Shown: positions 1 to 64,000 of the stretch, one piece after another
How the letters are laid out: the number at the start of each line of letters is the position of its first letter
How positions within the stretch are numbered: the first letter of the stretch is position 1
Source of the DNA: Acidobacteriota bacterium
GTDB taxonomy: Bacteria > Acidobacteriota > UBA6911
Direction of reading: 5' to 3'
NCBI GenBank assembly: GCA_016934555.1
Contig: JAFGSS010000146.1
Coordinates: forward strand, 20,061-84,060
Length of the DNA stretch: 64,000 nucleotides
Made by a program: the position numbers and the translations under genes
Notes under the pieces: model-generated
Databases searched by the model: none
What the model saw: only the letters and a program-made list of their open reading frames with translations
Told to the model about the DNA's origin: nothing

Positions 1-464
1 TGTGGCCGGTTACGCGGATTACTGGGCGCCAGCCGGGGGGTGGTCTGGAGGTCGGGGGATGACCGGATCGACCGGCGGATGGCGGCCGTAAGCTCGGCGA
101 TGGAGCAGCATTTGCTCAAATAGGCCGCCGCGCCCGCCAGCAGCATCGCGGAGGCCTGCTCCTCCTCCTCGAACACCGACAGCCCGACGATGCGGATTCC
201 GGGCATCTCGGCGCGGATCCGGCGGGTGGCCTCGATGCCATCGATCCCCGGCATCCCCAGGTCCATGAGGACCACATCGGGCCTCAGCCGGCGCGCCGCT
301 TCCAGCGCGGCTTTGCCGTCTTCCGCCTCCCCCACGATCGCGATATCCGGCTCCTGGTTGAGGGAGGATGCGAGCCCCCGCCGCATGACCGGGTGGTCGT
401 CCACCACCAGTACCCGGATGGTGCGGCTGAGTGGAAACTTCCCCGGGGCATCGTCGAGGGCCAT
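1..464 (-). CDS. Response regulator, CheY-like receiver domain (partial; C-terminal part runs off the window start)
   Basis: Minus-strand frame from ATG at 464..462 translates to MALDDAPGKFPLSRTIRVLVVDDHPVMRRGLASSLNQEPDIAIVGEAEDGKAALEAARRLRPDVVLMDLGMPGIDGIEATRRIR... This is a classic REC domain with the phospho-acceptor Asp. There is no stop before position 1, so it is absent from the complete-ORF track. The listed ORF 19..591(-) is in a different frame. Confidence 0.7.
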   Translation of the reverse strand, partial: MALDDAPGKFPLSRTIRVLVVDDHPVMRRGLASSLNQEPDIAIVGEAEDGKAALEAARRLRPDVVLMDLGMPGIDGIEATRRIRAEMPGIRIVGLSVFEEEEQASAMLLAGAAAYLSKCCSIAELTAAIRRSIRSSPDLQTTPRLAPSNPRNRP

Positions 465-559
465 GCGTCACCTTCTTCCGGCGGGCGGGGAGCCACGGGC
501 GTCCGTTCCGACCGGGCTTTTGACTGCATTCTATCAGACGCCCCCGCCCCGGGTCATTT

Positions 560-1303
560 TTAATCTCCCGCCCCCGAGCGCCGTCGGACACGGTCCGGAC
601 GCTGATGCTGTCCGCCGCGGGCCTCTAGCGGGCGGAAATGGTCGCAGAGCTCCGTCAGGCTCCGGATCAGCAGATCACACCCGGAGGACTCGAGCTCCTC
701 TTCGGGCCGGAAGCCCCCCAGCACGCCGCAGGTGAACACTCCCGCCCGCTTCCCGGCCTCGATGTCCACCCGGCTGTCGCCCACCATGACCGATTCCGAG
801 GCGGGGACCCGGCACAGGCGCATGGCTTCCAGCAGCGGCCCGGGGTCGGGTTTCCGGTTGGGGGTGCTGTCCCCCCCCAGGATGGTGTCGAAGCGGCCGG
901 CCACCCCCAACCCCTCGAGGATGCGCCTGCAGAAATCCGCGGGTTTGTTCGACACCAGGGCGTATCGAGCCCAGTCGAGCCGCTCGAGGGCTTCCGCGGC
1001 GCCCGCGCACAGGTGCGTGCGGTCCAGGAGGTGGCGGCCGTATTCCTCCCGGAACAGTTCCACGCCGCGCACGGTCTCCTCCGGGAGAGGATCGCGCCCG
1101 GCCGATTCGGCGAAGGCCCGTTCGACGAGGGCCTGCACCCCGTCCCCGACGAAGCTTCCGATCCGCGCGGCGGGGATCGCGGGCAGGCGCAGGCGGCCCA
1201 GCGTGAGGTCGAGCGACCGGACGATATCCTCCTGGGAATCGATCAGGGTTCCGTCGAGATCGAACAGGAAGAGACGGCAGGTACGGGTTTCCCGCGGCGG
1301 CAT
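560..1303 (-). CDS. HAD-superfamily hydrolase (phosphoglycolate phosphatase-like)
   Basis: It has the N-terminal LFLFDLDGTLIDS motif (HAD motif I), then SNKP, then a later GDSxxD motif. It is 247 aa. Confidence 0.8.
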   Translation of the reverse strand: MPPRETRTCRLFLFDLDGTLIDSQEDIVRSLDLTLGRLRLPAIPAARIGSFVGDGVQALVERAFAESAGRDPLPEETVRGVELFREEYGRHLLDRTHLCAGAAEALERLDWARYALVSNKPADFCRRILEGLGVAGRFDTILGGDSTPNRKPDPGPLLEAMRLCRVPASESVMVGDSRVDIEAGKRAGVFTCGVLGGFRPEEELESSGCDLLIRSLTELCDHFRPLEARGGQHQRPDRVRRRSGAGD

Positions 1304-1831
1304 CTAGCGGCTTCCGATCATGGACAGCGCGTGGCCGAGTTCGGGCAGGATGATCGATTCCATCGCCAGCTGGCAGGCCCGGGGGCTCCCGGGCAGGCAG
1401 AAGAGGATCTTTCCCCCGATGGTGCCGGCCAGGGCGCGGGAAAGAATGGCCGCGCTCTTCACCTGCGGGTAGCTGAGGAACATGAAGAGGGCGTTGAAGC
1501 CTGGGAGTTCCTTGTCGAGCATGTCCCTGACCGCCTCGATCGTGACGTCGCTCGGAGCGAGCCCCGTCCCGCCCGTGGTGATGATGGCCTGGATCTTCCC
1601 GTTCCGGACCAGGGCGCGCACGGCCGCCCGCAGCCGCCGGCGATCGTCGGGGAGGACCTTGCGCACGGTCACCTCGTGGCCGTGGCTTTCGAGAAGCTCC
1701 TGGATCACGTCCCCGGACCTGTCGCTGGCCAGGGTGCGTGAGGAGGAGAGGGTGAGGACCCCGACTCCGGCGCGGACGTCGGCGTGGGCCTTGTGTTCCG
1801 CCGCTGAATCCGGCAGCTTTCGTTTCGTCAT
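1304..1831 (-). CDS. Molybdenum cofactor biosynthesis protein MoaB/MogA family
   Basis: The GKIQAIITTGGTGLAPSDVTIEAV...ILFCLPGSP motifs match the MogA/MoaB fold. Start was moved to the internal ATG (MTKRKLP) at 1831..1829. Its stop abuts the HAD gene start. Confidence 0.8.
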   Translation of the reverse strand: MTKRKLPDSAAEHKAHADVRAGVGVLTLSSSRTLASDRSGDVIQELLESHGHEVTVRKVLPDDRRRLRAAVRALVRNGKIQAIITTGGTGLAPSDVTIEAVRDMLDKELPGFNALFMFLSYPQVKSAAILSRALAGTIGGKILFCLPGSPRACQLAMESIILPELGHALSMIGSR

Positions 1832-1884
1832 GGCTCCGCACTCCCTCCTGTAAAGGAGCCATGATGCCATGCCCCGGCCCGTTT

Positions 1885-2376
1885 TTAAAGCGGGATCGCG
1901 CCGGTGCAGAACCTGCGGAGTACGGGCTCGAAATCGGAACCGGTAAGGATCCTGCGGGAGATGTCCTCGACGCGGCGCTCCTCGGCTTCATCGCACGGGG
2001 GGAGGGCGTCCGCGCCCTCCCCCAGGATGCTGCTCAGCCGGACCATGTGGACGATTTCATGGGTCAGGATATAAACAAAAAAGGGGTAGAGGCGGTCGGT
2101 GAGCCGTTCCCGCCTGGCCGCGGCCAGGATGCCGGGGTCGTTGAGCTCGATGCGGTAAAAATCGAAAAGGCGGTCGCGGTGCGCCTGCTGCACCGGGCGG
2201 ACTCTCGCCAGCGCCGGGTCCGGAAGGGGTTCCCACTCGGTGTCCTTCTGGGTCAGGAGATCGTAGCGGAGCTGTTCCCAGCGGAAGGGGGGGATGCGGT
2301 AATACTCCATCGTGCGTTCTTCCGCGTCGTTCAGGGCCTCGACCAGCAGGCTTCTCTGTGGATGCGAAAACGGCAT
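1885..2376 (-). CDS. Hypothetical small protein with HExxH motif (putative zinc-peptidase-like)
   Basis: 163-aa ORF containing FVYILTHEIVHMVR. Its composition is protein-like, unlike the + strand mirror ORF 1861..2526. Start is uncertain; an alternative ATG lies at 2310. Confidence 0.5.
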   Translation of the reverse strand: MPFSHPQRSLLVEALNDAEERTMEYYRIPPFRWEQLRYDLLTQKDTEWEPLPDPALARVRPVQQAHRDRLFDFYRIELNDPGILAAARRERLTDRLYPFFVYILTHEIVHMVRLSSILGEGADALPPCDEAEERRVEDISRRILTGSDFEPVLRRFCTGAIPL

Positions 2377-2392
2377 GGCCCCCCCAAAAAGG

Positions 2393-2701
2393 TCAGACCT
2401 TGCTTTCGGAAACCGTGCTCCCGGCCCCCGCCGTGGACCCGGATTCCGCGGGTTTGGACGGACTCGCGCTTGAGTTCGACGTTTCCGTCCCCGACGGGGA
2501 GGAGGAACGCTTGGCGTAGTCGGTGAGGTACCATCCGCTCCCCTTGAGCTGGAAGCTCGAATGGCTGATCAACTTCTCTACCCTGGCTTTGCAGAACCGG
2601 CATTCGGTGAGCGGCTCGTCGGACACCTTCTGGAAAGCCTCGAAAATTTCGCCGCATTTGGTGCACTGGTACTCGTAGATAGGCACGGCTCCAACCTCCA
2701 T
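2393..2701 (-). CDS. FmdB-family zinc-ribbon protein with Ser-rich C-terminal tail
   Basis: MEVGAVPIYEYQCTKCGEIFEAFQKVSDEPLTECRFCKA shows the CxxC...CxxC FmdB signature. The first ATG is at 2701; the track begins at an upstream TTG. Confidence 0.75.
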   Translation of the reverse strand: MEVGAVPIYEYQCTKCGEIFEAFQKVSDEPLTECRFCKARVEKLISHSSFQLKGSGWYLTDYAKRSSSPSGTETSNSSASPSKPAESGSTAGAGSTVSESKV

Positions 2702-2794
2702 ACATTGCTTTGATTGCCGTTGCAAAGATAATATCGAAAAGCCGCGGAGTCAAACGCCGGGGAAAGATTCTGCCCCCCGCCTCGGACCGGCGGG

Positions 2795-5044
2795 TCAGGC
2801 CTCGTGCCCGAAAATCTCGGTGCGGAAGAAGCGGACCAGGGCCTCCTTGCGGCGGCGGTCCCCGGCGTGCAGGGGGATCAGGCTCCTGGGAGGCCACCGG
2901 AGCAGCGTCATTTCGTATTCCATCGTGAGCCCCCTGCCGGTAAGGTACCAGCAGAAGAGCAGCCCGAACAGCAGCCCCGGGGGGATGAATCCGCCGTCCT
3001 CGTTGATCGTGATGCCGAAGACCCCCGGATCGGCCTGGTCGGGGACCATGCGGGCCAGACGGAGGTAGGCCCTCAGCCCGTCATCGGAGAGGAAACTCCG
3101 CCTCTCGCCGGGGGGGCTGAGGACGATTTCGTAGCGGCGGGAGCCGTTCTGCCGGATCCAGCGGCGCTGGCGGACATAGCTCCCCAGCAGCGACTCGCCG
3201 AGCGCCACCAGGAGGTCGTCCCTGAGCCTGGAGGGATGGGATTGAAGATCCTCGTGCAGGTAGAGAAATCGGTCCTCCGGGCTGAAATATCCCAGCACGT
3301 TGTCCCAGTCGGTGCTCCGGTCCCAGTGGGCTGCGGGCCGGAGGCGCACCCCCCGGAAGAACTCCAGGTGGCGGCTCCGGATGTCGCGGTTGTCCCACGC
3401 GACCTTCATGAACAGGTCGCGCAGCCAGGCCGGCCTGAAGACCTTGCCGTCCAGGGCGGTCCGTATGGAATCGAGATGGCGGCAGAGGAGGGGGGCCCGG
3501 CCGCCGGCCGCCTGGGGCTCCCGTCCCTCCTCCTTCCGGCGGGGGGGCTCCCCGCTGCGGAGGTTCCACGCCGCCCCCCTTCCGGGATGGTGGTCGGTGT
3601 AGAGCAGGGTGCGGATGGCCAGGGCGAACCTGCCCGGGTCGTGATGAATAGCGAGCGTTGTCTCGGGCCGGTTCGGGGAGAAGAGTGTGGCTTCGACCGG
3701 GTGGACGCCCATGGCCTCCACCGCGCCGCGGTCGAGGTGGATGGGGCTCTTGCCCTCGAGCGCGTAATTGCGCAGGATGTTTCCCGGGATATGCTCCAGG
3801 TTGGCGCTCAGCACGACGTCGAACAGTCCCCGGATCCCCTGCGGCACATTCCGGTCATAGGCTTCGACCAGTTCCGAGACGAGGAACCCGCGCGCCTGGT
3901 TCTTGAGCGAAATGTCCGTTTCCCCCTCCTGGACCCAGGAGTTGGCCGCGAGAATTTTCAGGGCGCCGCGGTTGGCGCGGATGGCGGCGGTGATCGGCTC
4001 CAGCTGGAGGATGGGGATGATGCTGGTGTACAGGCTTCCGGGCGCGAGGAGGATCAGGTCCGCCTCCCGGATCGCCCTCGTCACCGCGGCGCCGACTACG
4101 GGCCGGCTGGTGAACAGGGCCGTCACCCTGTCCACCGGCGTGTCCCGGCGGGCGGATGCCGACTTGCTCTGCCCGTAGACCGCCACCCCGTTGGCATAGC
4201 GGAACTCCAGCTGCCCCGGCGTCGAGGTGGCCGGAAGGATACGACCGGTCGGGGCCCCGATCAGGGAGGCGATATGGTCGATGCCCCCCTGGATCTCTCC
4301 CAGCCCCGGCGGCCGGTCGATTCGTCCCCGCGCCGCCCGGAATATGGCGGCCGCGAGCAGCAGGTTTCCCAGGGCGTGGCCGGCCGGGCGGATGCCCAGG
4401 CCCGGCGTCGGCGCACAGGCGTAGGCGCCCAGCTCTGTCAGCGCCCCGGCAAGGCTTTCGGGGCACAACGGGCGCATGGCCCGGGGGAGGACGAGCAGGG
4501 GGTCGGCCGCCTGCCGGCGGTTTCGGGGATGCTCGTCGAATCGGTGATTGAACAGGCGGTGAACCAGCCGGACCAGCTCGAGCGCCCTGTCCCCGGAAAG
4601 CGCGTATGTGCGCTCGAGATTCCGGGGAAGGATATAGGAAAGCAGCAGCTTCCGGATATCGCCCACGCCGATCATGGGCAGCGACTGCAGCAGCCGTCCG
4701 GTCGATCCGCCGTCGTCGGTCGTGCAGACGATGGCGGTAAGATGCGGGAAGAACCGCTTCAGTCCCGCAAACGGATCGTCGGGCCAGCCCGGCGTCTGGG
4801 AGTTGCCCCCCACGATCGTGGACAGGCCCGTTCCCCCTCCCAGGACCGCGACCCGCGCATGCCGCGGGTCGAAGCGGAGTACCTCCTCCGCCTGCTTGTG
4901 CATCTCCTCGGCAGGCGTATCGGAGCCCTGCCCGGTCAGGAGGAATTCCACCAGGTTCTCGACCGGTGTCCGCGACCCGTCCGGGGGCCAGAATACCGCC
5001 CGGGGCCAGTCCGAAAAGAGATCTTTGTCTGCCACGCGACGCAT
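2795..5044 (-). CDS. YvcK/CofD-family (UPF0052, gluconeogenesis-factor-like) protein with long C-terminal extension
   Basis: VAVLGGGTGLSTIVGG ... LTAIVCTTDDGGSTGRL are the diagnostic UPF0052/YvcK motifs. Total length is 749 aa against a typical 320-450 aa. The C-terminal ~300 aa has no recognisable family. Confidence 0.8.
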   Translation of the reverse strand: MRRVADKDLFSDWPRAVFWPPDGSRTPVENLVEFLLTGQGSDTPAEEMHKQAEEVLRFDPRHARVAVLGGGTGLSTIVGGNSQTPGWPDDPFAGLKRFFPHLTAIVCTTDDGGSTGRLLQSLPMIGVGDIRKLLLSYILPRNLERTYALSGDRALELVRLVHRLFNHRFDEHPRNRRQAADPLLVLPRAMRPLCPESLAGALTELGAYACAPTPGLGIRPAGHALGNLLLAAAIFRAARGRIDRPPGLGEIQGGIDHIASLIGAPTGRILPATSTPGQLEFRYANGVAVYGQSKSASARRDTPVDRVTALFTSRPVVGAAVTRAIREADLILLAPGSLYTSIIPILQLEPITAAIRANRGALKILAANSWVQEGETDISLKNQARGFLVSELVEAYDRNVPQGIRGLFDVVLSANLEHIPGNILRNYALEGKSPIHLDRGAVEAMGVHPVEATLFSPNRPETTLAIHHDPGRFALAIRTLLYTDHHPGRGAAWNLRSGEPPRRKEEGREPQAAGGRAPLLCRHLDSIRTALDGKVFRPAWLRDLFMKVAWDNRDIRSRHLEFFRGVRLRPAAHWDRSTDWDNVLGYFSPEDRFLYLHEDLQSHPSRLRDDLLVALGESLLGSYVRQRRWIRQNGSRRYEIVLSPPGERRSFLSDDGLRAYLRLARMVPDQADPGVFGITINEDGGFIPPGLLFGLLFCWYLTGRGLTMEYEMTLLRWPPRSLIPLHAGDRRRKEALVRFFRTEIFGHEA

Positions 5045-5064
5045 GTCCGCTAAAAGTCGGGAGG

Positions 5065-5757
5065 TTACAGGATTCCCTGTTTGAAGGCGAAAGAGACGGC
5101 CTGCGCCTTGCTGTGCAGGTCGAGTTTCACCAGGATGTTCTGTATGTGATTTCTGGCCGTGTAATGGCTGATATCGAGCTTTCGGGCCAGCGCCTTGGTG
5201 GAAAGACCCTCGGCAAGCAGGGTCAGTACCTCGAATTCACGCGCCGACAGCGCCGCGAAGGCGGGCCGGCCTGCCTGCCTTGGAGGCTGGATGCCGCATC
5301 CTTCCGCCGGTCCGGCACAGGACGCGGCCGCGTTCGATCCGGAGGATTTCAGTTCCGCGAGAAAGCGGTCGAGGGCGAACTCCATCCTCCTGTCCCGGGT
5401 CACGTCGCGCAGGATGTGCGTGACCAGGGGGGACTCGGAACCGGTGCTCGACAGGAGGGTGACATTGATCCAGACCGGGCGGCCGGAGCTGTGGACGGCC
5501 TCGAGGTCGAAATTCCCCCGGGGCGTTCCTTCGACCCCGCTCCGGTGAACCGCGCAATCCTGGCCGCAGGGCCCCCCCCTGCCGGGCGCTTTCCCGGAAA
5601 TTACCTGGTAACAGCTCCGGTGGAGGGTGTCCGATTCGGGGATGCCCAGGATCTTTTCCGCCCCCTGGTTCCAGCGGACGACGCGCTTGTGGGCGTCGGT
5701 GATGAAGACCCCGTCGGCCGTGTTGCAGAGAATATCCAGATAGTCGCTCTGGCGCAT
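5065..5757 (-). CDS. PAS-domain / LuxR-type HTH transcriptional regulator
   Basis: Start was moved to ATG at 5757 (MRQSDYLDILCNTADGVFITDAHKRVVRWNQGAEKILG, PAS-like). The C-terminal LSAREFEVLTLLAEGLSTKALARKLDISHYTARNHIQNILVKLDL is a LuxR/GerE helix-turn-helix. The track's upstream 94 aa are low-complexity. Confidence 0.75.
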   Translation of the reverse strand: MRQSDYLDILCNTADGVFITDAHKRVVRWNQGAEKILGIPESDTLHRSCYQVISGKAPGRGGPCGQDCAVHRSGVEGTPRGNFDLEAVHSSGRPVWINVTLLSSTGSESPLVTHILRDVTRDRRMEFALDRFLAELKSSGSNAAASCAGPAEGCGIQPPRQAGRPAFAALSAREFEVLTLLAEGLSTKALARKLDISHYTARNHIQNILVKLDLHSKAQAVSFAFKQGIL

Positions 5758-5824
5758 GCCGCCATGCCCCCCGGCTGTGCTTCCATGCTCCCTGATCCCG
5801 GGCGCCGAGGCGCCCCGGGATTTT

Positions 5825-8800
5825 TCAGTGGATTCCACGGAATTTGGACTGAAGAATGGCGATCTTCTCCTGAAGGGTGGGTGCCGGCCCGTCGGAAGCC
5901 GGATCCTCGTTCCGGTCGGGCGCAGGGGTGTTCTCCGGCTTCCGGGAACCCTCCGGTTTTCGGGGGCCCCGTCTGCGGCCGGAGGCTTCCCGCGAACGGC
6001 CGGCCCCGGGCCGGTCCGGGCGGGAGGCGTTCCGGGCATCCGGACCGGTCCCGCCGCCGTTCTGCGCTTCTCGGGGCGTCGGGGGCGTCTTCCGCACGCG
6101 GCGCTGCGGCTTCTGACGTCGGCGGCCTCCTCCCAGGAGCGCCTTCATGGACAGCCCTATTCTCTGGGTTTCCATCTCGACCGAAAGGACCTTCACCTGC
6201 ACGATGTCGCCCACTTTCACCGCCTCGCGCGGATCGCGGATGAACCGGTTGGACATCTGGCTCAGGTGCACCAGCCCGTCCTGGCGGACCCCGATGTCCA
6301 CGAAGGCTCCGAAATTGGTGACATTGGTGACCGTCCCTTCCAACGTCATGCCCGGTTCAAGGTCCGACATCTGCCTGACGTCGGACCGGAACTTGGGAAC
6401 CCGGAACGCCTTTCTGGGATCCCGTCCGGGGTGCAGGAGCTCTTCCCGGATGTCGTCGAGGGTGGGGAGCCCGATTTCGTCGGTCACGAAATCATCGAGC
6501 TTCAGCGAGGTCACTTTTTCCCGGTTCTCCAGGAGTTCCCGGACCTCCCCGCCCTGGGCCGCGGCCATCTTTTCGACCACCGGATAGGCCTCGGGGTGAA
6601 TCGCGGTGCGGTCCAGCGGATGGTCCCCGTCCGGGATGCGCAGGAAACCGGCTGCCTGCCGGTAGCTGGCGTCATCCAGCCCGATTGCGGTTTTGAGCCC
6701 TTCGCGCGATCTGAAAAAATCCTGGGAGTTGCGGAAGCCCACGATCTTGCGGGCGAGCTTGTCATTGAGACCCGACACGTAGCGCAGGAGCGATTCCCTG
6801 GCCGTATTCGGGTTGACGCCCACGCTGTTGACGCAGTACTGGACCGTCTGTATCAACCCGCGGTGCAGCTCCTTCTGATCCACGTCATGCTGGTACTGTC
6901 CGACACCGATGAGCTTCGGGTCGATTTTCACCAGTTCGGCGAGCGGGTCCTGCAGTCTCCGTGCGAGACTCATGGCGCAGCGCAGCGACGCGCCGGAATC
7001 GGGCAGCTCCTCACGGGCGATGCGGGACGATGCGTAGATGGCTATGCCGGCGTCGTTGACGCTGGCGATCATGATATCGTTCGAGCCCGTCTCTGTAACG
7101 ATCTGTCGCAGGAGGTTTTCCAGTTCACGCGCCCCGGTTCCGGTCCCGAACGCCACCGCCCGCACCTTGTGCCGGGCGATAAGGTCCCGGAGGACGGTTC
7201 CGGCATCCCCAGCCGGCGCTACCGCCTCGGGCGCTGCCGCTTCGGGCGCTGCCGCTTCGGGCGCTGCCGCCTCAGGCGCTGCCGCCTCAGGCGCTGCCGC
7301 CTCAGGCGCTGCCGCCTCAGGCGCTGCCGCTTCGGGTGCTGTTGCCTCGGGCGCTGCAGCTTCGGGTGCCGTCGCCTCGGGCGCTGCAGCTTCGGGTGCC
7401 GTCGCCTCGGGCGCTGCGGCTTCGGGTGCCGTCGCCTCGGGCGCTGCAGCTTCGGGTGCCGTCGCCTCGGGCGCTGCGGCTTCGGGTGCCGTCGCCTCGG
7501 GTGCTACGGCTTCGGGTGCCGTCGCCTCGGGCGCTACGGCTTCGGGTGCCGTCGCCTCGGGCGCTGCAGCCTCGGGCGATACAGCCTCAGAAGCCGTTGC
7601 CTCGGGGGGAGCAGGTTCGGGCACTGCCGCATCAGGGACCGCTGTTTCCGTGTCGGCCCCGGCGTCGGCTGCCGGCGGGCATGGGACTTCATCCCGCCCT
7701 GACGAGATTTCAAGCTTGTCGAGCGCGGGGGCGTCACCCAGCACCGCACCGATCGGTCCGGCAAGCGATTCGGCTCGGGGAGCGGTGGGGGGCGCGGGGG
7801 AAGTCCCGGACCCGGGGGTGAACCGGACCCTGGCCCCTTCCAGAAACCTGCCTGTTTCATCGATCACGGCCACGCTGCATTCGTTTCCCTTGCCCCAATC
7901 CACCCCCATGGCGACGATCGGACCGGCCGGGGGAGACAAGAGCAGGTTGGCCAGGTTTTCCTGGAATATCCTGATGGCTTCCCGGTCGGCGCGTTCCTTG
8001 AGCTGGCTCCGGACTTCCGACTCGATCATCGGCCGCAGGATGCGGTTGTAGCTTTCACGGACGGCCGCCTCGATCACCGGGGTGAACAGGGACTCCCGGT
8101 CCCTGATGTGGGCCGACGCCAGGTATTCGATGGCCTTGGCGTTGTCCCCCTCGATGGAGGAGATGAGCACCCCCTCCTTGCACCCCCTGCGGATGGCCAG
8201 AACCCTGTGAGACGGGATCGTGGTGACAGGCTCCCTGCGGTCGTAGTACATCGCGTACTTGGTCTTCTGCCCGGCCTTGGCGGGGACCACGGAGGATGCC
8301 AGCAGGCCCTCGCTCCAGAGCATCTCGCGCAGTTTTTTGCGATGCTCGAAGTTTTCCGCCACGTATTCCGCGAGGATATCCACGACCCCTTCGAGCGCCT
8401 GCTCGCGGTTGAGGATGCCCTTGGAGGGATCGACAAAAACGTCGATGTGCTCCTCCGCGCTCCAGGCGTCGAGCTCCTGGTTCCAGAAGTATTCGGCCAG
8501 GGGCTGGAGCCCCTTTTCGATCGCTTCCATGGCGCGCGTCTTCTTCCGGGAGCGGAACTGGTGCTCGAGATCGGCCAGTTCGGCCCTGGAAAAGGAGCTT
8601 TCGATCTGCGTCCTGAGTTCCTCGGTCAGCCGTCCCTGTTCGGAAAGGGTCTTCGTCAGGGACGACCGCTGATCGAGCACCCCCCGGTAGTGGGCCATGC
8701 GGTCCTGGATGGCCCGGACTTTCGTTTCATCCATCCCCGCGGTGGCTTCTTTGCGGTAGCGGACGATGAAGGGACCGGTGAACCCGGTTTTCAGAAGGGT

Positions 8801-8872
8801 GACGACGGCCGAAACGGAAGCTTCGGGTATCGCGGTTTCCAGGGCAATTCTACCTATGATCGCAGCATCCAT
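5825..8872 (-). CDS. tex: Transcription accessory protein Tex (YqgF/RuvC-like plus HhH plus S1 domains) with internal APEAx repeat insertion
   Basis: The N-terminus MDAAIIGRIALE...GFTGPFIVRYRKE aligns with E. coli Tex (PFIARYRKE). An S1 domain lies near the C-terminus (GMTLEGTVTNVTNFGAFVDIG). About 30 copies of A-P-E-A-[AT] are inserted in the middle. Confidence 0.9.
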   Translation of the reverse strand: MDAAIIGRIALETAIPEASVSAVVTLLKTGFTGPFIVRYRKEATAGMDETKVRAIQDRMAHYRGVLDQRSSLTKTLSEQGRLTEELRTQIESSFSRAELADLEHQFRSRKKTRAMEAIEKGLQPLAEYFWNQELDAWSAEEHIDVFVDPSKGILNREQALEGVVDILAEYVAENFEHRKKLREMLWSEGLLASSVVPAKAGQKTKYAMYYDRREPVTTIPSHRVLAIRRGCKEGVLISSIEGDNAKAIEYLASAHIRDRESLFTPVIEAAVRESYNRILRPMIESEVRSQLKERADREAIRIFQENLANLLLSPPAGPIVAMGVDWGKGNECSVAVIDETGRFLEGARVRFTPGSGTSPAPPTAPRAESLAGPIGAVLGDAPALDKLEISSGRDEVPCPPAADAGADTETAVPDAAVPEPAPPEATASEAVSPEAAAPEATAPEAVAPEATAPEAVAPEATAPEAAAPEATAPEAAAPEATAPEAAAPEATAPEAAAPEATAPEAAAPEATAPEAAAPEAAAPEAAAPEAAAPEAAAPEAAAPEAAAPEAVAPAGDAGTVLRDLIARHKVRAVAFGTGTGARELENLLRQIVTETGSNDIMIASVNDAGIAIYASSRIAREELPDSGASLRCAMSLARRLQDPLAELVKIDPKLIGVGQYQHDVDQKELHRGLIQTVQYCVNSVGVNPNTARESLLRYVSGLNDKLARKIVGFRNSQDFFRSREGLKTAIGLDDASYRQAAGFLRIPDGDHPLDRTAIHPEAYPVVEKMAAAQGGEVRELLENREKVTSLKLDDFVTDEIGLPTLDDIREELLHPGRDPRKAFRVPKFRSDVRQMSDLEPGMTLEGTVTNVTNFGAFVDIGVRQDGLVHLSQMSNRFIRDPREAVKVGDIVQVKVLSVEMETQRIGLSMKALLGGGRRRQKPQRRVRKTPPTPREAQNGGGTGPDARNASRPDRPGAGRSREASGRRRGPRKPEGSRKPENTPAPDRNEDPASDGPAPTLQEKIAILQSKFRGIH
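7215..7640. repeat. Tandem 15-nt (5-codon) repeat, about 28-30 copies, inside tex
   Basis: Direct repeats gcttcgggcgctgcc / gcctcaggcgctgcc / gcttcgggtgccgtc... are read on the minus strand as APEAA/APEAT/APEAV. They also generate artefactual + strand ORFs (ASGAAASG..., LQLRVPSPRA...). Confidence 0.9.
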
Positions 8873-8957
8873 GGGCGCTATTCTTACCGAGGTGGAAGGC
8901 AGAATCAACCGGTAAATGCGGGCCCGGGCCGATTCGAAGCCGCACGGGCAGCCGCAT

Positions 8958-9758
8958 CTACCAGGGGAAGCCGATTCCGGGGGAGATTCCTATGGTCCTC
9001 CGGTTCGAGGCGGGCGGCTGCGGTTGCACGACTTGGGGGCGCCGCTCGGCGTTGCGGCCGGCATCGCGGATTTCATCGGCCGTGAATTCCAGCTCAAGGT
9101 AGGAGAACCGCAACGGTTTGAGCAATTCGAGATCGAACCGGGTGCCGGGCGCGATCACCAGGTCGCGCCCCCGCGAGAAGAGGACCGAGGCGACACCGGC
9201 GGCGGCCCCGGCCCCGGCGCCGACGGCGGCTCCCGATCCGCGGCCGATGACGGCCCCGATGATGGCCCCCTGCGCGGTGGTGCCCACGATCGTCCCGGCG
9301 TCCTCTCCCTCCGAGCCCGCGGCCTTGACCGTTTCGGAGCCGCGGTCGATGCTTTCGTCCCCCGGTCCGTGCAGGCCGCGGAAGGAGGCCGCCAGGTCGC
9401 GGCGGATCCCGTTGGGAAGCAGGATGTCGTCGAAGCGCAGCGCGATCCTCCCCTTGCCCCGGATCCGCCCGGGGCGCTCGACCATCGTCACGGTTCCCCT
9501 GATGGTGGATCCCCGGGGGATGACGAGCCGCTGATCGATCCAGACGGGGTAGGTGGTGTCGGCGTAGAAGGTGTCGCTTTCCTTGCTGCTGTGCGTGTTC
9601 AGGTAGTCGGACAGCGCGATGGGGATAACCGTCCCGGCGGGAACGACCATTTCCTCCAGGGGCCGGGTTGTGGCTTCCTCCCCCGGCGCCGCCTCCGCGG
9701 CCGTCAACCCGGACAGGAGCAGCAATGGAACCAGAGCGCGCCAACCCGATATCGGCAT
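8958..9758 (-). CDS. Secreted protein with signal peptide and Gly/Ala-rich (glycine-zipper-like) segment
   Basis: The N-terminus MPISGWRALVPLLLLSGLTAAEAAPG is a signal peptide. The middle segment GAIIGAVIGRGSGAAVGAGAGAAAGVA is Gly/Ala-rich. No confident family assignment. Confidence 0.6.
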   Translation of the reverse strand: MPISGWRALVPLLLLSGLTAAEAAPGEEATTRPLEEMVVPAGTVIPIALSDYLNTHSSKESDTFYADTTYPVWIDQRLVIPRGSTIRGTVTMVERPGRIRGKGRIALRFDDILLPNGIRRDLAASFRGLHGPGDESIDRGSETVKAAGSEGEDAGTIVGTTAQGAIIGAVIGRGSGAAVGAGAGAAAGVASVLFSRGRDLVIAPGTRFDLELLKPLRFSYLELEFTADEIRDAGRNAERRPQVVQPQPPASNRRTIGISPGIGFPW

Positions 9759-10021
9759 GATCTTCCTCCCCCCGGCGCCCCTTCCGCAGGGGTGCGCCCG
9801 GCAGATTGTATAATTATAGACGGGATCCGCGGGGCGCGGGGTTCAATTTTTCCACCCCGGTCCCGACAGGGAGCCGGCGGAAGACGGGGATCCCCGGGGG
9901 GGGCCTGCGGGGGGCGTTGGGATACAGTGGTGGATAAAGGGCCCCGGGGCCTGATACAATCCCCCTGACGCTTTCAGGTCGCCGGGGATCCGATAACGGT
10001 ATCCATTTCCCGAGGTTACGC

Positions 10022-12814
10022 ATGATTCCAGAAAGCCCTGCAGGACCGGACCTCACCCGTCCCGTCCCCCCGCGCACCGATCTTTCCGACAGCATGCTCC
10101 ATCGCCATGAACAGCCGCTCGGCGCCTTTTTCTCCCCTCGGACGGTCGCGGTCCTGGGCGCGACGGAAAGCGCCGACAGCATCGGCAGGGCGGTGCTGTG
10201 GAACCTGGTGACGAACCCGTTCGGCGGCACCGTTTTCCCCGTCAACCCCGAGCATGCGAGCGTTCTGGGGATCAAGGCGTACCCCGCCGTTTCCGCCGTC
10301 CCGGAAAAAGTGGACCTGGCCGTGGTGGCGACCCCGGCCGAATCGGTCCCCGATCTGGTTGCCGAATGCGTGGAGGCCGGGGTCAAGGCGGCCGTCATCC
10401 TTTCCGCCGGCTTCAAGGAGACCGGTCCTGCCGGCCTGAAAATCGAGGAGGCGATCCTGGCTAACGCCCGGCGCGGAACGATGCGCATCATCGGCCCCAA
10501 CTGCCTGGGCGTCATGAGCCCGCTGACCGGGCTGAACGCCACGTACGCCGGCGGCATGGCGAGGGCGGGGAACGTGGCCTTTCTCAGCCAGAGCAGCGCC
10601 CTGTGCACCGCCGTGCTCGATTGGAGCCTGCGGGAAATGGTGGGCTTCAGCTGCTTCATTTCCGTCGGGTCGATGCTCGATGTCGGGTGGGGGGATCTGA
10701 TCGATTACCTGGGCGAGGACCAGCGGACCCGCAGCATCCTGATCTACATGGAATCGATCGGGGATGCACGCGCCTTTCTCAGCGCCGCCCGGGAGGTGGC
10801 CCTTACCAAACCCATCATCCTCATCAAGGGGGGGAGGACGGAGCCGAGCGTGCGCGCCGCCGCATCGCACACCGGTTCCCTGGCCGGGTCGGATGACGTC
10901 CTGGACGCGGTCTTTCGCCGCGGGGGCGTGCTGCGCGTCAACAACATTTCCGACCTTTTTTACATGGCGGAGGTCCTGGCCAAGCAGCCCAAACCCAGGG
11001 GGCCGCGTTTGGCCATCGTCACCAACGCGGGGGGGCTGGGGGTGATGGCCACCGACGCCCTCATCAGCGGGGGGGGGGAACTGGCCACCCTGGGGGCGGA
11101 ATCGGTGGAGGAACTCGACCGGCTTCTGCCCGAATACTGGAGCCACATCAACCCCGTCGACATCCTCGGCGACGCCTCCCCCGAGCGCTACCAGAGCGCG
11201 GTGGAAATCGCCGCCAAGGATCCCGGCAGCGACGGCGTCCTGGTCATCCTGGCGCCCCAGGCCGGTACCGATTCCACGCGGACCGCGGAGCAGTTGAGGC
11301 CGCTGGCAAGGCTGGGCGACAAGCCGATCCTGGCCAGCTGGATGGGGGGGGCGGCCGTGGCGGCGGGCGAGGCCATCCTGAACCGGAACAACATCCCCAC
11401 CTTCCCCTACCCGGACACCGCCGTGCGGGCGTTCAATTACATGTGGCGCTACACCTACAACCTGCGCGGCCTGTACGAAACGCCCATGCTCACCCCCTCC
11501 CTGGACGGGGTGAGGGACCGGACGCTGGCGGAGGAGAGGGTGCGCGCGGCGCGGGAGGCGGGGCGGACGCTGCTGAATGAATTCGAATCCAAGAAGATCC
11601 TGGAAGCCTACGCCATCCCCTCCGTGGAAACGCGCATGACGTCCGCGGAGGAGGATGCCGTCCGGCTGGCTGGGGAGATCGGGTATCCCGTGGTGCTCAA
11701 GCTCGCCTCCGACCGGATCGCGCACAAGCACCAGGCCGGGGGTGTGCGGCTCAATCTCGGGGATGCGGCGGCCGTACGCCGGGCGTTCCAGGGGATCCGG
11801 GAGACGATCCTCGACCTTTACGGCCCCGATCATTTCCAGGGGGTTACCGTCCAGCCGATGATGCGCTCCGACGGGTTCGATCTCATCATCGGGAGCTTTC
11901 TCGATCCGCAGTTCGGCCCGGTGCTGATGTTCGGCTCCGGGGGGAGGCAGCTGGAGATCTACAAGGACCGGGCCCTGGCCCTCCCACCGCTCAACATGAC
12001 GCTGGCGCGGCGGCTCATGGAGCAGACGAGGGTTTACGAGGCGATGAAGAAGCGGACCGATATCGACCTGCAGGCGCTCGAGCAGCTGCTGGTCCTGTTC
12101 AGCCTGCTGGTGGTGGAACAGCGCTGGATCCGGGAAATCGATATCAACCCGCTGCTGGTCGGCGCCGACCGGATCCTCGCCCTGGACGCGCGCATCATCG
12201 TGCACGAAGCGCTGACGCTTCCGGAATCGCTCCCGCGGCTGGCGATCCGCCCCTATCCCACCCGCTATGTCTTTCCCTGGACCATGCCGGACGGCACCGC
12301 CGTCACCATCCGGCCGATCCGGCCGGAGGATGAGCCGTTGATGGTCCGGTTTCACGAGACCCTTTCGGAACGGAGCGTCTACCTCCGCTATTTCCACAAC
12401 CTGCGCCTGGCTCAGCGCATTGCGCACGAACAGCTCACCCGCATCTGTTTCATCGACTACGGGCGCGAGATCGCCCTGGTCATTCTGAAGAAAGGACCCG
12501 GCGGGGACGACATCATCGCCATCGGCCGGTTGATCAAGGTCCCCGGGACCCGGGACGGGGAATTTGCCATCCTCGTCAGCGACAACTGGCATCACCGCGG
12601 GCTGGGCCACGAGCTGCTCAAGCGGCTGCTGGAAGTCGGGCGCGAGGAGAAACTCGAACGTGTTTACGGTGAAATCCTCCCGGAGAACCGGGACATGTTG
12701 CGGGTGTGCGACAAGCTCGGTTTCCGGCGCCACTATTGCGCGGAAGAAGGGGTCGTCCGGGCCGAGCGGGAACTGCAGGGATGCATCCGGACCGCGGGTG
12801 CGGATGCGGGGTAA
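10022..12814 (+). CDS. Pat-type protein lysine acetyltransferase: NDP-forming acyl-CoA synthetase-like domains fused to C-terminal GNAT
   Basis: The N-terminal CoA-binding/succinyl-CoA-ligase-like region ([18 protein letters not shown]...IGPNCLG) is followed by an ATP-grasp region. The C-terminal GNAT has the [10 protein letters not shown] motif. At 930 aa it matches the Pat/PatZ (YfiQ) architecture. Confidence 0.85.
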
Positions 12815-12857
12815 AATGCTGTGAACGGACCCTTACTTTTGCGCCGGAGAATCTGAT

Positions 12858-13853
12858 ATGGATCTGAGTGCCCGATACCTGGGATTGAATTTGAGAACGC
12901 CTTTGGTCCCTTCCGCCTCCCCCCTTTCGGAGGACGTGGATTCCATAAAACGCCTGGAGGACGCCGGCGCTTCGGCCGTGGTGCTGCATTCGGTTTTCGA
13001 AGAGCAGGTGCGGGGCGAGCAGGAGGCGGTCGAGTACCATAGGATGTACGGTACGGACAGCTTTCCCGAGGCCCTTTCCTTTTTCCCCGAGCCTGCCCAG
13101 TTCGCCACCGGTCCCGAGGAGTACCTCGACAAGATCCGCAAGGCGAAGGAGTCGGTGAAGATCCCCCTCATCGGCAGCCTGAACGGCGCGGCCCTGGGCG
13201 GGTGGGTCGATTTCGCGCGGCAGATCGAACAGGCGGGAGCCGACGCGCTCGAGCTGAACGTCTACTCCGTGCCCACGGAAATGGACCGCAACGGCGCCGA
13301 GGTGGAGCAGTCGTGCATCGACATCCTCAAAGGGGTGAAATCGGTGGTCCACCTGCCGGTGGCCATCAAGCTGCACCCGTTTTTCAGCAACATGGCCCAC
13401 ATGGCCAAGCGGCTGGACCGGGAGGGAGCGGACGCCCTGGTTCTCTTCAACCGCTTTTATCAGCCCGACATCGACCTGGAAAACCTCGAGGTGCGGCCGC
13501 GCGTCAACCTCAGCACCCCGCAAGACATGCGCCTGCCGCTGCGGTGGGTGGCCATCCTGTACAGCCGGGTGAAAGCCGATCTGGCGGCCACCAGCGGGAT
13601 CCATTCGGCCCAGGATGTCCTCAAGATGCTGATGGCGGGGGCCGATGTCACCATGCTCTGTTCGGTGCTGCTGACCCGGGGTTTGGACGCACTGCGGCAG
13701 ATCGAGACCGACATGAGCAACTGGATGGCGGAGCACGACTACCAGTCGGTGCGGCAGTTGCAGGGGTCGATGAGCCAGAAGTACTGTTCCGACCCGGCCG
13801 CCTTCGAGCGCGCCCAGTACATGAAGACCCTGATGTCCTACCGGCGGGAGTGA
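12858..13853 (+). CDS. Dihydroorotate dehydrogenase-like (PyrD/PreA-family TIM-barrel) protein
   Basis: 331 aa, starting MDLSARYLGLNLRTPLVPSASPLSE...GASAVVLHSVFEEQ, with IGSLNG motifs typical of DHOD-like flavoproteins. It lies 44 nt downstream of pat on the same strand. Confidence 0.8.
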   Translation: MDLSARYLGLNLRTPLVPSASPLSEDVDSIKRLEDAGASAVVLHSVFEEQVRGEQEAVEYHRMYGTDSFPEALSFFPEPAQFATGPEEYLDKIRKAKESVKIPLIGSLNGAALGGWVDFARQIEQAGADALELNVYSVPTEMDRNGAEVEQSCIDILKGVKSVVHLPVAIKLHPFFSNMAHMAKRLDREGADALVLFNRFYQPDIDLENLEVRPRVNLSTPQDMRLPLRWVAILYSRVKADLAATSGIHSAQDVLKMLMAGADVTMLCSVLLTRGLDALRQIETDMSNWMAEHDYQSVRQLQGSMSQKYCSDPAAFERAQYMKTLMSYRRE

Positions 13854-13864
13854 GCCGGCGGCCG

Positions 13865-16525
13865 TCACAGCGTGCCCCGTTCCAGGAGGCCCCGGAGGTG
13901 GCTGGAGATCGCGTAGCGGACGCCGTCGGTTTCGAAGGTGACGGCCCCCAGGTCCGCCGTGACGAAGGTCCGGACGTTGTGGTCGCGCAACCGCCCCGAC
14001 ACCTCGGCGGAGGGATGGCCGAACGGGTTGCGGCTCCCCGCGGAGATGACGGCCCAGCGCGGCGCGGAGCTTTCCAGAAACGCCTCCGAGGTGGCCGACC
14101 GGCTGCCGTGGTGCGCGACCTTCAGAAGAGGGCTTTCGAGGCGGAAGCCGTGCGCCAGGAGTTCCTCCTCTCCGCGCTTTTCGAGGTCGCCTGTCAGCAG
14201 GGCCGAAAAGCGGCGGAAGGCGAAGCGGATCACGAGCGAGCGGTCGTTGGCCGACGTCGGCGCGCCCTCCCGGCCCGGGTGAAGGACCCGGATGCGGACC
14301 GGGCCCCGGTCGAGCACGGCCCCCCGGCCCACCCGGGTCACGGGGATCCCTTTTCTTTCCGCGGTTTCGAGGATCCTGGCCAGGATGCGCGCATCCTCCC
14401 GCGCGGGAGCGCAGCCGAATTCGCGGACGGCGAAGTTCGACAGGACCGCGGGGATCCCTCCGGCGTGATCCATGTCCGCGTGCGACAGGAGAACCCTCTC
14501 CGGCCGGAGCATCCACCGGTGCCAGAGAAAGCGGCTTACGACCGCTTCGCCGATGTCGAACCCCTCCCCGCTCTCCTCCTCCGCCGGGGGGAGGACGAGG
14601 CCCCCCGCATCCAGGAGCCAGAGGCCGCCGTCGGGAAAACGGATGACGATCGCATCCCCTTCGCCGACATCCAGGAAAGTGAATCCCAGGACCGGGGCGG
14701 GGTCCCGCCCGGCGCCCCGGCCGGCCAGGGCGGCCCGGGGCCGGAGCCGGTCGAGGGTGGACTGCACGAGGGAGGTCGAGGCCGTGGCCGGGACCAGGAG
14801 GGCGGCGGCCACGAGAGCCGCCGGGACCCAGCGTCGGCGCCACCGGAGGAAGGACCAGAGGAAAAGGAGGCCGATAGAGCCCCACACCCAGGCGGCCGGC
14901 GGGGTCGGGCATCGCTGCCAGGCGCCGGGGATCGCGGCCGCGCCGCGGGCGCAGGCAAGGAGGAGGGTGGCGCATTTTCCGGCGATCGGTACAAGGGCCG
15001 CCCCGGGCCCTCCGGGGGCCAGGGCGGCCCCGAGGCCGGCGGCCAGGGTCAGGGAGGAGAGCGGAACCATGACCACGTTGGCCAGCGGTCCGATCCAGCT
15101 GATGCGGTTGTAGCTGTGGGCCAGCAGGAGCCCGATCCACAGCTCGACCGCGAGCGAAAGGAGGACCAGGCTCCCCGCCGCCGCCACGGCGTCGGCCGCA
15201 CGACGGCAGGCCCATTGAAACGCCCGCGCGGCGCCGGGGGAAACCCGGTCGGCCATCGCCTCGGCGGTCAGTTCGAGCCCGAAGCGCAGGCGCCGGCCGA
15301 GGCGGTGCCATCGGCCCGGCCGGAGGAAGAGGCGGTCCGCCTCGCCCGCATGCCGCGCGGGCGCGCAGACGGGGTTCCAGCAGCCTTCGATGAGGGGGGA
15401 TGCGGTCATCACGATGGCCAGGACGGAAAGAAAAGAAAGCTGGAACCCGATTTCGAACAGCCAGCCCGGGTTGGCCGCAAGCAGGATGAGGGCCGCGGCG
15501 AAAAGGAGGTTGACCGAATCGGCGTGCCGGAAGAGCATGCGCCCGAGCAGGTAGAGCGCAAATACCCAGAAACAGCGGGTGATGCTCGCCTGGAAGCCGA
15601 CGATCACCGTATAGGCCAGGATGGCCATGCCCGCCGTCAGGTAGCGGAGGCGTTCCGGGAGCCGGGCGCGCCGGGCCAGGCAGAGGAGAACCCCCGCGAT
15701 CCAGGCGACGTGAAGGCCGGACACCACCAGGACGTGGAGCGTTCCGGAGTTTCTGAAGGCCTCGCTGACAGGAGCGGTCAGCCCCGAGTAGTCGCCGATG
15801 GTCAGGCTGGCCAGGATGGCGGCCTCTACCCTGTTTCCCCGGTCGGCGAGGGGGCGGAAGGCGTTTTGCACGCGCGTGCGCGCACGCACCGCGAGACCGG
15901 TCACGGGACCGGAGCAACCCCCCGGTTCGGTTTCCAGCAGTCGGGTGGATTTGGTTCTTCCGACGATCCAGACGCCGCGCCGGGCCAGCCGGGCGACCCG
16001 GTCCTCCGAGCCCGGGTTTTCGAAATTGCGGGGGCGGCGCCAGACGCCCCATCCCCTGACCCGGTCCCCCCGTGCGAGCAGAGGCGTTCTCCCGCCCTCG
16101 CCCTGCGCCCCGGGGAGGGCGACGCGCAGAATCCCCATGCCCCGGCACGCGGTCCATCCCTCCCCCCGGCGCCGGGCGAGCAGCCGGAGCGTGTGCACGC
16201 TTTCCCCTCCCCTGATCCGTCCGTCATCGGCGACGCAGGCGTCGAAGGCGGAGGGTTCGTCCAGAGGAAACTCCCCCCGGGCGAGGGCGTGCCGGAGATG
16301 GGCGCGCGGGACCCCGTCGCGACGCGCCGCGGCCGCCAGGAATCCTGCCGCCGCCACGGCCGCCAGCCCGAGCGCCAGGGCCCGGCCCGGCAGGTTGCGG
16401 TGGAGGGCCAGGCCTGAGGCGGCGGCCAGCAGAAAGCCCGCCGCGAGGATCCCGCCGAAGGCATATTCCCTGAAGGCCTCGGCCAGGAGAATCCCGAGGG
16501 AGAAGGAAAGGGCCACGGCCGCCAT
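13865..16525 (-). CDS. comEC: DNA internalization competence protein ComEC/Rec2 (with C-terminal metallo-beta-lactamase domain)
   Basis: A polytopic membrane region is followed by LLSHADMDHAGG (MBL motif) and LKVAHHGSRSATS. Start was moved to ATG at 16525 (MAAVALSFSLGILL). The track's upstream 175 aa are Arg/Pro-rich junk. Confidence 0.85.
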   Translation of the reverse strand: MAAVALSFSLGILLAEAFREYAFGGILAAGFLLAAASGLALHRNLPGRALALGLAAVAAAGFLAAAARRDGVPRAHLRHALARGEFPLDEPSAFDACVADDGRIRGGESVHTLRLLARRRGEGWTACRGMGILRVALPGAQGEGGRTPLLARGDRVRGWGVWRRPRNFENPGSEDRVARLARRGVWIVGRTKSTRLLETEPGGCSGPVTGLAVRARTRVQNAFRPLADRGNRVEAAILASLTIGDYSGLTAPVSEAFRNSGTLHVLVVSGLHVAWIAGVLLCLARRARLPERLRYLTAGMAILAYTVIVGFQASITRCFWVFALYLLGRMLFRHADSVNLLFAAALILLAANPGWLFEIGFQLSFLSVLAIVMTASPLIEGCWNPVCAPARHAGEADRLFLRPGRWHRLGRRLRFGLELTAEAMADRVSPGAARAFQWACRRAADAVAAAGSLVLLSLAVELWIGLLLAHSYNRISWIGPLANVVMVPLSSLTLAAGLGAALAPGGPGAALVPIAGKCATLLLACARGAAAIPGAWQRCPTPPAAWVWGSIGLLFLWSFLRWRRRWVPAALVAAALLVPATASTSLVQSTLDRLRPRAALAGRGAGRDPAPVLGFTFLDVGEGDAIVIRFPDGGLWLLDAGGLVLPPAEEESGEGFDIGEAVVSRFLWHRWMLRPERVLLSHADMDHAGGIPAVLSNFAVREFGCAPAREDARILARILETAERKGIPVTRVGRGAVLDRGPVRIRVLHPGREGAPTSANDRSLVIRFAFRRFSALLTGDLEKRGEEELLAHGFRLESPLLKVAHHGSRSATSEAFLESSAPRWAVISAGSRNPFGHPSAEVSGRLRDHNVRTFVTADLGAVTFETDGVRYAISSHLRGLLERGTL

Positions 16526-16605
16526 GGGGCGGGCGGAGTGAGCGCGGGCGACGGGGAAGGGGAGGGCGGGGCGTGCGGATTGCAGGGGGCCCTGGTCCGG
16601 CGTGG

Positions 16606-17775
16606 CTACACCCTCGCGAGGCGGACGACGGTTTCGAAGTGATAGCTCTGGGGAAACAGGTCGAGCCCCGCCACCGAATCGATCCGGTAGTGATCGGGCA
16701 CGAGGCGGGCCAGGTCCCGGCAGAGGGTCTGGGGATCGCAGGAGACGTACGTGATCGTGCCGGGGCGCCACCGGCGGAGCTGCTCCATGACCCTTTCCCC
16801 GGCGCCGGTGCGCGGAGGGTCGAGGACGACCAGGCCGAAATCGCGCGCCTCCGCCCCCTGCATCCAATCGGCAACATCGGCGCACACCGTCTGGAGATGA
16901 CCGAAGCCAGCCCCGGCGGCATTGGACTGCAGCAGCCGGCACGCGGACGGAGAACCTTCGACGGCGACCACTTTCCGGAAGGTGCGCGCCAGGGGAAGCG
17001 AAAAGACCCCGACCCCGGCATAGAGATCGAGCGCCGCGGCCGGATCGCAATCCCGGGCGGCGGCGTCCACCAGCACGGCCAGGTCCTCCACCAGGAAATC
17101 GTTGGCCTGAAAGAAGACGTCGGGTGTCAGCCGGTAGGTGAATCCGCCGACCTGGCGCCGCAGCGTCCGCCCCGGACCGACGGCCCAGGCGCCCTCCTGT
17201 TCGGAGCAGGCGATGTCGATCTCCCCGGGCTCCCGTTCGGCTCCGGGGCTCCGGCGGCGCACCCGCAGCGCCTTGAGGGCCTCGTTCAGCGAGGGCTGGA
17301 AGAGAGGGCAGTGATCGATGTCCAGGATCGTATGCGACCCTCCCCGGAAGAAGCCGACGGCGGCGCCGGCCCCGGTCCCGGCAAACCGCATCCGGGCCCG
17401 GGAGCGGTATCCGAACGGCTGCGGCGAGGGTGCCATGGAGACGGGCAGGCCGGCGGTTTCGGGAAATCTATGATGCAGGAGCTCCTCGAGGATCCCCCGT
17501 TTGGCTTCCACCTGCCGGGCATATTCGAGATGCTGCCAGTGGCATCCCCCGCAGGCGCCGAAATGGGGACAGGCGGGGTCTGTCCGCCCCGGCCCGGGAT
17601 CCAGGATCCGCACGGCGGAGGCGCGGACAAAGTTTTTCTTTTCCTCGACCGGCCGCACCAGGAGCGTGTCCCCCGGGGCCGAGAAGGGGACGAAGACCAC
17701 CTTCCCCTCGTGTCGGCCCAGGCCGGCACCTCCGTAGACCAGTCGTTCGATCCGGAGCGTGAACGTGTGCGGCAT
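16606..17775 (-). CDS. rlmD: 23S rRNA (uracil-C5)-methyltransferase RlmD/RumA family
   Basis: TRAM-like N-terminus (TFTLRIERLVYGGAGLGR), then a CPHFGACGGCHWQH Fe-S cluster motif, then a SAM-methyltransferase fold (LDLYAGVGVFSLPLA, VLDPPRTG). Confidence 0.85.
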   Translation of the reverse strand: MPHTFTLRIERLVYGGAGLGRHEGKVVFVPFSAPGDTLLVRPVEEKKNFVRASAVRILDPGPGRTDPACPHFGACGGCHWQHLEYARQVEAKRGILEELLHHRFPETAGLPVSMAPSPQPFGYRSRARMRFAGTGAGAAVGFFRGGSHTILDIDHCPLFQPSLNEALKALRVRRRSPGAEREPGEIDIACSEQEGAWAVGPGRTLRRQVGGFTYRLTPDVFFQANDFLVEDLAVLVDAAARDCDPAAALDLYAGVGVFSLPLARTFRKVVAVEGSPSACRLLQSNAAGAGFGHLQTVCADVADWMQGAEARDFGLVVLDPPRTGAGERVMEQLRRWRPGTITYVSCDPQTLCRDLARLVPDHYRIDSVAGLDLFPQSYHFETVVRLARV

Positions 17776-17825
17776 CTCTTCCCCGTCCATGAATGATGGT
17801 CTCCCGGCCCGCCGCCCGGTCCGGA

Positions 17826-18554
17826 TCAGAGCCGGAAAAGGCTGAGCTCCCCGATCCCGTACTTCCGCCGGATCCGGTCGTGCATGTAGTTTTCGCGGAT
17901 CCGTGCGAAGGTCTCCTTCGGCAGTCTCTTCTTGTACTCCTTGAGCTCTTTTCGGGCTTCAGTCTCCCATTCGGCAGCCTCTTCGGCCGGGACGCGGCCG
18001 CCGAGCTCCTCCATCAGCAGATCGTCGAGGATTCGAAGGTCGCGTTCGAGCGCTTCCAGGTCGATGCGTGCGCCCGCGCGGCGGGAGCACTCGATCTCCT
18101 CGAGTCGGGCCTGCACGCGGACCACGCCTTCGGGAGGGTCTCCGGGGTATAGTTTCGCCGAGAGGGCGTTTATTTCAGCCATTCTCGCCGCGAGGAAGGC
18201 GCCGATCTCTTCCCCCCCCGGGACGCCGCCCCCGGGATCTTCCGGATCCTCGCCCCCCCCGCGGGCGCTGTCCCCGGTGTCCTCCCCGACATGAGAGTCT
18301 GCGTAGTCGGCGTAGGCCTCCAGGACCGCGTCATGACAGTAGCAGAGGCTGCTGACCTTGGAATGGCCCTGCGGGCGCCGCGCGCTGAAGCCGTCCATGG
18401 CGATGTCGATGCCGCGCAGTGCGATATGGAGCGGAATACCGGCGTCGCGCCAGGCGGCGATCAGGTTCCAGTCCGTCGGGGAGATCAGCAGGTGCTTGCC
18501 CCGCCTCCGCACGAAATGTTCCTCGATTTCGGTGAAGTAATTGTAGTAGTTCAT
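17826..18554 (-). CDS. Hypothetical protein, DnaD-domain-like N-terminus, acidic/Gly-rich linker, coiled-coil C-terminus
   Basis: ATG at 18554 gives MNYYNYFTEIEEHFVRRRGKHLLISPTDWNLIAAWRDAGIPLHIALRGID. This follows the F..E..FGR.LSP.E...I..W pattern of DnaD-like domains. The remaining sequence is low complexity. Confidence 0.5.
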   Translation of the reverse strand: MNYYNYFTEIEEHFVRRRGKHLLISPTDWNLIAAWRDAGIPLHIALRGIDIAMDGFSARRPQGHSKVSSLCYCHDAVLEAYADYADSHVGEDTGDSARGGGEDPEDPGGGVPGGEEIGAFLAARMAEINALSAKLYPGDPPEGVVRVQARLEEIECSRRAGARIDLEALERDLRILDDLLMEELGGRVPAEEAAEWETEARKELKEYKKRLPKETFARIRENYMHDRIRRKYGIGELSLFRL

Positions 18555-18625
18555 CCTCTCCAACCGGAAAAGGGGATTGTGCCATAAAAAGGGGGAGAAG
18601 GGGAGCCGCGGCGGCCCGTGGGCTC

Positions 18626-19759
18626 TCAGGGGATCAGGCCGACCTGGAGGGGGGGGCGGGAAGGGGGGCTGGCCTCGACGGTAAAATCGATCCGCCCGAG
18701 CGTCTGGCCCGATTCGGTTTCGACCTCCACCCGCCATCGTCCGGGCGTGATCCCCTGTTTGCGGGTATAGCCCCGGAAACCCCGTTCCCGTCCTCCCCGG
18801 ATCTCGAACCGTATGCGGTCGGTCTGCACCCATTCCCCGCCGGCGGTAGTGCGGCTCCAGACATGGCTTATGGGGACGCGGAACTTCGGGGGCGCGAATA
18901 TGGCGGTATAGCAGTAGGCGCTTTCTCCCGGCGCCAGATAAAAGGGGTCGTCCCATTTCTTCCAGAACCGCCAGCGCGGACCGGGTACGTGCATCACTTC
19001 GTACCCGCCCGGGGTGCGCGCCACGTGGTGGTAGATCCCCGCCGACTTCAGCGCCAGCGGGACCGGGGGGATGAGGCTGGCGAGGTAGAGGAGGTTCACC
19101 GCGAGGAGCGTAAGCCCGATCCAGGGGAGGACGGGCCGCAGCGCGAGGCGCCGCGGCACCCCCGCACGCCCGAGCCCCAGGGAGAAGACCGCAAGGCTCA
19201 CCCCCAGGCTGAGGACCCCGGCCAGCGCGAAGATGGCGCCGTTGACGGCCGCCAGGATCACCGGCAGGAAGAAGGCGAAGAAGGAGAGGAGGCAGAAGGT
19301 GTAGAGAACGGCGAGGAGGCGGCCGTCCTCGAGCCGGTCATGCAGGAATTCGTTGCCGATCCAGAGGGCGACGAGGATCAGGAAGAAGATCTGGGTCCGG
19401 GTGAAGGAGGCGCTCTTGAAATAAAAGATGACGTAGCTCGAAAACAGGCCGCCGAACAGGAACTGCAGGACCCAGGGGAAGCAGGGGCGCAGTTTTGCCG
19501 CCGGCCCGGGGAGGGGGATCCCCGCCCGGCTCCTGAGGATGAGGACGATCAGGGCTCCCGCGACCGCCAGGTAGGAGAGCAGGAGCGCGTTGTCCAGGAG
19601 ATTGTCGACGCGCGTCAGGGTCAGCGAATCCCAGAGGAACCCGGCGCCGAACAGGGCGATGCCCGAATATTTTTCGTGGCGGCGGTACCAGAGAGCCAGC
19701 GCCCTTGCCGTCTCCGGCAGCGGGGGTCGCGCGTTCTGGGGGAGGGGATCGGGAGGCAT
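18626..19759 (-). CDS. Polytopic membrane protein with C-terminal soluble beta-rich domain (DUF2914-like)
   Basis: Eight or more hydrophobic helices precede a C-terminal ~120-aa domain (YHHVARTPGGYEVMHVPGPRWRFWKKWDDPFYLAPGESAYCYTAIF...). Confidence 0.6.
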   Translation of the reverse strand: MPPDPLPQNARPPLPETARALALWYRRHEKYSGIALFGAGFLWDSLTLTRVDNLLDNALLLSYLAVAGALIVLILRSRAGIPLPGPAAKLRPCFPWVLQFLFGGLFSSYVIFYFKSASFTRTQIFFLILVALWIGNEFLHDRLEDGRLLAVLYTFCLLSFFAFFLPVILAAVNGAIFALAGVLSLGVSLAVFSLGLGRAGVPRRLALRPVLPWIGLTLLAVNLLYLASLIPPVPLALKSAGIYHHVARTPGGYEVMHVPGPRWRFWKKWDDPFYLAPGESAYCYTAIFAPPKFRVPISHVWSRTTAGGEWVQTDRIRFEIRGGRERGFRGYTRKQGITPGRWRVEVETESGQTLGRIDFTVEASPPSRPPLQVGLIP

Positions 19760-19817
19760 GGTTGTCGGGGCGGGGAGCGCGGGCGGCCCGCCGGCGGGCC
19801 GCCCGTTCCGGCGGAGT

Positions 19818-21383
19818 TCAGTGTTTGAAATGCCGGATCCCGGTGAAGACCATGGCGATCCCCCTGCTGTCGGCGGCCTCGATGACCTCGGCGTCGCGCA
19901 CCGACCCGCCCGGCTGGATGACGGCCCTGACGCCGTATTCGGCGGCGGCCAGCAGCCCGTCGGGGAAGGGGAAGAAGGCGTCCGAGGCCATGGCGCAGCC
20001 TTCGAGCGGGAGCGTGGCCTTCATCGCCCCCCACTTCACCGCGTCCACACGGCTGGTCTGCCCGGCGCCGATTCCGAGCATCCGGCTCGGGCCGGAGAAG
20101 ACAATGGCATTGCTCTTGACATGCTTGACAACGCGCCAGCCGAACAGCAGCGCCTCCAGTTCCTCGCGCGAGGGGGCGCGCCTGGTGACCGTCTTGAGTT
20201 CATCGGGGCCGAGGAAATAGGTGTCCTTGTCCTCGATGAGGAAGCCGCCGCTGATCTGGCGGTGCTGCGGCCTGACCGGGGCGGCGCCCCTCACCCGCAG
20301 CAGCCGGAGGTTTTTCTTCTGCCGCAGGATGTCGAGCGCGTCGGGTGCGAAATCGGGGGCCAGCACGACCTCCACGAAGGTCCGGTTGATTTCCTCCGCC
20401 GTGTCCCGGTCCACCGGGCGGTTCAGCGCCACCACCGAGCCGAAGGCCGAGACCGGATCGCTGTCGCGTGCCAGGGCGTACGCCTCCGCGAGCGTGTCGG
20501 CCTGGGCCACGCCGCAGGGGTTGGTGTGCTTGATGACGGCGGCCGCGGGGCGGTCGAATTCCAGCACCAGGTTCCATGAGGCGTCCGAATCGAGCAGGTT
20601 GTTGTAGCTGAGCTCTTTTCCGTGCAGCACCTCGGCCCCGGCCACGCCCGTCGCCTGCTCCGCCGCCCGGCGGTAGAGGGCCGCGCGCTGGTGCGGGTTT
20701 TCGCCGTATCTCAGGTCGCGGACCTTGTCCAGAGCCAGCACCTCGGAGGCGGGGAGGGCGCCCTCCCGCTTTTCGGCCCCCTCTCCCGACCACGCCCTTT
20801 CAGCGAACCATGCGGCGATGGCACTGTCGTAGGAAGCGGTGGCCGCGAACGCCTTCTGCGCCAGCCGGAAACGGGTGCCGGCGCCGAGGGCGCCGTCATG
20901 GAGTTCCATTTCCCCGAGGACCCAGGCATAGTCGGCGGGGTCGGTAACGACGGCCACCCCCGCGTGGTTTTTGGCCGCCGATCGGATCATGCTGGGCCCG
21001 CCGATATCGATCTGCTCGATGACTTCGGGATAGGCGATCCCTTCCCGCGCCGCGGTTTCCCGGAACGGATAGAGGTTGACGACGACCATGTCGATCGGCA
21101 GGATCCCCTGCTGTTCCATCTGGGAACGGTGCGACGGCCTGTCCCTCAGGCCCAGCAGGCCGCCGTGAATCCTGGGGTGCAGTGTCTTGACCCGGCCGTC
21201 CATGATTTCGGGGAATCCGGTATAGTCGGACACGTCGACGACGGGGACCCCCCGCTCCCGGAGAAAGGCGGCGGTGCCCCCGGTCGAGAGCAGTTCGATC
21301 CCCATTTCCCGAAGGCGCCCGGACAGTTCGGCCAGGCCGCTCTTGTCGGAAACACTTATCAAAGCACGTTGTATGCGGATCAA
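19818..21383 (-). CDS. purH: Bifunctional AICAR formyltransferase / IMP cyclohydrolase PurH
   Basis: RALISVSDKSGLAELSGRL...GGTAAFLRERGVPV (MGS-like domain) plus the AICARFT domain. Start is TTG, preceded by a strong GAGGAGG Shine-Dalgarno. 521 aa. Confidence 0.95.
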   Translation of the reverse strand: MIRIQRALISVSDKSGLAELSGRLREMGIELLSTGGTAAFLRERGVPVVDVSDYTGFPEIMDGRVKTLHPRIHGGLLGLRDRPSHRSQMEQQGILPIDMVVVNLYPFRETAAREGIAYPEVIEQIDIGGPSMIRSAAKNHAGVAVVTDPADYAWVLGEMELHDGALGAGTRFRLAQKAFAATASYDSAIAAWFAERAWSGEGAEKREGALPASEVLALDKVRDLRYGENPHQRAALYRRAAEQATGVAGAEVLHGKELSYNNLLDSDASWNLVLEFDRPAAAVIKHTNPCGVAQADTLAEAYALARDSDPVSAFGSVVALNRPVDRDTAEEINRTFVEVVLAPDFAPDALDILRQKKNLRLLRVRGAAPVRPQHRQISGGFLIEDKDTYFLGPDELKTVTRRAPSREELEALLFGWRVVKHVKSNAIVFSGPSRMLGIGAGQTSRVDAVKWGAMKATLPLEGCAMASDAFFPFPDGLLAAAEYGVRAVIQPGGSVRDAEVIEAADSRGIAMVFTGIRHFKH

Positions 21384-21513
21384 GCTCCACCTCCTCGTGT
21401 CGATGAAGATAAAAGAAACAGTATACGCGATCCCCCGCCCGGCGCCAGACGTAGAATGCGCCCCTCCCGGTCCCCGCCCGTCGAGCGCCCGGGGCCGGGT
21501 CGCAATTTTCCGC

Positions 21514-21543
21514 TTGACAAAAATAAATCGTGTCGACTACGCT
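21514..21543 (+). promoter_or_regulatory. Candidate sigma70 promoter for cspA (TTGACA - 18 nt - TACGCT)
   Basis: Exact TTGACA at 21514..21519 in an AT-rich stretch. It predicts a ~125-nt 5'UTR, typical of cold-shock genes. Confidence 0.3.
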
Positions 21544-21675
21544 CAATCCAATTAAATCTCTAGTAATTTGTTTGGTTTAAACAGGGGGCCTGGACAGCAT
21601 TGCATTTTGGGACGGCATGCCGTCTCATTTCAGGATGTGCGAGGGAATGTTCTGGGTTTTTTTAGGGGATGTTCT

Positions 21676-21909
21676 ATGAGTAAGATTACGGGTACGGTCA
21701 AGTGGTTCAACAACACCAAGGGATATGGTTTCATCTCCCAGCCCACCGGAGCGGATGTGTTCGTGCATTACAGCTCCATCCAGGAAAAGGGATACCGCAC
21801 TCTCCGTGAAGGGGAGCAGGTGGAGTTCGACGTCAAGCTGGGTCCCCGTGGTCCGCAGGCGGAGCACGTCGTGAGGCTCGAACCGCAGCCGGAGCAGCCT
21901 GCGGTCTAG
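21676..21909 (+). CDS. cspA: Cold-shock protein, CspA family
   Basis: [36 protein letters not shown] contains the RNP1/RNP2 motifs. AGGGGA Shine-Dalgarno lies 7 nt upstream. The track ORF starts 108 nt too early. Confidence 0.95.
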
Positions 21910-21930
21910 AATTCCCGCTTTCGGGCGGAT

Positions 21931-22509
21931 TCAGGTTTCAACGGTTTCCGCCGCGGCGGTGAACCGGATCGACTCTTCCTTGAGCGCAATGGTGAAGGCC
22001 ACCCGGGAGCATCCGTGCCGCTGTCGGATGCTCCGGGTCCGGGTGGCCACAAGCTCTGCAAATTGCGGATAGGAAATCTGCGCTTTCCCCCGTTCCGTCT
22101 TTCGGGCCGCCACCAGCGCTTCGTACAGTTTCCGCACCTTTCCCTCCTCGGCCTCCGGGTCGGATATGGAAACCCGGAGCGCCGGAGCCGGCGGAACCGC
22201 CGCAGACGGCGTGGGCGCCACGGCGGCCTTGGAACCGGCGCCCCCCGCACCGTCGGCCCCCATCTCCCGCTCCTGCTGGGTGCGGCGCCAGAGGTCGCGG
22301 TAGACGTAGTAGCGCGCGACCAGGGTATTGAACCGGAAGCGCTGGGAAAAGGAGAGGTCCGAGCTTTCGGACAGTTTCTTGACCAGCCTTTCGATGCGCA
22401 GGCGCAGTTCATCGGGCGCCTTCCCCTGGTTTCCGTGAAAGAAGATGTGGTACTCGATTTTCAGCCGCCGCAGTCCCTCTTCCAGGCTGGTCAGTTCCTC
22501 GTCATGCAT
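21931..22509 (-). CDS. Hypothetical protein
   Basis: ATG at 22509 (MHDEELTSLEEGLRRLKIEYHIFFHGNQGKAPDELRLRIERLVKKL...). Composition is protein-like, with an Ala/Pro-rich linker. No family recognised. Confidence 0.5.
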   Translation of the reverse strand: MHDEELTSLEEGLRRLKIEYHIFFHGNQGKAPDELRLRIERLVKKLSESSDLSFSQRFRFNTLVARYYVYRDLWRRTQQEREMGADGAGGAGSKAAVAPTPSAAVPPAPALRVSISDPEAEEGKVRKLYEALVAARKTERGKAQISYPQFAELVATRTRSIRQRHGCSRVAFTIALKEESIRFTAAAETVET

Positions 22510-22570
22510 CCCGTCCGCCCCCCGCAAACGCCGATTGACAGCCTTCCCCCGGCTGTGCTGAAATGCCCCA

Positions 22571-24007
22571 ATGAAAAACGAGCCTCCCCAGGAACTTCTG
22601 CGCCGGATCCCGGCCGTTGACCAACTGCTCCTGCGCCCGGCGATCGCCTCCTGGGTGGAGTCCACCGGGCACGAGTTCATCGTGGCCGAAATTCAGCGCC
22701 TGCTGGCCGAGGTCCGCGCCGCGATCCTGTCGGAGGATGCCGATGCCGGGACCACGCCCGAACAGCTGGAGGCCGCCCTCGGTGCAAGGCTGGGGCGGCG
22801 TCTGCGCCCGGGACTCGGTCCGGTGATCAACGCGTCCGGTGTCATCCTGCACACCAACCTGGGACGGGCGCCGCTGTCGGATGGAGCCCGTGAGACTTTA
22901 TCGGCACATTCGGCCGGTTACACCAACCTGGAATACGATCTTTCCGAAGGGAAGCGGTCCCAGAGGGATAAGCTGATCCAGCCTCTGTTGCGGGAAGTGC
23001 TGGGGTGTGAGGATGCCGCGGTCGTCAACAACAACGCCGCCGCCGTCTACCTGATCCTCGACACCCTGGCCCGCGGCCGGGAGGTCATCGTCAGCCGGGG
23101 GGAACTGGTGGAGATCGGCGGATCCTTCCGTATCCCGGAGATCATGGCCCGCAGCGGCGCGCTGCTGCGCGAGGTGGGGACCACCAACAAGACGCGGATC
23201 GGGGACTACGAATCGGCCCTCAACGAAAACACGGCCCTGCTGCTGAAGGTTCATCCCAGCAACTACCGGATGCACGGGTTCACGGAAAAGCCCGCCCTCG
23301 AGGCCCTGGTCGATCTCGCCCGGCGCCGCCGGGTCCCCCTGGTCGAGGATATCGGCAGCGGTTGCCTGGTCGACCTCAGGCCCTACGGCATCGCGGATGA
23401 GCCGACGGTCCAGGCGAGCCTGTCCTCCGGCGTCGATCTCATCTCCTTCAGCGGGGACAAGCTGCTGGGCGGCCCGCAGGCCGGGATCATCGCCGGCGCG
23501 CGGAGCCTGGTGGAGCCGATCCGCAAAAATCCCCTCATGCGGACCTACCGCGTGGACAAGCTCGTCTACGGCGCCCTGGAGGCCACCCTCGGGAGCTACC
23601 GGTTCGGCCGTGCGGCCGCGGAGATCCCCGTGGTGCGCATGATCGCCATGACCGTCGAGGAAACCCGGCGGCGCGCCCGCCGCTTCGCCCGCCGGCTGCG
23701 TCCCCGTCTTCCCGGGGGGGCGGCGGTCCATCTCGTCGAGGGGGAATCGGTGGTCGGGGGCGGATCCTGTCCCGAAAGCGCCCTCCCCTCGATCCTGGTC
23801 TCCCTGGAGTCGGAAGCGGTCCGCCCCGGCCTGATCGAGTCGCGGCTGCGTTCGCTCGATCCCCCCGTGATCATAAGGATCGAGGGGGACCGGGCGCTCG
23901 TCGATCTGCGCACCGTGCTCCCGGTCCAGGAGAAGGTCCTGGCCGAAAGCCTCCTCGAAGTGGTCTCCCCCGGTTTCGAGCCCGCTCCCGGACCGCAGGG
24001 GGGCTAA
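22571..24007 (+). CDS. selA: L-seryl-tRNA(Sec) selenium transferase SelA
   Basis: VINASGVILHTNLGRAPL, then the PLP-lysine region LISFSGDKLLGGPQAGIIAG, then RVDKLVYGALEATL. These are diagnostic SelA motifs. 478 aa. Confidence 0.9.
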   Translation: MKNEPPQELLRRIPAVDQLLLRPAIASWVESTGHEFIVAEIQRLLAEVRAAILSEDADAGTTPEQLEAALGARLGRRLRPGLGPVINASGVILHTNLGRAPLSDGARETLSAHSAGYTNLEYDLSEGKRSQRDKLIQPLLREVLGCEDAAVVNNNAAAVYLILDTLARGREVIVSRGELVEIGGSFRIPEIMARSGALLREVGTTNKTRIGDYESALNENTALLLKVHPSNYRMHGFTEKPALEALVDLARRRRVPLVEDIGSGCLVDLRPYGIADEPTVQASLSSGVDLISFSGDKLLGGPQAGIIAGARSLVEPIRKNPLMRTYRVDKLVYGALEATLGSYRFGRAAAEIPVVRMIAMTVEETRRRARRFARRLRPRLPGGAAVHLVEGESVVGGGSCPESALPSILVSLESEAVRPGLIESRLRSLDPPVIIRIEGDRALVDLRTVLPVQEKVLAESLLEVVSPGFEPAPGPQGG

Positions 24008-26217
24008 CGGCCGCCGGCCACGGAAAAGGTCAGGCGGGCGGCCTCGAGGTCCACGCGGTCGAGCCGGACCCGGACGCGCGAGCCGAGCTGGAACCGCCGC
24101 CGCCGCCGTTCCCCGACATGGGTGCGGGTCTTTTCCAGGTAGCGGTACCGGTCGTCGATCAGGGTCTCGGCCGGGACGAATCCCTCCACGAAGGGATCGA
24201 GCAGCTCCACGAAGAATCCCTGGCGGGAGGGGGAGAAGACCACGGCCTCGAACTCCTCGCCCACCCTTCCGGCCATGAACTGCGTTTTCTTGAACTGCTC
24301 GATTTCCCGTTCGGCTTCGTCGGCGTTCCTTTCGCGCTCGGAGGCGTGCCGCGCGATTTCGGGGAGGCGCCGGGCCAGGCGCGCCCGCCACCCGGCGGAC
24401 TCTTCGCCGCCGGGGAGGCGTTTGAGCAGGCGGTGCACGACCAGGTCGGGGTATCTCCGGATCGGGGCGGTGAAGTGGGTGTATTCTTCCAGCGCCAGGC
24501 CGAAATGGCCCGCGTTCTCCGTCGAGTAGCGTGCCTGCATGAAGGACCGGAGCATGAGATAGGCCAGGAATTTCTGCTCCGGCCTCCCCTCGAGTCCCCG
24601 GATGAATTTCTGGAAATCCCCGGGGACATAGTCCTCCCCGCTCCTTGCCAGCCGGTGGCCCAGGACCTGGGCGAATTCGGCGAATTCCTCGACTTTGCGC
24701 GGGTCGGGTTTTTCGTGGATGCGGTAGAGCGCCGGCCCCCCCGAGGAGGTGAGGGCCAGGGCGACCTGCTCGTTGGCCAGGAGCATGAACTCCTCGATGA
24801 TGCGATGGGCGATGTTGCGTTCGGAGGGGACGATGCCCGTCACCCGCCCCTCCGGGTCGAACCGGATATCGGCTTCCGGCAGATCGAAATCCACGGCCCC
24901 CCGGGCGTACCGTTTCCGTGCGAGGGCGCGGCAGACCCCCTGCATGTTTTCCAGGAGGGGGATCAGATCGGCATGGCGCGCCCGTTCATCGGGGGCCCCG
25001 CCAAGCAGGATCCCGGCCACGGCGGTATAGGTCAGGCGGGCGCGGCTGCAGAGCACCCCTTTGGTGAAGCGCCGGGCGACGACGCGCCCCCGCGGCGTGA
25101 CCTCCACGAGGGCCGACAGCACGAGGCGGTCCACCCCCGGTTTCAGGCTGCATATCCCGCTCGAGAGCCTCGGGGGCAGCATCGGGATCGCCCGATCGGG
25201 GAAATAGACCGAGGTGCCCCGGGTGAAGGCGGCCGCGTCCAGTTCCGATCCCTCGTGGACGTAGTGGGACACGTCGGCGATGTGCACGCCGAGGAGCCAG
25301 TTGCCCGAGTCGAGCCGCCGCAGGCTGACGGCATCGTCAAAATCGCGCGCGCTCTCCCCGTCGATGGTTACGGCCGTCTCGGCGCGAAAATCCTCCCGCC
25401 CCCGGCATTCCTCCTCCCGGACCCGGTCCGGGATCGCTTCCGCCTCCTCGAGCGCCTCCGGGGGGAAATCGACCGGAAGCCCGAATTTGTGTTCGACGAT
25501 CCTGTATTCGATCCCCGGGTCGTCCGGGTTGCCCAGGACCTCGAGGATCCTCCCCTGCGGGAGCCGGTGGCGCCCCGGAGGGAGGGTGATGGCGGCGGCG
25601 ACGATCTGGCCGTCCCGGGCCTCGAGCCCCGCCCCCGGGGGGATCCGGATGTCGTCGGCCATCCGCGCATCGAGCGGCTGGACGCACGGAAAGCGGGAAT
25701 GGGCCCGGTAGCGGCCCACGATGACGGGGTGTTTTCTTTCCAGTACCCGGACGACGCGCCCCTCGAGCCTCCGCCGGGAGTCCCCGTTTTCCGCCCGGGT
25801 GCGGCGGGTGACGCGCCCCCCCTCGCGCGGGCGGCGCGCCGGCAGCGTCTTCTGTTCGACCCGCACCAGGACGCGGTCCTCGTGCACGGCGTCCTCCATG
25901 TTCCGCGCCGGGATGAAGATGTCGTCCCCGTAGCCGGAGCCGTCATCCGGAATCAGAAAGCCGTACCCGTCCCGGTGGCGGCTGAGGGTCCCCGCAACGT
26001 GGGCCTCCCGTGCCGCCGTCGAGTAGCGCCCCCGGCGGATGCGGCGGAGGACGCCTTCGTCCTCCAGGTCCTCCAGGAACCGCTGGAGGTCCCTGCGGTC
26101 GTCGCTGTCCAGATCCAGCGCCCGGACGGCGTCCCGGAAGGTGAATTCCCCCGGGTCCCCCGCTTTCGGGGCCCGGATGAAGCGCAAGACCCGCTCTTTC
26201 TGGTCCGGGGTCAGCAT
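24004..26217 (-). CDS. rnr: Ribonuclease R (RNB family 3'-5' exoribonuclease)
   Basis: Cold-shock/OB N-domain, then RNB catalytic core (DFDDAVSL...GVHIADVSHYV), then a C-terminal S1/basic tail. Start was placed at ATG 26217 (MLTPDQKERVLRFI) so it does not overlap the upstream secreted-protein gene. Alternative starts lie at 26286 and 26334. Confidence 0.9.
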   Translation of the reverse strand: MLTPDQKERVLRFIRAPKAGDPGEFTFRDAVRALDLDSDDRRDLQRFLEDLEDEGVLRRIRRGRYSTAAREAHVAGTLSRHRDGYGFLIPDDGSGYGDDIFIPARNMEDAVHEDRVLVRVEQKTLPARRPREGGRVTRRTRAENGDSRRRLEGRVVRVLERKHPVIVGRYRAHSRFPCVQPLDARMADDIRIPPGAGLEARDGQIVAAAITLPPGRHRLPQGRILEVLGNPDDPGIEYRIVEHKFGLPVDFPPEALEEAEAIPDRVREEECRGREDFRAETAVTIDGESARDFDDAVSLRRLDSGNWLLGVHIADVSHYVHEGSELDAAAFTRGTSVYFPDRAIPMLPPRLSSGICSLKPGVDRLVLSALVEVTPRGRVVARRFTKGVLCSRARLTYTAVAGILLGGAPDERARHADLIPLLENMQGVCRALARKRYARGAVDFDLPEADIRFDPEGRVTGIVPSERNIAHRIIEEFMLLANEQVALALTSSGGPALYRIHEKPDPRKVEEFAEFAQVLGHRLARSGEDYVPGDFQKFIRGLEGRPEQKFLAYLMLRSFMQARYSTENAGHFGLALEEYTHFTAPIRRYPDLVVHRLLKRLPGGEESAGWRARLARRLPEIARHASERERNADEAEREIEQFKKTQFMAGRVGEEFEAVVFSPSRQGFFVELLDPFVEGFVPAETLIDDRYRYLEKTRTHVGERRRRRFQLGSRVRVRLDRVDLEAARLTFSVAGGR

Positions 26218-26254
26218 CGGTGTTTCCGGTGCAGGGGGGCGGGGATCGGGGGCA

Positions 26255-26821
26255 TCATCGGAGCAGGAACCATTTGGGTTCTCCATGCTGGACCGCGCCC
26301 CCCCGGTCGGCCGAAAACGACAGCAGGGGCGCACGGTCTGTTTCGGGGACCAGGAATGCGAGCCACCCCTCGGTCGTGTCTCCCGATTTCATCTCCCGGC
26401 GCATCCCGGGTTCCGGGGGGGTGACGGCGGCGGCCGCGTAGGCCTCCCCCTCCGCCGAATAGGCGGTGAACTGCCCGGGCGCGAGCGGGTGGACGCAGGT
26501 GCCCGGGACCCCCCGGGCCCGGTACCCGAAACGGACGCGGGCCAGGACGTAGTCGAAGCCGGGCGGTTCGGCCGGGTTGCGGGGGTCGGCCGCCCGGACG
26601 TGTTCGCGGGCCTCGTCCCCCCGGAGCACCTCCTCGAGCGTGATCGTCATGTCGTACAGTTCGTGGGAGGTGTAGCCTTCGCCGCATTCCAGGATGCCGG
26701 CGATCGGGACCCCGGCCGGTGCGGCGGCACTCGGCGCGGTGCCCGGCGCCTGCGCCGACGCGCCCCCGAGCAGCACGGCTTCCGAACACAGAAACATAAA
26801 ACAGAACCGGATGGTCTTCAT
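26255..26821 (-). CDS. Secreted hypothetical protein (signal peptide)
   Basis: ATG at 26821 gives MKTIRFCFMFLCSEAVLLGGASAQAPG (signal peptide). The mature part is ~160 aa with no recognised family. Confidence 0.55.
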   Translation of the reverse strand: MKTIRFCFMFLCSEAVLLGGASAQAPGTAPSAAAPAGVPIAGILECGEGYTSHELYDMTITLEEVLRGDEAREHVRAADPRNPAEPPGFDYVLARVRFGYRARGVPGTCVHPLAPGQFTAYSAEGEAYAAAAVTPPEPGMRREMKSGDTTEGWLAFLVPETDRAPLLSFSADRGGAVQHGEPKWFLLR

Positions 26822-26831
26822 AGACTCCTCT

Positions 26832-27401
26832 TCATGCGCGGATGTCCGCGATTCCCCCCAGCAGGTCCCGGAGCGTCCGCACGGCCGCATCCCTGTGGGT
26901 CCCCGCCCAGAAAATCTTCCCGCACCCGGGGCAGGACTTATAGCGGGCGTGGGTGCTGTAGACGAAGGGGGGGATCGCATCCCGCACCTTCTCCCGCTCC
27001 GTCGGCACCAGGATCCGGTTGCAGGAAAGGCACCGGGTGAGGAGGGCGGGGAGCGCCGACAAACCCGTCGATTCGATGACGTGCCGGAACTGGGTCAGGG
27101 GGTCCTGGCTTTCGAGGAAGATGAAATTCTTCACCTCCCTCCGGACCAGCAGCCGGGTGTCCCGGCTCAGCAGCACCCGGTCCTGCAACCGGGAAATCCG
27201 CACCAGCTCGTCGTCGGAGAACCGGTTGGAATAGAGAACGTCGAATCCCGCGATCCTCAGCCATTTCGCCAGGCGTCCCAGCATGACGTCGGCCACGAAT
27301 CGGGGGGCCCCCGCCGCGGGACCGGCGCACACGGCCGCCTTCGCCCGGATCAGCTCGTTCCGGGCCCGGGCCGCCTCTCTCCTGGTGGCTGCGTTTCCCA
27401 T
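26832..27401 (-). CDS. Mut7-C RNase domain (DUF82) protein
   Basis: FVADVMLGRLAKWLRIAGFDV matches the Mut7-C/DUF82 N-terminal motif (FLCDxMLGRLARWLR). A C-terminal zinc-ribbon (CLSCN...CPGCG) is present. Confidence 0.65.
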   Translation of the reverse strand: MGNAATRREAARARNELIRAKAAVCAGPAAGAPRFVADVMLGRLAKWLRIAGFDVLYSNRFSDDELVRISRLQDRVLLSRDTRLLVRREVKNFIFLESQDPLTQFRHVIESTGLSALPALLTRCLSCNRILVPTEREKVRDAIPPFVYSTHARYKSCPGCGKIFWAGTHRDAAVRTLRDLLGGIADIRA

Positions 27402-27428
27402 GCCGTAGCGCCCGATCCCCGCCGGGGA

Positions 27429-28901
27429 TCAGGCCCCCGTGAGCTTTTTCAGCAGCAGCTCATTGACCACCCCGGGGTTGGCCTGGCCCCGGGTCTCCTT
27501 CATCACCTGGCCGACGAAATAGCCCAGGACCCTGGTTTTCCCCGAACGGTATTCCTCGAGCTGTTTCGGGCTGGCGGCGATCACCCCGTCGATGACGGCG
27601 GCCAGGCTGGCTTCGTCGCTGACCTGGCGCAGTCCCATGCGGCGGATGACGCCGGCGGCGGGTTCGCCCGTACGGCTCATTTCCTCGAAGACGGTCTTGG
27701 CGATCCTGCCCGAGATCTCTCCCGAGTCGATGGTCCGGATCAGCTCCGCCAGGTCCCCGGCCGAAACCGGGCTCTCCCCGATCTCCCTGCCCGAGTTTTT
27801 CAGGGCGAAGGCGAGATCCCCCATGACCCAGTTCGCCGCCGCCCGGGGGTTGCCCGACGCGCGCGCGCATTCCTCGTAATAGGCCGCGGTCTCCACCGTG
27901 GCGGTCAGAAGCAGCGCGTCGTCGGCCCCGAGGGCATATTCGGTCATGAAGCGCTTCATTTTGGCGCCCGGGAGTTCCGGGAGCTCCGCCTCGATCCGCT
28001 CGAGCCACTCCGGGTCGAGCCGGAGGGGGGGGAGATCAGGCTCCGGAAAGTAGCGGTAGTCGTGCGCCTCCTCCTTGCTCCGCATGGTGAAGGTGCGCCC
28101 CTCGGATTCGTCCCAGAGGCGGGTCTCCTGGACGATGCGCCCCCCCTGGGACAGGACCCGGGTCTGCCGTTCGATCTCGTAGTCGAGCGCCCGCTGCAGA
28201 AAGCGGAAGGAGTTGAGGTTTTTGATTTCCACCTTCGTGCCGAGCGTGTCGGACCCTTCCGGCCGGATGGATACGTTGGCGTCGCACCGCAGGCTCCCCT
28301 CCTCCATGTTGCCGTCGCACACTCCCAGGTAGAGGAGGGTCTTGCGCAGGTGAACCACGTAATCGTAGGCCTCCTGGCTGCTGTGGAGATCGGGTTCGCC
28401 CACGATCTCCACCAGCGGCACCCCGGTGCGGTTCAGGTTGACATAGCTCTTGGACGCCGTCTCGGGAAGCCCCTCATGGATCGACTTGCCCGCGTCGTCC
28501 TCCATGTGAAGGCGGGTGATGCCGAACACCTTCTCGCGCCGGTTGACGATCTTCCCGCCGTCCGCCCGCTCCCCGGAGAACACCGCCACACTGCCGCGCT
28601 CCCCCAGCGGGCGGTCGAACTGCGAGATCTGGTAGCCCTTGGGCAGGTCGGGATAGAAATAATTCTTGCGCGCGAAAATCGATACGGTACGGACGCGGCA
28701 GCCCAGGGCCAGGGCCGCCTTTACCGCCATCGTGACGGCCTGCCGGTTGATCACGGGGAGCGCCCCGGGAAGTCCCAGGCAGACGGGGCAGGTCTGCGAG
28801 TTGGGGGGTGCGTCAAACCGGGTGCTGCAGCTGCAGAACAGCTTGCTCCTCGTCAGTAACTGGGCGTGTACCTCAAGTCCGATCACGGGTTCAAATTTCA
28901 T
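27429..28901 (-). CDS. gatB: Asp-tRNA(Asn)/Glu-tRNA(Gln) amidotransferase subunit B
   Basis: MKFEPVIGLEVHAQLLTRSKLFCSC... is the canonical GatB N-terminus. The C-terminal GatB/YqeY domain is present. 490 aa. Confidence 0.95.
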   Translation of the reverse strand: MKFEPVIGLEVHAQLLTRSKLFCSCSTRFDAPPNSQTCPVCLGLPGALPVINRQAVTMAVKAALALGCRVRTVSIFARKNYFYPDLPKGYQISQFDRPLGERGSVAVFSGERADGGKIVNRREKVFGITRLHMEDDAGKSIHEGLPETASKSYVNLNRTGVPLVEIVGEPDLHSSQEAYDYVVHLRKTLLYLGVCDGNMEEGSLRCDANVSIRPEGSDTLGTKVEIKNLNSFRFLQRALDYEIERQTRVLSQGGRIVQETRLWDESEGRTFTMRSKEEAHDYRYFPEPDLPPLRLDPEWLERIEAELPELPGAKMKRFMTEYALGADDALLLTATVETAAYYEECARASGNPRAAANWVMGDLAFALKNSGREIGESPVSAGDLAELIRTIDSGEISGRIAKTVFEEMSRTGEPAAGVIRRMGLRQVSDEASLAAVIDGVIAASPKQLEEYRSGKTRVLGYFVGQVMKETRGQANPGVVNELLLKKLTGA

Positions 28902-29222
28902 GGCTGCATTATATTACGGGAACCCCGGAAACGGGAGCCCCCATGACGGGGATCCCGGATTTTCAGAAATATGCGTCCGCACACAATAAAAGTGCGCTCG
29001 CGGACGCACTTCTTTGATTTTCGCGCCGTCCCGGTGCCGGGACAAAATCTTGCAAACGGTTGATTATAAAAATCATATAGGTAAATCAGGCGGAATGCCG
29101 CCCATGGGCACGGAAAATGCTAAGAACAAGGGTGAGGCGTCGCTCCCCATGTCGGAACGGCTGGGGTGAACATATTCGAGGGAACGCCGGATTCCGGCGT
29201 GGGGGCGGCGCTTCGATTCCGC

Positions 29223-30179
29223 CTATTCTTCCCGCAGAAACCGGGAGACGGCCGCCGCGGCCTGGTGCGCAAGCTCCGCGGCTTCCGCCCGCCCATCGAG
29301 CCACAGAATCTCCCCGTCGACCCGAAACCAGGAGAGCTGCCGCTTGGCGTAGCGGCGGCTCTCCTGCTGGGTCGATTCGATGGCCCGGTCGAGCCCGATC
29401 CGCCCCTGGAGGTATTCGGCCGCCTGCCGGTACCCGATCGCCCGGAAGGCCTGGCAGGAAGGGGGGCAGCGGTCGAGGAGTGCGCGGACTTCCTCGAGGA
29501 GGCCGCCCGCGAACATCCGCTCCACGCGCCGGTCGATCCTGGCATAGAGGAGCTCCCGGGGCAGGTCGATGCCGATCTTGAGCCGGCGGACCCCGGAGAA
29601 GGCGTCTCTGGGCCGGCTTTGCCACCACGTCATCGTCCTGCCGCTCAGGAGGTACACCTCGTAGGCGCGGATGATGCGGCCGGCGTCCTTGGCGCCGATC
29701 CTCGAGGCCGATTCCGGGTCCACCCGGGCCAGCGCGCGGTGGAGGACCTCCGGTCCCTTCCGGCCGATGACGCGTTTCATGCGCCGGCGCAGGGGGTCGC
29801 TTCTTTCGGGGCCATCGAAGAGCCCCTCGAAAAGGGCCTTCAGGTAGAATCCCGTCCCCCCGGCGACGACGGGGAGGTTCCCCCGGAGGCGGATCTCCCG
29901 GATCGCCGCGCGGGCCAGGCGCTGGTAGTCCCCGGCGGTGAATTCCTCGTGCGGCTCCCGGACGTCGATGAGGTGGTGGGGGATGCCGCGCCGGGCGGCG
30001 GGGGGGGTCTTGGCGGTGCCGACAGCCATATGCCTGTAGACCTGCAGGGCGTCGCAGCCGACGACCTCCCCTCCGAAGCGCAGCGCCAGCTCGAGTGCCA
30101 GGTCGCTTTTCCCCGCGGCGGTGGGGCCGACAACGGCGATGACCGGATCCTTGTCTGCCACGCCCTCACCCGAGTTCAA
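29223..30179 (-). CDS. miaA: tRNA dimethylallyltransferase MiaA
   Basis: P-loop VIAVVGPTAAGKSDLALELA, then DALQVYRHMAVGTAKT. Start is TTG at 30179 or GTG at 30161. Confidence 0.9.
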   Translation of the reverse strand: MNSGEGVADKDPVIAVVGPTAAGKSDLALELALRFGGEVVGCDALQVYRHMAVGTAKTPPAARRGIPHHLIDVREPHEEFTAGDYQRLARAAIREIRLRGNLPVVAGGTGFYLKALFEGLFDGPERSDPLRRRMKRVIGRKGPEVLHRALARVDPESASRIGAKDAGRIIRAYEVYLLSGRTMTWWQSRPRDAFSGVRRLKIGIDLPRELLYARIDRRVERMFAGGLLEEVRALLDRCPPSCQAFRAIGYRQAAEYLQGRIGLDRAIESTQQESRRYAKRQLSWFRVDGEILWLDGRAEAAELAHQAAAAVSRFLREE

Positions 30180-30264
30180 GGTAGTAGCGGAGGGAGGCGA
30201 TCAGGAGGAGGAGCAGGGCCAGGGCCAGGATCCCCCGCGTCTGCGAACGCATCCGTTGCATGGT

Positions 30265-32691
30265 CTAGTACGCCTTCCGGATGTCCACTCCGGTGTAATA
30301 GGTTCTGAGGATATCCTCGTAGCTCCGGCCCGCCCGGGCCATGCCGTAGGCCCCGGTCTGGCACAGGCCGATCCCGTGGCCGTATCCCCGCCCGTTGAAG
30401 GTGAAGGTCTGGATCCGGCCGTCGGCGCCGAATTCGCGCCCGAGCGTGTATAACGTGTCCTTGAGGCCCAGCGCATTTCGGACTTTGTAGCCGTTGAGCA
30501 GCACCGATCTGCGGCTCCCCACCGCCCGCACCTCCACCACCCGCCCCGATTCCCCGATGCGGTGCGGCTCGAGATCCAGAAACGTCCCGATGTCGCCGGT
30601 GAGCGGCCGGAGCTTTTCCCCCACCGCGGAGCGCGTCGCGAGGGTCTCCCACGTCGCCGCGGGGGAGTGGCGGTCGCTCGAGGCGCCCGAAGGGCTCAGC
30701 TCGATCTCGAGGAAATCGATCCGGTCCGAGGGTCCGACGTGGAAGGTGATCTTTTCGGCCCCGATCATGCGGATGCTGTGGATGGGTGTCGCCTGCCCTT
30801 GATCCATGCGGAACAGGGCGGGGTCCGGCGCCAGCCGGAACTCGTGGGTACGGTTTCCGGACCGGATTCCGATGACGGAGTCGTCCCCGTCCTCCCGGCG
30901 GAGTCCGGTGAACACCCCCTTGCGCAGCGTCCCCGGCCGGGCCGTTTCGATCCAGCGCAGCAGGAGGGAGAGTGCGTCCCCCCGCCGGAGCCTGTCCTCC
31001 GGCCGCACGGTGTTGTCGGCGTTGGGGCGCCAGAGGCCGTTCTGCATCAGGTAGCTGAGGATGGCGCGCAGGGGGTCGCGCACCCGTTCCCCGTCCTTGA
31101 TGTTGGCCATGTAGTAATCCATGTCGCCCGTCGAAATCCGCCGGGAGAGGGTGCCGGAACCGAAAAACGACTCGGCCGCGTAGAGGAGAAATCCCCCCCG
31201 GGTGGCGATGTCGACGCCGCGCGCCGCCTCCTCCGGCGGCGAACCGCCGATGGTCAGGACGGCCGCCCGGATCCAGTCCCTCATCTCGTCCCTTTCCGCG
31301 GGAGCGGCGAAATACCCGGGCGAGCGGGCTTCCCGGTCGGACGGCCCGATCCCCAGGACCCGGGCGAGTTCCAGGTTCCGGTTGGCCAGGTGCCCGTCGT
31401 CGGCCAGAAAAGGCTCCTCGAGCCCGTGGCGTCCCTCCAGCACGATCTCGCCCGGCCCGGGGCCGCTTTCGACCGCGCAGACCACGCTTTTCAGGTAGGG
31501 GACCGGCGCGGAGCCGTAGACCAGGGAGGCGTCCTCCGTGCGCCCGCCGCAGGTGGACATGAACATGGCGTCGATCAATCCGTCCTGGTAATAGATGGCG
31601 ATCCCCGCGGTCCGGCGCACGATGTCGTTCGTCATCTCCCGCTCCCCGTTGACGCCGCCGTAGACCTGGGTCCGGGTGTCGTCGGTGAGGTCGAACCCCT
31701 GGGAGCGGTAGCGGCCCAGGTTCTTGAGGGCGTAGGTCCTGGCGGCGACCGCCTGCGCGGCCAGGGCGGCCGGTTCGGGATAGGTCGCGGGGTTCATCTC
31801 GGCCGGGACGACGCCGAAGAGGTATTCTTCCAGCCCCAGCTGGTTGACGAGCGTCATCCCGCCGCCTTCGGGGATGACGTCCAGGGCGCCCCGATACGGT
31901 TTCCCGTCCACGCACAGGAAATCGGCCCCTGACGAGGGGGTGATGAAGAACCCGGCCCGGCTCTTCAGCGACAGGTTGTCCGGGCTCGACAGGACCAGTT
32001 CCGCCCCGTTGCCGCCCCCCGGGCCCCCGCCCGACGGTTCGGCCCGGGTCAGGAACGCGTCCGGGTAGCCCGAGCGCGCCAGATGCTCGAGCAGCTCCCG
32101 TGCCTCCTCCCTGGCGGCAAAGAGGCCGACGCGCACCCGGTGGGCGCCCGTGGAGGCGTTGACCTGGACCGCCACGGGGACCTCCAGTTCACGCTCGAGG
32201 AGGGCGCCAAGTTCGGCCGCGCGATCGGCGCTCGACAGGGAAGCCACCTGGATCTGGTAAGCGGCGGTTGCGGGGGCGCCCCCCCCCTCGGTCCGGATGC
32301 GGATTTCACTCCCGACCCGCCACCGGGGAGCGTCCGGCGTCTTCTCCATCAGGTGGAATTCGGCCGATGAGGAGATGCGTAGTTCCTTCGCCCCGGTCTC
32401 GAGCCCGATGCGGATCAGGGGCCCCGGAGTCGCTTCCTCCGTCGGCGGGGCGATGGTGGCCACTTCCGGAAGGGGGGGGGCGGGCGGTTGCGCGCGGGGG
32501 GACTCGGCCGCCGGCGGAGCCCCGGGCTGTGCGGGGGGAGCCGGTCGGGTTCCCGGCCCCTGGACCGTGGCTTTCGGACCGCCGCATCCGGTCAGCAACA
32601 GGAGGAGCAGGACGCAGGGAGGGATCCCCGAAAGGGGGAGGAACCTGGAAAAGGGCAAGAGGGGACTCCTTGGAAGCGGGCGATGGATCAT
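30265..32691 (-). CDS. SpoIID/LytB-domain lipoprotein with SPOR domain
   Basis: ATG at 32691. The lipobox is LLLLTGC. A SPOR-like segment (YQIQVASLSSADRAAELGALLERELEVPVAVQVNASTGAHRVRVGLFAAREEARELLEHL) is followed by a SpoIID/LytB amidase-enhancer domain (RGYGHGIGLCQTGAYGMA). Confidence 0.8.
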   Translation of the reverse strand: MIHRPLPRSPLLPFSRFLPLSGIPPCVLLLLLLTGCGGPKATVQGPGTRPAPPAQPGAPPAAESPRAQPPAPPLPEVATIAPPTEEATPGPLIRIGLETGAKELRISSSAEFHLMEKTPDAPRWRVGSEIRIRTEGGGAPATAAYQIQVASLSSADRAAELGALLERELEVPVAVQVNASTGAHRVRVGLFAAREEARELLEHLARSGYPDAFLTRAEPSGGGPGGGNGAELVLSSPDNLSLKSRAGFFITPSSGADFLCVDGKPYRGALDVIPEGGGMTLVNQLGLEEYLFGVVPAEMNPATYPEPAALAAQAVAARTYALKNLGRYRSQGFDLTDDTRTQVYGGVNGEREMTNDIVRRTAGIAIYYQDGLIDAMFMSTCGGRTEDASLVYGSAPVPYLKSVVCAVESGPGPGEIVLEGRHGLEEPFLADDGHLANRNLELARVLGIGPSDREARSPGYFAAPAERDEMRDWIRAAVLTIGGSPPEEAARGVDIATRGGFLLYAAESFFGSGTLSRRISTGDMDYYMANIKDGERVRDPLRAILSYLMQNGLWRPNADNTVRPEDRLRRGDALSLLLRWIETARPGTLRKGVFTGLRREDGDDSVIGIRSGNRTHEFRLAPDPALFRMDQGQATPIHSIRMIGAEKITFHVGPSDRIDFLEIELSPSGASSDRHSPAATWETLATRSAVGEKLRPLTGDIGTFLDLEPHRIGESGRVVEVRAVGSRRSVLLNGYKVRNALGLKDTLYTLGREFGADGRIQTFTFNGRGYGHGIGLCQTGAYGMARAGRSYEDILRTYYTGVDIRKAY

Positions 32692-33668
32692 GGATCGACG
32701 ATGAGGATCAGCTTGACCCCGATGCGGTCTCCCGGAAAGCCCTTGGGCAGCGGGGGGAACGGGTTGGATTCGATGACGGCGTTCAGGGCCGCCAGGTTCA
32801 GCGAATTGTTCCCGGAGGAGGCCACGATGCGGGCGTCGGCGAAACGACCCTCCTTGTCGATGTAAAAGACGATGGTCGTCTGCCCCTGGGAATTTTTGAG
32901 GTTGGAGGGTATGAACCACCTCCCCTTGACCCGCTCCACGATGATGTCCTTGTAGTTTCCGAGCGGAAAGCCCTTGGTGTCGAACAGGCCGACACCGGGG
33001 CTTTCGAGGGCGCTCGTCTCATCCTCGAAGACGCCCTCGGACGGTTTTCCGGCCCTGGGAGGCGTGGGGGGCGGGATCGAATCGGGGATCCGGCTCGGGG
33101 CCCGGTCGGCGGCCGAGGCGGCGGCCGGCGCCTTCCGGGGGGGGGGGCGGTCGGAGTTCCTGCCGCTGTCGGCATCGGGCCGGCCGTCATCCTCCTCGGT
33201 GGCCCGGAGGTTTTCGCCCGCGATCCTGGGTTCGCTGGTCCCCGACAGGACCGGGTTTTCCGGAAGGGAAACCTTCGGTTTGGGCGCTTCCCCGGGGGCC
33301 TTCGGCATGGGAGGCAGGTCGGCCAGGGCGGCGTTCAGGTCCCCGAACCGGACCCGGATGGGGGGGGCGCCGGCTCCCTCGTGGTCCCAATCGGGCAGAT
33401 TCCGCTCGAGGGTCTCCGCCGAGGGCATCGCCATGCGCGCGGGGCTTTCGAGGATCGTGACCGTACGCCATTCCCGCTCGTCGCGGTCCTGATCCGACGG
33501 GCCCATGAGCACACGGAACGGCGTCCCCCGCCCCCCCTGCAGGATCTGCGGGAATTCTACGAGGAGCAGAAGCAGCAGGCCGTGCGCCAGGCCGCTGACG
33601 ATCACCGAAGCGAGGGTTCGCCCGCTGGGTGCTCCCTTCCGGCTTCTGGATATGACATCGTCAAACAT
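32688..33668 (-). CDS. TonB-family protein (N-terminal TM anchor, Pro-rich spacer, TonB C-terminal domain)
   Basis: Membrane anchor VIVSGLAHGLLLLLLV, then a Pro-rich linker, then a C-terminal YIDKEGRFADARIVASSGNNSLNLAALNAVIESNPFPPLP TonB_C fold. It overlaps the SpoIID gene start by 4 nt. Confidence 0.7.
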   Translation of the reverse strand: MFDDVISRSRKGAPSGRTLASVIVSGLAHGLLLLLLVEFPQILQGGRGTPFRVLMGPSDQDRDEREWRTVTILESPARMAMPSAETLERNLPDWDHEGAGAPPIRVRFGDLNAALADLPPMPKAPGEAPKPKVSLPENPVLSGTSEPRIAGENLRATEEDDGRPDADSGRNSDRPPPRKAPAAASAADRAPSRIPDSIPPPTPPRAGKPSEGVFEDETSALESPGVGLFDTKGFPLGNYKDIIVERVKGRWFIPSNLKNSQGQTTIVFYIDKEGRFADARIVASSGNNSLNLAALNAVIESNPFPPLPKGFPGDRIGVKLILIVDP

Positions 33669-33713
33669 CGGATCGCTCCGCTCGCGGCGTTGTTTAAAGT
33701 ATAGGAAAGGCTC

Positions 33714-34673
33714 CTAATCCCTGTCAATTTCATGGGCTTGGGCCGCTTCGGCCTTCTCGAGGATCACCAGCGCCAGCGAAAGCGCCCCCCGTCCCTCCGC
33801 GCCGGTGCATTCGACCGGCCCGAGCCCCCGGGCCGCGCGCAGAAAAGCGCGGAGCTCCAGCTGGAGCGGTTCCTGCCGTTCGGGGGTGATGGTGCGCCCC
33901 GCGATTTCGGGAATGGCGCTCCCCCCCTTGCGGTCGAGCTGGAACACCGACAGGTCCTGCCGCGTGTAATCGAGCGAGATGTATTCCTGCCGCTGAAAGA
34001 GGCGCAGCTTGCGGATCTTTTCCATCGAGACGCGGCTGGCGGTGATGTTGGCGACGCAGCCGTTCTCGAACCGGAGGCGGGTGTTGGCGATGTCGATCCG
34101 GCGGCTCAGGATGGCGATCCCCACCGCGCTGACCTCCGCCACGGGGGAGGGGACCAGCAGCCCGATGATGTCCAGGTCGTGGATCATCAGGTCGAGGATG
34201 ACGTCGATATCGAGGCTGCGGGGGGAGAACAGCCCCATCCGGTGGGCCTCGAAGAAGCGCGGGTTGTGCACGATCCTGCGCAGCTCGATCACCGCCGGGT
34301 TGAAGCGCTCCAGGTGCCCGACCTGAAGGACCCGGCCGTTCTGCTCCGCCGTCCGGATGAGCAGGTCGGCCGCCTCGAGCGAGGGGGCGATCGGTTTCTC
34401 CACCAGGACGTGCACCCCCTCCCGCAGGAACTCGGCGCCGATTTCGGCGTGGAGCAGCGTGGGGGTGGCGATGCTCACGGCATCCACCCTGCCGAAGAGA
34501 TCGCGGTGATGTGGGAAGACCGCCGTCCCCAGGGGGCGGGCCACGGCTTCCGCCCGGCCCGGGTGGGGATCGACGACGCCCACGAGCTCCGCTTCGGGGA
34601 GAGCGGCATAAACCCTGGCATGGTGCTGTCCCAGTGCCCCGACTCCCACAACTCCTACCCGAATCCTGTCCAT
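33714..34673 (-). CDS. Gfo/Idh/MocA-family NAD(P)-dependent oxidoreductase
   Basis: ATG at 34673 gives MDRIRVGVVGVGALGQHHARVY (Rossmann motif) ...VLVEKPIA. 320 aa, directly downstream of lpxA-lpxI. Confidence 0.8.
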   Translation of the reverse strand: MDRIRVGVVGVGALGQHHARVYAALPEAELVGVVDPHPGRAEAVARPLGTAVFPHHRDLFGRVDAVSIATPTLLHAEIGAEFLREGVHVLVEKPIAPSLEAADLLIRTAEQNGRVLQVGHLERFNPAVIELRRIVHNPRFFEAHRMGLFSPRSLDIDVILDLMIHDLDIIGLLVPSPVAEVSAVGIAILSRRIDIANTRLRFENGCVANITASRVSMEKIRKLRLFQRQEYISLDYTRQDLSVFQLDRKGGSAIPEIAGRTITPERQEPLQLELRAFLRAARGLGPVECTGAEGRGALSLALVILEKAEAAQAHEIDRD

Positions 34674-34720
34674 GAAAATGCTCCTGGCAATGGATGATTG
34701 GCGGCCATGTGCGGTCCCGG

Positions 34721-35548
34721 TCACTCCGCCTCCGGCAGGGAGACGATGGCGATACCGTGCCGGTCCGCCGCGGCCACGACTTCTTCCCGGTCGAACAGAA
34801 GGGTGCGCCCGGCATCGATGCACAGGGCCGTGGCGCCGCACTCGGCCATGTTCCTGATGGTCTCGAGCCCGACGACGGGAAGGTCGAAGCGCATGTCCTG
34901 TCCGGGCTTGCTGACCTTGATCACGGTCAGGCTCGTCCTGTTTCCCAGCCGCCCCGCGCGCCGGATGACGGCATCCGTTCCCTCCATGGCCTCCACGGCG
35001 ACCACGGCCCGGTCCCGGACCACGATGGTCTGCCCGATATCCATCGCGGCGATCCGCCGCGCCAGGGGCCGGCCGTAATCGACGTCCGCCTGTTCCGATG
35101 CGGTGAGAGGGCGCGACGTCAGGGTCCCGGCGGCGGGGAGGTGGGGTTCGAGCAGGATCGCACTGTTGACGAGGGCGATCCCGGCCTCCTCGAGCACCCT
35201 GGCGACTCCCCCGATCAGGGCGTCGGTGTTTTTCTGCCGGAGGCCGGCGAGCATGCGGATCATGGTCAGGTCGGGGAAGGAAGGGCCGAAGATCTGCGCG
35301 TGCCTGACCTGGCCGGCCATGATGGCCTTGCGGACCCCCGATTGCCTGAAGATCCGGATGAGAGTGCCCAGCTGCCCCAGCCCCAGCCAGTGAACGGGGT
35401 ATCCGCACGATGCGATCTCCGGGTCGGCCTCTTCCCGGATGGCGGCGACGACCATGTCCAGGTCCCGCCTCCGGGCCGACTCCACGACCAGGAAGGGGAA
35501 GCGGCCGTTACCCGCGATCAGTCCGAATTTTTCCTTGGCGTCTGTCAA
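34721..35548 (-). CDS. lpxI: UDP-2,3-diacylglucosamine pyrophosphatase LpxI (DUF1009)
   Basis: The N-terminus KFGLIAGNGRFPFLVVESAR and overall DUF1009/LpxI-like composition. TTG start. 275 aa. Confidence 0.8.
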   Translation of the reverse strand: MTDAKEKFGLIAGNGRFPFLVVESARRRDLDMVVAAIREEADPEIASCGYPVHWLGLGQLGTLIRIFRQSGVRKAIMAGQVRHAQIFGPSFPDLTMIRMLAGLRQKNTDALIGGVARVLEEAGIALVNSAILLEPHLPAAGTLTSRPLTASEQADVDYGRPLARRIAAMDIGQTIVVRDRAVVAVEAMEGTDAVIRRAGRLGNRTSLTVIKVSKPGQDMRFDLPVVGLETIRNMAECGATALCIDAGRTLLFDREEVVAAADRHGIAIVSLPEAE

Positions 35549-35572
35549 CGGAGAGTCCCGGTTCCAAAGGCC

Positions 35573-36352
35573 TCAGCGGATGAATCCCCGCTCGGAGCTT
35601 TCGATGAAGGTGACCAGTAGCGCCACTTCGGGCGCCGACCACTCCTGTTCCCGCAATTTTGCCAGCGCTTCCCCCGTGTTCATCCGCGAGCGGAAGCAGA
35701 TGCGGTATGCATGCTTCAGTTCGAGGATGGTCTCCGCGGAAAAGCCCTTGCGCTCGAGCCCGAGGGCGTTGATGCCGTAGATCCGGGCGTGGTTCCGTTC
35801 GCCCACCGTCTTGACGTAGGGGAGGGCGTCCCGGGTGACGACGGAAAAACCCCCGATGAAGGCGTGGGGGCCCACCCGGCAGAACTGGTGTACGGCGGAG
35901 AAGGCGCCCACGGTGGCGTGATCGCCGACGGTGACGTGACCGGCCAGGGTGGCGGCGTTGGCCATGATGACGCCGTCCCCCACCACGCAGTCGTGCGCCA
36001 CGTGGCTGTAGGCCATGGCGAAGTTGCCGCTGCCGATCACCGTGACGCCGTGCCCCCCCCGTGTGCCCCGGTGGAGGCTGACGAATTCGCGGAAGACGTT
36101 GTCGTCCCCTATCCGGAGGAAGGTTTCCTCCCCCCGGTATTTCAGGTCCTGGGGGTCGGCGCCGACCGAACAGTGGCTGTAGAAGCGGCATCTCTCCCCC
36201 ACGGTCGTGTGCCCGTGGATGACGACGTGGGAATCCAGGACGCAACCGGCCCCCAGGCGCGTCTGGGGGCCGAGGACACAGTAGGGGCCGATGAGGGCGT
36301 CGGGGGCGATGTCGCACGAACGGTCAACGATGGCTGTCGGGTGTATGGGCAT
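35573..36352 (-). CDS. lpxA: Acyl-ACP--UDP-N-acetylglucosamine O-acyltransferase LpxA
   Basis: MPIHPTAIVD followed by hexapeptide (left-handed beta-helix) repeats and the C-terminal LpxA helical domain. Start is ATG at 36352. Confidence 0.9.
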   Translation of the reverse strand: MPIHPTAIVDRSCDIAPDALIGPYCVLGPQTRLGAGCVLDSHVVIHGHTTVGERCRFYSHCSVGADPQDLKYRGEETFLRIGDDNVFREFVSLHRGTRGGHGVTVIGSGNFAMAYSHVAHDCVVGDGVIMANAATLAGHVTVGDHATVGAFSAVHQFCRVGPHAFIGGFSVVTRDALPYVKTVGERNHARIYGINALGLERKGFSAETILELKHAYRICFRSRMNTGEALAKLREQEWSAPEVALLVTFIESSERGFIR

Positions 36353-36418
36353 GGCAATTCCGGCAAGAGGTGCCGGACTCTTCCGGTCCGGCGGCAAAAC
36401 GGGAACCCGCGAACGGAA

Positions 36419-36871
36419 TCAGGGGCGGTCCACGAGGGAGCAGGAAAGTTCCGCCTCGACCGCCAGGCCGCTTTCGACGAACGCCTGTCCCTTCATCCTG
36501 TAGTAGCGGTCCCTCTGTTTGAGGACGTTCACTTCAATTCGGAGCTGGTCTCCCGGAACGACGGGGTGACGGAACCGGCACTTGTCGATTCCCGAAAAGT
36601 ACACCAGCCTGGACTCCCGGTCTGGGTGGTTTCCCAGCAGGAGCGCGACCCCGACCTGGGCGAGGGCCTCCACCAGCAGGACTCCGGGCATGACGGGATG
36701 ATCCGGGAAGTGTCCCTGGAAGAAGGGCTCGTTGATGGTGACGTTCTTGAGCCCCACCATGTAGGTGGATCCGTCCGTTTCCAGAATCCGATCGACCAGC
36801 AGGAAGGGGTAGCGCTGGGGCAAAACCTTGAGGATGTCGCGAATATCCCTGACCGGGCCTCCGCTGTCCAT
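36419..36871 (-). CDS. fabZ: 3-hydroxyacyl-ACP dehydratase FabZ
   Basis: ILKVLPQRYPFLLVDRI...INEPFFQGHFPDHPVMPGVLLVEALAQ is the canonical FabZ hot-dog fold. Confidence 0.95.
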   Translation of the reverse strand: MDSGGPVRDIRDILKVLPQRYPFLLVDRILETDGSTYMVGLKNVTINEPFFQGHFPDHPVMPGVLLVEALAQVGVALLLGNHPDRESRLVYFSGIDKCRFRHPVVPGDQLRIEVNVLKQRDRYYRMKGQAFVESGLAVEAELSCSLVDRP

Positions 36872-36960
36872 GGCATTCTCCGATCGGCCTCCCCCCGATT
36901 GCCCTCCGCCGCTCGCGGGGGACGGGGGGAGGCCGGTTCCTTCATACGGCCGCCGCGCCC

Positions 36961-37548
36961 CTACTGCTTGGCGGGGATTTTGGGCGCGCTCGCCGGGTAC
37001 GCCTGGTTATAGGCCTTCACGATGTCTTCCGTCACGTTCAGCGCGGGGTTTTCGGCGTTGATCCAGATGTCGCGCGCGGGGTTGTAGAGGAGAATCGCAT
37101 CGAGACCACGGGCCTTGGCCACCGTCTCGACGACGGGCATCATCCGCTTGCCGATGGTGTTGGTCATGCGGTCCCGGCGGCTGTTGATGTCCCTCTGGGT
37201 GTCCTGCTGGAAACGCTGCAGCTCGGTGTCCTTGACCTCGGCCTGCCCTTCCAGTTCCAGCCGCGCCTCGTCGGTCAGCTTGGCGCCCTGGACGTTCAGC
37301 TTGGTCCGGAGGTTTTCCGCCTCCTGGCGCAGCCGATCCAGTTCGGAGTTTTTCGTTTCGATGAACTGCTGGATTTCGGCGTACATCTTGGCGCCCTCGT
37401 CGCAGGTGAGGATGGCCTGGTCCATATTGACCCAGGATATCTTGACCGGGGCGCCGGCGGCCGCGGCCGCCGGTGTGGGCGTCTGGGCCGCGGCCAGCGT
37501 CGGCAGCAGGAGCGCGGCAAAAAGGATTTTGAGTACTGATCGGCTCAT
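36961..37548 (-). CDS. skp: Periplasmic chaperone Skp (OmpH)
   Basis: Signal peptide MSRSVLKILFAALLLPTLAAAQ, then a long coiled-coil. It sits between bamA and fabZ as in E. coli. Confidence 0.85.
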   Translation of the reverse strand: MSRSVLKILFAALLLPTLAAAQTPTPAAAAAGAPVKISWVNMDQAILTCDEGAKMYAEIQQFIETKNSELDRLRQEAENLRTKLNVQGAKLTDEARLELEGQAEVKDTELQRFQQDTQRDINSRRDRMTNTIGKRMMPVVETVAKARGLDAILLYNPARDIWINAENPALNVTEDIVKAYNQAYPASAPKIPAKQ

Positions 37549-37674
37549 GGAATCTGTTCTCCTTATCATTCAGCAGGGAAGGCCCTGGTGAATTATTTGA
37601 ATGTCCCCAAAATGATTCCGGGCGGATTCGAAAACTGGCAATGTACTACAGTTCCCGCCGGCGACAAAGCGGAA

Positions 37675-40263
37675 TCAGAAGCTGCGGCCTACGGTGAACT
37701 TGATGTCTTTTTTCGGTTCATTGATCCTAAACGTGCCGTTGGTGGTGGTGATCCATTCGTCGAGCCGCTGCGGGTTGTAGGCGAAGATCAGCCGGAACGG
37801 GGCGCTGACCACGGGGAGGACGAACTGCACCTCCAGCCCCGTCGATCCGCGCAGCGTGTCGTTGGTCGATCCGATGATGTCCACGCTGCTGGCGCCGAAG
37901 TCCCCGAGCGACTCCTTGCGGCTGGCCCGGGCCAGGCCCAGGTCGTAGAAGGCCGCGATCGACAGCGGGCCGGCCACGGGGATACGGTATTCGAAGTTCA
38001 GGATCCCGACCGTGTCTCCGCCCACGGCGAAAGGCTGCGACTGCACCGTCTTGGGCAGTCCCGTGTTCAGGTCGATGATCGGGTTGCCCATGGGGTCGAA
38101 CTGCCGGGTCGAGGTGACAGCGATGGGGCTGATCGAACGGATGTCGAAACCGCGGACGGTGTTTTCCCCTCCGATGAAGAAACGGTCGAAGAAGGGGACG
38201 CTCGAGTCGCCGTACGACTGGATGTACTGGAACTGGGCGTTGAGGGCGAAGACGTTGCGCCCGCCGCTCAGCCACCGGTCGGTGATGAAATGCCGGTATT
38301 CCACAACGGGGCGGATCATGTTGAAATCCCCCCCCAGGATGCCCCCGGCGATGGCCGTGGACAACCGGAACTCGGTGCCGCGCGTGGCGTTGAAATAGGC
38401 GTTGACGGAGCTGTAACGCACGAACGGGGAGATCTCGCTCCGGATGATGCCTTCCAGCGCGTCGTCCGCGTCCCCCGAGGAATATCCCATAAACTGCCCC
38501 AGCGCGAAGGTCTCGAAACCGGGCGCGATGTTGCTGACGCCGATGTTCTGAAAGGTGTAGCCGGTCCCCACGGTCCAGAACGAGCGGGAGAGGCGCCGGT
38601 CCAGGGAAATCTGGGCGCCCGTCATCTTCTGGGTGAAGAGCTCCTCCGCCTCTCCCGAATAATCGGTCAGCCCGAAAGTGGAGTAGGTGTCGTAGCGGTA
38701 GCGCTGGTTGAAAAGCGACAGGCTCATCCTCCAGCGGGAGTCGAAGAGGTAAGGCTCGACGAAGGAGAACACATAGTTGGTCTGGCGCGTCCCCCCGACG
38801 ATGCTCACCTCGATCGATTCCCCCCGCCCAAGGAAATTGTTGGTCGAATAATTGAGCCCGATGAAGCTGCCGGAGATGCCGCTGACGCCGCCGGTGAACC
38901 CGATCGACTGCTGGCTCTTTTCCTTCACGGTCACGTCGACGTCGACCGACCCGGCTTTCTCGTCCGGTTTGACCTGGTAGTCGCTCTCCTCGATCCGGTC
39001 GAAGAATCCCAGCTGGTTCAGGCGGAGGATCGAGTTGTCCAGCGCGGCGCTGCTGAAGACTTTCCCCTCCTCCAGGATGAATTCCCGGCGCATGACCTTG
39101 TCCCGCGTTTTGGTGTTTCCGAGAAAATTGATCCGCCGGACGAAGAACCCCTTGTCGGGCTGCATGGTCAGGGTCAGGTCGTAGGTTTTGTTGGCGTTGT
39201 CGTAGTCCGCCTCGGGGATGTAGGAAAAATTGATGTGCCCGAGGTTGCCGTAGAGTTTCTTGATCTCGTCCAGGGTGTCCCGGATCTTCTTGAAGTTGAC
39301 GACGTCTCCGCTCTTCATATCGAAGGCGGCCGCGAGCCCTTCGCAGCTGAGGATGCCGCACTCCTTCAGTTCGAGCTTCCCCAGCCGGAACTGGTCCCCG
39401 GCGTCGATGGGGATTTCGATGAAAAACTGCTCGCGCGTCTTTCTCAGCAGAGGGAGGATGCCGCGGGGGCCTTCGAAGATCCGGACGATGGGGGTCCCCA
39501 CCTGGATCTGCATGTATCCATGTTCCTGGTAAAACGCCTTCAGGTTCGTCTCGATGTCGTATTCCAGCTTTTCCCGGTGGTATTTGTCGGTCCCCTTGAA
39601 CAGGGTGATCATGTTGCGTTCCTTGGTGAGCTCGAGGGCGTTTTTGAGCTTCTTGTCGCTGAAGACCTTGTCCCCGGTGAAGCGGATCTCGCCGATGCGG
39701 ACGTTGGCCCCCTCGTCGACGATGAAGCGCACCCGCACGCTGTACGGAGGTATGGTCTCGACATCGGAACGGACCGAGCCCAGCGGCTTGCCGTTCTGCA
39801 GCAGAAGGTCCCGCAGGACGCGTTCGGCCATCTTGATCTTGACGGGGTCGTACTGGCTGTCCACGGTGAGCCCGAGCTTCTTTTCCTTGAAGGCCTCCAG
39901 GATGTCGGATTCGGTGAAGGACTTGTTCCCGGCATACTCTATGGAGCGGACGAGAGGCTTTTCCTTGACGATGAAGGTGACGATTTTCCCGATGTCCCCG
40001 TCCTTTTCCTGCACTTCCAGGTTTTCGAAGTAATTGGTCCGGTACAGGGAGCGCAGGTCGAACTCCACCCGCGCCGCGGCGAAGGGCTCTCCCGGCCGGG
40101 TTTGAATGATCGAGGCGCGGATCGTGTCTTCGGGAATCCGCCGGTTGCCCCGGATGTCCACCCGCTCGACCGTCGTCACGTCGGCGGTCTGCTGCCCGTA
40201 GGCCGCGAGACCCAACAAAAGGAACCCGACGATGCAGATCCCGCACTTAGCCGTTCTAGCCAT
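37675..40263 (-). CDS. bamA: Outer membrane protein assembly factor BamA
   Basis: Signal peptide, five POTRA-like repeats, and a C-terminal 16-strand barrel ending ...KFTVGRSF. 862 aa. Confidence 0.95.
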   Translation of the reverse strand: MARTAKCGICIVGFLLLGLAAYGQQTADVTTVERVDIRGNRRIPEDTIRASIIQTRPGEPFAAARVEFDLRSLYRTNYFENLEVQEKDGDIGKIVTFIVKEKPLVRSIEYAGNKSFTESDILEAFKEKKLGLTVDSQYDPVKIKMAERVLRDLLLQNGKPLGSVRSDVETIPPYSVRVRFIVDEGANVRIGEIRFTGDKVFSDKKLKNALELTKERNMITLFKGTDKYHREKLEYDIETNLKAFYQEHGYMQIQVGTPIVRIFEGPRGILPLLRKTREQFFIEIPIDAGDQFRLGKLELKECGILSCEGLAAAFDMKSGDVVNFKKIRDTLDEIKKLYGNLGHINFSYIPEADYDNANKTYDLTLTMQPDKGFFVRRINFLGNTKTRDKVMRREFILEEGKVFSSAALDNSILRLNQLGFFDRIEESDYQVKPDEKAGSVDVDVTVKEKSQQSIGFTGGVSGISGSFIGLNYSTNNFLGRGESIEVSIVGGTRQTNYVFSFVEPYLFDSRWRMSLSLFNQRYRYDTYSTFGLTDYSGEAEELFTQKMTGAQISLDRRLSRSFWTVGTGYTFQNIGVSNIAPGFETFALGQFMGYSSGDADDALEGIIRSEISPFVRYSSVNAYFNATRGTEFRLSTAIAGGILGGDFNMIRPVVEYRHFITDRWLSGGRNVFALNAQFQYIQSYGDSSVPFFDRFFIGGENTVRGFDIRSISPIAVTSTRQFDPMGNPIIDLNTGLPKTVQSQPFAVGGDTVGILNFEYRIPVAGPLSIAAFYDLGLARASRKESLGDFGASSVDIIGSTNDTLRGSTGLEVQFVLPVVSAPFRLIFAYNPQRLDEWITTTNGTFRINEPKKDIKFTVGRSF

Positions 40264-40447
40264 CCATCCTCCGCCGCGTGGAAGTCCCCCGTATGTTCAG
40301 ACCCCCTATCTTAGATAAAACGGCGCCCGAAATCCAGTATCAGTGCCTCCGGTCTCCGTTTCCCGCACCGGTACCCGTGCGGACCGGATCCCTGCCTATA
40401 GACTCCACTTGCGGCCCGGCGTTCAATTATTTTTCGGACCGGAGGCT

Positions 40448-42805
40448 TCAGAGTTTCCAGGCGGCGGCGGCGGGGCGGCCGGCGGGGACAAAGTGGAGGG
40501 CGTCGTCGATGAGGACGATTTCAATGGCGGAACCCGCCCCGATGCGGTTGCGGATGAGGGCTTCCGCAAGCGGGTCCTCGATGTATTTCCGGATCGCCCG
40601 GCCGAGCGGGCGGGCCCCGTAGGTGCGGTCGCGGCAGGTCTGCTCCACGATCCATCTCCTGGCTTCGGGCCGGAGAGCGATGGAGAGCCCCTTCCGGGTG
40701 AGGGCCTCGTTGGTCGTCCCGATCAGCAGGTCGACGATCCTTTCCAGGTCGTCGTCCCCGAGCGGGTCGAAGAAGAGGATTTCGTCGATCCGGTTCAGGA
40801 ATTCAGGGTTGAAGACGCGCCGGACCTCGTCGTGGATCCGGTCCTCGGTTCTCCGCAGGAGGCCGTCGTCCCCCGCGCGGAAGCCCACGGGCCCCCCTTT
40901 TTCGAGCAGCCGCGCCCCGATATTCGAGGTCATGATGATGAGGGTGTTTTTGAAATCGACCGTGTTGCCGTGCGAATCGGTCAGCCGGCCGTCCTCGAAG
41001 ACCTGCAGCATGATGTTCGAAACGTCCGGGTGGGCCTTTTCCATCTCGTCCAGCAGCAGGACCGAGTAAGGGTGGCGTTTGATCCTCTCGGTCAGCTGGC
41101 CGCCCTCCTCGTGCCCTACGTATCCCGGCGGGGAGCCGATCAGGCGGGATACGGAATGCTTTTCCATGTATTCGGACATGTCCAGACGGACCATGGAGCT
41201 TTCGCTGCCGAACAGGAAGGCGGCCAGGGCCCGGGCAGTTTCGGTTTTCCCCACGCCCGTGGGGCCGAGAAACAGGAACGACCCCACCGGGCGTCCGGGC
41301 GATTTCAGCCCGGCCCGCGAGCGCCGGATGGCCCGGGACAGGGCGTTGATGGCGCGGTCCTGGCTGATGACGCGCCGGTGGAGTTCTTCCTCCATCCGCA
41401 GCAGCCGGGTGCCCTCCTCCTCCCGGATGGCGGAGACGGGTATCCCCGTCCACCGGGCGACGACCTGTTCGATGTCTCCCCGGGTCACCTCCGGGGGCGG
41501 GATGGTCCGGATCTGCCAGCTTTCCCGGAAGATCCGCATCCCCTCCCCCTCAGGGCTTCCGGCGCGCGCTCCCACGGGCGATTCCTCCCGGGGCGCCGGA
41601 TCGGTCCGCAGCTTGACCCGCGCGCCCGCTTCGTCGATGACGTCGATGGCCTTGTCGGGCAGGAAACGGTCGGAGATGTAGCGGCTGGAGAGGTATACGG
41701 CGGTTTCGAGCGCCTCTTCCGTGTACTGGAGCCCGTGAAAGGATTCGTACCTGTCCCGGATCCCCCTGAGGATGCCGACGGTTTCCTCCTCCGAAGGGGG
41801 CGCCACCCTGACCGATTGGAAACGGCGTTCCAGCGACCGGTCCTTTTCGATCGAGCGTGCGTATTCGCGGGGGGTGGTCGACCCGATGCACTGGATCTCC
41901 CCCCGGGACAGCGCCGGCTTCAGGATGTTGGCGGCGTCGAGCGAGCCTTCTGCCGAGCCCGCCCCCATCAGGGTGTGCACTTCGTCGACGAAGACGATGA
42001 ACTCCCGGTTCTCGGCCAGTTCCTTGAGGATGACCTTCATCCGCTCCTCGAACTGGCCGCGGTATTTCGTGCCGGCCACCACCAGCGACAGGTCCAGGGC
42101 GAGGATTTTCTTGTCCCGGAGCCCGCGCGGTACCCGGCCCGACGCCATCCTCTGCGCCAGGCCCTCGACGATGGCCGTTTTCCCGACGCCCGGCTCCCCG
42201 ATCAGTACCGGGTTGTTCTTGGTGCGCCGGCACAGGATCTGGATCATCCGCTCGATTTCCTCCTCCCGGCCGATGAGGGGATCGAGGCGATCCGCTTCGG
42301 CGGCCTCGGTCAGGTCGCGGGAGAATTCCGTCAGGGTGAGCGGCTCCCGGGGGCGGGGGGGCGCCTGCCGCTCGGCGCCGGTCCGGATGAGCTCCTCGCG
42401 GATCAGGCCCGGGCGCAGGCCGCGCTCGCGCAGGATCTCGGCCGCCACCGAGCGCTCCTCGGCCAGAAGCCCCAGCAGAAGATGCTCGGTCCCGATATGC
42501 CGGTGGGCGAGGGTTTCCGATTCCTCCGCCGCGATCTGGAGCACCCGCTTGCTTTCTTCCGAGAAGGGGAGGTCCACCGAGGTCGAGACCCGGTCGCGCA
42601 CCAGGGTGCGCCCCTCGATTTCCTTCCGGAGGTCCTGGAGGGTGGATTCGGGGCCCGGGAGGAAGCGGCTGGTAAGGCCTTTGTCCTCGCGGATGAGGCC
42701 CAACAGAAGATGCTCCGTTTCGATGCGGGGGCTGCCGAACTGGCTGGCCTCGTAGCGCGCGAAAAAGATGACCCTTCGGGCCTTTTCGGTGTATTTCTCG
42801 AACAT
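40448..42805 (-). CDS. clpA: ATP-dependent Clp protease ATP-binding subunit (ClpA/ClpC family, two AAA+ modules)
   Basis: Clp N-domain (MFEKYTEKARRVIFFARYEA), then two Walker A boxes (GEPGVGKT and GPTGVGKT), then a C-terminal ClpB_D2-small domain. 785 aa. Confidence 0.9.
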   Translation of the reverse strand: MFEKYTEKARRVIFFARYEASQFGSPRIETEHLLLGLIREDKGLTSRFLPGPESTLQDLRKEIEGRTLVRDRVSTSVDLPFSEESKRVLQIAAEESETLAHRHIGTEHLLLGLLAEERSVAAEILRERGLRPGLIREELIRTGAERQAPPRPREPLTLTEFSRDLTEAAEADRLDPLIGREEEIERMIQILCRRTKNNPVLIGEPGVGKTAIVEGLAQRMASGRVPRGLRDKKILALDLSLVVAGTKYRGQFEERMKVILKELAENREFIVFVDEVHTLMGAGSAEGSLDAANILKPALSRGEIQCIGSTTPREYARSIEKDRSLERRFQSVRVAPPSEEETVGILRGIRDRYESFHGLQYTEEALETAVYLSSRYISDRFLPDKAIDVIDEAGARVKLRTDPAPREESPVGARAGSPEGEGMRIFRESWQIRTIPPPEVTRGDIEQVVARWTGIPVSAIREEEGTRLLRMEEELHRRVISQDRAINALSRAIRRSRAGLKSPGRPVGSFLFLGPTGVGKTETARALAAFLFGSESSMVRLDMSEYMEKHSVSRLIGSPPGYVGHEEGGQLTERIKRHPYSVLLLDEMEKAHPDVSNIMLQVFEDGRLTDSHGNTVDFKNTLIIMTSNIGARLLEKGGPVGFRAGDDGLLRRTEDRIHDEVRRVFNPEFLNRIDEILFFDPLGDDDLERIVDLLIGTTNEALTRKGLSIALRPEARRWIVEQTCRDRTYGARPLGRAIRKYIEDPLAEALIRNRIGAGSAIEIVLIDDALHFVPAGRPAAAAWKL

Positions 42806-42903
42806 AGACGCCTACCCCCGACGTCCGCCCGTTTTCCGGTGGCTATGGATCATTATACGGACAGACCGCGGCAACCGCAAACGGATTGAGGCGGGCGGGG
42901 GCC

Positions 42904-43581
42904 CTAACTGTCCGTCAGTACTCCGTTTTCCAGGCGGCAGCGGCGGGAGCAGACATCGGCCAGGCGCTCGTTGTGAGTGGCGACGAGGGACGTCAGCCCG
43001 TGCCTTTCATGAAGCGCCAGAAGGAGGTCGGCCATCGCCAGGCCCGTGTGGGGGTCCAGGTTGCCCGTCGGTTCGTCGGCCAGCAGGAGGCGCGGCCGTC
43101 CGACGAGGGCGCGCGCCAGCGCCACCCGCTGCTGCTCCCCCCCGGAGAGTTCCCCCGGACGGTGGCGGAGGCGTTCCTCGAGCCCCACTTCCCGGAGCAG
43201 CTCCCCGGCGGCGCCGGCCGCCTCCCCCGGGGGTGTCCCGCGGAGCAGGAGCGGCATCGAGACGTTTTCGAGCGCCGTGAATTCGGGCAGGAGGTGGTGG
43301 AACTGGAAGACGAAGCCTATGGTCCGGTTCCGGAAGGCGGCCAGGGCGTTCGCCGCGAGCCCCGTGATCTCCCCGTCCAGGACCCGGACCGTCCCCCGGT
43401 CCGGCCGGTCCATTCCGCCCACGAGGTGCAGCAGGGTGCTCTTGCCCGATCCGGAGGCCCCGGTCACGGCGACCATCTCCCCCGTCTCCACCGTCAGGGA
43501 GAGTCCCGACAGGATCTCGAGGCGTCCCGCTCCCGAGGGGTAGCTCTTGTGGAGGTCGCGGGCCTCGAGCAGCCTACTCAT
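42904..43581 (-). CDS. lolD: Lipoprotein-releasing ABC transporter ATP-binding protein LolD
   Basis: Walker [13 protein letters not shown] signature [15 protein letters not shown], Walker B LLLADEPT. It overlaps lolC by 8 nt. Confidence 0.9.
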
Positions 43582-44830
43582 AGCGCAGCGCCTCCACCGG
43601 ATCCATTTTCGACGCGCTGCGCGCCGGGTAGATCGTGGCCAGGAAGCTGATGGCTATGGCCGTGGCCGCGATAAGGGCGACGTCCCACGCCCGGACGTGA
43701 AAGGGGACGTAGGGGATGCTGTAGATGGCGGCCTCCAGCCGGATCAGCCGGAAATGGTCCAGCATCCAGCTCGCCAGGACACCCAGCACGCTCCCCAGGG
43801 CGGTCCCCGTCACCCCTATGATGAGGCCCTGGAACCGGAAAACGCGCTGGATGTTGTCGGCCGTGGCCCCCATCGCGGCGAGGATGGCGATGTCGCGCTG
43901 CTTTTCGAGCACCATCATGATGAGGGTGGTCACGATGTTGAGCGAGGCGACGAAAACGATCAGCCCGATGGTGATGAACAGGGCGATCTTTTCCAGCTTG
44001 AGCGCGGAAAAGAGCGGCCGGTTGAGCTCGATCCAGGTCGAGGTCGCGTACTCGTCCCCCGCCCGGCGGCGGATCGTGTCCGCCATCGTTTCGGCGCTGT
44101 CGAGATCCCCGATCCCGAACTGGACAAGGAGGGCGGAGCCGGGGGAGTGGGCGAACAGCCGGCGCGCGGCGTCTATATGGACATAGGCCCAGTTGGCGTC
44201 GATGTCCCAGAGGCCGGAATCGAACACCCCGGCCACCTTCAGGGTCTTTTCGGAAACCGTCATCCCGAACGGCGTCAGCCGCCCCAGGGGGTTGAAGACG
44301 CGCAGCGTATCCCCCGCACCCACCTGGAGTGTACGCGCCATTTCCTTGCCGATGAAGATCCTGTCGGGCGGGGGCGTCCCCCCGTCGTCGGGGCTGGCCG
44401 CCGGGCGGTCCAGGGCGCGCGCGTCATCCCCCAGGATGCGGGCGAAGAATTCGGAAACGGCCGCTTCCCGCTCGGGGTCCACCCCCTTGAGCGCCGCCCC
44501 CTGGTTGGAGTAGGCGCTCGAGACGAGCACCTGCTTGAGGATGGCGGGGGCGCTCGCGGTCACCCCGTCGATGCGGCCGATCCGGGCGAGCACGGCATCG
44601 GGGTCGGCGATGGGCATGCCGTCGATCCGGAAGAGGTTGACGGCCGGGGTGGCGCCCAGGATCTTGTTCTGGATATCTTCCTTGAACCCGGTGGAGAGGG
44701 CCAGGGCGATGACGAGGGCCATCACTCCGGCCGCAATCCCCGCCACGGACAGGACCGAGATCACGGAAATCAGGGTCTGTTTCCGTTTTTCCCTCAGGTA
44801 CCGCAGGGCGATGAACAGTTCGAACTTCAT
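43574..44830 (-). CDS. lolC: Lipoprotein-releasing system permease LolC/LolE (FtsX-like)
   Basis: MKFELFIALRYLREKRKQTLISVISVLSVAGIA (MacB/LolC N-terminal TM), then a periplasmic domain, then a C-terminal FtsX 3-TM module. Confidence 0.9.
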   Translation of the reverse strand: MKFELFIALRYLREKRKQTLISVISVLSVAGIAAGVMALVIALALSTGFKEDIQNKILGATPAVNLFRIDGMPIADPDAVLARIGRIDGVTASAPAILKQVLVSSAYSNQGAALKGVDPEREAAVSEFFARILGDDARALDRPAASPDDGGTPPPDRIFIGKEMARTLQVGAGDTLRVFNPLGRLTPFGMTVSEKTLKVAGVFDSGLWDIDANWAYVHIDAARRLFAHSPGSALLVQFGIGDLDSAETMADTIRRRAGDEYATSTWIELNRPLFSALKLEKIALFITIGLIVFVASLNIVTTLIMMVLEKQRDIAILAAMGATADNIQRVFRFQGLIIGVTGTALGSVLGVLASWMLDHFRLIRLEAAIYSIPYVPFHVRAWDVALIAATAIAISFLATIYPARSASKMDPVEALRYE

Positions 44831-44887
44831 AGGCCGCGCCCTCGGGTTGTGGCGGACGCCCGCCTCCCGGTCCTCATCGGCACGCCG

Positions 44888-46393
44888 TCACTCTTCGGCC
44901 GCCGGTTCCGGCCTCAAAAGCGGGAACAGGATGACGTCGCGGATTGACGGGGAGCCGGTCAGGACCATGGCCAGGCGGTCGATGCCGATTCCTTCGCCCG
45001 CCGTGGGAGGCATCCCGTAGCCGAGGGCGCGGACGTAATCCTGGTCCATGTCGTGGGCTTCCTCGTCGCCGCGGTCGCGCGCGAGCAGCTGCTCCTCGAA
45101 CCGCGCCTTCTGTTCGGCCGGGTCGTTCAGCTCCGAATAGGCGTTGGCGATTTCCATGCCGGCGATATAGAGCTCGAAGCGCTCTGCCGTGGAGCTGTCG
45201 CCCGGCTTGGTCTTCGACAGCGGGGAGACCTCCGCGGGGTGGTCGTAAACGATCGTCGGCTGGATCAGGTGTTCCTCCGCCACCGTTTCGAACAGGAGGG
45301 CCGTCAGTTTTCCCGGGCCGTCGGAGGGGGCGAACCGGGCGCCGACCGCTTCCGCGAGCGCCCGCAGCCTGTCGACCGATTGAAGGTCGACCTCGGTGAC
45401 GGCGGGGACGGATGCGGGCCAGAACCTGAAGATCGCCTCCTTCATCGTCAGCCGCTGCCAGCGGTCGAAATCGAGCACATGCTCCCCGTACCGGACCTGG
45501 CGCGAGCCGGTCACGGTTTCGGCGATACGTGTGATCATCTCCTCGGACATGTCCATCAGGTCGTTGTAGTCGCTGTAGGCCTGGTAGAACTCCAGCATGG
45601 TGAACTCGGGGTTGTGGTGCGAGGAGATCCCCTCGTTCCGGAAGATCCGGCTCAGTTCGTAAACCCTGGGGATGCCCCCCACGATGAGGCGCTTGAGGTA
45701 AAGCTCCAGGGCGATGCGGAGGTAGAGATCGATGTCCAGGGCGTTGTGATGCGTCCGGAACGGGCGCGCCAGCGCCCCCCCCGCGATGGTCTGCAGCACC
45801 GGCGTTTCCACCTCCATGTATCCCCGGCCGTCGAGGTAGCGGCGGATCTCGCGGATGATGGCGCTGCGCTTGACGAAGACCTCGCGGACCCCGGGATTCA
45901 TGATGAGGTCGACGTAGCGCTGGCGGAACCGGGTCTCCACGTCGGTCAGCCCGTGCCACTTTTCGGGCAGGGGCTGCAGGTTCTTGGACAGGTGGAAGAC
46001 CTGGGTGGCCAGCAGCGTCAGTTCGCCCGTGCGGGTGCGGAAGACGGTTCCGGCCGCCCCGATGATGTCGCCGAGGTCGAACAGCCGGAAGAGCTCGAAC
46101 ATCTCCTCTCCCGCCGTGTCACGGCGGACGTACACCTGAACGCGCTGCTCGCCTTCGGCGAGGTCCAGGAATCCCGCCTTGCCGTGAGGGCGCAGGGACA
46201 GGATGCGGCCGCAGATCCGGACCGGTTCCTTTCTTTCCTCGAGCCCGGCGGCGTCCAGGGGATCGAAGGCCGCGCGCAGCTGCCCCAGGGTGTGGGTGTA
46301 CTCGAACCGGTGCGGATAGGGATCGTATCCCAGGCGCTTGAGCTCCGCCAGCTTGAAGCGGCGCTGCTCGAGGAGATTAGTCTGGTTTTCCAT
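44888..46393 (-). CDS. lysS: Lysine--tRNA ligase (class II)
   Basis: N-terminal anticodon-binding OB, then class II motifs ([13 protein letters not shown]; [15 protein letters not shown]). 501 aa. Confidence 0.95.
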
Positions 46394-46814
46394 GGTTTGC
46401 CAGCCCCCCGGTGTTCAGTTGGTTCTTGATGCTGTCGAGGATCCCGTTCACGAACTGGGCGGATTCCTGGGTGGAAAACTTCTTGGCGATTTCCAGCGCT
46501 TCGTTGATGATGACGGTGTTCGGGGTCGTGCCTCCCGAGAGGAATTCGTAGACCGCCAGCCGCAGGACGTTCCGGTCCACGGCCGCCATCCGGACCAGGC
46601 GCCAGTTTTTGGCGTGACCCTGGATCACCCCGTCGATTTCGTCCACCCGGCCGAGGGTCCCCGTGAACAGCTGTTCGGCGAATTCGCGCACCCTTTTCGG
46701 GTGGTCGTTCATCGTCCAGTAGCTGCGCAGGATCTCCCCGGGGGTGTGCCTGCCCACATCCCGTTCGTAAAGCATCTGAAGCGCGCACTCGCGCGCCACT
46801 CTCCGATGTCCCAT
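46377..46814 (-). CDS. nusB: Transcription antitermination factor NusB
   Basis: [13 protein letters not shown]...[10 protein letters not shown] is the NusB fold. It overlaps lysS by 17 nt. Confidence 0.9.
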
Positions 46815-46853
46815 GAATCCACCGCCCGGGGAAAATTGCCGCTCCGGCCGCGG

Positions 46854-47318
46854 CTACAGCTGCTTCAGCACCTGGACCATCTCGATGGCGGCAGCGGCCG
46901 CATCGAACCCCTTGTTCCCGGTCTTCAGCCCGGCCCGGTCCACCGCCTGTTCCATCGTGTTGCAGGTCAGGATCCCGTTGATCACCGGGACCTCGGCTTC
47001 CAGCCCGATGGAGCCCAGCTCCTTGGTGACCGTCGACGAGAGGTGGTCGAAATGCGGGGTTTCCCCCCGGAGGAGGGCGCCGAGGCAGATCACGGCGTCG
47101 TATTTCCCGGAAAGCGCCAGCTTCCGGGCGACCGGCGGGACCTCGAAACTCCCCGGGACCCACACCACGCTGATATCGTCGGGCGCGGCCCCGTGGCGTT
47201 CCAGCGCGTCGAGCGCGCCCGAAAGCAGACGGTCGCTGATGAAAGAATTGAAGCGGCTGATCACGACCGCAAAACGACTTCCTTTTGCGTCGAGTGTTCC
47301 CTGGATGATTCTGGCCAT
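46854..47318 (-). CDS. ribH: 6,7-dimethyl-8-ribityllumazine synthase RibH
   Basis: RFAVVISRFNSFISDRLLSGALDAL...VVWVPGSFEVP is the canonical lumazine synthase. ribH-nusB adjacency is conserved. Confidence 0.95.
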   Translation of the reverse strand: MARIIQGTLDAKGSRFAVVISRFNSFISDRLLSGALDALERHGAAPDDISVVWVPGSFEVPPVARKLALSGKYDAVICLGALLRGETPHFDHLSSTVTKELGSIGLEAEVPVINGILTCNTMEQAVDRAGLKTGNKGFDAAAAAIEMVQVLKQL

Positions 47319-47419
47319 CGCCGTTGTCTCCCTTGTCTAGGATACGCCGCGGCCGGACACGCGCCATCCACGCCCGGCCCGCGGCCGCGGGATTCAATTC
47401 TGCAAGAGAGAGCGCTTGA

Positions 47420-48748
47420 TTACAAGCCCAAACCCGCCTTGCGCCGGCGCAGTCTCCCGAGCAGACGGAAGAAATCGCGCACGCTCCGGCCGCCGGAGTA
47501 AACGGGTCTGCCGAGGCGCGCGGACAGGTCGCGCAGCGTGAGGTCGTCGAGCAGCTTTCCGTCCGGGACGGAGAGCGCCTCCCCGGGGACGATCACCCAA
47601 TCGCCCGGGTCCCGGCCGGCCAGGGCCTCCAGGATGTCGCGGCCGGCGAGCAGCCCGGCGACGGTGATCCGGCTTCCCATGTAGCGGTTCGGGGCGGAGA
47701 GGACCCGGAGCTTCATCCCGGAACGGCGGTTCCAGCGCCCGATGCATCTCTCGAGGAGGGGGAAGAAAAGGGCGCCCGTCACCAGGGTGCCACGCAGCGG
47801 GGGCGCCGGGCGGCGCCGGCGCGCCATGGCGGTTTCGAAATCGTCCAGGAAGGTGCGGACCATCCCGATGCCGTCCTCGATCTGGGCGAAGTCGCCGTAA
47901 TGCTCCGATTCCGGCACGGGCGCCCCCCCCTGGAGGTAGAATTCGTCGGCGAGGAAGGCGAAGGGGCTCCCGGTCTCCGCGCGAAACCCCTCCTGCCAGC
48001 CGGAGACCTCCGCGATCACGGCGCGGGCGTATTCGGGCGTCACCCCCCTCAGGCGGGTACGAGGGGGGCCGTGGTCGGACAACCCCACCGGGACGATGGC
48101 CACGGATCGCACCCCGGGGTGGAGGGCGTAGAGGGCGGACACGGTCTGCTTCAGCCGGGGGCCGTCGTTGATCCCCGGCATCAGCACGATCTGGGCGTGG
48201 AGCCGGATGCCGCCCCGGAGGAGTCTCTGCATCTTCCCGAAAAGGTCGTCGGGCCGTCTCCGTCCCAGGATCCGGGCGCGCAGGAGCGGATCGGAGGCGT
48301 GCACGGAAACGTACAGGGGGGACAGCCGCTCCTCGATGATGCGGCCGAGGTCCTGCCGCGTGGTGTTGGTCAGGGTGATGTAGTTGCCGTGCAGGAAGGA
48401 GAGCCGGAAGTCGTCGTCCTTGAGCACGAGCGCCGGCCGGGCGCCGGGGGGGAGCTGGTCGACGAAGCAGAACAGGCAGGCGTTCTGGCAGGTGCGGGTC
48501 TCGAATTCCTCGAGGGTGAGGCCCGGAAAGGGGTTGGCCTCGAGGTCGATGGCGCGGAGCCGGCGGTCCCCGTCGGGGGTCAGGACGCACAGTTCGGCCG
48601 CCTCCCCGGCGAGATGGAACCTGAGGGCCAGTTCGTCCGGTGTTTCGTGCCCGTCGACGGCCAGGATCCGGTCCCCCGGCCTGAGTCCCGCGCTTTCCGC
48701 GGCCGAACCGCGGGCCACCTCAAGAATTCTGACCCCTCTGGCCTTCAT
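47420..48748 (-). CDS. PDZ-domain / DUF512 radical-SAM-like protein
   Basis: N-terminal PDZ (GVRILEVARGSAAESAGLRPGDRILAV), then CQNACLFC (CxxxCxxC), then a DUF512-like remainder. 442 aa. Confidence 0.75.
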   Translation of the reverse strand: MKARGVRILEVARGSAAESAGLRPGDRILAVDGHETPDELALRFHLAGEAAELCVLTPDGDRRLRAIDLEANPFPGLTLEEFETRTCQNACLFCFVDQLPPGARPALVLKDDDFRLSFLHGNYITLTNTTRQDLGRIIEERLSPLYVSVHASDPLLRARILGRRRPDDLFGKMQRLLRGGIRLHAQIVLMPGINDGPRLKQTVSALYALHPGVRSVAIVPVGLSDHGPPRTRLRGVTPEYARAVIAEVSGWQEGFRAETGSPFAFLADEFYLQGGAPVPESEHYGDFAQIEDGIGMVRTFLDDFETAMARRRRPAPPLRGTLVTGALFFPLLERCIGRWNRRSGMKLRVLSAPNRYMGSRITVAGLLAGRDILEALAGRDPGDWVIVPGEALSVPDGKLLDDLTLRDLSARLGRPVYSGGRSVRDFFRLLGRLRRRKAGLGL

Positions 48749-49355
48749 TGTCGGTTTCCTGGTAGGAAGCGATGATCTTGATCGATTTGGAGGCGTAATG
48801 CAGGCCCGAAGCCACCGTGAGGGCCAGCGTGGCGTACACCACCAGGGGGAAGATCGCGGCGGCGGGGCGCAGGTCGAAATTGGCCAGCATGCATACGGCC
48901 ACGACCAGGAGCTGGACGGCGGTGGTGCATTTGCCGAGGAAGCTGGGCGGAAACTGGGAATGGCTCGTCTGCATGTGGATGACGAGCACCGACACGGCGA
49001 TCAGCACGTCGCGGCCGATGGTCAGGATCGTCAGCCAGGTCGGGATGTGGAGCGCCAGCGGCACCGAGGGGATCGTCAGCGTGATGAAGGCGGCCGTCAG
49101 CAGGATCTTGTCCGCCATGGGATCCAGGTAGGAGCCCAGGACCGTTTTCTGCTGCAGCTTCCGGGCCAGCAGCCCGTCCAGCCCGTCGGTGACGGCGGCC
49201 AGGAGGAAAACCACCGTGGCCGCCTTCGGGTGATCGTAGATCAGCAGGATCACGAAACAGGGGACGAACAGCATCCTCAGAATGGTCAACTGGTTGGCGT
49301 AGGTCAGAAGCAAGCGCGGACTCCTTTGAACGAACGGTCCCTCCGACGGGTACAC
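48720..49355 (-). CDS. pgsA: CDP-diacylglycerol--glycerol-3-phosphate 3-phosphatidyltransferase (CDP-alcohol phosphatidyltransferase family)
   Basis: ANQLTILRMLFVPCFVILL...AAVTDGLDGLLARKL...DPMADKIL is the CDP-OH phosphatidyltransferase signature D-G-x2-A-R...G-x3-D-x3-D. Exact start is uncertain; the track begins at GTG. Confidence 0.8.
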   Translation of the reverse strand: MYPSEGPFVQRSPRLLLTYANQLTILRMLFVPCFVILLIYDHPKAATVVFLLAAVTDGLDGLLARKLQQKTVLGSYLDPMADKILLTAAFITLTIPSVPLALHIPTWLTILTIGRDVLIAVSVLVIHMQTSHSQFPPSFLGKCTTAVQLLVVAVCMLANFDLRPAAAIFPLVVYATLALTVASGLHYASKSIKIIASYQETDNEGQRGQNS

Positions 49356-49441
49356 CCGTGTGCCGCCCTATCTTATCAGGAATCGTGCCAATTGTTGAAT
49401 AGATGCAGCGGGCCGCCGATAAGGATAGGGGAGGAAGAGCG

Positions 49442-50545
49442 ATGTCGCTGTCCGGAAGACTGAAAACGATGGACCTGCCCGAGGTCCTGCAGTGGGTGGC
49501 GGTCGGCAGGAAGACCGGCACCCTTTCCCTGGTGAGGGACAAGACCAAGGTCTATATCTATTTCCGGGACGGGGACATCATCTCCTCCAGTTCCAACGAT
49601 CCCACCAAGCAGCTAGGGCAGTTTCTGCTCTTCCAGGGGAAGGTGACCGAGCCGGAACTCAAGCGCGCGTTCGAGCTGCACCTGCGCTCGCGCGTCATGC
49701 TGGGCAAGATTTTGGTCCAGGAGAACCTCGTCGCGCAACCGGATGTCGAGGCCGCCCTGAAGGCGCGGACGGCCGAGGTGATTTACGACCTGTTCCTATG
49801 GGACGACGGTTACTTCCACTTCACCTCCGGGGGATACAACCTCGACCGGCTGATCCAGATCAAGGTGGACATCCACACCCTCATGTTCGAGGGGGTCCGG
49901 CGGAAGGACGAGTGGGCCCGCATCCGCTCGGTGTTTCCCGGCAACCACATCGTTCTGACGCTCCGCGCCGGCGTGGATCTCAAGGCGCAGACCCTCACCC
50001 CGCTGCAGAAGAAGCTGGCCTACCTCCTGACCCTGAAGAAACCGATCTCGGAGATCATCCTGGAACTGCACGGTTCCGATTTCCTGGTCAACTTCGAGCT
50101 GTTCCAGCTGTACGAGAAGGGGATCGTGGAGGTGCTGGAGTCGATCCCGGCCCCCATGGAGGCAGAGAGCCCCGCCCGGCTCTTCAACAAGGGGCTGGAG
50201 CTGATGCAGAGCCGGAACTTCCGCGAGGCGATCGCGGCGTTCCAGGAGGTGCTCCGGCTTGACCCGCAGAACGCCTGGGCCTCGGAGCAGATCGACCGGG
50301 CGGAAACCGCCCTGTGCCAGGAATACTACCGGACCGTCATGCCCCCGGCCAAGGTCCCCTGCTTCCTGGTGTCGGACGACGCCCTGCCCGGGTACCATCT
50401 CTCCCACGAGGAGGGGTTCATCGCCTCCCGCATCAATGGGACGTGGGACGTCAAATCGATCGTGATGCTGTCGCCCCTGAGGGAGATCGAGATCCTGGAG
50501 GCTCTCGACCGGATGTTGAAACTGGAGCTGATCGCGCTCCGGTGA
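49442..50545 (+). CDS. DUF4388-domain protein with C-terminal TPR-like segment
   Basis: ATG at 49442 is preceded by a GGAGGAAG Shine-Dalgarno. MSLSGRLKTMDLPEVLQWVAVGRKTGTLSLVRDKTKVYIYFRDGDI matches the DUF4388 N-terminal domain. NFREAIAAFQEVLRLDPQNAWA is TPR-like. It is the only plus-strand gene in a ~28 kb minus-strand run. Confidence 0.65.
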   Translation: MSLSGRLKTMDLPEVLQWVAVGRKTGTLSLVRDKTKVYIYFRDGDIISSSSNDPTKQLGQFLLFQGKVTEPELKRAFELHLRSRVMLGKILVQENLVAQPDVEAALKARTAEVIYDLFLWDDGYFHFTSGGYNLDRLIQIKVDIHTLMFEGVRRKDEWARIRSVFPGNHIVLTLRAGVDLKAQTLTPLQKKLAYLLTLKKPISEIILELHGSDFLVNFELFQLYEKGIVEVLESIPAPMEAESPARLFNKGLELMQSRNFREAIAAFQEVLRLDPQNAWASEQIDRAETALCQEYYRTVMPPAKVPCFLVSDDALPGYHLSHEEGFIASRINGTWDVKSIVMLSPLREIEILEALDRMLKLELIALR

Positions 50546-50600
50546 CGGTGCGGGCGCGGAAAACCGGAGAGCCGTCGGGTTCCCCGCGCCCGCACTCCGG

Positions 50601-52823
50601 CTACTCCGACGGGATGCGGAACTTCATGCCCGCCATGAAGTTCAACCGCAGGGCGGGGTAGCCCAGGTTTTCCTCGTACTTCCGGTTCAGCAGGTTGTTG
50701 AGCCTGCCGTAGACCTCCACCCCCCGGAGGAGGCGGTAGGCAAAGCCCGCATCGGCCCTCACATAGCCGGGATTGGCGAAAAACGGCTGCCCGAACGCCG
50801 GCTCCACGTCGAGCGTTTCCCCCCGGATGTAGGCGGTGGTGTTCAGCGTCAGCCGCCGGTGGTTCCAGGTGACGCCGTAGCTGCCGGAATGGCGGGGGCG
50901 GCGCAGGAGCGGCTGCCCCACGGTATAGGGGGCGTTGGCCTCGGAGCTCCCTTCCAGCGCCAGGATATCCGTGTCCAGGAAGGTGTAGGCCCCGGTGAGC
51001 TCGAGCGAATGGACCGGGCGCACCCGCAGGGTGAACTCCAGTCCCTGCGCCCTGGAATTCTTCAGGTTGTCCGAGGTGTAGTCGCTCAGGTTGGCGACCG
51101 ACCCGCCCAGGGTGACGATCTGATCCCGGAACCGGTTCAGGAAATAGGTGACGTCCACGATCGCCCTGGAATCGAAAAGCGCCTGTTCCACCCCGGCGTC
51201 GAAACTGATGTTGCGCTCGGGCTTGAGCCCGGGGTTGTCGGTGAAGGCGAGCTCGAACCCGTCCGGCGGCCGGATTCCGGTGCCGAAGCTTCCATGAAGC
51301 CGCGTGGAGCCGAAGGCGCCCTCCCCCCCGTCCTCGCGCGCGATGTAGGCGGCCGAAACGCGCGGGTTCGCCTGGACCACGGTGGACGCGGGGATGGCGG
51401 GGCGGGTCCAGCCGTCGGAGGGGATCCGGCTGGTCCGGAGGTGATCGATGCGCAACCCCCCGATCAGGTGCAGCCGGCCGGTGGGGCTCCAGCGCCCTTC
51501 GGCGAAGTAGGCCAGGCTGGTGCGGGGCAGGAGAAAGGGGGCGAACTGGTCGTCGGTGATGTAGGAGTGTTTCGTCTGTTCCCGGTTGAATTCGAAGCCC
51601 GCCGCCAGGGAGGCCGTGTCGGCGAGCACGATCTCGGTGCGGGTGTTGAACAGGCCGCGCAGGTTGTCCGCCCCGTAATCGCCCCAGGTGGAGATGTAGT
51701 ACAGGTCGTTGGTGGTGAGGCTCACGCCGGTGACCTGCCGCACGCGGGAGGAGAACTGTTCGGTGTGGCCCAGCCGGTACCCGAACAGGTTCTGCTTGCC
51801 GCGCGAGACGGTGTCGACCGTGTGACCGGGGTTGGTCCCCCCGGGGTCGCTGCCGTAGGCGCCCGGGGCGCCGGCGTCGTTGGCGTTGCCGAAAAAGCTG
51901 AATTCCAGCTGCCGCCGGTTGCCCTGCCGGTAGCCCAGGTTGAGGAAGGCGCTCTGGTTACGGTAATGGTCGTTGGCGACCACCCCGTCGGAATCGAGCC
52001 GGGAGAGGTTGTAGGCCCAGCTGAACCCTCCCGCCAGTCCGCTCCCGCCGGTGGCGAAGCGGCGCGTGGAGTAGCTCCCCCCCTCGGCCAGGGCGGTGAA
52101 TTCGGGTGCTCCCTCCCCGCGGCGGCTGACGATGTTGATGACGCCCGTGACGGCGTTGGCGCCGTACAGGGCGCTCTGGGGGCCGCGGGTGATTTCCACA
52201 CGCTCGATGCCGTCGGCCGGAAGGGAGGCCATATCCATCCCCCCCCCGAAATCGTTCATCGGGACGCCGTCCACCATCACCGAGTTGTACTTGGACTCCC
52301 CGCCGCGGATGAAGACCCCGGTCACCCCGCCGCGGCGGCCGGTCTGGCTGACTTCGACCCCGGGGATGCCGCGCAGGGTTTCGTAGGCGTTCTGCGCCGC
52401 CCGGTCCTCCAGTTCACGGCCGGTCACCAGGCTGACCGAGGAGCCGAGCTGGGGGAGCAGCGCGCCTCCGAGGCTGGAGGAGACCACCACCTGTGTCGTC
52501 ATGGCGCTCAGCTTGAGCCGGAGGTTGCGGGTTTCGGTCCCGTCGCCGGCGACGGCGGCCTCGACCGGTGCCGCTGCCAGCCCGGGCGCTTCGGCCGTCA
52601 GCCGGTAATTCCCGTCGTCGAGGTTCTCGAACCGGTAGGCCCCCTCGGCGTCCGTCTGCCGCTCCCCTACGACGACGAGGGAGCGGAGGATACTGACCCG
52701 GGCGTCGGGCACGGCTTTGCCGTCGGGGTCGGTGACGATGCCGGTGAGCGTTCCCGCCGCCAGTGCGGCCGGGAGAGCCAGGGCGATCAGGATGGCAATA
52801 AAGAGCAGTTTATGAAGTCGCAT
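50601..52823 (-). CDS. btuB: TonB-dependent outer-membrane receptor (carboxypeptidase-regulatory-like N-domain plus plug plus barrel), probable cobalamin receptor
   Basis: Signal peptide MRLHKLLFIAILIALALPAALAAG, then a CarbopepD_reg-like segment (TLTGIVTDPDGKAVPDARVSI), then a TonB box/plug, then a C-terminal barrel ending ...MAGMKFRIPSE. It is the last gene of a riboswitch-controlled operon. The btuB name is inferred from that context. Confidence 0.85.
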   Translation of the reverse strand: MRLHKLLFIAILIALALPAALAAGTLTGIVTDPDGKAVPDARVSILRSLVVVGERQTDAEGAYRFENLDDGNYRLTAEAPGLAAAPVEAAVAGDGTETRNLRLKLSAMTTQVVVSSSLGGALLPQLGSSVSLVTGRELEDRAAQNAYETLRGIPGVEVSQTGRRGGVTGVFIRGGESKYNSVMVDGVPMNDFGGGMDMASLPADGIERVEITRGPQSALYGANAVTGVINIVSRRGEGAPEFTALAEGGSYSTRRFATGGSGLAGGFSWAYNLSRLDSDGVVANDHYRNQSAFLNLGYRQGNRRQLEFSFFGNANDAGAPGAYGSDPGGTNPGHTVDTVSRGKQNLFGYRLGHTEQFSSRVRQVTGVSLTTNDLYYISTWGDYGADNLRGLFNTRTEIVLADTASLAAGFEFNREQTKHSYITDDQFAPFLLPRTSLAYFAEGRWSPTGRLHLIGGLRIDHLRTSRIPSDGWTRPAIPASTVVQANPRVSAAYIAREDGGEGAFGSTRLHGSFGTGIRPPDGFELAFTDNPGLKPERNISFDAGVEQALFDSRAIVDVTYFLNRFRDQIVTLGGSVANLSDYTSDNLKNSRAQGLEFTLRVRPVHSLELTGAYTFLDTDILALEGSSEANAPYTVGQPLLRRPRHSGSYGVTWNHRRLTLNTTAYIRGETLDVEPAFGQPFFANPGYVRADAGFAYRLLRGVEVYGRLNNLLNRKYEENLGYPALRLNFMAGMKFRIPSE

Positions 52824-53622
52824 AGGATGTTTCCTCTTCAATGACGGGGAGGACCTCGACCCGGGAGCCCGTCAGGCTACGGATCGAAAAGTCCAGACCG
52901 AATATTTGTTGGAGATGTTCCCGCGTCAGCGCCTCCCCGACGCTCCCCTGATAGAGGACCCGTCCCTTCGTCATCAGGATGATGCGGTCGCAGAAGGCGC
53001 CCAGGAGGTTGATTTCGTGCGACACCACCAGGGTGGCGAGGTTCTGTTCGCGGGTGATGCGCTGCACGAGCCGCATCAGTTCCACCTGGTAGTTGATGTC
53101 CAGGTTCGCCGTGACCTCGTCCAGGAGCAGGATCGGGGTCCGCTGCGCCAGCGCGCGCGCCAGCAGCAGCCGCTGCTTTTCCCCCCCGGAGATTTCCGTG
53201 ACGCGCGCGCGGAGGTGGCGCGTCATCTGCGTCATCTCCAGCGCCTCCAGGGTGAGGGCCTCGTCCTTCCCCGTTTCGAACCCGAGCAGCGACAGGTGGG
53301 GCGCCCGCCCCTGCATGGCGAACTGAAGGACCGTCTGGTACGGGTCGAGCCCGCCGTTCTGGGGGACCATGGCGATATGGCGCGCGATCTCCTTGCGCCT
53401 CATCCCCGACAGGGGACGTTCGCCGTCGACGAACACCTCGCCGGCGAGCGGCCGGACGATCCCGTCGAGCAGCCTCAGGATGGTGGTCTTGCCGCAGCCG
53501 TTGGGCCCGACGATGCCCGTGAAGGTCCCGGGGCGCAGGCCGAAGGAGATGTCGCGCACGATCGGCTTGTGGTAGTCGAACGCGATCCCGCGCGCCTCCA
53601 GGATGAAGCGGCCGCCGCTCAT
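52810..53622 (-). CDS. btuD: ABC transporter ATP-binding protein (FecE/BtuD-type)
   Basis: ATG at 53622. Walker A GPNGCGKTT, signature ISGGEKQRLLLARAL, Walker B ILLLDEVT. It overlaps the permease by 4 nt (ATGA). Confidence 0.9.
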   Translation of the reverse strand: MSGGRFILEARGIAFDYHKPIVRDISFGLRPGTFTGIVGPNGCGKTTILRLLDGIVRPLAGEVFVDGERPLSGMRRKEIARHIAMVPQNGGLDPYQTVLQFAMQGRAPHLSLLGFETGKDEALTLEALEMTQMTRHLRARVTEISGGEKQRLLLARALAQRTPILLLDEVTANLDINYQVELMRLVQRITREQNLATLVVSHEINLLGAFCDRIILMTKGRVLYQGSVGEALTREHLQQIFGLDFSIRSLTGSRVEVLPVIEEETSYATS

Positions 53623-54668
53623 TTGTCCCTCCCCCTGCGGTGCAGGAGATAGATGAAGAGCGGGGCGCCGCACAGCGCGGTGACGATCCCCACCGGGAGC
53701 TCGGCCGGGGAGAGCATGGTCCGGGCGAGGGTGTCGGCCAGCAGGGTGAAGATGGCACCGAAGATGAAGACGGTGGGGATCAGGATGCGGTTGTCGCCGC
53801 CGAAGAGCATGCGCCCCATGTGGGGGCAGATGAGGCCGATGTAGGCGATCGGGCCGCTGATGGAGACCACGGCCCCGGTGATCAGGGACGCGATGATGTA
53901 GACGGCGGTCTTGACGCGCCGGACCTCGACCCCGAGGATCAGGGCGTCCTCCTCCCCCATGCCGATCAGGTTCAGGCTGTGGGAGAAGAGATAGAGGAGG
54001 CAGACGCCCGCGAACACCAGCGCCGTCACGGGGTAGATGGAGGCGTCCACCGGTCGGCTGAGATCGCCGATGAGCCAGTAGAAGATCCCGCGCAGGTCCG
54101 CCTGGTTGATGCTCGTCAGCAGGAACACGTTGATGGAGGAGAGGAAGGAGGCCAGGACAATGCCCGCCAGCAGCAGGCGCTGGGAGTTGTCGGCCGTCCT
54201 CCGTCCGCCGCTGGCGGTCAGGTAGACCGCGCCGACGGTGAAGGCGGCCCCCAGGAACGCGGCCAGCGGACGGCCGAAGGCAAGGCCCCCGCCCATGGCC
54301 GCGAACCCGGCCCAGCCGGCGACGATGGAATAGAGGATGGTGCCCAGGGAGGCGCCCGTGGAGACCCCCAGGACGTAGGGGTCGGCCAGGGGGTTGCGCA
54401 GCAGCGACTGGAACGCGGTGCCGGCCGCCGCCAGGGCGGCGCCCACCAGCGACCCCAGGAGCACCCGGGGAAGCCGGACGGAGAAAAGGACCGCCTCGAG
54501 GGGGTCCCCGCTCGAGACGCCCGACAGCCGGTCGGCCACGAGGCCGAGCGACGTCCGGACCGGGATCGGGACGCTGCCGATGTTGAGCGACAGGATCACG
54601 GCCAGGACCCAGACCCCGAGGAGGGCCAGGCTGACCATCGCGATCCTGGTGCCGGAGAGACGGTTCAT
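53619..54668 (-). CDS. btuC: FecCD-family ABC permease (BtuC-like)
   Basis: ATG at 54668 (MNRLSGTRIAMVSLALLGVWVLA...). It has ~9-10 TM helices and ends LFIYLLHRRGRDK, typical of FecCD/BtuC. The track ORF starts 669 nt too early in Arg/Gly-rich junk. Confidence 0.9.
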   Translation of the reverse strand: MNRLSGTRIAMVSLALLGVWVLAVILSLNIGSVPIPVRTSLGLVADRLSGVSSGDPLEAVLFSVRLPRVLLGSLVGAALAAAGTAFQSLLRNPLADPYVLGVSTGASLGTILYSIVAGWAGFAAMGGGLAFGRPLAAFLGAAFTVGAVYLTASGGRRTADNSQRLLLAGIVLASFLSSINVFLLTSINQADLRGIFYWLIGDLSRPVDASIYPVTALVFAGVCLLYLFSHSLNLIGMGEEDALILGVEVRRVKTAVYIIASLITGAVVSISGPIAYIGLICPHMGRMLFGGDNRILIPTVFIFGAIFTLLADTLARTMLSPAELPVGIVTALCGAPLFIYLLHRRGRDK

Positions 54669-55648
54669 CGGAACCTCTCCGGGTAGAGCTGCCGTGCCAG
54701 ATCCTCCACCCCGTCCACGAACAGCGGCGAGGGGTGCTGCAGGTACTCGCTCAGGTAGTAGACCCGGCCCTCCCGGACGGCCCGCAACTCCTTCCAGCCG
54801 GGGGTGCGGTCGAAGCGCGGCAGAGGGTCCCCCTCGTGCTCGATGGTGAGGATGGCGTCCGGGTCGCTGACCAGGACCTGTTCCAGGCTGTAGCGCGGGT
54901 AGTACTGGGGAATGTCCGAGGAGATCGAAACCACGCCGGCCAGCGCCAGGACGTCGTTTTCGAACGTGTTTTTGCCCGGGGCCAGCAGGGGATCGAACCA
55001 GGTGATGAAGAAGGCGCGCACCGGGGGGAGCCCCTCGATCCGGCGGCGGACGGTAGCGAGGCGCTCCCTCATCCGGGACACCAGCTCGCGCCCCTCTCCG
55101 GCGCAGTCGCTGATGCGGCCGATCTCCTCCACCGTGCGGAAGATCTCCTCGGCCGAGCGCGGGGCGACGATATAGACCGGAAGCCCCAGGCCGGTGAGCT
55201 TCGTTACGGCCCCCCGGTCGTTCCCCGCCGTGGAACCGATGACGAGGTCCGGCCGGGCGGCCAGGATCACCTCGTAGTTGGGATTGAGCAGATCGCCGAT
55301 CTTGGGGAGCGCGCGCGCCGCCTCCGGCCAGGCGCACAGCGTCGTCACCCCGATCAGGCGGTCCCCGGCCCCGAGCATGAAGAGGGTCTCGGTGACGTTG
55401 GGCGCGAGCGAAATGATGCGCCGGGGGCGCCGGGGGAGGAGTACGCGCCGGCCGATCCCGTCGGTGACCTCCACCCGCTCTTCGCCCGGTTCCACCACTG
55501 CGCCCGCCCCGTGTTCTCCCGGCCCCTCAGCCGGGCGGGGGGTGCAGCCCGGGGTGAAGCACCCGGCGAGCAGGGCGAGGACGGCCGCGACCAAGCGCGC
55601 GCGCGCCGACAATGTTGGGGAACGGTACGGATCGGTCTTCCGGGACAT
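54665..55648 (-). CDS. btuF: Periplasmic substrate-binding lipoprotein of iron-siderophore/cobalamin ABC family (BtuF-like)
   Basis: Lipobox LLAGC, then RIISLAPNVTETLFMLGAGDRLIGVT (class III PBP/BtuF-like). It overlaps the permease by 4 nt and is the first gene after the riboswitch. Confidence 0.85.
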   Translation of the reverse strand: MSRKTDPYRSPTLSARARLVAAVLALLAGCFTPGCTPRPAEGPGEHGAGAVVEPGEERVEVTDGIGRRVLLPRRPRRIISLAPNVTETLFMLGAGDRLIGVTTLCAWPEAARALPKIGDLLNPNYEVILAARPDLVIGSTAGNDRGAVTKLTGLGLPVYIVAPRSAEEIFRTVEEIGRISDCAGEGRELVSRMRERLATVRRRIEGLPPVRAFFITWFDPLLAPGKNTFENDVLALAGVVSISSDIPQYYPRYSLEQVLVSDPDAILTIEHEGDPLPRFDRTPGWKELRAVREGRVYYLSEYLQHPSPLFVDGVEDLARQLYPERFR

Positions 55649-55699
55649 TTCAGGTCTCTTTCTCGCGAAGAGCGGACTGAAACAGGTGACGAGGCAGGT

Positions 55700-55895
55700 T
55701 TCCTGGCTTTCGGGTCGACGCCGGGCATCTCGCCTTCCCCGTTCGATGTCAACGAGTGGCGGGCGCTATGGATCTGCTTGGCCGCAGATGCCGGCTTTCC
55801 GATTACAGTGGCGGGACCGCGTGGGACTCTCACCCACTTCCCTTTTACCCCCGTGCGGGGCACCCCTGTCACATTTCAGAGAACGTAAATATCAA
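55700..55895 (-). ncRNA. Cobalamin (adenosylcobalamin) riboswitch
   Basis: The minus-strand leader reads ...GGGGUGCCCCGCACGGGGGUAAAAGGGAAGUGGGUGAGAGUCCCACGCGGUCCCGCCACUGUAAUCGGAAAGCCGGCAUCUGCGGCCAAGCAGAUC... It carries the conserved GGUGCC, AAAAGGGAA and GGUGA(R)AAUCC-like elements. It also carries the B12 box GCGGUCCCGCCACUGUAA (consensus ...CCCGCCACUG...). It sits between a -10 element and the btuF start codon. Confidence 0.8.
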
Positions 55896-55901
55896 AGGCG
55901 A

Positions 55902-55931
55902 ATTGTTACCCCAACCCGCCCGGTTTGTCAA
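55902..55931 (-). promoter_or_regulatory. Candidate sigma70 promoter of the btu operon (TTGACA - 17 nt - TAACAAT)
   Basis: On the minus strand, TTGACA lies at 55931..55926 and TAACAAT at 55908..55902 with exact 17-nt spacing. This is immediately upstream of the riboswitch aptamer. Confidence 0.4.
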
Positions 55932-55938
55932 AAAATAA

Positions 55939-56991
<1,053 letters not shown>

Positions 56992-57094
56992 GTTTCCCCC
57001 GTAAAAAAGAGAAGTCTATCGCAGGCGGCGGGGATTGCAAGAATATCGGGCGCGCCGCTTCCGATTCCCTTGTGTCCCGGGGGCTTTGCGGCAA

Positions 57095-57103
57095 TGATAT
57101 AAT
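57095..57103 (+). promoter_or_regulatory. Candidate -10 element (TGATATAAT) for tsaD
   Basis: tgaTATAAT lies 38 nt upstream of the tsaD ATG, in a 149-nt divergent intergenic region shared with mtnA. Confidence 0.3.
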
Positions 57104-57140
57104 TCGTGGGGTCCGGACGGGGCGCCCGAGAGAGAGGCTT

Positions 57141-58172
57141 ATGCTGGTACTGGGAATCGAATCCTCCTGCGACGAGACCGCCGCCGCCCTGGTGCGCGAC
57201 GGGCACGAGGTGCTTTCGAGCGTCATCGCATCGCAGATCGAGACGCACCGCGCCTTCGGGGGGGTGGTCCCCGAACTGGCCAGCCGGGAGCACCTGCGCA
57301 ACATCGGCTACGTGGTGCGGCAGGCCTTCAGGGAAGCGGGCTGCCGACAGGAGGAGATCGACGGGATCGCCGTCACGCGGGGGCCCGGGCTGATCGGCTC
57401 ACTCCTGGTGGGCGTGTCCTACGCCAAGGCGATGGCCTGGGCGACCGGCAAGCCCCTGGTGCCCGTCCACCATATCGAGGGGCACATCTTCTCGGCCTTC
57501 ATCGAGAACCCGGGGATCGAATATCCCCTGCTGGCGCTCACAGTGTCGGGCGGGCACACCTCGCTCATCCACGCCCCGCAACCGGGGCGGTACGAGGTGA
57601 TCGGGCGCACGCGCGACGACGCCGCCGGGGAGGCGCTCGACAAGATCGCCAAGTTCCTCGGGCTGGGATACCCGGGCGGACCCGTCATCGACCGCCTGGC
57701 GCGGGACGGGGACCCCCGGCGCTTCCCCTTTTCCATCCCCAAGATCAGCGACGGGCGGCTCGATTTCAGTTTCAGCGGATTCAAGACCGCCGCCTTGCGC
57801 CATATCGCGGAGGCGGGCATCCGGCCGGTCAGGCCGGGAGCCCCGGTGCCGCAGGTGATCCTCGACCTGGTCGCGAGCTACCAGCGGGCCATTGTCGACA
57901 CCCTGATCGGGCAGGCGAGGAAGGCCGAGGCCCGGCTCGGTCCCCGTTCGCTCCTTCTGGTGGGGGGGGTGGCGTGCAACAGCCTCCTGCGGGCGTCCTT
58001 CCGGGAGACTTTCGAGGACGGCCGGCTGCCCGCGCGCGTCTACATCCCCAGCCCGGCCTACACCACCGACAACGCCGCCATGATCGCGGCGGCGGCGAGC
58101 CCCCGGTTTTCCGGCTCCCCGTCCCTCGATCTCGAGCTCAACGCCTCGGCCGGCCTTCCGCTGGTCGGCTGA
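57141..58172 (+). CDS. tsaD: tRNA N6-adenosine threonylcarbamoyltransferase TsaD
   Basis: [18 protein letters not shown]...[10 protein letters not shown]...[10 protein letters not shown] shows the Kae1/TsaD metal-binding HxxH motifs. The track ORF begins 69 nt upstream in Arg-rich sequence. Confidence 0.95.
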
Positions 58173-58192
58173 ATCTCCGGGGACCCGCGCCC

Positions 58193-58876
58193 ATGAAACT
58201 GTCGATCGTGATTCCGGTCTATAACGAAAAAAACACGGTTCTCGAGCTGCTCGCGCGGGTCCGCGCGACCGGCTTCGAAAAGGAGATCATCCTGGTGGAC
58301 GACGGCTCCACCGACGGGACGCGCGAGATCCTCCGGGGATTGGGCCCGTCGGAGGACCTGACCGTCGTCTACCAGCCCGGCAACCGGGGGAAGGGGGCGG
58401 CGCTGCGGGCGGGGTTCGCCCGGGTGACGGGCGACATCGTCGTCATCCAGGACGCCGACCTGGAATACGACCCGGCCGAATACGGGAACCTCCTCCGGCC
58501 GATCCTCGACGACCAGGCGGACGTGGTCTACGGTTCCCGCTTTCTCAGCGGGCCGCACCGGGTCCTGCTCTTCTGGCATTCGGTCGGCAACCGCGCGCTG
58601 ACGCTGCTGTCGAACATCTTCACCGACCTGAACCTGACCGACATGGAGACCTGCTACAAGGTCTTCCGGGCGGAAATCCTCGGGAGGATCACCCTGTGCG
58701 AGGACCGCTTCGGGTTCGAGCCGGAATTCACCGCCAGGATCAGCCGCGCGGGGTGCCGCATCTACGAGGTGCCTATTTCCTACCACGGGCGGGATTACGC
58801 CGCGGGGAAGAAGATCGGCTGGAAAGACGGCGTCGCCGCCGTCTATTTCATCCTCAAGCACAACCTCTTCCGCTGA
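58193..58876 (+). CDS. Family-2 glycosyltransferase (polyprenol-phosphate sugar synthase / DPM1-like)
   Basis: MKLSIVIPVYNEKNTVLELL...IILVDDGSTDGT...IQDADLEYDP shows the GT2 DxD/DAD signatures. 227 aa. Start was moved to ATG 58193. Confidence 0.85.
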   Translation: MKLSIVIPVYNEKNTVLELLARVRATGFEKEIILVDDGSTDGTREILRGLGPSEDLTVVYQPGNRGKGAALRAGFARVTGDIVVIQDADLEYDPAEYGNLLRPILDDQADVVYGSRFLSGPHRVLLFWHSVGNRALTLLSNIFTDLNLTDMETCYKVFRAEILGRITLCEDRFGFEPEFTARISRAGCRIYEVPISYHGRDYAAGKKIGWKDGVAAVYFILKHNLFR

Positions 58877-58912
58877 GGCCGGCTGCCGGCTCCTGTGGTA
58901 CACTCTCACCCT

Positions 58913-59224
58913 ATGAAAATCCGGATGACGAGCAACGGAATCGAGGCGCCCCTGACCCCCTTCATCGGCAAGTTCGTGGCCAACGTCTGCCACGCCATTA
59001 TCTCCGCGCTCAAAACGCCGCTGCCGGTGCGGACCTTCACGTACGAATTCGAGGGGGAGTCGGTCCGGATCGAGGTCAACCGGACGGATGTCCCGCTGAA
59101 ACAGATGAGCCAGGGGTTTTCGCGCGTCATCATCCTCGACACCGTGCGGGGGATGCTGCGCCACCTGAAAATGGACGACCCGGAGGGGGCGATCCGGATC
59201 GAGGTCGACCTGGAAGGGGAGTAG
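58913..59224 (+). CDS. Hypothetical small protein
   Basis: 103 aa from the first ATG (MKIRMTSNGIEAPLTPFIGKFVANVCHAIISALK...). GC3-rich codon usage is consistent with a real gene. No family recognised. It is wedged between the GT2 gene and queG with 18-23 nt gaps. Confidence 0.45.
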   Translation: MKIRMTSNGIEAPLTPFIGKFVANVCHAIISALKTPLPVRTFTYEFEGESVRIEVNRTDVPLKQMSQGFSRVIILDTVRGMLRHLKMDDPEGAIRIEVDLEGE

Positions 59225-59247
59225 CCGGCCGATCGGACGGGGCCCGT

Positions 59248-60363
59248 ATGTCTCTATCCCATGCTTTCGGTTTAACGGCCCGGATCCGGGCGGAGGCCCG
59301 GGCTCTCGGATTTTTCCGGGCCGGGATCGCGCGGGCGGGTGAAACCCCCCGCGGGCGTCATCTGCGCGAGTGGCTCGGGCGCGGGTTCCACGGCGACATG
59401 CGCTACCTCGAGCGCCGCCAGGGGGAGCGGCTCGATCCGCGCCTCGTCCTTCCCGGCGCGCGGAGCGTGATCGTGGCGGCGATGGAGTGTCCCGCACCCC
59501 CCTTGCCGGAGCGGGCGCCGCTCCGGGGCCGCATGGCCCGCTACGCCCCCGGAGACGATTACCACACGGTGGTCGGGGACCGCATCGCCCGCCTGCTCGA
59601 TTTCATCCAAAAGGAAGTCCCTTCCGCCCGGGGGAAGGGGTACGTGGACGCCGGACCGGTCATGGAAAAAGCCTGGGGGGCGCAATCGGGCCTGGGCTGG
59701 ATCGGGAAGCACTCACTGCTCGTCACCCGGGAGCGGGGGTCCTGGTGCAACCTCGGCGTCCTCCTCGTCGATCTCGAACTCGAAGCGGACCCCCCGGCCG
59801 AGGACGGCTGCGGCGACTGCGCCCGCTGCATCGGTGCCTGCCCGACCGGGGCCATCGTCGCACCCCGCGTGCTCGACGCCCGGCGCTGCATTTCCTATCT
59901 GACGATCGAACTGCGCGGCAGCATCCCGCGCGCCCTGAGGCCGCTTCTGGGCGGCCGGGTCTTCGGGTGCGACGCCTGCCAGGAAGTCTGCCCCTGGAGT
60001 TTTTCCGCCGGTCGGGCGGCCGGGCCGGAGGAGGACGAGGGTTTCGACCTCCCGGCCCTGGCCGCCCTGACGGCGGAGGGGTTCGCCGTCCGCTTCGGCT
60101 CGAGCCCCGTCCGGAGGATCGGGCGCGACCGACTGGTGCGCAACGCCGTCGTCGCCCTCGGCAATTCGGGCGACCCCGGCGCCGTAGTTCCCCTCGGGGA
60201 CTCCCTCCGCGACCGGAGCGCGCTCGTGAGGGCGCACGCCGCCTGGGCCCTCGGCCGGCTCCCCTGCGCGGCAGCGCGGCGGCTGCTGGAGACGGCCCGG
60301 GACCGAGAGAAGGACCCGGAGGTGCTCGGGGAGATCGGGGCGGCGCTGGCCGGACGGGAGTGA
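59248..60363 (+). CDS. queG: Epoxyqueuosine reductase QueG
   Basis: MSLSHAFGLTARIRAEARALGF...RMARYAPGDDYH is the QueG N-terminus. Two 4Fe-4S motifs follow (CGDCARCIGACPTGAI; CDACQEVCPW), then C-terminal HEAT-like repeats. Start was moved to ATG 59248. Confidence 0.9.
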   Translation: MSLSHAFGLTARIRAEARALGFFRAGIARAGETPRGRHLREWLGRGFHGDMRYLERRQGERLDPRLVLPGARSVIVAAMECPAPPLPERAPLRGRMARYAPGDDYHTVVGDRIARLLDFIQKEVPSARGKGYVDAGPVMEKAWGAQSGLGWIGKHSLLVTRERGSWCNLGVLLVDLELEADPPAEDGCGDCARCIGACPTGAIVAPRVLDARRCISYLTIELRGSIPRALRPLLGGRVFGCDACQEVCPWSFSAGRAAGPEEDEGFDLPALAALTAEGFAVRFGSSPVRRIGRDRLVRNAVVALGNSGDPGAVVPLGDSLRDRSALVRAHAAWALGRLPCAAARRLLETARDREKDPEVLGEIGAALAGRE

Positions 60364-60378
60364 ACCCAGGCGCGCTTT

Positions 60379-60918
60379 TTGCCGATAGGGGAGCCGATGG
60401 GCGGCAGTGCGCCGCCGGGGGAGGTACGGGGGATGGGGGAATTCATCGATCCCGCCACGGGAATGAGGAAGCCGGAACGGCGGTCGGGGCGCGACCGGCG
60501 CGATGCCCCGTCGATGCGGGCGCTGCTGCGGGAGAAACCGCGCCGCAGAAGGAGCCGGGGGCGGCGCACCACCGACCGGGGGGCCTACGTCGACATCTAC
60601 GACTCCCGGACCTGGGGCATCGCCCTGTCCGTCTGCGCCCTTTCGCTCGCCGACGCCCTGCTCACCCGGATGCACCTCGTGCGCGGTTCGGCCGAGGAGT
60701 GGAACCCCCTGATGAAGGCCGTGATCAGCGAGGCGGGGATGCCCGCCTTCTTCGCCCTGAAGCTGGCCATGACCGTCATCCCGATGGCCCTGATCCTCGT
60801 CCACAAGGAATGGGTCCTGGGCCGTTATGCCGCGCGCCTCTGCCTCTGGGCCTACGTCCTCCTTTCCTGCTACCACCTCTACCTCCTCTTCGCGGCGTCC
60901 CCCGGCGGTTTCGCCTGA
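60379..60918 (+). CDS. Hypothetical membrane protein (Arg-rich cytoplasmic N-terminus plus 3 TM helices)
   Basis: 179 aa. The N-terminal 80 aa are highly basic (RRSGRDRRDAP...RRRRSRGRRTTDRG). Three hydrophobic helices follow (WGIALSVCALSLADALL..., AFFALKLAMTVIPMALILV, LCLWAYVLLSCYHLYLLF). Confidence 0.5.
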   Translation: MPIGEPMGGSAPPGEVRGMGEFIDPATGMRKPERRSGRDRRDAPSMRALLREKPRRRRSRGRRTTDRGAYVDIYDSRTWGIALSVCALSLADALLTRMHLVRGSAEEWNPLMKAVISEAGMPAFFALKLAMTVIPMALILVHKEWVLGRYAARLCLWAYVLLSCYHLYLLFAASPGGFA

Positions 60919-60984
60919 CCCGTCTCCTCCCTGTTGTACTTTCGCCGCCGGCCCCTGATAATATGCGTGTGAAGGAGTCCGGGA

Positions 60985-61845
60985 ATGAAAACGAAGATGC
61001 GCCGCAGCCTGCTCTATGTCCCCGGCGACAGCCGGAAGATGCTCGAGAAATCGGCATCCTCCGCCGCCGACCTGCTTTTGCTCAACCTCGAGGACGGGGT
61101 CGCCGCCGCCATCAAGGAGGAGGCCAGGGGTAACGTCGTCCGCGCCCTGGGCGACATCGATTTCGGCTCCCACGAGGTCGTGGTGCGGGTCAACCCCCCC
61201 GAAACCGGGACCGGCCGCCGGGACCTCGAGGCCGTCGTCGCCGCCCGGCCGCACGGCATCTGCCTGCCGAAGATCGAAAGCGCGCGGCAGGTCGAGAGCG
61301 CGGCCGCCGCCATCGCCGCGCTGGAGGCGCAGGCGGGCCTCGAGGCGGGGAGCGTCCGGATCCACGCCATGATCGAGTCGGCGCGGGGGGTGCTCGGCGC
61401 CCCTGAAATCGCGGCCGCCCCGCGCCTCGAGTCCCTGGTTTTCGGTTCGGCCGATTATGTCGCCGACGTGCGCTGCCAGCCGGGAGACGACCGCCGGGAG
61501 TTGAGGCTGGCGCTCGAGATGATCGTGCTGGCGGCCCGCGCCGCGGGCATCGACGCCATCGACGCCCCCTGCTTCGACGTCCGCAACCAGGACATCCTCA
61601 GGCGGGAGGCGGCCCACGCGCGCCGCCTCGGGTTCGACGGCAAGAGCGCGCTCCACCCCGAACAGGCGGCCATCATCAACCGCATCTTCGACGTGACGCC
61701 GGGGGAGATCGCCTGGGCCGAACGCACCCTGGCCGAACTGGATGCGGCGGAGCACCGGGGGAAGGCGCTGACGACGGTCGAGGGGCGGCTGCTCGACAAT
61801 CCCCACCGGCTGCTGGCCGAGCGGATCCTGGCCCGACGGCCCTGA
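60985..61845 (+). CDS. HpcH/HpaI aldolase / citrate lyase beta-subunit (CitE)-like protein
   Basis: RRSLLYVPGDSRKMLEKSASSAADLLLLNLEDGVA matches the CitE/malyl-CoA lyase N-terminus (RSxLFVPG...DxxxxDLED). 286 aa. Confidence 0.85.
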   Translation: MKTKMRRSLLYVPGDSRKMLEKSASSAADLLLLNLEDGVAAAIKEEARGNVVRALGDIDFGSHEVVVRVNPPETGTGRRDLEAVVAARPHGICLPKIESARQVESAAAAIAALEAQAGLEAGSVRIHAMIESARGVLGAPEIAAAPRLESLVFGSADYVADVRCQPGDDRRELRLALEMIVLAARAAGIDAIDAPCFDVRNQDILRREAAHARRLGFDGKSALHPEQAAIINRIFDVTPGEIAWAERTLAELDAAEHRGKALTTVEGRLLDNPHRLLAERILARRP

Positions 61846-61919
61846 CCGCCCGTGGTACACTGTCCCCGCGGGCCTCTGGCCGCGCGCGGTTTACCATTGA
61901 TCACAAGGAAAAGGGCTTC

Positions 61920-62720
61920 ATGAACCGATTCAAAGGGACCGGCAGTTACATCCTCAGCGACTCCCTCAAGGAGATCGTCAACGCCGCCATCGTGCTCGGG
62001 CGCCCCCTGCTCATCAAGGGGGAGCCCGGCACCGGCAAGACCGAACTGGCCCAGGTGATCGCCGAGGACCTCGGCCTCCGCCTGATCCGCTGGAACATCA
62101 AATCGACCACCAAGGCGAACGAGGGGCTTTACGTCTACGACACCGTGCAGCGGCTGAACGATTCCCGCTTCCACGACAAGGACGTTTCGGACATCCGTCA
62201 GTACATCCGCTTCGGCGGGCTGGGGGAGGCGCTGCGGTCCGAGGAACAGGTGGTGCTTCTGATCGACGAGATCGACAAGGCCGACCTGGAGTTCCCGAAC
62301 GACCTGCTGTACGAACTCGACCAGATGAGGTTCGACGTCGTCGAGACCGGGGACCACTTCCGCGCCCGGCACCGCCCCATCGTGATGATCACGAGCAACA
62401 GCGAGAAGGAGCTCCCCGACGCCTTCCTGCGCCGCTGCCTCTTTCACTACATCGAGTTTCCCGATCCGGAGATGATGGAGCGGATCGCCCGCGTCCACTA
62501 TCCCGACCTCGAGCGGAAACTCGTGGCCCAGGTCGTGGCCCGCTTCTACCAGGTGCGAGAGCGGCGCGACCTGAAAAAACGTCCCTCGACCAGCGAACTG
62601 CTCGACTGGATCCAGGCCATCGTCGCCGGCGGCATCGGCGAGCGGGAGCTGACCCGTCGCCTCCCGTTTCTGGGCGTGCTCCTGAAAACCGAGGAAGACC
62701 TCGCGAGCGTGACGCGGTGA
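61920..62720 (+). CDS. MoxR-like AAA+ ATPase (CoxD / CbbQ-NirQ-NorQ size class)
   Basis: Walker A LIKGEPGTGKTELAQ, Walker B VLLIDEIDKA, sensor IVMITSN. At 266 aa it is typical of CoxD/CbbQ-type chaperone ATPases. Confidence 0.85.
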   Translation: MNRFKGTGSYILSDSLKEIVNAAIVLGRPLLIKGEPGTGKTELAQVIAEDLGLRLIRWNIKSTTKANEGLYVYDTVQRLNDSRFHDKDVSDIRQYIRFGGLGEALRSEEQVVLLIDEIDKADLEFPNDLLYELDQMRFDVVETGDHFRARHRPIVMITSNSEKELPDAFLRRCLFHYIEFPDPEMMERIARVHYPDLERKLVAQVVARFYQVRERRDLKKRPSTSELLDWIQAIVAGGIGERELTRRLPFLGVLLKTEEDLASVTR

Positions 62721-62733
62721 CGGGAGACACGGA

Positions 62734-63903
62734 ATGTTCATCAACCTCTTCCGCGCCCTGAGGCGGCACGGCATCCCGGTCACCTTCAACGAGTGGATGC
62801 TCCTGCAGGAGGCGCTGGGGGCAAACCTGGCCGACAGCTCGCTCACCCGCTTCTACCACCTCGCCCGCGCGATCCTGGTCAAGACCGAGGGACATTTCGA
62901 CCGCTTCGACCAGGCCTTCCTCGAATGCTTCGGCCACATCGAATCGAGCGACGAGCTGATCGCGAGGATCGTGGAGCGGCTGGCCCAGCTGCCGCCGCTC
63001 GAGCTGACGGAGGAGGAAAAGCGGCTGGTGGAGGAGCTGGATCTCGAGGAAGTGCGCGGGCGTTTCCTCGACCGGCTGCGCAACCAGGACGACGAGGAGC
63101 ACGTGGGGGGGAACCAGGCCATCGGCGTGCGGGGGCGCTCCCCCTTCGGCGCCTGGGGGTACAACCCCGCCGGGGTCCGCATCGGCCAGGATGTCGGCCG
63201 CCACCGGCGGGCGGTCCAGATCGCGGAAAAGCGCAGCTTCCGCAACTACCGGGACGACGTGGCGCTCGACACCCGCACCATCAAGACCGTGCTCGGCTAC
63301 ATGCGCCAGGTCGTCCGGGAGGGGCCGAAGGAGAGCCTGGACGTGGAAGGCACCGTCCGGGCCACCTGCCGCAACGCCGGCGAACTCGAGTTCGTCTGGG
63401 AGCGCGCGCGGCGCAAGCGGATCAAGCTCATGCTCCTGATGGACGCGGGCGGGACCATGACGCCGCACGCGGAGCTGGTCAGCCGGCTCTTTTCGGCCGC
63501 CCGCGACCTGGTTAAAAATCTGAAGTTTTACTATTTCCACAACTGCGTGTACCAGGAGCTCTACACCGACATCGCGCAGATGACGCCGGTCGCCACGCGC
63601 AAGGTGCTGGAGCAGACCCCGCGCGACACCCGCGTCATCCTGGTAGGGGACGCCTACATGGCCCCGTCCGAGCTCCTGCACCCCAACGGGGCGATCGATT
63701 TCTGGTACCGCAACGACCGCCCCGGGATAGAATGGCTCCGGGACATCCGGAAAAGATTCCGGAAGGTCCTCTGGCTGAACCCGGAACCGCGCGAGTGGTG
63801 GTCGAGCGTCCCCACCACCCGCCTGATCGAAAGCCTGTTCCCCATGCACGAGCTGACGCTCGAGGGGATGAGGCGCGGGACGCGGGCCCTGATGAAGCAG
63901 TAG
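62734..63903 (+). CDS. VWA-domain protein, CoxE-like
   Basis: 389 aa. The C-terminal region has a von Willebrand A-like MIDAS context (LMLLMDAGGTM..., VILVGDAYMAP). The N-terminus FINLFRALRRHGIPVTFNEWMLLQEAL is typical of CoxE-like VWA partners of MoxR ATPases. It starts 13 nt after the AAA gene. Confidence 0.8.
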   Translation: MFINLFRALRRHGIPVTFNEWMLLQEALGANLADSSLTRFYHLARAILVKTEGHFDRFDQAFLECFGHIESSDELIARIVERLAQLPPLELTEEEKRLVEELDLEEVRGRFLDRLRNQDDEEHVGGNQAIGVRGRSPFGAWGYNPAGVRIGQDVGRHRRAVQIAEKRSFRNYRDDVALDTRTIKTVLGYMRQVVREGPKESLDVEGTVRATCRNAGELEFVWERARRKRIKLMLLMDAGGTMTPHAELVSRLFSAARDLVKNLKFYYFHNCVYQELYTDIAQMTPVATRKVLEQTPRDTRVILVGDAYMAPSELLHPNGAIDFWYRNDRPGIEWLRDIRKRFRKVLWLNPEPREWWSSVPTTRLIESLFPMHELTLEGMRRGTRALMKQ

Positions 63904-63921
63904 GAGACGAAAGGAGTCGCC

Positions 63922-64000
63922 ATGAAAAAGTATCGTTGTGAGGCATGCGGCTACATCTACGACCCCGTCGCGGGGGACCCCGAAAACGGGGTCGAGCCCG
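63922..64000 (+). CDS. Rubredoxin (partial; continues past window end)
   Basis: [26 protein letters not shown] shows the canonical rubredoxin CxxCG...YDP N-terminus. AAAGGAG Shine-Dalgarno lies 8 nt upstream. Confidence 0.8.

Follow-up and report, generated by a model that had tools for sequence, protein, structure and literature searches.

A long-form YvcK/GlmR-branch protein of the CofD superfamily with an undescribed C-terminal module in Acidobacteriota and other phyla

The 749-aa open reading frame analysed here, located in a 64-kb stretch of Acidobacteriota DNA (hereafter the window), may be read with about even confidence as a long-form protein of the YvcK/GlmR branch of the CofD superfamily, acting as a GlmR-like factor of UDP-GlcNAc supply. 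Its N-terminal 480 aa constitute a CofD-fold, putatively nucleotide-sugar-binding domain, connected through a flexible, disordered linker to a family-specific alpha/beta module of 235 aa that most likely lacks catalytic activity and plays a regulatory part by binding a partner or a ligand. The architecture, conservation, fold, motifs retained or lost and gene neighbourhoods were computed in the current study; the identity of the ligand, the part played in the pathway and the function of the tail are inferences.

Firmicutes and mycobacteria require GlmR/YvcK proteins for virulence and to keep the envelope intact. Their mechanism is disputed, being described either as regulation of GlmS, by allosteric activation, or as an accessory uridyltransferase activity (PMC6171935; PMC10128056; bioRxiv 10.64898/2026.06.23.733835). 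The long form represents a natural experiment on this mechanism, since it is conserved in Gram-negative-type phyla, carries an extra domain absent from databases and is often encoded in clusters where UDP-GlcNAc synthesis is complete but for a recognisable uridylyltransferase. Moreover, cultured hosts exist (Syntrophus buswellii, CP175563, and S. aciditrophicus), and thus it is directly testable whether the protein is an enzyme or a regulator and what the new domain does. The long form is also carried by the Acidobacteriota chromosome OY761556.

Architecture and distribution of the long form

The features of the gene and its surroundings are collected in Table 1. The AF2 model of the full-length protein reached a pLDDT of 83.5 and a pTM of 0.83, and an ORF of the same length on the plus strand (2804..5053) is a high-GC shadow of the gene. 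The exact 749-aa protein had no record in the contig index. Its full-length homologues formed at least 120 clusters at 57-92% identity, and in 77 of the 80 genomic loci the CofD and tail halves are contiguous; the ORF is thus a genuine fusion, as the first-pass annotation had taken it to be, and the frameshift named there as a refuting outcome does not apply. The extension had also been suggested as possibly lineage-specific, which does not hold: at least four phyla share this architecture, which is present in Acidobacteriota, Desulfobacterota (including the cultured Syntrophus), Verrucomicrobiota, other PVC-group bacteria and Lentisphaerota. The target-gene cluster of 71 loci is a lower bound, as are all target-cluster counts, because the ORF caller took an opposite-strand shadow ORF (cluster c15) instead of the fusion gene in six high-GC loci.

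Table 1. Coordinates of the long-form gene, its domains and adjacent features (positions within the window)
Feature	Coordinates	Strand	Basis and remarks
Whole gene, long-form YvcK/GlmR-family (CofD-fold) protein	2795..5044	-	749 aa + stop; ORF list, homologues, AF2 model
N-terminal extension, aa 1-64	4853..5044	-	Pfam domain begins at aa 65; 2O2Z/2HZB alignment begins at aa 61-69
CofD/UPF0052 domain, aa 65 to ~484	3593..4852	-	Motifs GGGTG, TTDDGGS, GDxR, APGSLYTS, NxWxQxGETD, Y427
Helical insertion inside CofD domain, family-specific, aa 137-220	4385..4636	-	Split alignment to 2O2Z; helices in AF2 model
Linker, low-complexity, poorly conserved, ~aa 485-515 (~30 aa)	3500..3592	-	pLDDT, conservation
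C-terminal alpha/beta module, undescribed, aa 516-749 (~235 aa)	2798..3499	-	Conserved motifs
PAS-LuxR (GerE HTH) regulator gene, upstream, 230 aa	5065..5757	-	Pfam GerE + PAS_9
FmdB-family zinc-ribbon gene, downstream, 97 aa	2393..2686	-	TIGR02605 68.6 bits; PF09723
Sigma-70-like promoter match TTGACT-17-TATCTT	2725..2753	-	Between fusion gene and FmdB gene; consensus match only

The Pfam CofD model PF01933 matched aa 65-454 (E 1.1e-50, 172.9 bits, gathering score 30), covering profile positions 1-289 of 290, and the N-terminal domain adopts a CofD-type Rossmann-like fold. The UPF0052 signatures GGGTGLS (aa 69-75) and TTDDGGSTGRL (aa 108-118) are both present, in agreement with the nucleotide(-sugar)-binding scaffold of YvcK/CofD type proposed before. 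D110/D111 align with D38/D39 of Bacillus halodurans YvcK (the DD motif D40/D41 of Listeria monocytogenes GlmR) and are invariant in 22 of 22 divergent representatives, and none of the phosphate-loop motifs varies across the long-form family. Likewise invariant is Y427, aligned with Y265 of the B. halodurans protein; the corresponding Tyr265 and the Arg301 of B. subtilis YvcK/GlmR are UDP-GlcNAc-binding residues. At the R301 position the protein carries H467 (B. halodurans 'LRHN' aligned to 'IHHD'), where the family shows H, Q or K and its distant members Q or K. The equivalent of L. monocytogenes Asn198, a member of the proposed catalytic triad of GlmR, is I345 (B. halodurans N196 in 'LPNL' aligned to 'IPIL', the numbering offset of +2 being inferred from the DD motif). 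The YvcK/GlmR subfamily model TIGR01826 scored 126.9 bits, below its cut-off of 196, the insertions breaking the match in two. Given this score and the replacement of R301 and N198, the ligand may therefore differ from UDP-GlcNAc.

Compared with the GlmR/YvcK proteins of B. subtilis and L. monocytogenes (structures 2O2Z/2HZB, 2Q7X, 2PPV, 2P0Y) and with mycobacterial CuvA, the long form is more than twice as long, adding the 64-aa N-terminal extension, insertions of 14 aa and ~62 aa, the linker and the C-terminal domain, and it occurs in diderm, mostly anaerobic phyla. The N-terminal extension forms two helices in the AF2 model, and close homologues all keep its E29 and L36. The larger insertion, which adds ~62 aa net relative to B. 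halodurans YvcK and carries the invariant R168 and P195, splits the 2O2Z alignment into query 69-136 (chain 11-64) and query 221-450 (chain 87-288). Within the linker, aa 499-514 have a pLDDT below 50 in the AF2 model, and the homologue consensus is undefined across this stretch. A GAK-system CofD-like identity was rejected (TIGR04357, 44.5 bits against a cut-off of 340).

The C-terminal module

Pfam and NCBIfam gave zero coverage of aa 455-749. The tail had no Pfam match in 22 long-form members at E<=10, no NCBIfam match beyond the CofD models and no PDB sequence match by profile at E<=10, and the best Foldseek hit of its fold against the PDB was not significant (E 0.18). It is not low complexity outside the linker and its predicted fold is confident (pLDDT 89.5), which bears out the earlier observation of an extension belonging to no recognisable family. 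In these searches no known family or structure accounted for the tail, and the refuting outcome named earlier, a known long CofD-family variant covering the whole protein, does not apply. Conserved motifs include WxRSxxWDNxLGY, ALG(E/Q)SLLG, PPGLLFGLxxxWYL, EYEMxLLRW and FFRxxxF; H559, P589, G616 and G694 are invariant, while E617 is replaced by Q and H597 by R in distant members.

An exhaustive search of 1.84 billion representatives with the tail returned 91 clusters, all of them long fusions or fragments starting in the CofD tail, and by these sequence matches the module is found only behind a CofD domain. It probably represents an uncharacterised accessory (non-catalytic) domain, in line with the regulatory or output-type domain that had been suggested on the conserved scaffold, and it merits a domain family of its own in annotation. 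Among known systems the tail would come closest to zincin-like non-catalytic or regulatory domains, such as those of MtfA (Mlc titration factor, 3DL1) and the N-terminal PA-binding domain of anthrax lethal factor, as a candidate kinship; it shows no detectable sequence or profile similarity to them, lacks HExxH and has an extra beta-hairpin and C-terminal helices. Kinship with MtfA at profile level was rejected (hhalign probability 0.2%, for an MtfA profile that is shallow, its listed homologues all being at least 73% identical), as was kinship with the neighbouring 163-aa HExxH protein (0.7%).

Amino-sugar context and competing explanations

The genes yvcJ/rapZ, together with whiA in Firmicutes and Actinobacteria, form the known synteny of YvcK/GlmR. 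The first-pass annotation had described the canonical yvcJ(rapZ) link as absent, which is correct for the window, where tblastn detected no rapZ, glmM, glmU-C-like or nagB-like gene, but not for the relatives, in five of which rapZ lies immediately downstream of the long form; no WhiA-like cluster recurred among the related loci, cluster c14 having no NCBIfam match. Altogether, glmM, a GlmU-C-like acetyltransferase gene, a nagB-like gene or rapZ was found near the long form in 36 of 80 loci. The clusters of the relatives hold GlmM, the GlmU-C-like acetyltransferase and a GlcN-6-P enzyme of NagB or SIS type, and this linkage recurs in several phyla with differing gene orders and orientations. 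The GlmU-C-like protein matches only GlmU positions ~239-438 and adjoins GlmM and the fusion gene, resembling the split UDP-GlcNAc pathways with stand-alone GlmU-C described for the PVC superphylum in bioRxiv 10.64898/2026.06.23.733835. In that study the partner of GlmU-C is a UAP-like NagU, and its searched passages make no mention of a long CofD protein. Within ~8 kb of the long form, a motif scan, which is a weak negative, found a GlmU-N-type nucleotidyltransferase motif in one of 80 loci and a UAP/NagU-type motif in none of the 80.

These neighbours place the long form in the known GlmR/UDP-GlcNAc context. Working in the manner of Firmicute GlmR, the protein would use its CofD domain to sense or bind UDP-GlcNAc or a similar nucleotide sugar and may thereby tune the flux into the synthesis of amino sugars and cell-envelope precursors. 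The tail would be a candidate contact with GlmM, the GlmU-type acetyltransferase that stands alone, an enzyme forming GlcN-6-P, or RapZ. With none of the amino-sugar genes or rapZ in the window, the proposed pathway link relies on homologues sharing 50-60% identity.

It is also possible, although rather doubtful, that the protein is not a sensor but an enzyme. It would then serve a split UDP-GlcNAc pathway, in bacteria with only the acetyltransferase half in their GlmU homologue, as the GlcNAc-1-P uridylyltransferase or as a related enzyme that forms nucleotide sugars or transfers phospho groups, and its tail would help to bind the substrate or a partner enzyme. In vitro, Firmicute GlmRs form UDP-GlcNAc from UTP and GlcNAc-1-P, an activity lost in the D40A/D41A/N198A mutant (PMC10128056). 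The invariant D110/D111 and phosphate-loop motifs, the gene content of the clusters, with hardly any transferase motif nearby, and the stand-alone GlmU-C genes of the PVC superphylum point in the same direction. Against these stand the Ile at the N198 position and the report, in bioRxiv 10.64898/2026.06.23.733835, that native S. aureus GlmR cannot substitute for NagU and GlmU in vivo, which leaves the activity unconfirmed in cells; besides, the uridylyltransferase may be encoded elsewhere in these genomes, or could instead be cluster c14, which gave a faint NTP_transf_2 match (E 0.008). In a more specific and slightly more doubtful version, the long proteins would be the missing last enzyme, a GlcNAc-1-P uridylyltransferase or equivalent nucleotide-sugar-forming activity, in diderm anaerobes and Acidobacteriota that encode only the acetyltransferase half of GlmU, with the pseudo-zincin tail as a novel domain for docking a substrate or partner. 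Were this correct, a natural system would answer the question of whether proteins of the GlmR type are enzymes.

Divergence to a function outside amino-sugar metabolism, for example binding of another nucleotide-linked metabolite, the glmM/rapZ neighbourhoods then reflecting inherited synteny rather than shared function, is unlikely. The score under the YvcK cut-off, the replaced R301 and N198, the 62-aa insertion with its invariant R168 near the nucleotide site, the N-terminal extension and the unrelated neighbours in Acidobacteriota are consistent with it, but the recurrence of the amino-sugar linkage in varied orders across several phyla argues for selection. An active zincin-type metallopeptidase fused to YvcK is highly improbable and that reading of the tail is effectively refuted, considering that the tail has no HExxH or HxxEH motif, no conserved His or Glu pair beside the four invariant residues and no peptidase model match at E<=10, in addition to the Foldseek and MtfA results above. 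Nothing beyond its unusual length favours reading the ORF as an artefact, in which a frameshift from sequencing or assembly merges two genes, or as a true F420 CofD, and either is scarcely credible and already refuted: full-length homologues come from many independent assemblies, and the model of CofD/FbiA (2-phospho-L-lactate/phosphoenolpyruvate transferase of F420 biosynthesis), TIGR01819, scored 19.2 bits against a cut-off of 257.45, with no F420 genes among the annotated neighbours here or the recurrent neighbours in related loci.

Gene neighbours in the window and in Acidobacteriota

A defence-system role was rejected, as the fusion protein, FmdB and the 163-aa neighbour had no match to PADLOC anti-phage models. 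Tex, PAS-LuxR, FmdB and MoaB-like genes accompany the long form in Acidobacteriota. The flanking order noted at first holds, with FmdB downstream and PAS-LuxR upstream on the same strand, and exactly 20 nt separate the PAS-LuxR stop from the fusion-gene ATG at 5044. No terminator-like site was found between these two genes, which, judging from the sequence, are probably co-transcribed. The co-occurrence of homologues with such neighbours, earlier proposed as a check, held in Acidobacteriota but not outside: FmdB lies downstream in 19 and PAS-LuxR directly upstream in 14 of 80 loci, all Acidobacteriota-type, and both are therefore weak guides to function. The likely start of the FmdB gene is the GTG at 2686, preceded by a GGAGG motif, and the sigma-70-like match ahead of it is the sole promoter-like site in 1800..6100, for which shuffled sequence averages 0.4.

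A CofD domain joined to an undescribed C-terminal module

Family matches were confined to the minus-strand product of the 749-codon fusion gene, the plus-strand shadow ORF being without any. The encoded protein has GGGTGLS at aa 69-75 and TTDDGGSTGRL at aa 108-118, and Pfam CofD (PF01933) covers aa 65-454 (E 1.1e-50), while aa 455-749 had no match in Pfam or NCBIfam, confirming the YvcK/CofD signatures and unassigned extension described in the first-pass annotation. At least 120 homologue clusters (57-92% identity, 94-100% query coverage) came out of a search of 5.8 billion proteins; they are mostly of about 750 aa and are named, where the source gave a name, "YvcK family protein", "CofD family protein" or "uncharacterized cofD-like protein". 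Besides, a locus scan with patterns drawn from the tail only, taking one genome per species, yielded 80 loci; in 77, the tail is immediately preceded by the CofD part, and in the other three the contig ends first. These near-full-length clusters and contiguous loci rule out a frameshift or false fusion, and the fusion is genuine. The literature search found no description of this architecture and database labels are generic only; it is a genuine, conserved and uncharacterised domain architecture.

The hosts of this long form in the 80 loci belong to Acidobacteriota, Desulfobacterota (including the cultured Syntrophus buswellii and S. aciditrophicus, Syntrophobacteraceae, Desulfobacteraceae and Desulfatiglans), Verrucomicrobiota, Kiritimatiellae, Lentisphaerota and other PVC-group bacteria. 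Since several phyla carry it, the architecture is old and widespread, and the earlier suggestion of a lineage-specific domain does not hold up.

The tail (aa 516-749) is predicted to fold confidently on its own (pLDDT 89.5), although a profile of 22 tails retrieved no PDB sequence at E<=10 and no tail member examined matched a Pfam model at that threshold. It is thus an undescribed domain and appears to represent a new domain family. When 1.84 billion cluster representatives were searched exhaustively with HMMER, 91 relatives were found in all. In every long one (669-788 aa) the module is C-terminal, whereas the short ones inspected either set in at the "...HHDP..." terminus of the CofD domain or have a mid-sequence start and, judging from these ends, are most likely incomplete copies of this fusion; P0149, a 243-aa relative with a Met start upstream of the module, may be a stand-alone copy. 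Only H559, P589, G616 and G694 are invariant across divergent members, the near-invariant positions being mostly Trp, Gly, Pro and Phe; in distant members the Glu of "ALGESLLG" becomes Gln and H597 becomes Arg. The module of the fusion protein has no HExxH motif; its fold may be zincin-like but degenerate, and a peptidase function is very improbable. The marked difference in constraint, about 40 invariant residues versus four in the tail, suggests that the tail has an accessory role in binding or regulation, and the earlier idea of a regulatory domain on a nucleotide-sugar scaffold is plausible. The best candidate binding surface would be the Trp-rich WxRSxxWDNxLGY loop together with H559.

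The CofD half and its relation to GlmR

The full-length AlphaFold2 model, built from a 36-sequence alignment, is confident (pLDDT 83.5, pTM 0.83), with disorder limited to aa 1-19 and 499-514. Compared with Bacillus halodurans YvcK (2O2Z/2HZB), the fusion protein has an additional 64 aa at the N-terminus, 14 inserted residues behind the GGGTG loop, a helical insertion with a net length of about 62 aa (aa 137-220), a linker (approximately aa 485-515) and the 235-aa alpha/beta C-terminal module. The alignment with 2O2Z served to transfer published functional residues (PMC7525490, PMC10128056). D40/D41, the Asp pair mutated in Listeria monocytogenes GlmR, corresponds to the invariant D110/D111, and of the residues required for UDP-GlcNAc binding by B. 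subtilis GlmR, Y265 corresponds to the invariant Y427 and R301 to His467, which is Gln or Lys in distant members. L. monocytogenes N198 corresponds to Ile345. The fusion protein scored 126.9 bits with the NCBI YvcK model (cut-off 196), and the 19 bits obtained with the F420 CofD model (cut-off 257) rule out identity with the F420 enzyme. GlmR/YvcK is the nearest relative and presumed functional likeness, but the long form misses the curated cut-off and differs at two of the four mapped residues; the model scores and residue mapping place it within the YvcK side of the superfamily as a divergent branch, a YvcK/GlmR variant and not a canonical member.

Genomic neighbourhoods

As the first-pass annotation described, a PAS-LuxR regulator gene and an FmdB-type gene flank the fusion gene (table), and the sole sigma-70-like match of the region lies between the fusion and FmdB genes.

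Features of the window around the fusion gene
Feature	Position	Strand	Remark
Fusion ORF, 749 codons	2795..5044	-	from the ORF listing of the window
Shadow ORF of the same length	2804..5053	+	typical of a ~68% G+C genome
PAS-LuxR regulator gene	5065..5757	-	stops 20 nt short of the fusion ATG
Longest PAS-LuxR ORF	5065..6039	-	324 aa; runs into the 3' end of the Tex gene
FmdB-type zinc-ribbon gene	2393..2686, most likely	-	downstream; GTG start preceded by GGAGG
Gene for a 163-aa protein	1885..2376	-	invariant THE(M/I)VHMVR (HExxH) motif
Tex-like gene	5825..8908	-	
30-nt tandem repeat	7223..7576		inside the Tex-like gene; 11.8 copies, 92% matches
Gene for a 266-aa protein	8958..9758	-	adjoins the Tex gene in 14 Acidobacteriota loci

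The conserved PAS-LuxR form has 230 aa and starts at the ATG at 5757, in agreement with homologues of about 234 aa at other loci. After ORFs had been called and clustered in all 80 loci, Tex, PAS-LuxR, FmdB, the 163-aa protein, a MoCF/MoaB-like protein and a HAD hydrolase recurred in Acidobacteriota-type loci only, with PAS-LuxR immediately upstream of the fusion gene in 14 loci and FmdB downstream in 19. The window neighbours are therefore clade-level synteny and FmdB and PAS-LuxR did not hold up as functional guides, although the tight PAS-LuxR pairing suggests an operon in this clade. The 163-aa protein, whose gene has a conserved place downstream of FmdB in 19 loci of Acidobacteriota type, had no Pfam, NCBIfam or PADLOC match and may be an undescribed small zincin-like protein; hhalign (0.7%) ruled it out as a relative of the fusion tail. 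The Tex-gene repeat encodes a mid-protein Ala/Pro/Glu-rich insertion of about 120 aa (APEATAPEAA...) that separates the central region from the YqgF-like domain, and the 266-aa protein gave sub-threshold TrbI-like (32.9 vs 35 bits) and Gly-zipper matches.

The UDP-GlcNAc gene set found in other phyla is a more informative context. Neighbours of the fusion gene included GlmM in 27 of the 80 loci (TIGR01455, 622 bits vs cut-off 447), a GlmU-C-like protein of about 415 aa matching only the C-terminal acetyltransferase half of GlmU (~239-438) in 20, a NagB-like protein in 15, a 300-aa protein with a faint nucleotidyltransferase match in eight and RapZ in five (NF003828, 325 bits vs cut-off 244). 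At least one of these was present in 36 loci, many of the others being short contigs. Order and orientation vary, from NagB-GlmM-GlmUC divergent from the fusion gene to fusion-GlmUC-GlmM-NagB on one strand, but adjacency is kept, a signature of functional linkage. No glmM, glmU-C-like, nagB-like or rapZ gene occurs in the present 64-kb window; the absence of a yvcJ/rapZ context noted earlier thus stands for this window but not for the family, because rapZ is the next gene downstream in all five loci that carry it (gaps of -4 to 104 nt).

Several of these neighbours have features of their own. The GlmU-C-like protein (for example L049:9137-10387, L048, L055, L075-L077), usually adjoining the fusion gene and glmM, matched the hexapeptide-repeat acetyltransferase half over its first ~240 aa (E 3e-11), followed by about 180 aa of apparently helical sequence that matches no assigned family. 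The 300-aa protein (for example L052:21-929, L048, L055, L058, L059, L075), found in eight amino-sugar clusters, had no NCBIfam match and a faint NTP_transf_2 match only (E 0.008); it may be a nucleotidyltransferase with a bearing on the missing step. In some Acidobacteriota (L020:1616-2629, L037:5334-6347, L031:392-2500, the last with the SIS protein as a portion of a 702-aa ORF), a double-SIS protein weakly resembling NagB-II, GlmD and the GlmS isomerase domain and a PPi-dependent phosphofructokinase are encoded just upstream of the fusion gene; the L020 MAG has, on one strand, PPi-phosphofructokinase, double-SIS protein, GlmU-C-like, GlmM and then the fusion gene. In two Verrucomicrobiota loci (L060:2497-3987, L067:8756-10198), a Trp/Phe/Tyr-rich protein of 480-496 aa with an apparent signal peptide and no Pfam match is encoded directly downstream (gaps of -4 and 35 nt).

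Candidate function of the long form

B. subtilis GlmR binds UDP-GlcNAc, and this ligand decides between pairing with the RapZ homologue YvcJ and stimulation of GlmS (PMC7525490, PMC6171935). Its fold, the motifs it keeps and the glmM/glmU-C/nagB/rapZ neighbourhoods, taken together, place the long form in the physiological circuit of GlmR. We consider it an even prospect that the protein is a GlmR-like factor, in which the CofD half would bind a nucleotide sugar, the whole would tune amino-sugar flux and the tail would contribute partner or ligand binding.

The main competing explanation, that the long form itself performs the uridylyltransferase step, seems unlikely to us, although GlmR of Listeria, Staphylococcus and Bacillus forms UDP-GlcNAc from UTP and GlcNAc-1-P in vitro (PMC10128056). 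In its favor, a motif scan of the 80 loci detected a GlmU-N-type nucleotidyltransferase motif in only one and no UAP/NagU-type motif near the fusion gene, but that enzyme could be encoded elsewhere in these genomes and the N198 equivalent is lost. A 2026 preprint reports that native S. aureus GlmR fails to replace NagU and GlmU in vivo and that PVC bacteria often have only the acetyltransferase half of GlmU (bioRxiv 10.64898/2026.06.23.733835). A role outside amino-sugar metabolism, with which the replaced R301 and the large insertion would be consistent, is more improbable still, given the gene neighbourhoods that favor the GlmR-like factor.

Follow-up and report, generated by a model that had tools for sequence, protein, structure and literature searches.

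The Tex homolog encoded in the window, the whole 64-kb stretch of acidobacterial DNA analysed here, carries a 206-aa acidic insertion inside its YqgF (RNase-H-like) domain, much of it built from a recently expanded tandem repeat of a pentapeptide. Comparison with related proteins indicates that this insertion is an old, clade-wide trait of one Acidobacteriota lineage, which predates the repeat now filling it, and that its presence, acidity and composition are conserved, while its length and most of its sequence vary. We lean towards reading it as a polyanionic disordered arm that is maintained by selection, resized by slippage and likely to act electrostatically.

The tex (yhgF-family) coding sequence spans positions 5825..8872 on the minus strand (1015 aa plus stop codon). 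The listed open reading frame (5825..8908, minus strand) reaches upstream to a TTG at 8908, but translation probably starts at the ATG at 8872, giving a 1015-aa protein, because most homologs begin with MDAAIIGRIA, the N-terminus located 351 residues ahead of the insertion. The first-pass annotation, made from the nucleotide sequence, had identified the product as a Tex homolog, and this identity held: the Pfam models Tex_N, Tex_central_region, Tex_YqgF, HHH_3, HHH_9 and S1 all scored above the gathering score and in Tex order, phmmer recovered Pseudomonas aeruginosa Tex (2OCE/3BZC; E ~5e-161) in two segments flanking the insertion, and the top Foldseek matches were 3BZC, 3BZK and 2OCE (E = 4e-50, target-normalised TM-scores 0.70-0.74). 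The Tex_YqgF match covers only the C-terminal two-thirds of the model (profile positions 42-126), because the insertion splits the domain. The S1 RNA-binding domain (6143..6361, minus strand; aa 838-910; Pfam S1 E = 1.1e-21; AlphaFold2 strands within 843-909) is highly conserved among homologs and is predicted to bind nucleic acid. The identical protein in NCBI is named 'S1 RNA-binding domain-containing protein [Acidobacteria bacterium]', and a search of NCBIfam returned no Tex model and only sub-threshold S1 matches, a gap that accounts for the vague public annotations of tex. Two antisense open reading frames, 5756..7702 and 7038..8051 (both plus strand), belong to no credible family, and no rRNA gene was found in the 64-kb window. 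The molecular function of Tex/YhgF is still unknown (PMC10201417).

The insertion occupies aa 352-557 (7202..7819, minus strand, delimited by anchor alignment), in the loop between strand β3 and helix α1 of YqgF, and exceeds the normal loop by 196 aa. It is preceded by strands β1-β3 (7823..7912, minus strand; aa 321-350), modelled by AlphaFold2 at 321-326, 331-337 and 343-350 and including the invariant columns G323 and D325, the latter being the Asp of GVDWG. It is followed by the rest of the domain from α1 onwards (6893..7204, minus strand; approximately aa 557-660, from Pfam and AlphaFold2), modelled as helix 557-568 (α1), strand 572-575 (β4), helix 581-595 and strand 601-604. The alignment to P. 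aeruginosa (Pa) Tex is interrupted between Pa residues 359/360 and 373/374, which, together with these flanking elements, places the insertion inside YqgF, where it had first been proposed to lie as a large disordered loop. The disorder is likewise borne out by AlphaFold2, which models residues 354-554 as coil with no secondary structure and a pLDDT of ~30, and shows no sign of the arm, or of the motif described below, docking anywhere. The insertion has a net charge of -35 and is composed of 39% A, 19% P, 15% E, 3.9% G, 1.0% R and 0.5% K. Its first 64 aa (aa 352-415; 7628..7819, minus strand) are non-repetitive and also recognisable in homologs P0002-P0007. An intein or other mobile element was rejected, given the lack of any Pfam match in aa 352-557, the low-complexity composition and the coil model.

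Most of the remaining insertion is a tandem array, recovered by Tandem Repeats Finder at 7223..7576 (period 30, 11.8 copies, 92% matches, no indels, score 498); it is the sole large array in the window, where the next-best scores 65. The 15-nt unit GCAGCGCCCGAGGCG, with up to two mismatches, occurs 15 times, always within the array, against a chance expectation of 1.4, and none of 100 shuffles reached this number. Codon-by-codon reading resolved 24 clean x-[A/S]-P-E-A units (aa 431-550; 7582..7223), preceded by three degenerate units, AVPEP, APPEA and TASEA (7583..7627, minus strand; aa 416-430), and followed downstream by one more (aa 551-555). These ~28 units agree with the 28-30 copies first described at 7215..7640, coordinates that are right to within ~10-15 nt; the variants are, as described, mostly synonymous or conservative, since unit positions 2-5 carry only synonymous changes, save one Ser, and position 1 is A, T or V. 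The coding length of the array had been overestimated at 170-190 aa; its real length is 120-140 aa, and an array of this type supplies most of the insertion length in the window's genus. The array is a composite, with eight 30-nt dimers (AAPEA/VAPEA + TAPEA; 7328..7567, minus strand; aa 436-515) followed by seven 15-nt AAPEA monomers (7223..7327, minus strand; aa 516-550), four of them identical (GCAGCGCCTGAGGCG), two reading GCAGCGCCCGAAGCG and one GCAGCGCCCGAGGCG. The product is not a pentapeptide-repeat protein (PF00805, a β-helix of A[D/N]LXX-type repeats), as the Tex protein has no Pentapeptide match in Pfam, and a 24-bit Pentapeptide match to the antisense frame 5756..7702 (plus strand) is an artefact of the 15-nt periodicity. 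A literature search by exact string for APEA-type repeats found nothing.

Array length changes between genomes that are otherwise nearly identical, as had been predicted from the regularity of the repeat. In one pair (L084 and L085), the tex coding sequences outside the array are 99.9% identical and the flanking DNA 99.9-100%, and the arrays differ by 210 nt; in a second pair (L082 and L083), the difference is 288 nt between identical flanks; in a sister species, the insertion ranges from 105 to 195 aa in 10-aa steps, in proteins that are elsewhere 98.9-100% identical. The occurrence of arrays with differing units and copy numbers in near-identical genomes indicates that the arm is resized in whole units, by replication slippage or unequal recombination. 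Internal repetition also speaks for growth by duplication: 32 of 115 distinct insertions contain repeats stronger than all of 100 shuffles, with offsets of 5 to 60 aa. We discarded a phase-variable on/off contingency locus: the units are 15 and 30 nt long and every allele seen is in frame, so that slippage alters the length and not the reading frame. A metagenome scan with the array flank brought up just the P0003-type allele and added none for the species of the window.

All 120 closest homologs (Acidobacteriota MAGs, down to 54% identity) contain 53-290 aa at the insertion site, with a net charge of -9 to -48 (median -25, 119 proteins). Pooled, these insertions contain 23% A, 16% P and 15% E, with only 1.1% R, 2.4% K and 2.8% G, whereas the Tex core contains 6.8% G and 9.4% R in a genome of 67% GC. 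Gly and Arg would also be favoured if GC pressure were the sole force, so that the acidity appears selected. Within the insertion, sequence conservation is confined to a motif of ~19 residues and to the two loop ends (T-P-x-P-K ... [D/E]-x-[D/E]-A). A scan of reference genomes, whose listed matches were mostly non-acidobacterial Tex, served as a control for the normal loop rather than to survey the clade bearing the insertion; the β3-α1 loop is 8-11 aa long in 79 Tex proteins among those matches, from many phyla and including Bryobacterales, Solibacteraceae and Terriglobia. Likewise, the loop has 10 aa in 91 of ~140 family representatives, and close relatives lacking the insertion also exist (L003, P0122 and P0123).

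The candidate motif, IGAVLGDAPALDKLEISSG (7697..7753, minus strand; aa 374-392, from alignment with distant relatives), corresponds to E-S-A-A-I-x-[DE]-x-P-x-x-E-P-L-E-x-P of distant clade members. An ungapped scoring matrix with shuffles was used in place of a motif HMM, which in hmmsearch against the insertions gave no matches even for real sequences, the motif being short and compositionally biased. Built from distant relatives only, the matrix selected aa 374-392, with 8 of 1000 shuffles reaching its score. AlphaFold2 does not model these residues as structured. We therefore hold with moderate confidence that the insertion contains a conserved hydrophobic motif of ~19 residues.

The same YqgF loop carries unrelated acidic insertions in other Tex lineages. 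With a cut-off of at least 50 aa, 13 family representatives have insertions of 88-343 aa there, falling into at least five separate groups in a neighbour-joining tree, with further insertions of 79 and 233 aa in two partial sequences. One example contains an independent 8-aa repeat, DGDQSASP. Another is the Tex of the planctomycete Kolteria novifilia Pan216 (QDU60909.1), which shares with the acidobacterial protein both a long basic tail (151 aa) and, in exactly the same loop, a large acidic disordered insertion of 343 aa with a net charge of -58. Its insertion nevertheless differs in being of unrelated sequence, opening with poly-Lys/Arg and lacking the acidobacterial motif, and the protein sits elsewhere in the Tex tree, so the insertion was probably acquired independently. 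It is annotated as '30S ribosomal protein S1', which, like 'S1 RNA-binding domain-containing protein', illustrates how prone Tex genes are to mis-annotation. We found no paper on an insertion in Tex in our literature search.

After S1, the protein ends in a basic disordered tail of 104 aa (5828..6139, minus strand; aa 912-1015; net charge +14; 18% R, 14% P, 13.5% G), in agreement with the ~100-aa basic Arg/Pro-rich tail of the first-pass annotation. AlphaFold2 gives residues 911-995 a pLDDT below 50, followed by a terminal helix, PTLQEKIAILQSKFRGIH (5843..5875, minus strand; aa 1000-1010), at ~80. Columns L1000, E1002-L1007, F1011 and I1014 are invariant, and the Tex proteins of Pseudomonas, Bryobacterales and Bacteroidia carry a related motif at their ends, indicating that this predicted tail-end helix motif is a general trait of the Tex family. 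The charge of the insertion does not correlate with that of the tail within the clade (r = -0.12), arguing against strict charge matching between the two. Long basic tails are also found in relatives without the insertion; among family representatives, insertions are associated with longer tails, in a statistic that ignores kinship.

Under the reading that we favour, selection would keep a long and flexible arm of negative charge, anchored beside the YqgF cleft and the nucleic-acid-binding surfaces of S1 and the helix-hairpin-helix domains, and tandem repeats would offer the fastest route to rebuild or retune it, because its sequence is free to vary. The arm would most likely act electrostatically, by competing intramolecularly with nucleic acid (RNA or DNA) for the basic S1 domain, the C-terminal tail and the cleft, so that the protein would inhibit itself or screen out non-specific binding; it may also, or instead, present the embedded motif to a partner. 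There is a precedent in the eukaryotic homolog Spt6, whose acidic disordered N-terminus has been shown experimentally to fold back on the core and to autoinhibit nucleic-acid and CTD binding (PMC9177984). Against this explanation, insertion length spans fivefold, and one clade member retains just 53 aa and lacks the motif.

That short member is equally what would be expected if the β3-α1 loop were simply permissive and gathered drifting, slippage-prone low-complexity DNA, leaving the arm functionless. The unconserved sequence, the 53-290 aa range, the quick turnover of repeat units, the lack of covariation with tail charge and the purely coil model all suit such drift, and we regard it as possible, if doubtful. 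It does not readily account for the retention of the insertion in 120 of 120 homologs down to 54% identity, for its conserved internal motif or for its uniform acidity nearly without Arg, Lys or Gly, as neutral expansions at 67% GC would often be expected to be rich in Gly or Arg. Moreover, chemically equivalent insertions arose in the same loop of unrelated Tex lineages, and the independently expanded units xAPEA, APETAVPEAA, TEAATPEADA and DGDQSASP all contain acidic residues and no basic ones.

A bolder version of the selected-arm reading, which we put forward only as a rather improbable extension, would have several phyla (the clade in Acidobacteriota, Planctomycetota with Kolteria as one case, and three or more further lineages) independently inserting a long acidic disordered arm into the same 10-residue Tex loop and converging on the architecture of Spt6, in which a Tex core is joined to an autoregulatory acidic disordered region. 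The arm would then gate the access of RNA or DNA to YqgF/S1, or recruit a basic partner through its motif, with slippage tuning the gate strain by strain.

It is unlikely that the array, or its copy number, was produced by short-read metagenome assembly, with the strain variation reflecting repeat collapse. The source is a MAG, the protein occurs on one contig only, and an array of 360-420 nt exceeds typical short reads; moreover, the 100% identical flanks of L082 and L083, whose arrays differ by 288 nt, form the pattern that collapse would leave. However, the insertion is in frame in all 120 closest homologs, from many independent assemblies and sources that include contigs of 6.2 and 6.9 Mb, a 216-aa allele with idiosyncratic variant units is identical across three separate assemblies, and variant units give the window's array an internal structure that can be assembled. 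For these reasons we consider the existence of the insertion secure and the exact count of 24+4 units provisional.

The -35 arm and the +14 tail form separate acidic and basic disordered blocks, and this blocky charge could conceivably make Tex phase-separate with itself or with RNA. Polyanions rich in Ala, Pro and Glu that lack aromatic or Arg residues are usually solubilising rather than cohesive, and for this protein we judge condensate formation quite improbable, even though disordered insertions are widespread in Rho and can drive phase separation, as shown for Bacteroides Rho (PMC11347177). Very improbable, finally, is an Spt6-like chaperone arm that binds basic nucleoid-associated or ribosomal proteins and passes them to nucleic acid, which would converge on the part that Spt6 plays as a histone chaperone: Tex is the bacterial homolog of the Spt6 core, Spt6 function depends in part on its acidic disordered region (PMC9177984) and the conserved motif might serve as a docking site, but the Spt6 region is N-terminal and outside YqgF, our search of the literature turned up nothing that connects Acidobacteriota with bacterial histones, and no partner is known, none being suggested by the TrbI-like, PAS-LuxR and CofD-like gene neighbors.

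Few bacterial RNA-binding proteins are as widely conserved as Tex/YhgF, and the repeated gain of a polyanionic arm by one loop would mark a functionally sensitive surface of this Spt6-core homolog. The locus shows a disordered region conserved in charge and composition while tandem duplication rebuilds its sequence, and the array it contains is likely to be collapsed in assemblies. Natural Tex variants with and without the arm, together with the cultured K. novifilia, provide experimental material.

Compared with known systems, the window's Tex has the same six-domain architecture and fold as P. aeruginosa PA5201 (3BZC, 3BZK, 2OCE) and E. coli YhgF, and like them it has a basic tail that closes with a short amphipathic helix motif; in contrast, its β3-α1 loop has 206 aa instead of 10, and its tail 104 aa instead of the ~50-55 aa of Pseudomonas. 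Spt6 similarly combines a homologous core with a long acidic disordered region. However, that region is N-terminal in Spt6 and inside YqgF in the window's Tex, whose N-terminus opens directly with Tex_N. Spt6 also differs in its tandem SH2 and in lacking a comparable basic tail, whereas the window's protein has no SH2 match in Pfam. The latter is therefore not Spt6 proper, lacking both SH2 and an N-terminal acidic region with a Spn1/Iws1-binding segment; no homology links the two acidic regions, and any likeness would be convergent. Another parallel is the atypical Rho of Actinomycetota, Bacteroidota and the PVC group, likewise a housekeeping RNA-binding transcription factor, in which a conserved domain is interrupted by lineage-specific, biased, disordered insertions of variable length and repeated origin, sometimes rich in Ala and Pro (PMC11347177). 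Although enrichment in Rho concerns Arg, Asp, Asn and Gly, whereas the insertion of Tex is strongly acidic with hardly any Arg, Lys or Gly, the Tex insertion, being located within a domain, predicted to be disordered, biased in composition and lineage-restricted, is of the kind exemplified by atypical Rho.

The tex gene lies within a single long minus-strand ORF in the ORF list, at 5825..8908. Its start was assigned to the ATG at 8872, for a protein of 1015 aa, because most homologues begin with MDAAIIGRIA at that point, 351 residues upstream of the insertion; NCBI contains an identical protein, from a MAG, named 'S1 RNA-binding domain-containing protein [Acidobacteria bacterium]'. Pfam matched the full Tex domain complement (Tex_N, Tex central region, Tex_YqgF, HHH_3, HHH_9 and S1), and the structures 2OCE and 3BZC of Pseudomonas aeruginosa Tex (Pa Tex) matched with an E value of about 5e-161. 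The best structural matches of an AlphaFold2 model made from 104 homologues were 3BZC, 3BZK and 2OCE, with target-normalised TM-scores of 0.70-0.74, followed by Spt6 chains. Because these three lines agree, membership of the Tex/YhgF family, whose molecular function is still open (PMC10201417), is secure. We rejected identity with Spt6, since Pfam found no SH2 domains in the window protein and the acidic region is located elsewhere, and also a pentapeptide-repeat protein, since the sole such match was an antisense ORF and an artefact.

Pa Tex aligned in two segments, query residues 29-361 with Pa residues 23-360 and query 571-961 with Pa 374-766 (2OCE numbering for Pa Tex and ORF numbering from the TTG for the query), so that the window protein has about 196 more residues than Pa Tex in the stretch bounded by Pa residues 360 and 374. 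The extra sequence is preceded in the AlphaFold2 model by strands 321-326, 331-337 and 343-350, which are beta1-3 of the RNase-H-like fold, and followed by helix 557-568 (alpha1) and strand 572-575 (beta4). Residues 354-554 were modelled as coil at a pLDDT of about 30. These results place the insertion inside the RNase-H-like YqgF domain and agree with the disordered loop predicted there by the first-pass annotation. In RNase-H-like folds, nucleic acid is held in an acidic cleft, and alpha1 begins at its border. Asp325 is present in all sequences and Asp607, part of the conserved VNDAG segment, in at least 90% of them. The insertion itself (aa 352-557; 7202..7819, minus strand) is 39% Ala, 19% Pro and 15% Glu, with a net charge of -35; it contains 3.9% Gly, 1.0% Arg and 0.5% Lys, as compared with 6.8% Gly and 9.4% Arg in the Tex core, in a genome of 67% GC. 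Neither an intein nor a mobile element was retained as an explanation, as the insertion shows no such signatures.

Tandem Repeats Finder confirmed the array at 7223..7576 (period 30, 11.8 copies, 92% matches, no indels, score 498) and no other substantial one in the window, the runner-up being a small 18-nt repeat at 35905..35954 (2.8 copies, 78% matches, score 65). With as many as two mismatches permitted, the 15-nt unit was counted 15 times, always inside the array, against a chance expectation of 1.4. Reading codon by codon, we found 24 clean x-[A/S]-P-E-A units (aa 431-550; 7582..7223, minus strand), with three degenerate units upstream (7627..7583, minus strand) and one downstream. The array is composite: eight copies of a 30-nt dimer ([A/V]APEA plus TAPEA) precede seven 15-nt monomers (AAPEA), of which four are base-identical. 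Except for one Ser, variation at unit positions 2-5 is purely synonymous, and A, T or V occupies position 1. The earlier description of some 30 copies of APEA[A/T/V] was right in substance, although the repeat encodes 120-140 aa and not 170-190. Third-position GC is 0.625 in the array (7223..7582, minus strand) and 0.82 in the remainder of tex, and the units often use GCA and GAA codons. Taken alone, the APEA array is an ordinary slippage product; a phase-variation switch was rejected because its units are multiples of three nt.

The best 120 homologues, all from Acidobacteriota MAGs and 54-100% identical, carry an insertion of 53-290 aa at exactly the same site in every case. These insertions are rich in A, P, E, S and T and acidic without exception (net charge -9 to -48, median -25, in 119 homologues), with acidity and composition conserved across the clade; outside the nearest relatives they are non-repetitive and cannot be aligned. 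The insertion predates the repeat. The loop ends are conserved as T-P-x-P-K ... [D/E]-x-[D/E]-A, normal loops being, for example, TEPKKDLEGA, and the added sequence therefore sits mid-way in an ancestral 10-residue loop. Also conserved is a hydrophobic motif of about 19 residues, E-S-A-A-I-x-[DE]-x-P-x-x-E-P-L-E-x-P. A scoring matrix built from distant members only selected IGAVLGDAPALDKLEISSG (aa 374-392) in the window protein, with a score reached by 8 of 1000 shuffles, and gave similar results in sister groups, which lends moderate support to IGAVLGDAPALDKLEISSG as the putative counterpart of the motif. In the genus of the window the acidic bulk follows the motif, whereas in most other members it comes first; the next sister species has expanded a different 10-aa repeat, TEAATPEADA, upstream of the motif. 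Lineages have thus rebuilt the acidic mass on one side of the motif or the other.

Internal duplications beat all 100 shuffles in 32 of 115 distinct insertions, at offsets of 5 to 60 aa. Near-identical relatives differ in array length, as the first-pass annotation had anticipated. Outside the array, the tex coding sequences of two relatives' loci, L084 and L085 (Tex of 986 and 916 aa), share 99.9% identity and their flanks 99.9-100%, yet the arrays differ by 210 nt; in another pair, L082 and L083, the flanks are 100% identical and the arrays 288 nt apart. Sister-species proteins that are 98.9-100% identical outside the insertion have insertions whose lengths run from 105 to 195 aa at 10-aa intervals, and two partial sister-species sequences have insertions of 95 and 255 aa. 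Higher-order units also differ among these four loci, one having a 90-nt six-unit repeat and another nine copies of APETAVPEAA, and the window has its own dimer and monomer blocks. Length changes of this kind are the hallmark of in-frame units that undergo replication slippage or recombine unequally. Some of the variation could instead be due to assembly collapse, but three separate assemblies agree exactly on a 216-aa allele with its odd variant units. That the insertion exists is certain, and the unit count in the window is given as assembled. L082 and L083 match at 100% over the 3' 1370 nt of tex and at only 96.4% over its first 1050 nt, a divergence that could reflect recombination between strains or a chimeric assembly.

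Elsewhere in the family the loop is usually short, with 8-11 residues in at least 79 reference-genome tex genes spanning many phyla, including the acidobacterial Bryobacterales, Solibacteraceae and Terriglobia. Among the best 150 cluster representatives of the whole family, about 140 were scorable for the loop, which measured 10 aa in 91 and 5-17 aa in nearly all others; 13 full-length representatives had insertions of 88-343 aa at the same loop, and two partial ones 79 and 233 aa, most of them acidic and of low complexity. The longest belongs to the cultured planctomycete Kolteria novifilia Pan216 (1226-aa Tex, 343-aa insertion, charge -58), whose protein QDU60909.1 is annotated '30S ribosomal protein S1' though a Tex; NCBIfam has no Tex model, the probable cause of such names. 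Another distant Tex (P0131, 965 aa) has an independent 8-aa repeat, DGDQSASP/AGDQSASL, in about 14 copies at the same YqgF loop. In a rough neighbour-joining tree of the core, distorted close to the window clade by one representative (P0136), insertion-bearing proteins fell into at least five separate groups among normal-loop proteins. The scoring matrix did not find the acidobacterial motif in the insertions of other groups. Since the inserts are unrelated in sequence, fall in separate groups and lack the motif, several independent origins are likely. The distorting protein (670 aa) has a normal 10-aa loop and an Arg/Gly-rich, out-of-frame C-terminal third, and is probably a frameshifted gene call.

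The basic, Arg/Pro-rich tail noticed earlier after the S1 domain was borne out (aa 912-1015; disordered, +14, R 18%, P 14%, G 13.5%), and complete tails of about 95-114 aa occur in 119 of the 120 homologues. It contains a terminal helix motif, PTLQEKIAILQSKFRGIH (aa 1000-1010; 5843..5875, minus strand), which AlphaFold2 models confidently and which hardly varies across the clade. The Tex proteins of Pseudomonas (NNAMAALFANAKQLKKK), Bryobacterales and Bacteroidia end in a related amphipathic segment, which may be an undescribed feature of Tex proteins in general. Three close relatives without insertion (L003, P0122 and P0123) already possess both the long basic tail and this helix; the tail was therefore extended either before the insertion arose or independently of it. 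Tails of insertion-bearing family representatives had a median of 151 aa and +15, as compared with 49.5 aa and +5 otherwise (Mann-Whitney p about 1e-5, a test that ignores phylogeny).

Gene order is conserved across 2795..9758 (minus strand), with a TrbI-like/Gly-zipper gene (8958..9758), tex, a PAS-LuxR/GerE regulator and a CofD-family gene (2795..5044), also in the relatives' loci L081, L084 and L085, and it persists in relatives with a Tex of just 58% identity; loci L082 and L083 have no called TrbI-like gene upstream of tex. For the regulator, relatives' gene calls and Pfam point to a 230-aa PAS-GerE protein starting at 5757, leaving a 67-nt gap past the tex stop codon, and not to the mechanical 324-aa ORF (5065..6039, minus strand) that overlaps the tex 3' end. 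The CofD-family protein (749 aa) matches the CofD domain over residues 65-454 only, and its C-terminal residues, about 300, had no Pfam match. Farther away, a full-length Cobalamin riboswitch aptamer (RF00174) lies at 55676..55883 (minus strand; 98 bits against a gathering score of 31.5).

Our results show an arm that is maintained, acidic and disordered, located at a fixed loop and resized by tandem duplication. The most economical model is that of a tethered polyanion: the arm would occupy the basic cleft, the S1 domain and the tail in competition with RNA or DNA, and so act as an autoinhibitor or specificity filter; it could also present the embedded motif to a partner. The arm may instead be neutral filler with no function of its own, which we consider rather unlikely: its clade-wide persistence, its constant acidity despite a GC pressure toward Gly and Arg, the embedded motif and the repeated gain of chemically similar arms at the same loop all argue against pure neutrality. 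Less probably, the arm might drive condensates, like Rho insertions (PMC11347177), or serve as a chaperone arm for basic proteins. Simple charge-matching between arm and tail is disfavoured because their charges are uncorrelated across clade members (r = -0.12), the insertion is as short as 53 aa in one member and the AlphaFold2 model shows no docking of the arm. The searchable literature yielded no account of a Tex insertion, and a recurrent, clade-wide acidic arm at one Tex loop is a modestly interesting, experimentally tractable lead. The nearest known kind is the lineage-specific disordered insertions of atypical Rho factors (PMC11347177), and for the tethered-polyanion model the eukaryotic homologue Spt6 provides a direct precedent.

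Follow-up and report, generated by a model that had tools for sequence, protein, structure and literature searches.

At the 3' end of the 64,000-nt stretch of acidobacterial DNA analysed here (the window), a MoxR-family AAA+ ATPase and a VWA protein are encoded between a CitE-like lyase and a rubredoxin. This arrangement raises the question of which client protein the pair acts on and whether this client is one of its neighbours. The genes concerned, together with two upstream genes, are:

59224-60363, + strand: epoxyqueuosine reductase QueG (Pfam QueG_DUF1730, Fer4_16 and HEAT_2); upstream synteny block, context only
60379-60918, + strand: DUF5658 membrane protein (Pfam DUF5658, E 8e-14); upstream synteny block, context only
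60985-61845, + strand: CitE-like (HpcH/HpaI family) acyl-CoA lyase, 286 aa (Pfam HpcH_HpaI, E 5e-57)
61920-62720, + strand: MoxR-family AAA+ ATPase, 266 aa, of the PA2707 subfamily; core motor of the module (Pfam AAA and AAA_5)
62734-63903, + strand: CoxE-like VWA adaptor, 389 aa, PA2706-type (Pfam VWA_CoxE, E 7e-11, partial match)
63922-64000, + strand: rubredoxin gene with its ATG at 63922, first 26 codons up to the window end (recognised by its N-terminal sequence)

The last four genes lie on one strand and are separated by 74 nt (lyase to ATPase), 13 nt (ATPase to VWA gene) and 18 nt (VWA gene to rubredoxin), and scanning the + strand from 58.8 to 64 kb yielded not a single terminator-like site. 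The tight co-directional block described in the initial annotation was confirmed in its coordinates, strand and gaps. The genes located 5' of it encode DUF5658, QueG, a glycosyltransferase, TsaD, MtnA and a BtuF/FecCD transporter, and none of them is a CODH, Rubisco, NOR or methanol dehydrogenase. These client enzymes were also not found among ten further large annotated ORFs of the window, namely CofD, Tex, a Pat-like ACS/GNAT protein, a DHODH-like protein, an RNA methyltransferase, PurH, SelA, RNase R, SpoIID and a radical-SAM DUF512 protein. The observation that no canonical client (coxSML, norCB, cbbLS) is nearby holds upstream and, in relatives, just downstream as well. The position of QueG is kept in acidobacterial relatives, and DUF5658 is kept 5' of the lyase gene in L002-L007 and L092-L094.

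The ATPase shows the general features of the MoxR class: it consists of a single module with matches to AAA (E 4e-12) and AAA_5 (E 2e-9), its Walker A (GEPGTGKT), Walker B (LLIDEIDKAD), sensor-1 and Arg motifs are intact, and a VWA gene follows directly 3', a pairing in the order AAA-VWA that recurs in 64 of 80 loci sampled across the family. Over 60 sequences, 83 of the 266 residues are invariant, including GEPGTGKT, IDExDKAD, ITSN and FLRRC, and orthologues from different phyla are 53-66% identical. Genuine CoxD shares 36% identity over 252 residues (E 8e-42), and the CoxD-like NCBIfam model MadB_ATPase scores 282 bits for CoxD compared to 125 bits for the window protein. Among solved structures, AAA modules of Midasin match the sequence best (E 3e-17 to 8e-16), while CbbQ, NorQ and RavA chains are absent from the PDB sequence matches at E<=1e-3. 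The CGN subfamily (CbbQ/NorQ/GvpN) was rejected, because a CbbQ_C domain gave no Pfam match at E<=0.01, the GvpN model TIGR02640 reached 18 bits against a cutoff of 266.8 bits, the partner protein is small and neither Rubisco nor NOR is present. An assignment to MoxR proper (MRP) was discarded in the absence of an AAA_3 (PF07726) match at the same Pfam threshold and of DUF58/Bat genes nearby, and one to RavA owing to the size (266 aa compared to about 500 aa) and to the lack of a RavA-domain match at E<=0.01.

In the VWA protein, a helical domain occupies the N-terminal part and the VWA domain the C-terminal part, and a Gly-rich segment at residues 123-152 is conserved. The MIDAS of the protein is degenerate and reads D237-A-G-G-T241-M (with G239 and G240). 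The motif DxGG[S/T] is present in 73 of 73 orthologues and DxGG[S/T]M in 72, so that the first Ser is invariantly Gly; D306 is found in all 73 and T288 in 67 of them. The complete canonical MIDAS (DxSxS...T...D), which the initial annotation had proposed to look for, is therefore not a feature of this protein, and with the first Ser missing, a client may not be bound through a metal ion in the way known from NorD or integrins. The His123/Gly-rich loop and a YFH269-N-C271 motif are invariant in the family, whose members are 37-55% identical across phyla. Compared with genuine CoxE, the identity is 21% over the C-terminal half, and CoxE carries a canonical DASGSM in place of DAGGTM. The VWA_CoxE profile gave 42 bits for the window protein (positions 14-100 of 222) versus 288 bits for CoxE (positions 2-222), and hhalign aligned both proteins over residues 3-353 (probability 97.4%, E 1e-11). 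An AF2 model of medium quality (mean pLDDT 62; residues 117-227 below 50, the VWA domain itself 73-91) resulted in weak Foldseek matches to the VWA domain of CMG2 and to NorD of the NorQD complex (9qhe). Pfam and motif evidence thus agree with the initial classification as a MoxR-class AAA+/CoxE-like VWA pair of the general CoxDE/CbbQO/NorQD type.

Within this type, we assign the pair to the PA2707 subfamily of MoxR proteins, a sister group of CoxD/CoxE; this label is based on conserved gene order and not on an alignment with PAO1 PA2707. In tblastn searches of plasmid and chromid records, the AAA identities were bimodal: orthologues adjoining VWA orthologues were 55.5-57.8% identical, and all other MoxR proteins, CoxD included, did not exceed 45%. 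The corresponding values for the VWA protein were 36.5-41.8% for orthologues and at most 26.5% for all others. By sequence comparison, the pair is part of a discrete cluster apart from CoxD-like and other MoxR proteins. Four Pseudomonas loci (L056, L074, L078 and L081) contain AAA orthologues with 54-55% and VWA orthologues with 38-39% identity. In L078 the gene order is PALP/cysK - DUF748 - AAA - VWA, in agreement with the published order of PA2709 (cysK), PA2708 (DUF748) and PA2707 (MoxR family ATPase) (PMC12800425, PMC9736018), from which we infer orthology to PA2707, the protein that gives its name to a recognised MoxR subfamily (PMC3893208, PMC11432383). The literature searched contained no functional study of this subfamily. 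As to the clade of both proteins, which the initial annotation had left to be checked, CoxD is the closest characterised relative, but the pair is placed in a separate PA2707-type subfamily and not in CoxD/CoxE proper.

To analyse the genomic context on a broader scale, we used 80 species-level loci from about ten phyla, covering Acidobacteria, Leptospira, Spirochaetia, Thermodesulfobacteriota, Planctomycetota, Bacillota, Bacteroidota, Dadabacteria and Alpha-, Beta- and Gammaproteobacteria (including Pelagibacteraceae). When the neighbouring ORFs were clustered de novo, no additional family exceeded 10 of the 80 loci, and coxMSL and XdhC/CoxF were not found next to the pair in any of them. The lyase, the rubredoxin (Rd) and a flavodiiron protein (FDP) occur jointly in a single locus, which stems from a close relative (90% VWA identity), and a lone rubredoxin is located about 5.5 kb away in one other. 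Aerobes and SAR11, in which no FDP adjoins the pair, conserve it to the same degree, and the number of 90%-identity clusters that score E<=1e-20 exceeds 7900. The AAA-VWA pair is a self-contained, very widespread and highly conserved two-gene module with no conserved third gene, and its sequence conservation indicates very strong purifying selection independent of context.

Beyond position 64000, the locus can be followed in the contig L001, which matches the final 1599 nt of the window without a single mismatch. It continues into a complete rubredoxin of 53 aa (Pfam E 2e-24, CEAC...CPDC) and, 16 nt further, into a protein with an ODP/Lactamase_B N-terminus and an HxExDH motif (HTEMDH at residue 76). 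The full protein of 392 aa, including a Flavodoxin_1 domain, is visible in L002-L007. Apart from the first 26 rubredoxin codons, the features of a rubredoxin and a class A FDP thus lie outside of the window. Inspecting the region past the window end, as had been suggested, therefore proved the guess of a rubredoxin-linked oxidoreductase right on gene content; as the client of the pair, comparative genomics argues against it. The Rd-FDP genes follow the VWA gene only in relatives with a VWA identity of at least 89-90% (L002-L007, L012, L096, L097 and L099). At 75-80% identity, unrelated convergent genes stand in their place, and none of the three acidobacterial relatives in this range has them. 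Of 12 metagenomic loci long enough to show them, 9 lack them, as do 79 of the 80 family-wide loci. Since all loci with the order VWA-Rd-FDP are close relatives, the arrangement goes back to one evolutionary event. With intergenic distances of 18 and 16 nt and no terminator, co-expression of the pair and the FDP is likely in this organism, where Rd-FDP is probably co-transcribed with the pair by read-through.

The lyase on the other side of the pair scored 219 bits with the citE model TIGR01588, under its cutoff of 443 bits, and the block contains neither citD nor citF, so that an annotation as citrate lyase beta subunit CitE (equivalog) was rejected. Its nearest solved relatives are human CLYBL and malyl-CoA lyases, and judged by these similarities the protein is best described as a CitE-like/CLYBL/malyl-CoA-lyase-like enzyme of the HpcH family. 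Linkage to AAA-VWA was seen only in Acidobacteria, in one lineage, and is not obligatory even there: among 38 CitE orthologues, the AAA gene is located downstream in 22 but not in 16 of the same identity band. Across these orthologues the gap between CitE and AAA ranges from 52 to 301 nt, compared to about 13-30 nt between AAA and VWA, and a CitE homologue is missing from 79 of the 80 family-wide loci. The lyase is an upstream neighbour and probably not part of the AAA-VWA module. Taken together, the lyase and the Rd-FDP genes are recent, lineage-specific neighbours and not the targets of the pair. The initial idea of a functional unit with an adjoining client enzyme could not be upheld, as the pair is self-contained across phyla and both linkages are lineage-limited.

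In our view, the locus is most likely to harbour a stand-alone two-gene MoxR/VWA remodelling module of the PA2707 subfamily, whose client is conserved and encoded elsewhere, and whose flanking genes do not provide this client. The client is probably encoded in trans elsewhere in the genome. The remodelling role is proposed by analogy. Following NorQ/NorD and CbbQ/CbbO, six copies of the 266-aa AAA+ protein would assemble into a ring, on which a single copy of the VWA protein would dock. The client would be held by the MIDAS face of the VWA domain together with the N-terminal domain, and ATP hydrolysis would remodel it, leading to cofactor insertion, repair or complex assembly.

The neighbouring genes themselves suggest two other readings. 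The pair may have a lineage-specific functional link with the FDP, and it could have been recruited in the acidobacterial lineage to mature or repair, driven by ATP, the non-heme diiron site of the FDP encoded 3' of it, or the rubredoxin. This idea is in agreement with the short gaps on the same strand, an RBS-like GGAG before the rubredoxin gene, the absence of terminator-like sites, the diiron HxExDH motif and the recurrence of the arrangement in several independent metagenomes. It would also be analogous to FeB insertion into NO reductase, given the known role of NorQD in inserting non-heme iron (PMC9976466). We nevertheless consider it improbable, given that the arrangement reflects one event in close relatives and that aerobes and SAR11 conserve the pair equally well with no FDP next to it. 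In addition, E. coli routinely yields FDPs whose diiron sites are loaded, and its MoxR proteins are, to our knowledge, RavA and YehL only. More doubtful still is the combined proposal that the acidobacterial PA2707-type pair is wired into the Rd-FDP operon as an ATP-driven insertase or repair factor and that the pseudo-MIDAS, the His123/Gly-rich loop and YFH269-N-C271 mark the VWA adaptor itself as carrying a metal or cofactor. If true, such an FDP insertase would be a cytoplasmic counterpart of NorQ/NorD, which insert FeB into NO reductase, and a MoxR subfamily with conserved members from SAR11 to Pseudomonas would gain its first client. Alternatively, the CitE-like lyase could be the partner or client, with the pair serving as an 'activase' that frees lyase molecules which are inhibited or carry the wrong metal, in the manner of CbbQO and Rubisco. 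Here, the order QueG-DUF5658-CitE-AAA-VWA in Acidobacteria is taken as reflecting function, and the order CitE-AAA-VWA indeed holds down to 75% VWA and about 60% CitE identity (L092-L094 and the 22 metagenomic loci). However, QueG and DUF5658 are co-conserved too, which is what inherited gene order predicts and not a specific pairing. Together with the unlinked orthologues, the wider gap and the absence outside of the lineage, this renders the lyase an equally improbable client.

Two further readings look beyond the neighbours. The pair could be a genuine CoxD/CoxE system for a Mo hydroxylase of the CODH/xanthine-dehydrogenase family encoded further downstream, outside of the window. The similarity of the ATPase to CoxD and the full CoxE architecture found by hhalign favour this, and in L005-L007 (90% identity) a Fer2/Ald_Xan_dh_C/MoCoBD protein, a cysteine desulfurase and NifU are encoded about 5.8 kb downstream. 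On the other hand, opposite-strand genes separate the Mo-enzyme from the pair where it is present, and there is none within 10 kb in L002-L004 (95% identity). Membership in the CoxD/CoxE (APE2220) subfamily was rejected on the partial VWA_CoxE match, the low identities and a location without coxMSL/coxF; considering also the altered MIDAS and the low CoxD-model score, we regard this reading as very unlikely. An anti-phage or conflict system is hardly credible. MoxR-vWA ternary conflict systems do exist (PMC7159879), and the ATPase shows weak partial matches to bpMoxR (Pfam E 3e-4) and IetA/TRIP13 models. With the PADLOC models, the ATPase gives only short matches at the P-loop level (E>=1e-7), and the VWA protein matches no family. 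Furthermore, a single, highly conserved and vertically distributed pair with housekeeping flanks, retained in streamlined SAR11, is the opposite of a fast-evolving defence island.

The stand-alone PA2707-type module can be compared with several known systems. Its closest characterised relative, CoxD/CoxE of Afipia (Oligotropha) carboxidovorans, functions in the maturation of the Mo-Cu centre of CO dehydrogenase. Both systems share similar protein sizes, a tight AAA-VWA gene pair and a VWA protein that is homologous over its full length (helical domain and VWA). In contrast, the motifs HxGGNxxGxxGxSPxG and YFHNC are specific to the VWA family described here and missing from CoxE. Also, the coxMSL, coxF/XdhC and coxG genes of a true cox cluster are found neither among the annotated window ORFs nor within +/-10 kb in close relatives. 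With NorQ/NorD and CbbQ/CbbO, the pair would share the general logic of a small MoxR AAA+ ring plus one VWA adaptor that use ATP to remodel a metalloenzyme client; the NorQ hexamer, the VWA 'finger' of NorD and a MIDAS-to-client contact have been proposed as general for MoxR/VWA couples (PMC9976466). It differs from them in the size of the VWA protein (389 aa, compared to about 600-750 aa for NorD and CbbO) and in having no adjoining client genes. Midasin/Rea1 likewise combines an AAA_5-type motor with a MIDAS/VWA element, but this eukaryotic ribosome biogenesis factor carries six fused AAA modules and a C-terminal MIDAS domain on one chain of about 4,700-4,900 residues, whereas the window encodes one AAA module and a separate VWA protein.

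The downstream genes resemble the rd-roo cassettes (rubredoxin:oxygen oxidoreductase) of anaerobes: the 53-aa rubredoxin and the class-A flavodiiron protein, in which a metallo-beta-lactamase-like domain with HxExDH precedes a flavodoxin domain, are a standard O2/NO detoxification pair. The difference is that they are joined directly (18 nt) to a MoxR/VWA pair, as seen in close relatives of the window only. Compared with the PA2707/PA2706-type pairs themselves, the AAA protein of about 270-285 aa, the VWA protein of about 390 aa and the AAA-then-VWA order are common to both, and the proteins show no substantive difference. The last MIDAS position is Thr in the acidobacterial proteins (DAGGTM) and Ser in the PA2706-type (DVGGSM), and the CitE-like and Rd-FDP flanks belong to one acidobacterial lineage. 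The pair is thus an ordinary new representative of an already known module type.

From the CitE-like lyase gene to the end of the window, four genes lie in the same direction on the + strand, as the initial annotation had described. The ORF list and Pfam searches give the following arrangement, including two genes upstream of the block:

59224-60363, + strand: QueG, upstream (Pfam)
60379-60918, + strand: DUF5658 protein, upstream (Pfam)
60985-61845, + strand: CitE-like lyase, 286 aa (Pfam HpcH_HpaI, E 5e-57)
61920-62720, + strand: MoxR-type AAA+ ATPase, 266 aa (Pfam AAA/AAA_5)
62734-63903, + strand: VWA protein, 389 aa (Pfam VWA_CoxE, E 7e-11)
63922 to beyond the window end, + strand: rubredoxin, starting with ATG and open for 26 residues (ORF list)

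The lyase, ATPase, VWA and rubredoxin genes are separated by 74, 13 and 18 nt (ORF list), and a promoter and terminator scan, otherwise without signal either way, detected no terminator-like site on the + strand from 58.8 to 64 kb. Immediately 5' of QueG is a 109-aa ORF without a Pfam family (58895-59224, + strand); genes of 99-103 aa, also without a Pfam family, occupy the equivalent position in contigs of acidobacterial relatives (e.g. L002 6164-6463, L005 6197-6496, L092 828-1139). The greedy GC3-based gene map served as a rough guide only and, in the CitE region, wrongly called an ORF on the antisense strand.

The annotated remainder of the window consists of housekeeping genes (among them TsaD, MtnA, a BtuF/FecCD transporter, CofD, Tex, a Pat-like ACS/GNAT protein, PurH, SelA, RNase R, ComEC and SpoIID), and the annotated window ORFs include no CODH, Rubisco, NOR or methanol dehydrogenase. 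The CofD-domain protein (2795-5236, - strand) is unusually long with about 813 aa, and the 958-aa fusion of an ADP-forming acyl-CoA synthetase with a GNAT domain (9938-12814, + strand) resembles a Pat-like protein acetyltransferase. The presence of SelA (22562-24007, + strand) implies that this acidobacterium uses selenocysteine. A region of raised GC content (0.72) and strongly positive AT skew (13865-16500, - strand) coincides with the gene of a ComEC/Rec2-like membrane protein that includes a metallo-beta-lactamase domain; long ORFs opposite this gene are shadow ORFs.

A search for exact copies of the VWA protein sequence identified a 2.2-kb Logan contig (L001), which shares the final 1599 nt of the window without a mismatch and therefore represents effectively the same genome. 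Past the window end, it encodes a complete 53-aa rubredoxin (Pfam E 2e-24) and, 16 nt later, a protein with an ODP/metallo-beta-lactamase N-terminus and the diiron motif HxExDH, of which 168 aa are readable. The complete protein is found in the related contigs L002-L007 (VWA 95% and 90% identical), where it has 392 aa and is followed by convergent genes. Its Lactamase_B/ODP and Flavodoxin_1 domains define it as a class-A flavodiiron protein (FDP). Together, L001 and these relatives yield the co-directional run QueG - DUF5658 - CitE-like - AAA - VWA - rubredoxin - FDP in this organism. The prediction of a rubredoxin-linked oxidoreductase just past position 64000 was thus right with regard to gene content, and the canonical clients coxSML, norCB and cbbLS are absent from the stretch past 64000 in L001 and L002-L007. 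Due to the short gaps on both sides of the rubredoxin gene and the lack of a terminator, rubredoxin and FDP are probably co-transcribed with the pair by read-through in this organism, and the pair may consequently be co-expressed with O2/NO detoxification genes.

About 5.8 kb 3' of the VWA gene, L005-L007 (90% VWA identity; 16978-21170) carry a molybdenum hydroxylase in which 2Fe-2S, Ald_Xan_dh_C and MoCoBD domains are fused; genes for a cysteine desulfurase and NifU come after it. As a molybdenum hydroxylase is what CoxD/CoxE serve, this may be of interest. In L002-L004 (95% identity), toxin-antitoxin genes are present instead, together with an integrase gene in L004.

Gene neighbourhoods were compared using a VWA-alignment scan with one genome per GTDB species, which returned at least 595 confirmed relatives among 600 stretches listed, and the best 80 loci were kept. 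These best 80 of at least 595 originate from Acidobacteria, Leptospira, Spirochaetia, Thermodesulfobacteriota, Planctomycetota, Bacillota, Saprospiraceae, Dadabacteria and the Alpha-, Beta- and Gammaproteobacteria, including Pseudomonas, Halomonas, Marinobacter, Caulobacter, roseobacters and a single-cell genome of the Pelagibacteraceae. By tblastn, an orthologue of the ATPase (53-66% identity) was located upstream of the VWA gene in 64 of these best 80 loci. The lyase, FDP, QueG and DUF5658 occurred in a single one of them, an acidobacterial MAG with a 90% identical VWA protein (L012), and rubredoxin in the same locus and one other of the 80, there at a distance of 5.5 kb. All-against-all clustering of every ORF of at least 70 aa in this best-80 set revealed no further real gene family in more than 10 loci: the other large clusters are shadow ORFs overlapping the ATPase and VWA genes, and the small real ones (DksA, DUF2927, M48 peptidase, GNAT, RNase D and cysK) are each restricted to related loci. 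Annotated plasmid and chromid records are in line with this result: the pair lies between YcgL and trpB in Acinetobacter, and the VWA gene between Ppx and an M48 peptidase in Paracoccus.

The spacing within the pair varies. A GNAT acetyltransferase gene is found between the two genes, or just upstream of the VWA gene, on a megaplasmid of Ralstonia syzygii (L011 5479-8176), and a similar GNAT family occupies the same position in seven loci (ORF cluster 17, represented by the Rhizobiaceae locus L047 7479-7931). In many Alphaproteobacteria, 1-4 kb of unrelated genes, for example DUF2927 and DksA, separate the two, so that the ATPase and VWA genes remain linked, yet do not always form a tight operon. 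A 4.2-kb contig binned to a Promethearchaeum/Asgard MAG (L080) also carries the pair (59% and 39% identical to its counterparts in the window), which may reflect a binning contaminant or horizontal transfer into an Asgard archaeon.

The linkage to the lyase was followed from the other side by a CitE-alignment scan of metagenome contigs and subsequent tblastn, counting orthologues of 55% identity or more whose contigs extend at least 1 kb further downstream. The ATPase gene was found downstream of 22 of the 38 CitE orthologues, at a gap of 52-301 nt, and most of the remaining 16 also lacked DUF5658 and QueG upstream, indicating that the lyase gene sits in another genomic context there. Rubredoxin followed a complete VWA gene in three of 12 metagenome loci, and VWA identity was at least 90% in each of the three. 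Three acidobacterial loci with 75-80% VWA identity (L092-L094) retain the order QueG - (GGDEF) - DUF5658 - CitE - AAA - VWA, with unrelated genes on the opposite strand in place of rubredoxin and FDP. Taken together, the conserved unit is the AAA-VWA pair, the linkage to CitE is gene order inherited within one acidobacterial lineage, and the juxtaposition of rubredoxin and FDP is one recent event. The block is therefore an ordinary representative of an orphan MoxR/VWA module that is ubiquitous; here the module happens to be flanked by a CitE-like lyase and a rubredoxin-FDP cassette of recent acquisition. Of the interpretation in the initial annotation, the nearby rubredoxin-linked oxidoreductase and the lack of a canonical client hold, but not the view of the block as a maturase with a local client; neighbour conservation, followed from both the VWA and the CitE side, contradicts a so far unrecognised maturase system whose client is concealed nearby.

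The same comparison bears on the alternative explanations. The FDP, brought close to the pair by the rubredoxin-FDP cassette, is unlikely to be the client, since the comparative neighbourhood data disfavour it, and we consider the CitE-like lyase a candidate client of similarly low weight. A true CoxDE system serving a molybdenum hydroxylase was considered because of the enzyme downstream in the 90%-identity relatives, but neither the 95%-identity relatives nor any of the other loci have this enzyme, and we rejected this reading as highly improbable. A role in defence was likewise dismissed as barely credible, as the PADLOC scan returned no family match. Instead of any of these, the client of the orphan module is most likely a conserved protein whose gene lies elsewhere in the genome, as none of the lineages shows a third gene conserved in cis.

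The ATPase of the window contains all catalytic AAA+ motifs, and 83 of its 266 residues are invariant in 60 sequences from the sampled phyla. Its closest characterised relative is a genuine CoxD (36% identity, E 8e-42), for which the cox cluster of Afipia carboxidovorans pHCG3B served as reference. Identities in annotated replicons are bimodal, with 55.5-57.8% for ATPases beside VWA orthologues and at most 45% for all others. On the CoxD-like NCBIfam model MadB_ATPase (NF047784), the window protein reaches 125 bits compared to 282 bits for CoxD, and it gave no match to CbbQ_C, AAA_3 or RavA domains. The ATPase thus clearly belongs to an orthologous group other than that of CoxD. NF047784 and NF047783 (VWA_dom_MadC) are the nearest curated models both to the window pair and to genuine CoxD/CoxE, and CoxD itself stays under the 475-bit cutoff of the former. 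'Mad' apparently designates yet another CoxDE-like MoxR/VWA system, a third one with its own name; the names MadB and MadC could be traced to no paper in the searchable literature. Among solved structures, the best sequence matches of the ATPase are the AAA modules of eukaryotic Midasin/Rea1 (E 3e-17 to 8e-16), with none of the bacterial MoxR structures (CbbQ, RavA, NorQ) at E<=1e-3.

Homology between the VWA protein and CoxE extends along the full length (hhalign probability 97.4%, E 1e-11, residues 3-353 against CoxE 22-358), whereas pairwise identity is only 21% and confined to the C-terminal half, and the VWA_CoxE model scores 42 bits (partial) compared to 288 bits (full length) for CoxE. 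In contrast to the canonical DASGSM of CoxE, its MIDAS reads D-A-G-G-T-M. Orthologues share DxGG[S/T] in 73 of 73 and DxGG[S/T]M in 72 of 73 cases, so that the first Ser of DxSxS is invariantly Gly; T288 is kept in 67 of 73 and D306 in all 73. The complete DxSxS considered in the initial annotation is therefore degenerate in the window and throughout the family. Two family-invariant motifs are missing from CoxE: H123-x-G-G-N-x-x-x-G-x-x-G-x-S-P-x-G ... G147-x-R149-x-G151 (residues 123-152) and Y-F-H269-N-C271 (residues 267-271). With their position close to the pseudo-MIDAS, His, Cys and Asp residues might make up a site for a metal or cofactor.

An AF2 model built from a mixed acidobacterial and proteobacterial alignment had a mean pLDDT of 62, compared to 51 with a shallow MSA of 75-100% identity. 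The VWA domain (230-389) was confident (pLDDT 73-91) and the N-terminal helical domain (1-66) moderate; residues 117-227, including the Gly-rich motif, were unmodelled (pLDDT <50 in the Gly-rich segment). Foldseek against the PDB gave weak matches to the VWA domain of CMG2 (E 4.5e-4), integrin beta-I domains and NorD in the NorQD complex 9qhe (E 4e-3), consistent with a VWA fold and nothing beyond it. PDB sequence and profile searches with the protein or the family profile returned nothing meaningful.

In Pseudomonas, the orthologous locus has the order cysK (PALP) - DUF748 - AAA - VWA. In P. aeruginosa, PA2709 is cysK, PA2708 a DUF748 protein and PA2707 a MoxR family ATPase (PMC12800425, PMC9736018), and of the MoxR subfamilies, of which seven to nine are recognised, one is named after PA2707 (PMC3893208, PMC11432383). 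Based on this shared gene order and the published PA2707 locus, and not on a direct PAO1 alignment, the pair is assigned to the PA2707 subfamily. None of the CoxD, CbbQ and RavA placements initially envisaged fits scores, domains and gene order. The pair hence belongs to a known but functionally uncharacterised group, and its flanking arrangement is a minor lineage-specific variant. In the searchable literature, we found no functional study of the subfamily, PA2706 and PA2707 appearing in gene lists only; PA2706 emerged from a transposon screen, where the colony morphotype was unstable and survival in murine airways was reduced, and otherwise from a microarray list.

The locus itself is of low import, as the two-gene module is very common and its neighbours do not betray the client. 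The interest lies in the function of the whole family, which occurs even in streamlined SAR11 genomes and in which about a third of the residues are invariant across the sampled phyla. As no client is found in cis in 80 diverse loci (the best 80 of at least 595), proteomic or phylogenetic-profile routes are needed; the invariantly degenerate MIDAS and the family-specific His/Cys/Gly-rich motifs could provide leads.

The ATPase and the VWA protein are co-inherited under strong purifying selection whatever the genomic context, and they combine a catalytically competent MoxR-type AAA+ ATPase with a VWA protein of CoxE architecture. Following the general model proposed for MoxR/VWA couples (PMC9976466) and by analogy with NorQ/NorD and CbbQ/CbbO, the ATPase would assemble as a hexamer whose pore is plugged by a single VWA protein. 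The client would be held by the VWA domain and the N-terminal domain, and ATP hydrolysis would remodel it for cofactor insertion, repair or assembly. The Gly in place of the first MIDAS Ser may lead to a client contact unlike the canonical metal-bridged mode. The pair lacks the defining features of the CoxD/CoxE, CGN, MRP and RavA groups; it would work like CoxDE, NorQD and CbbQO without being a member of any of these four groups.
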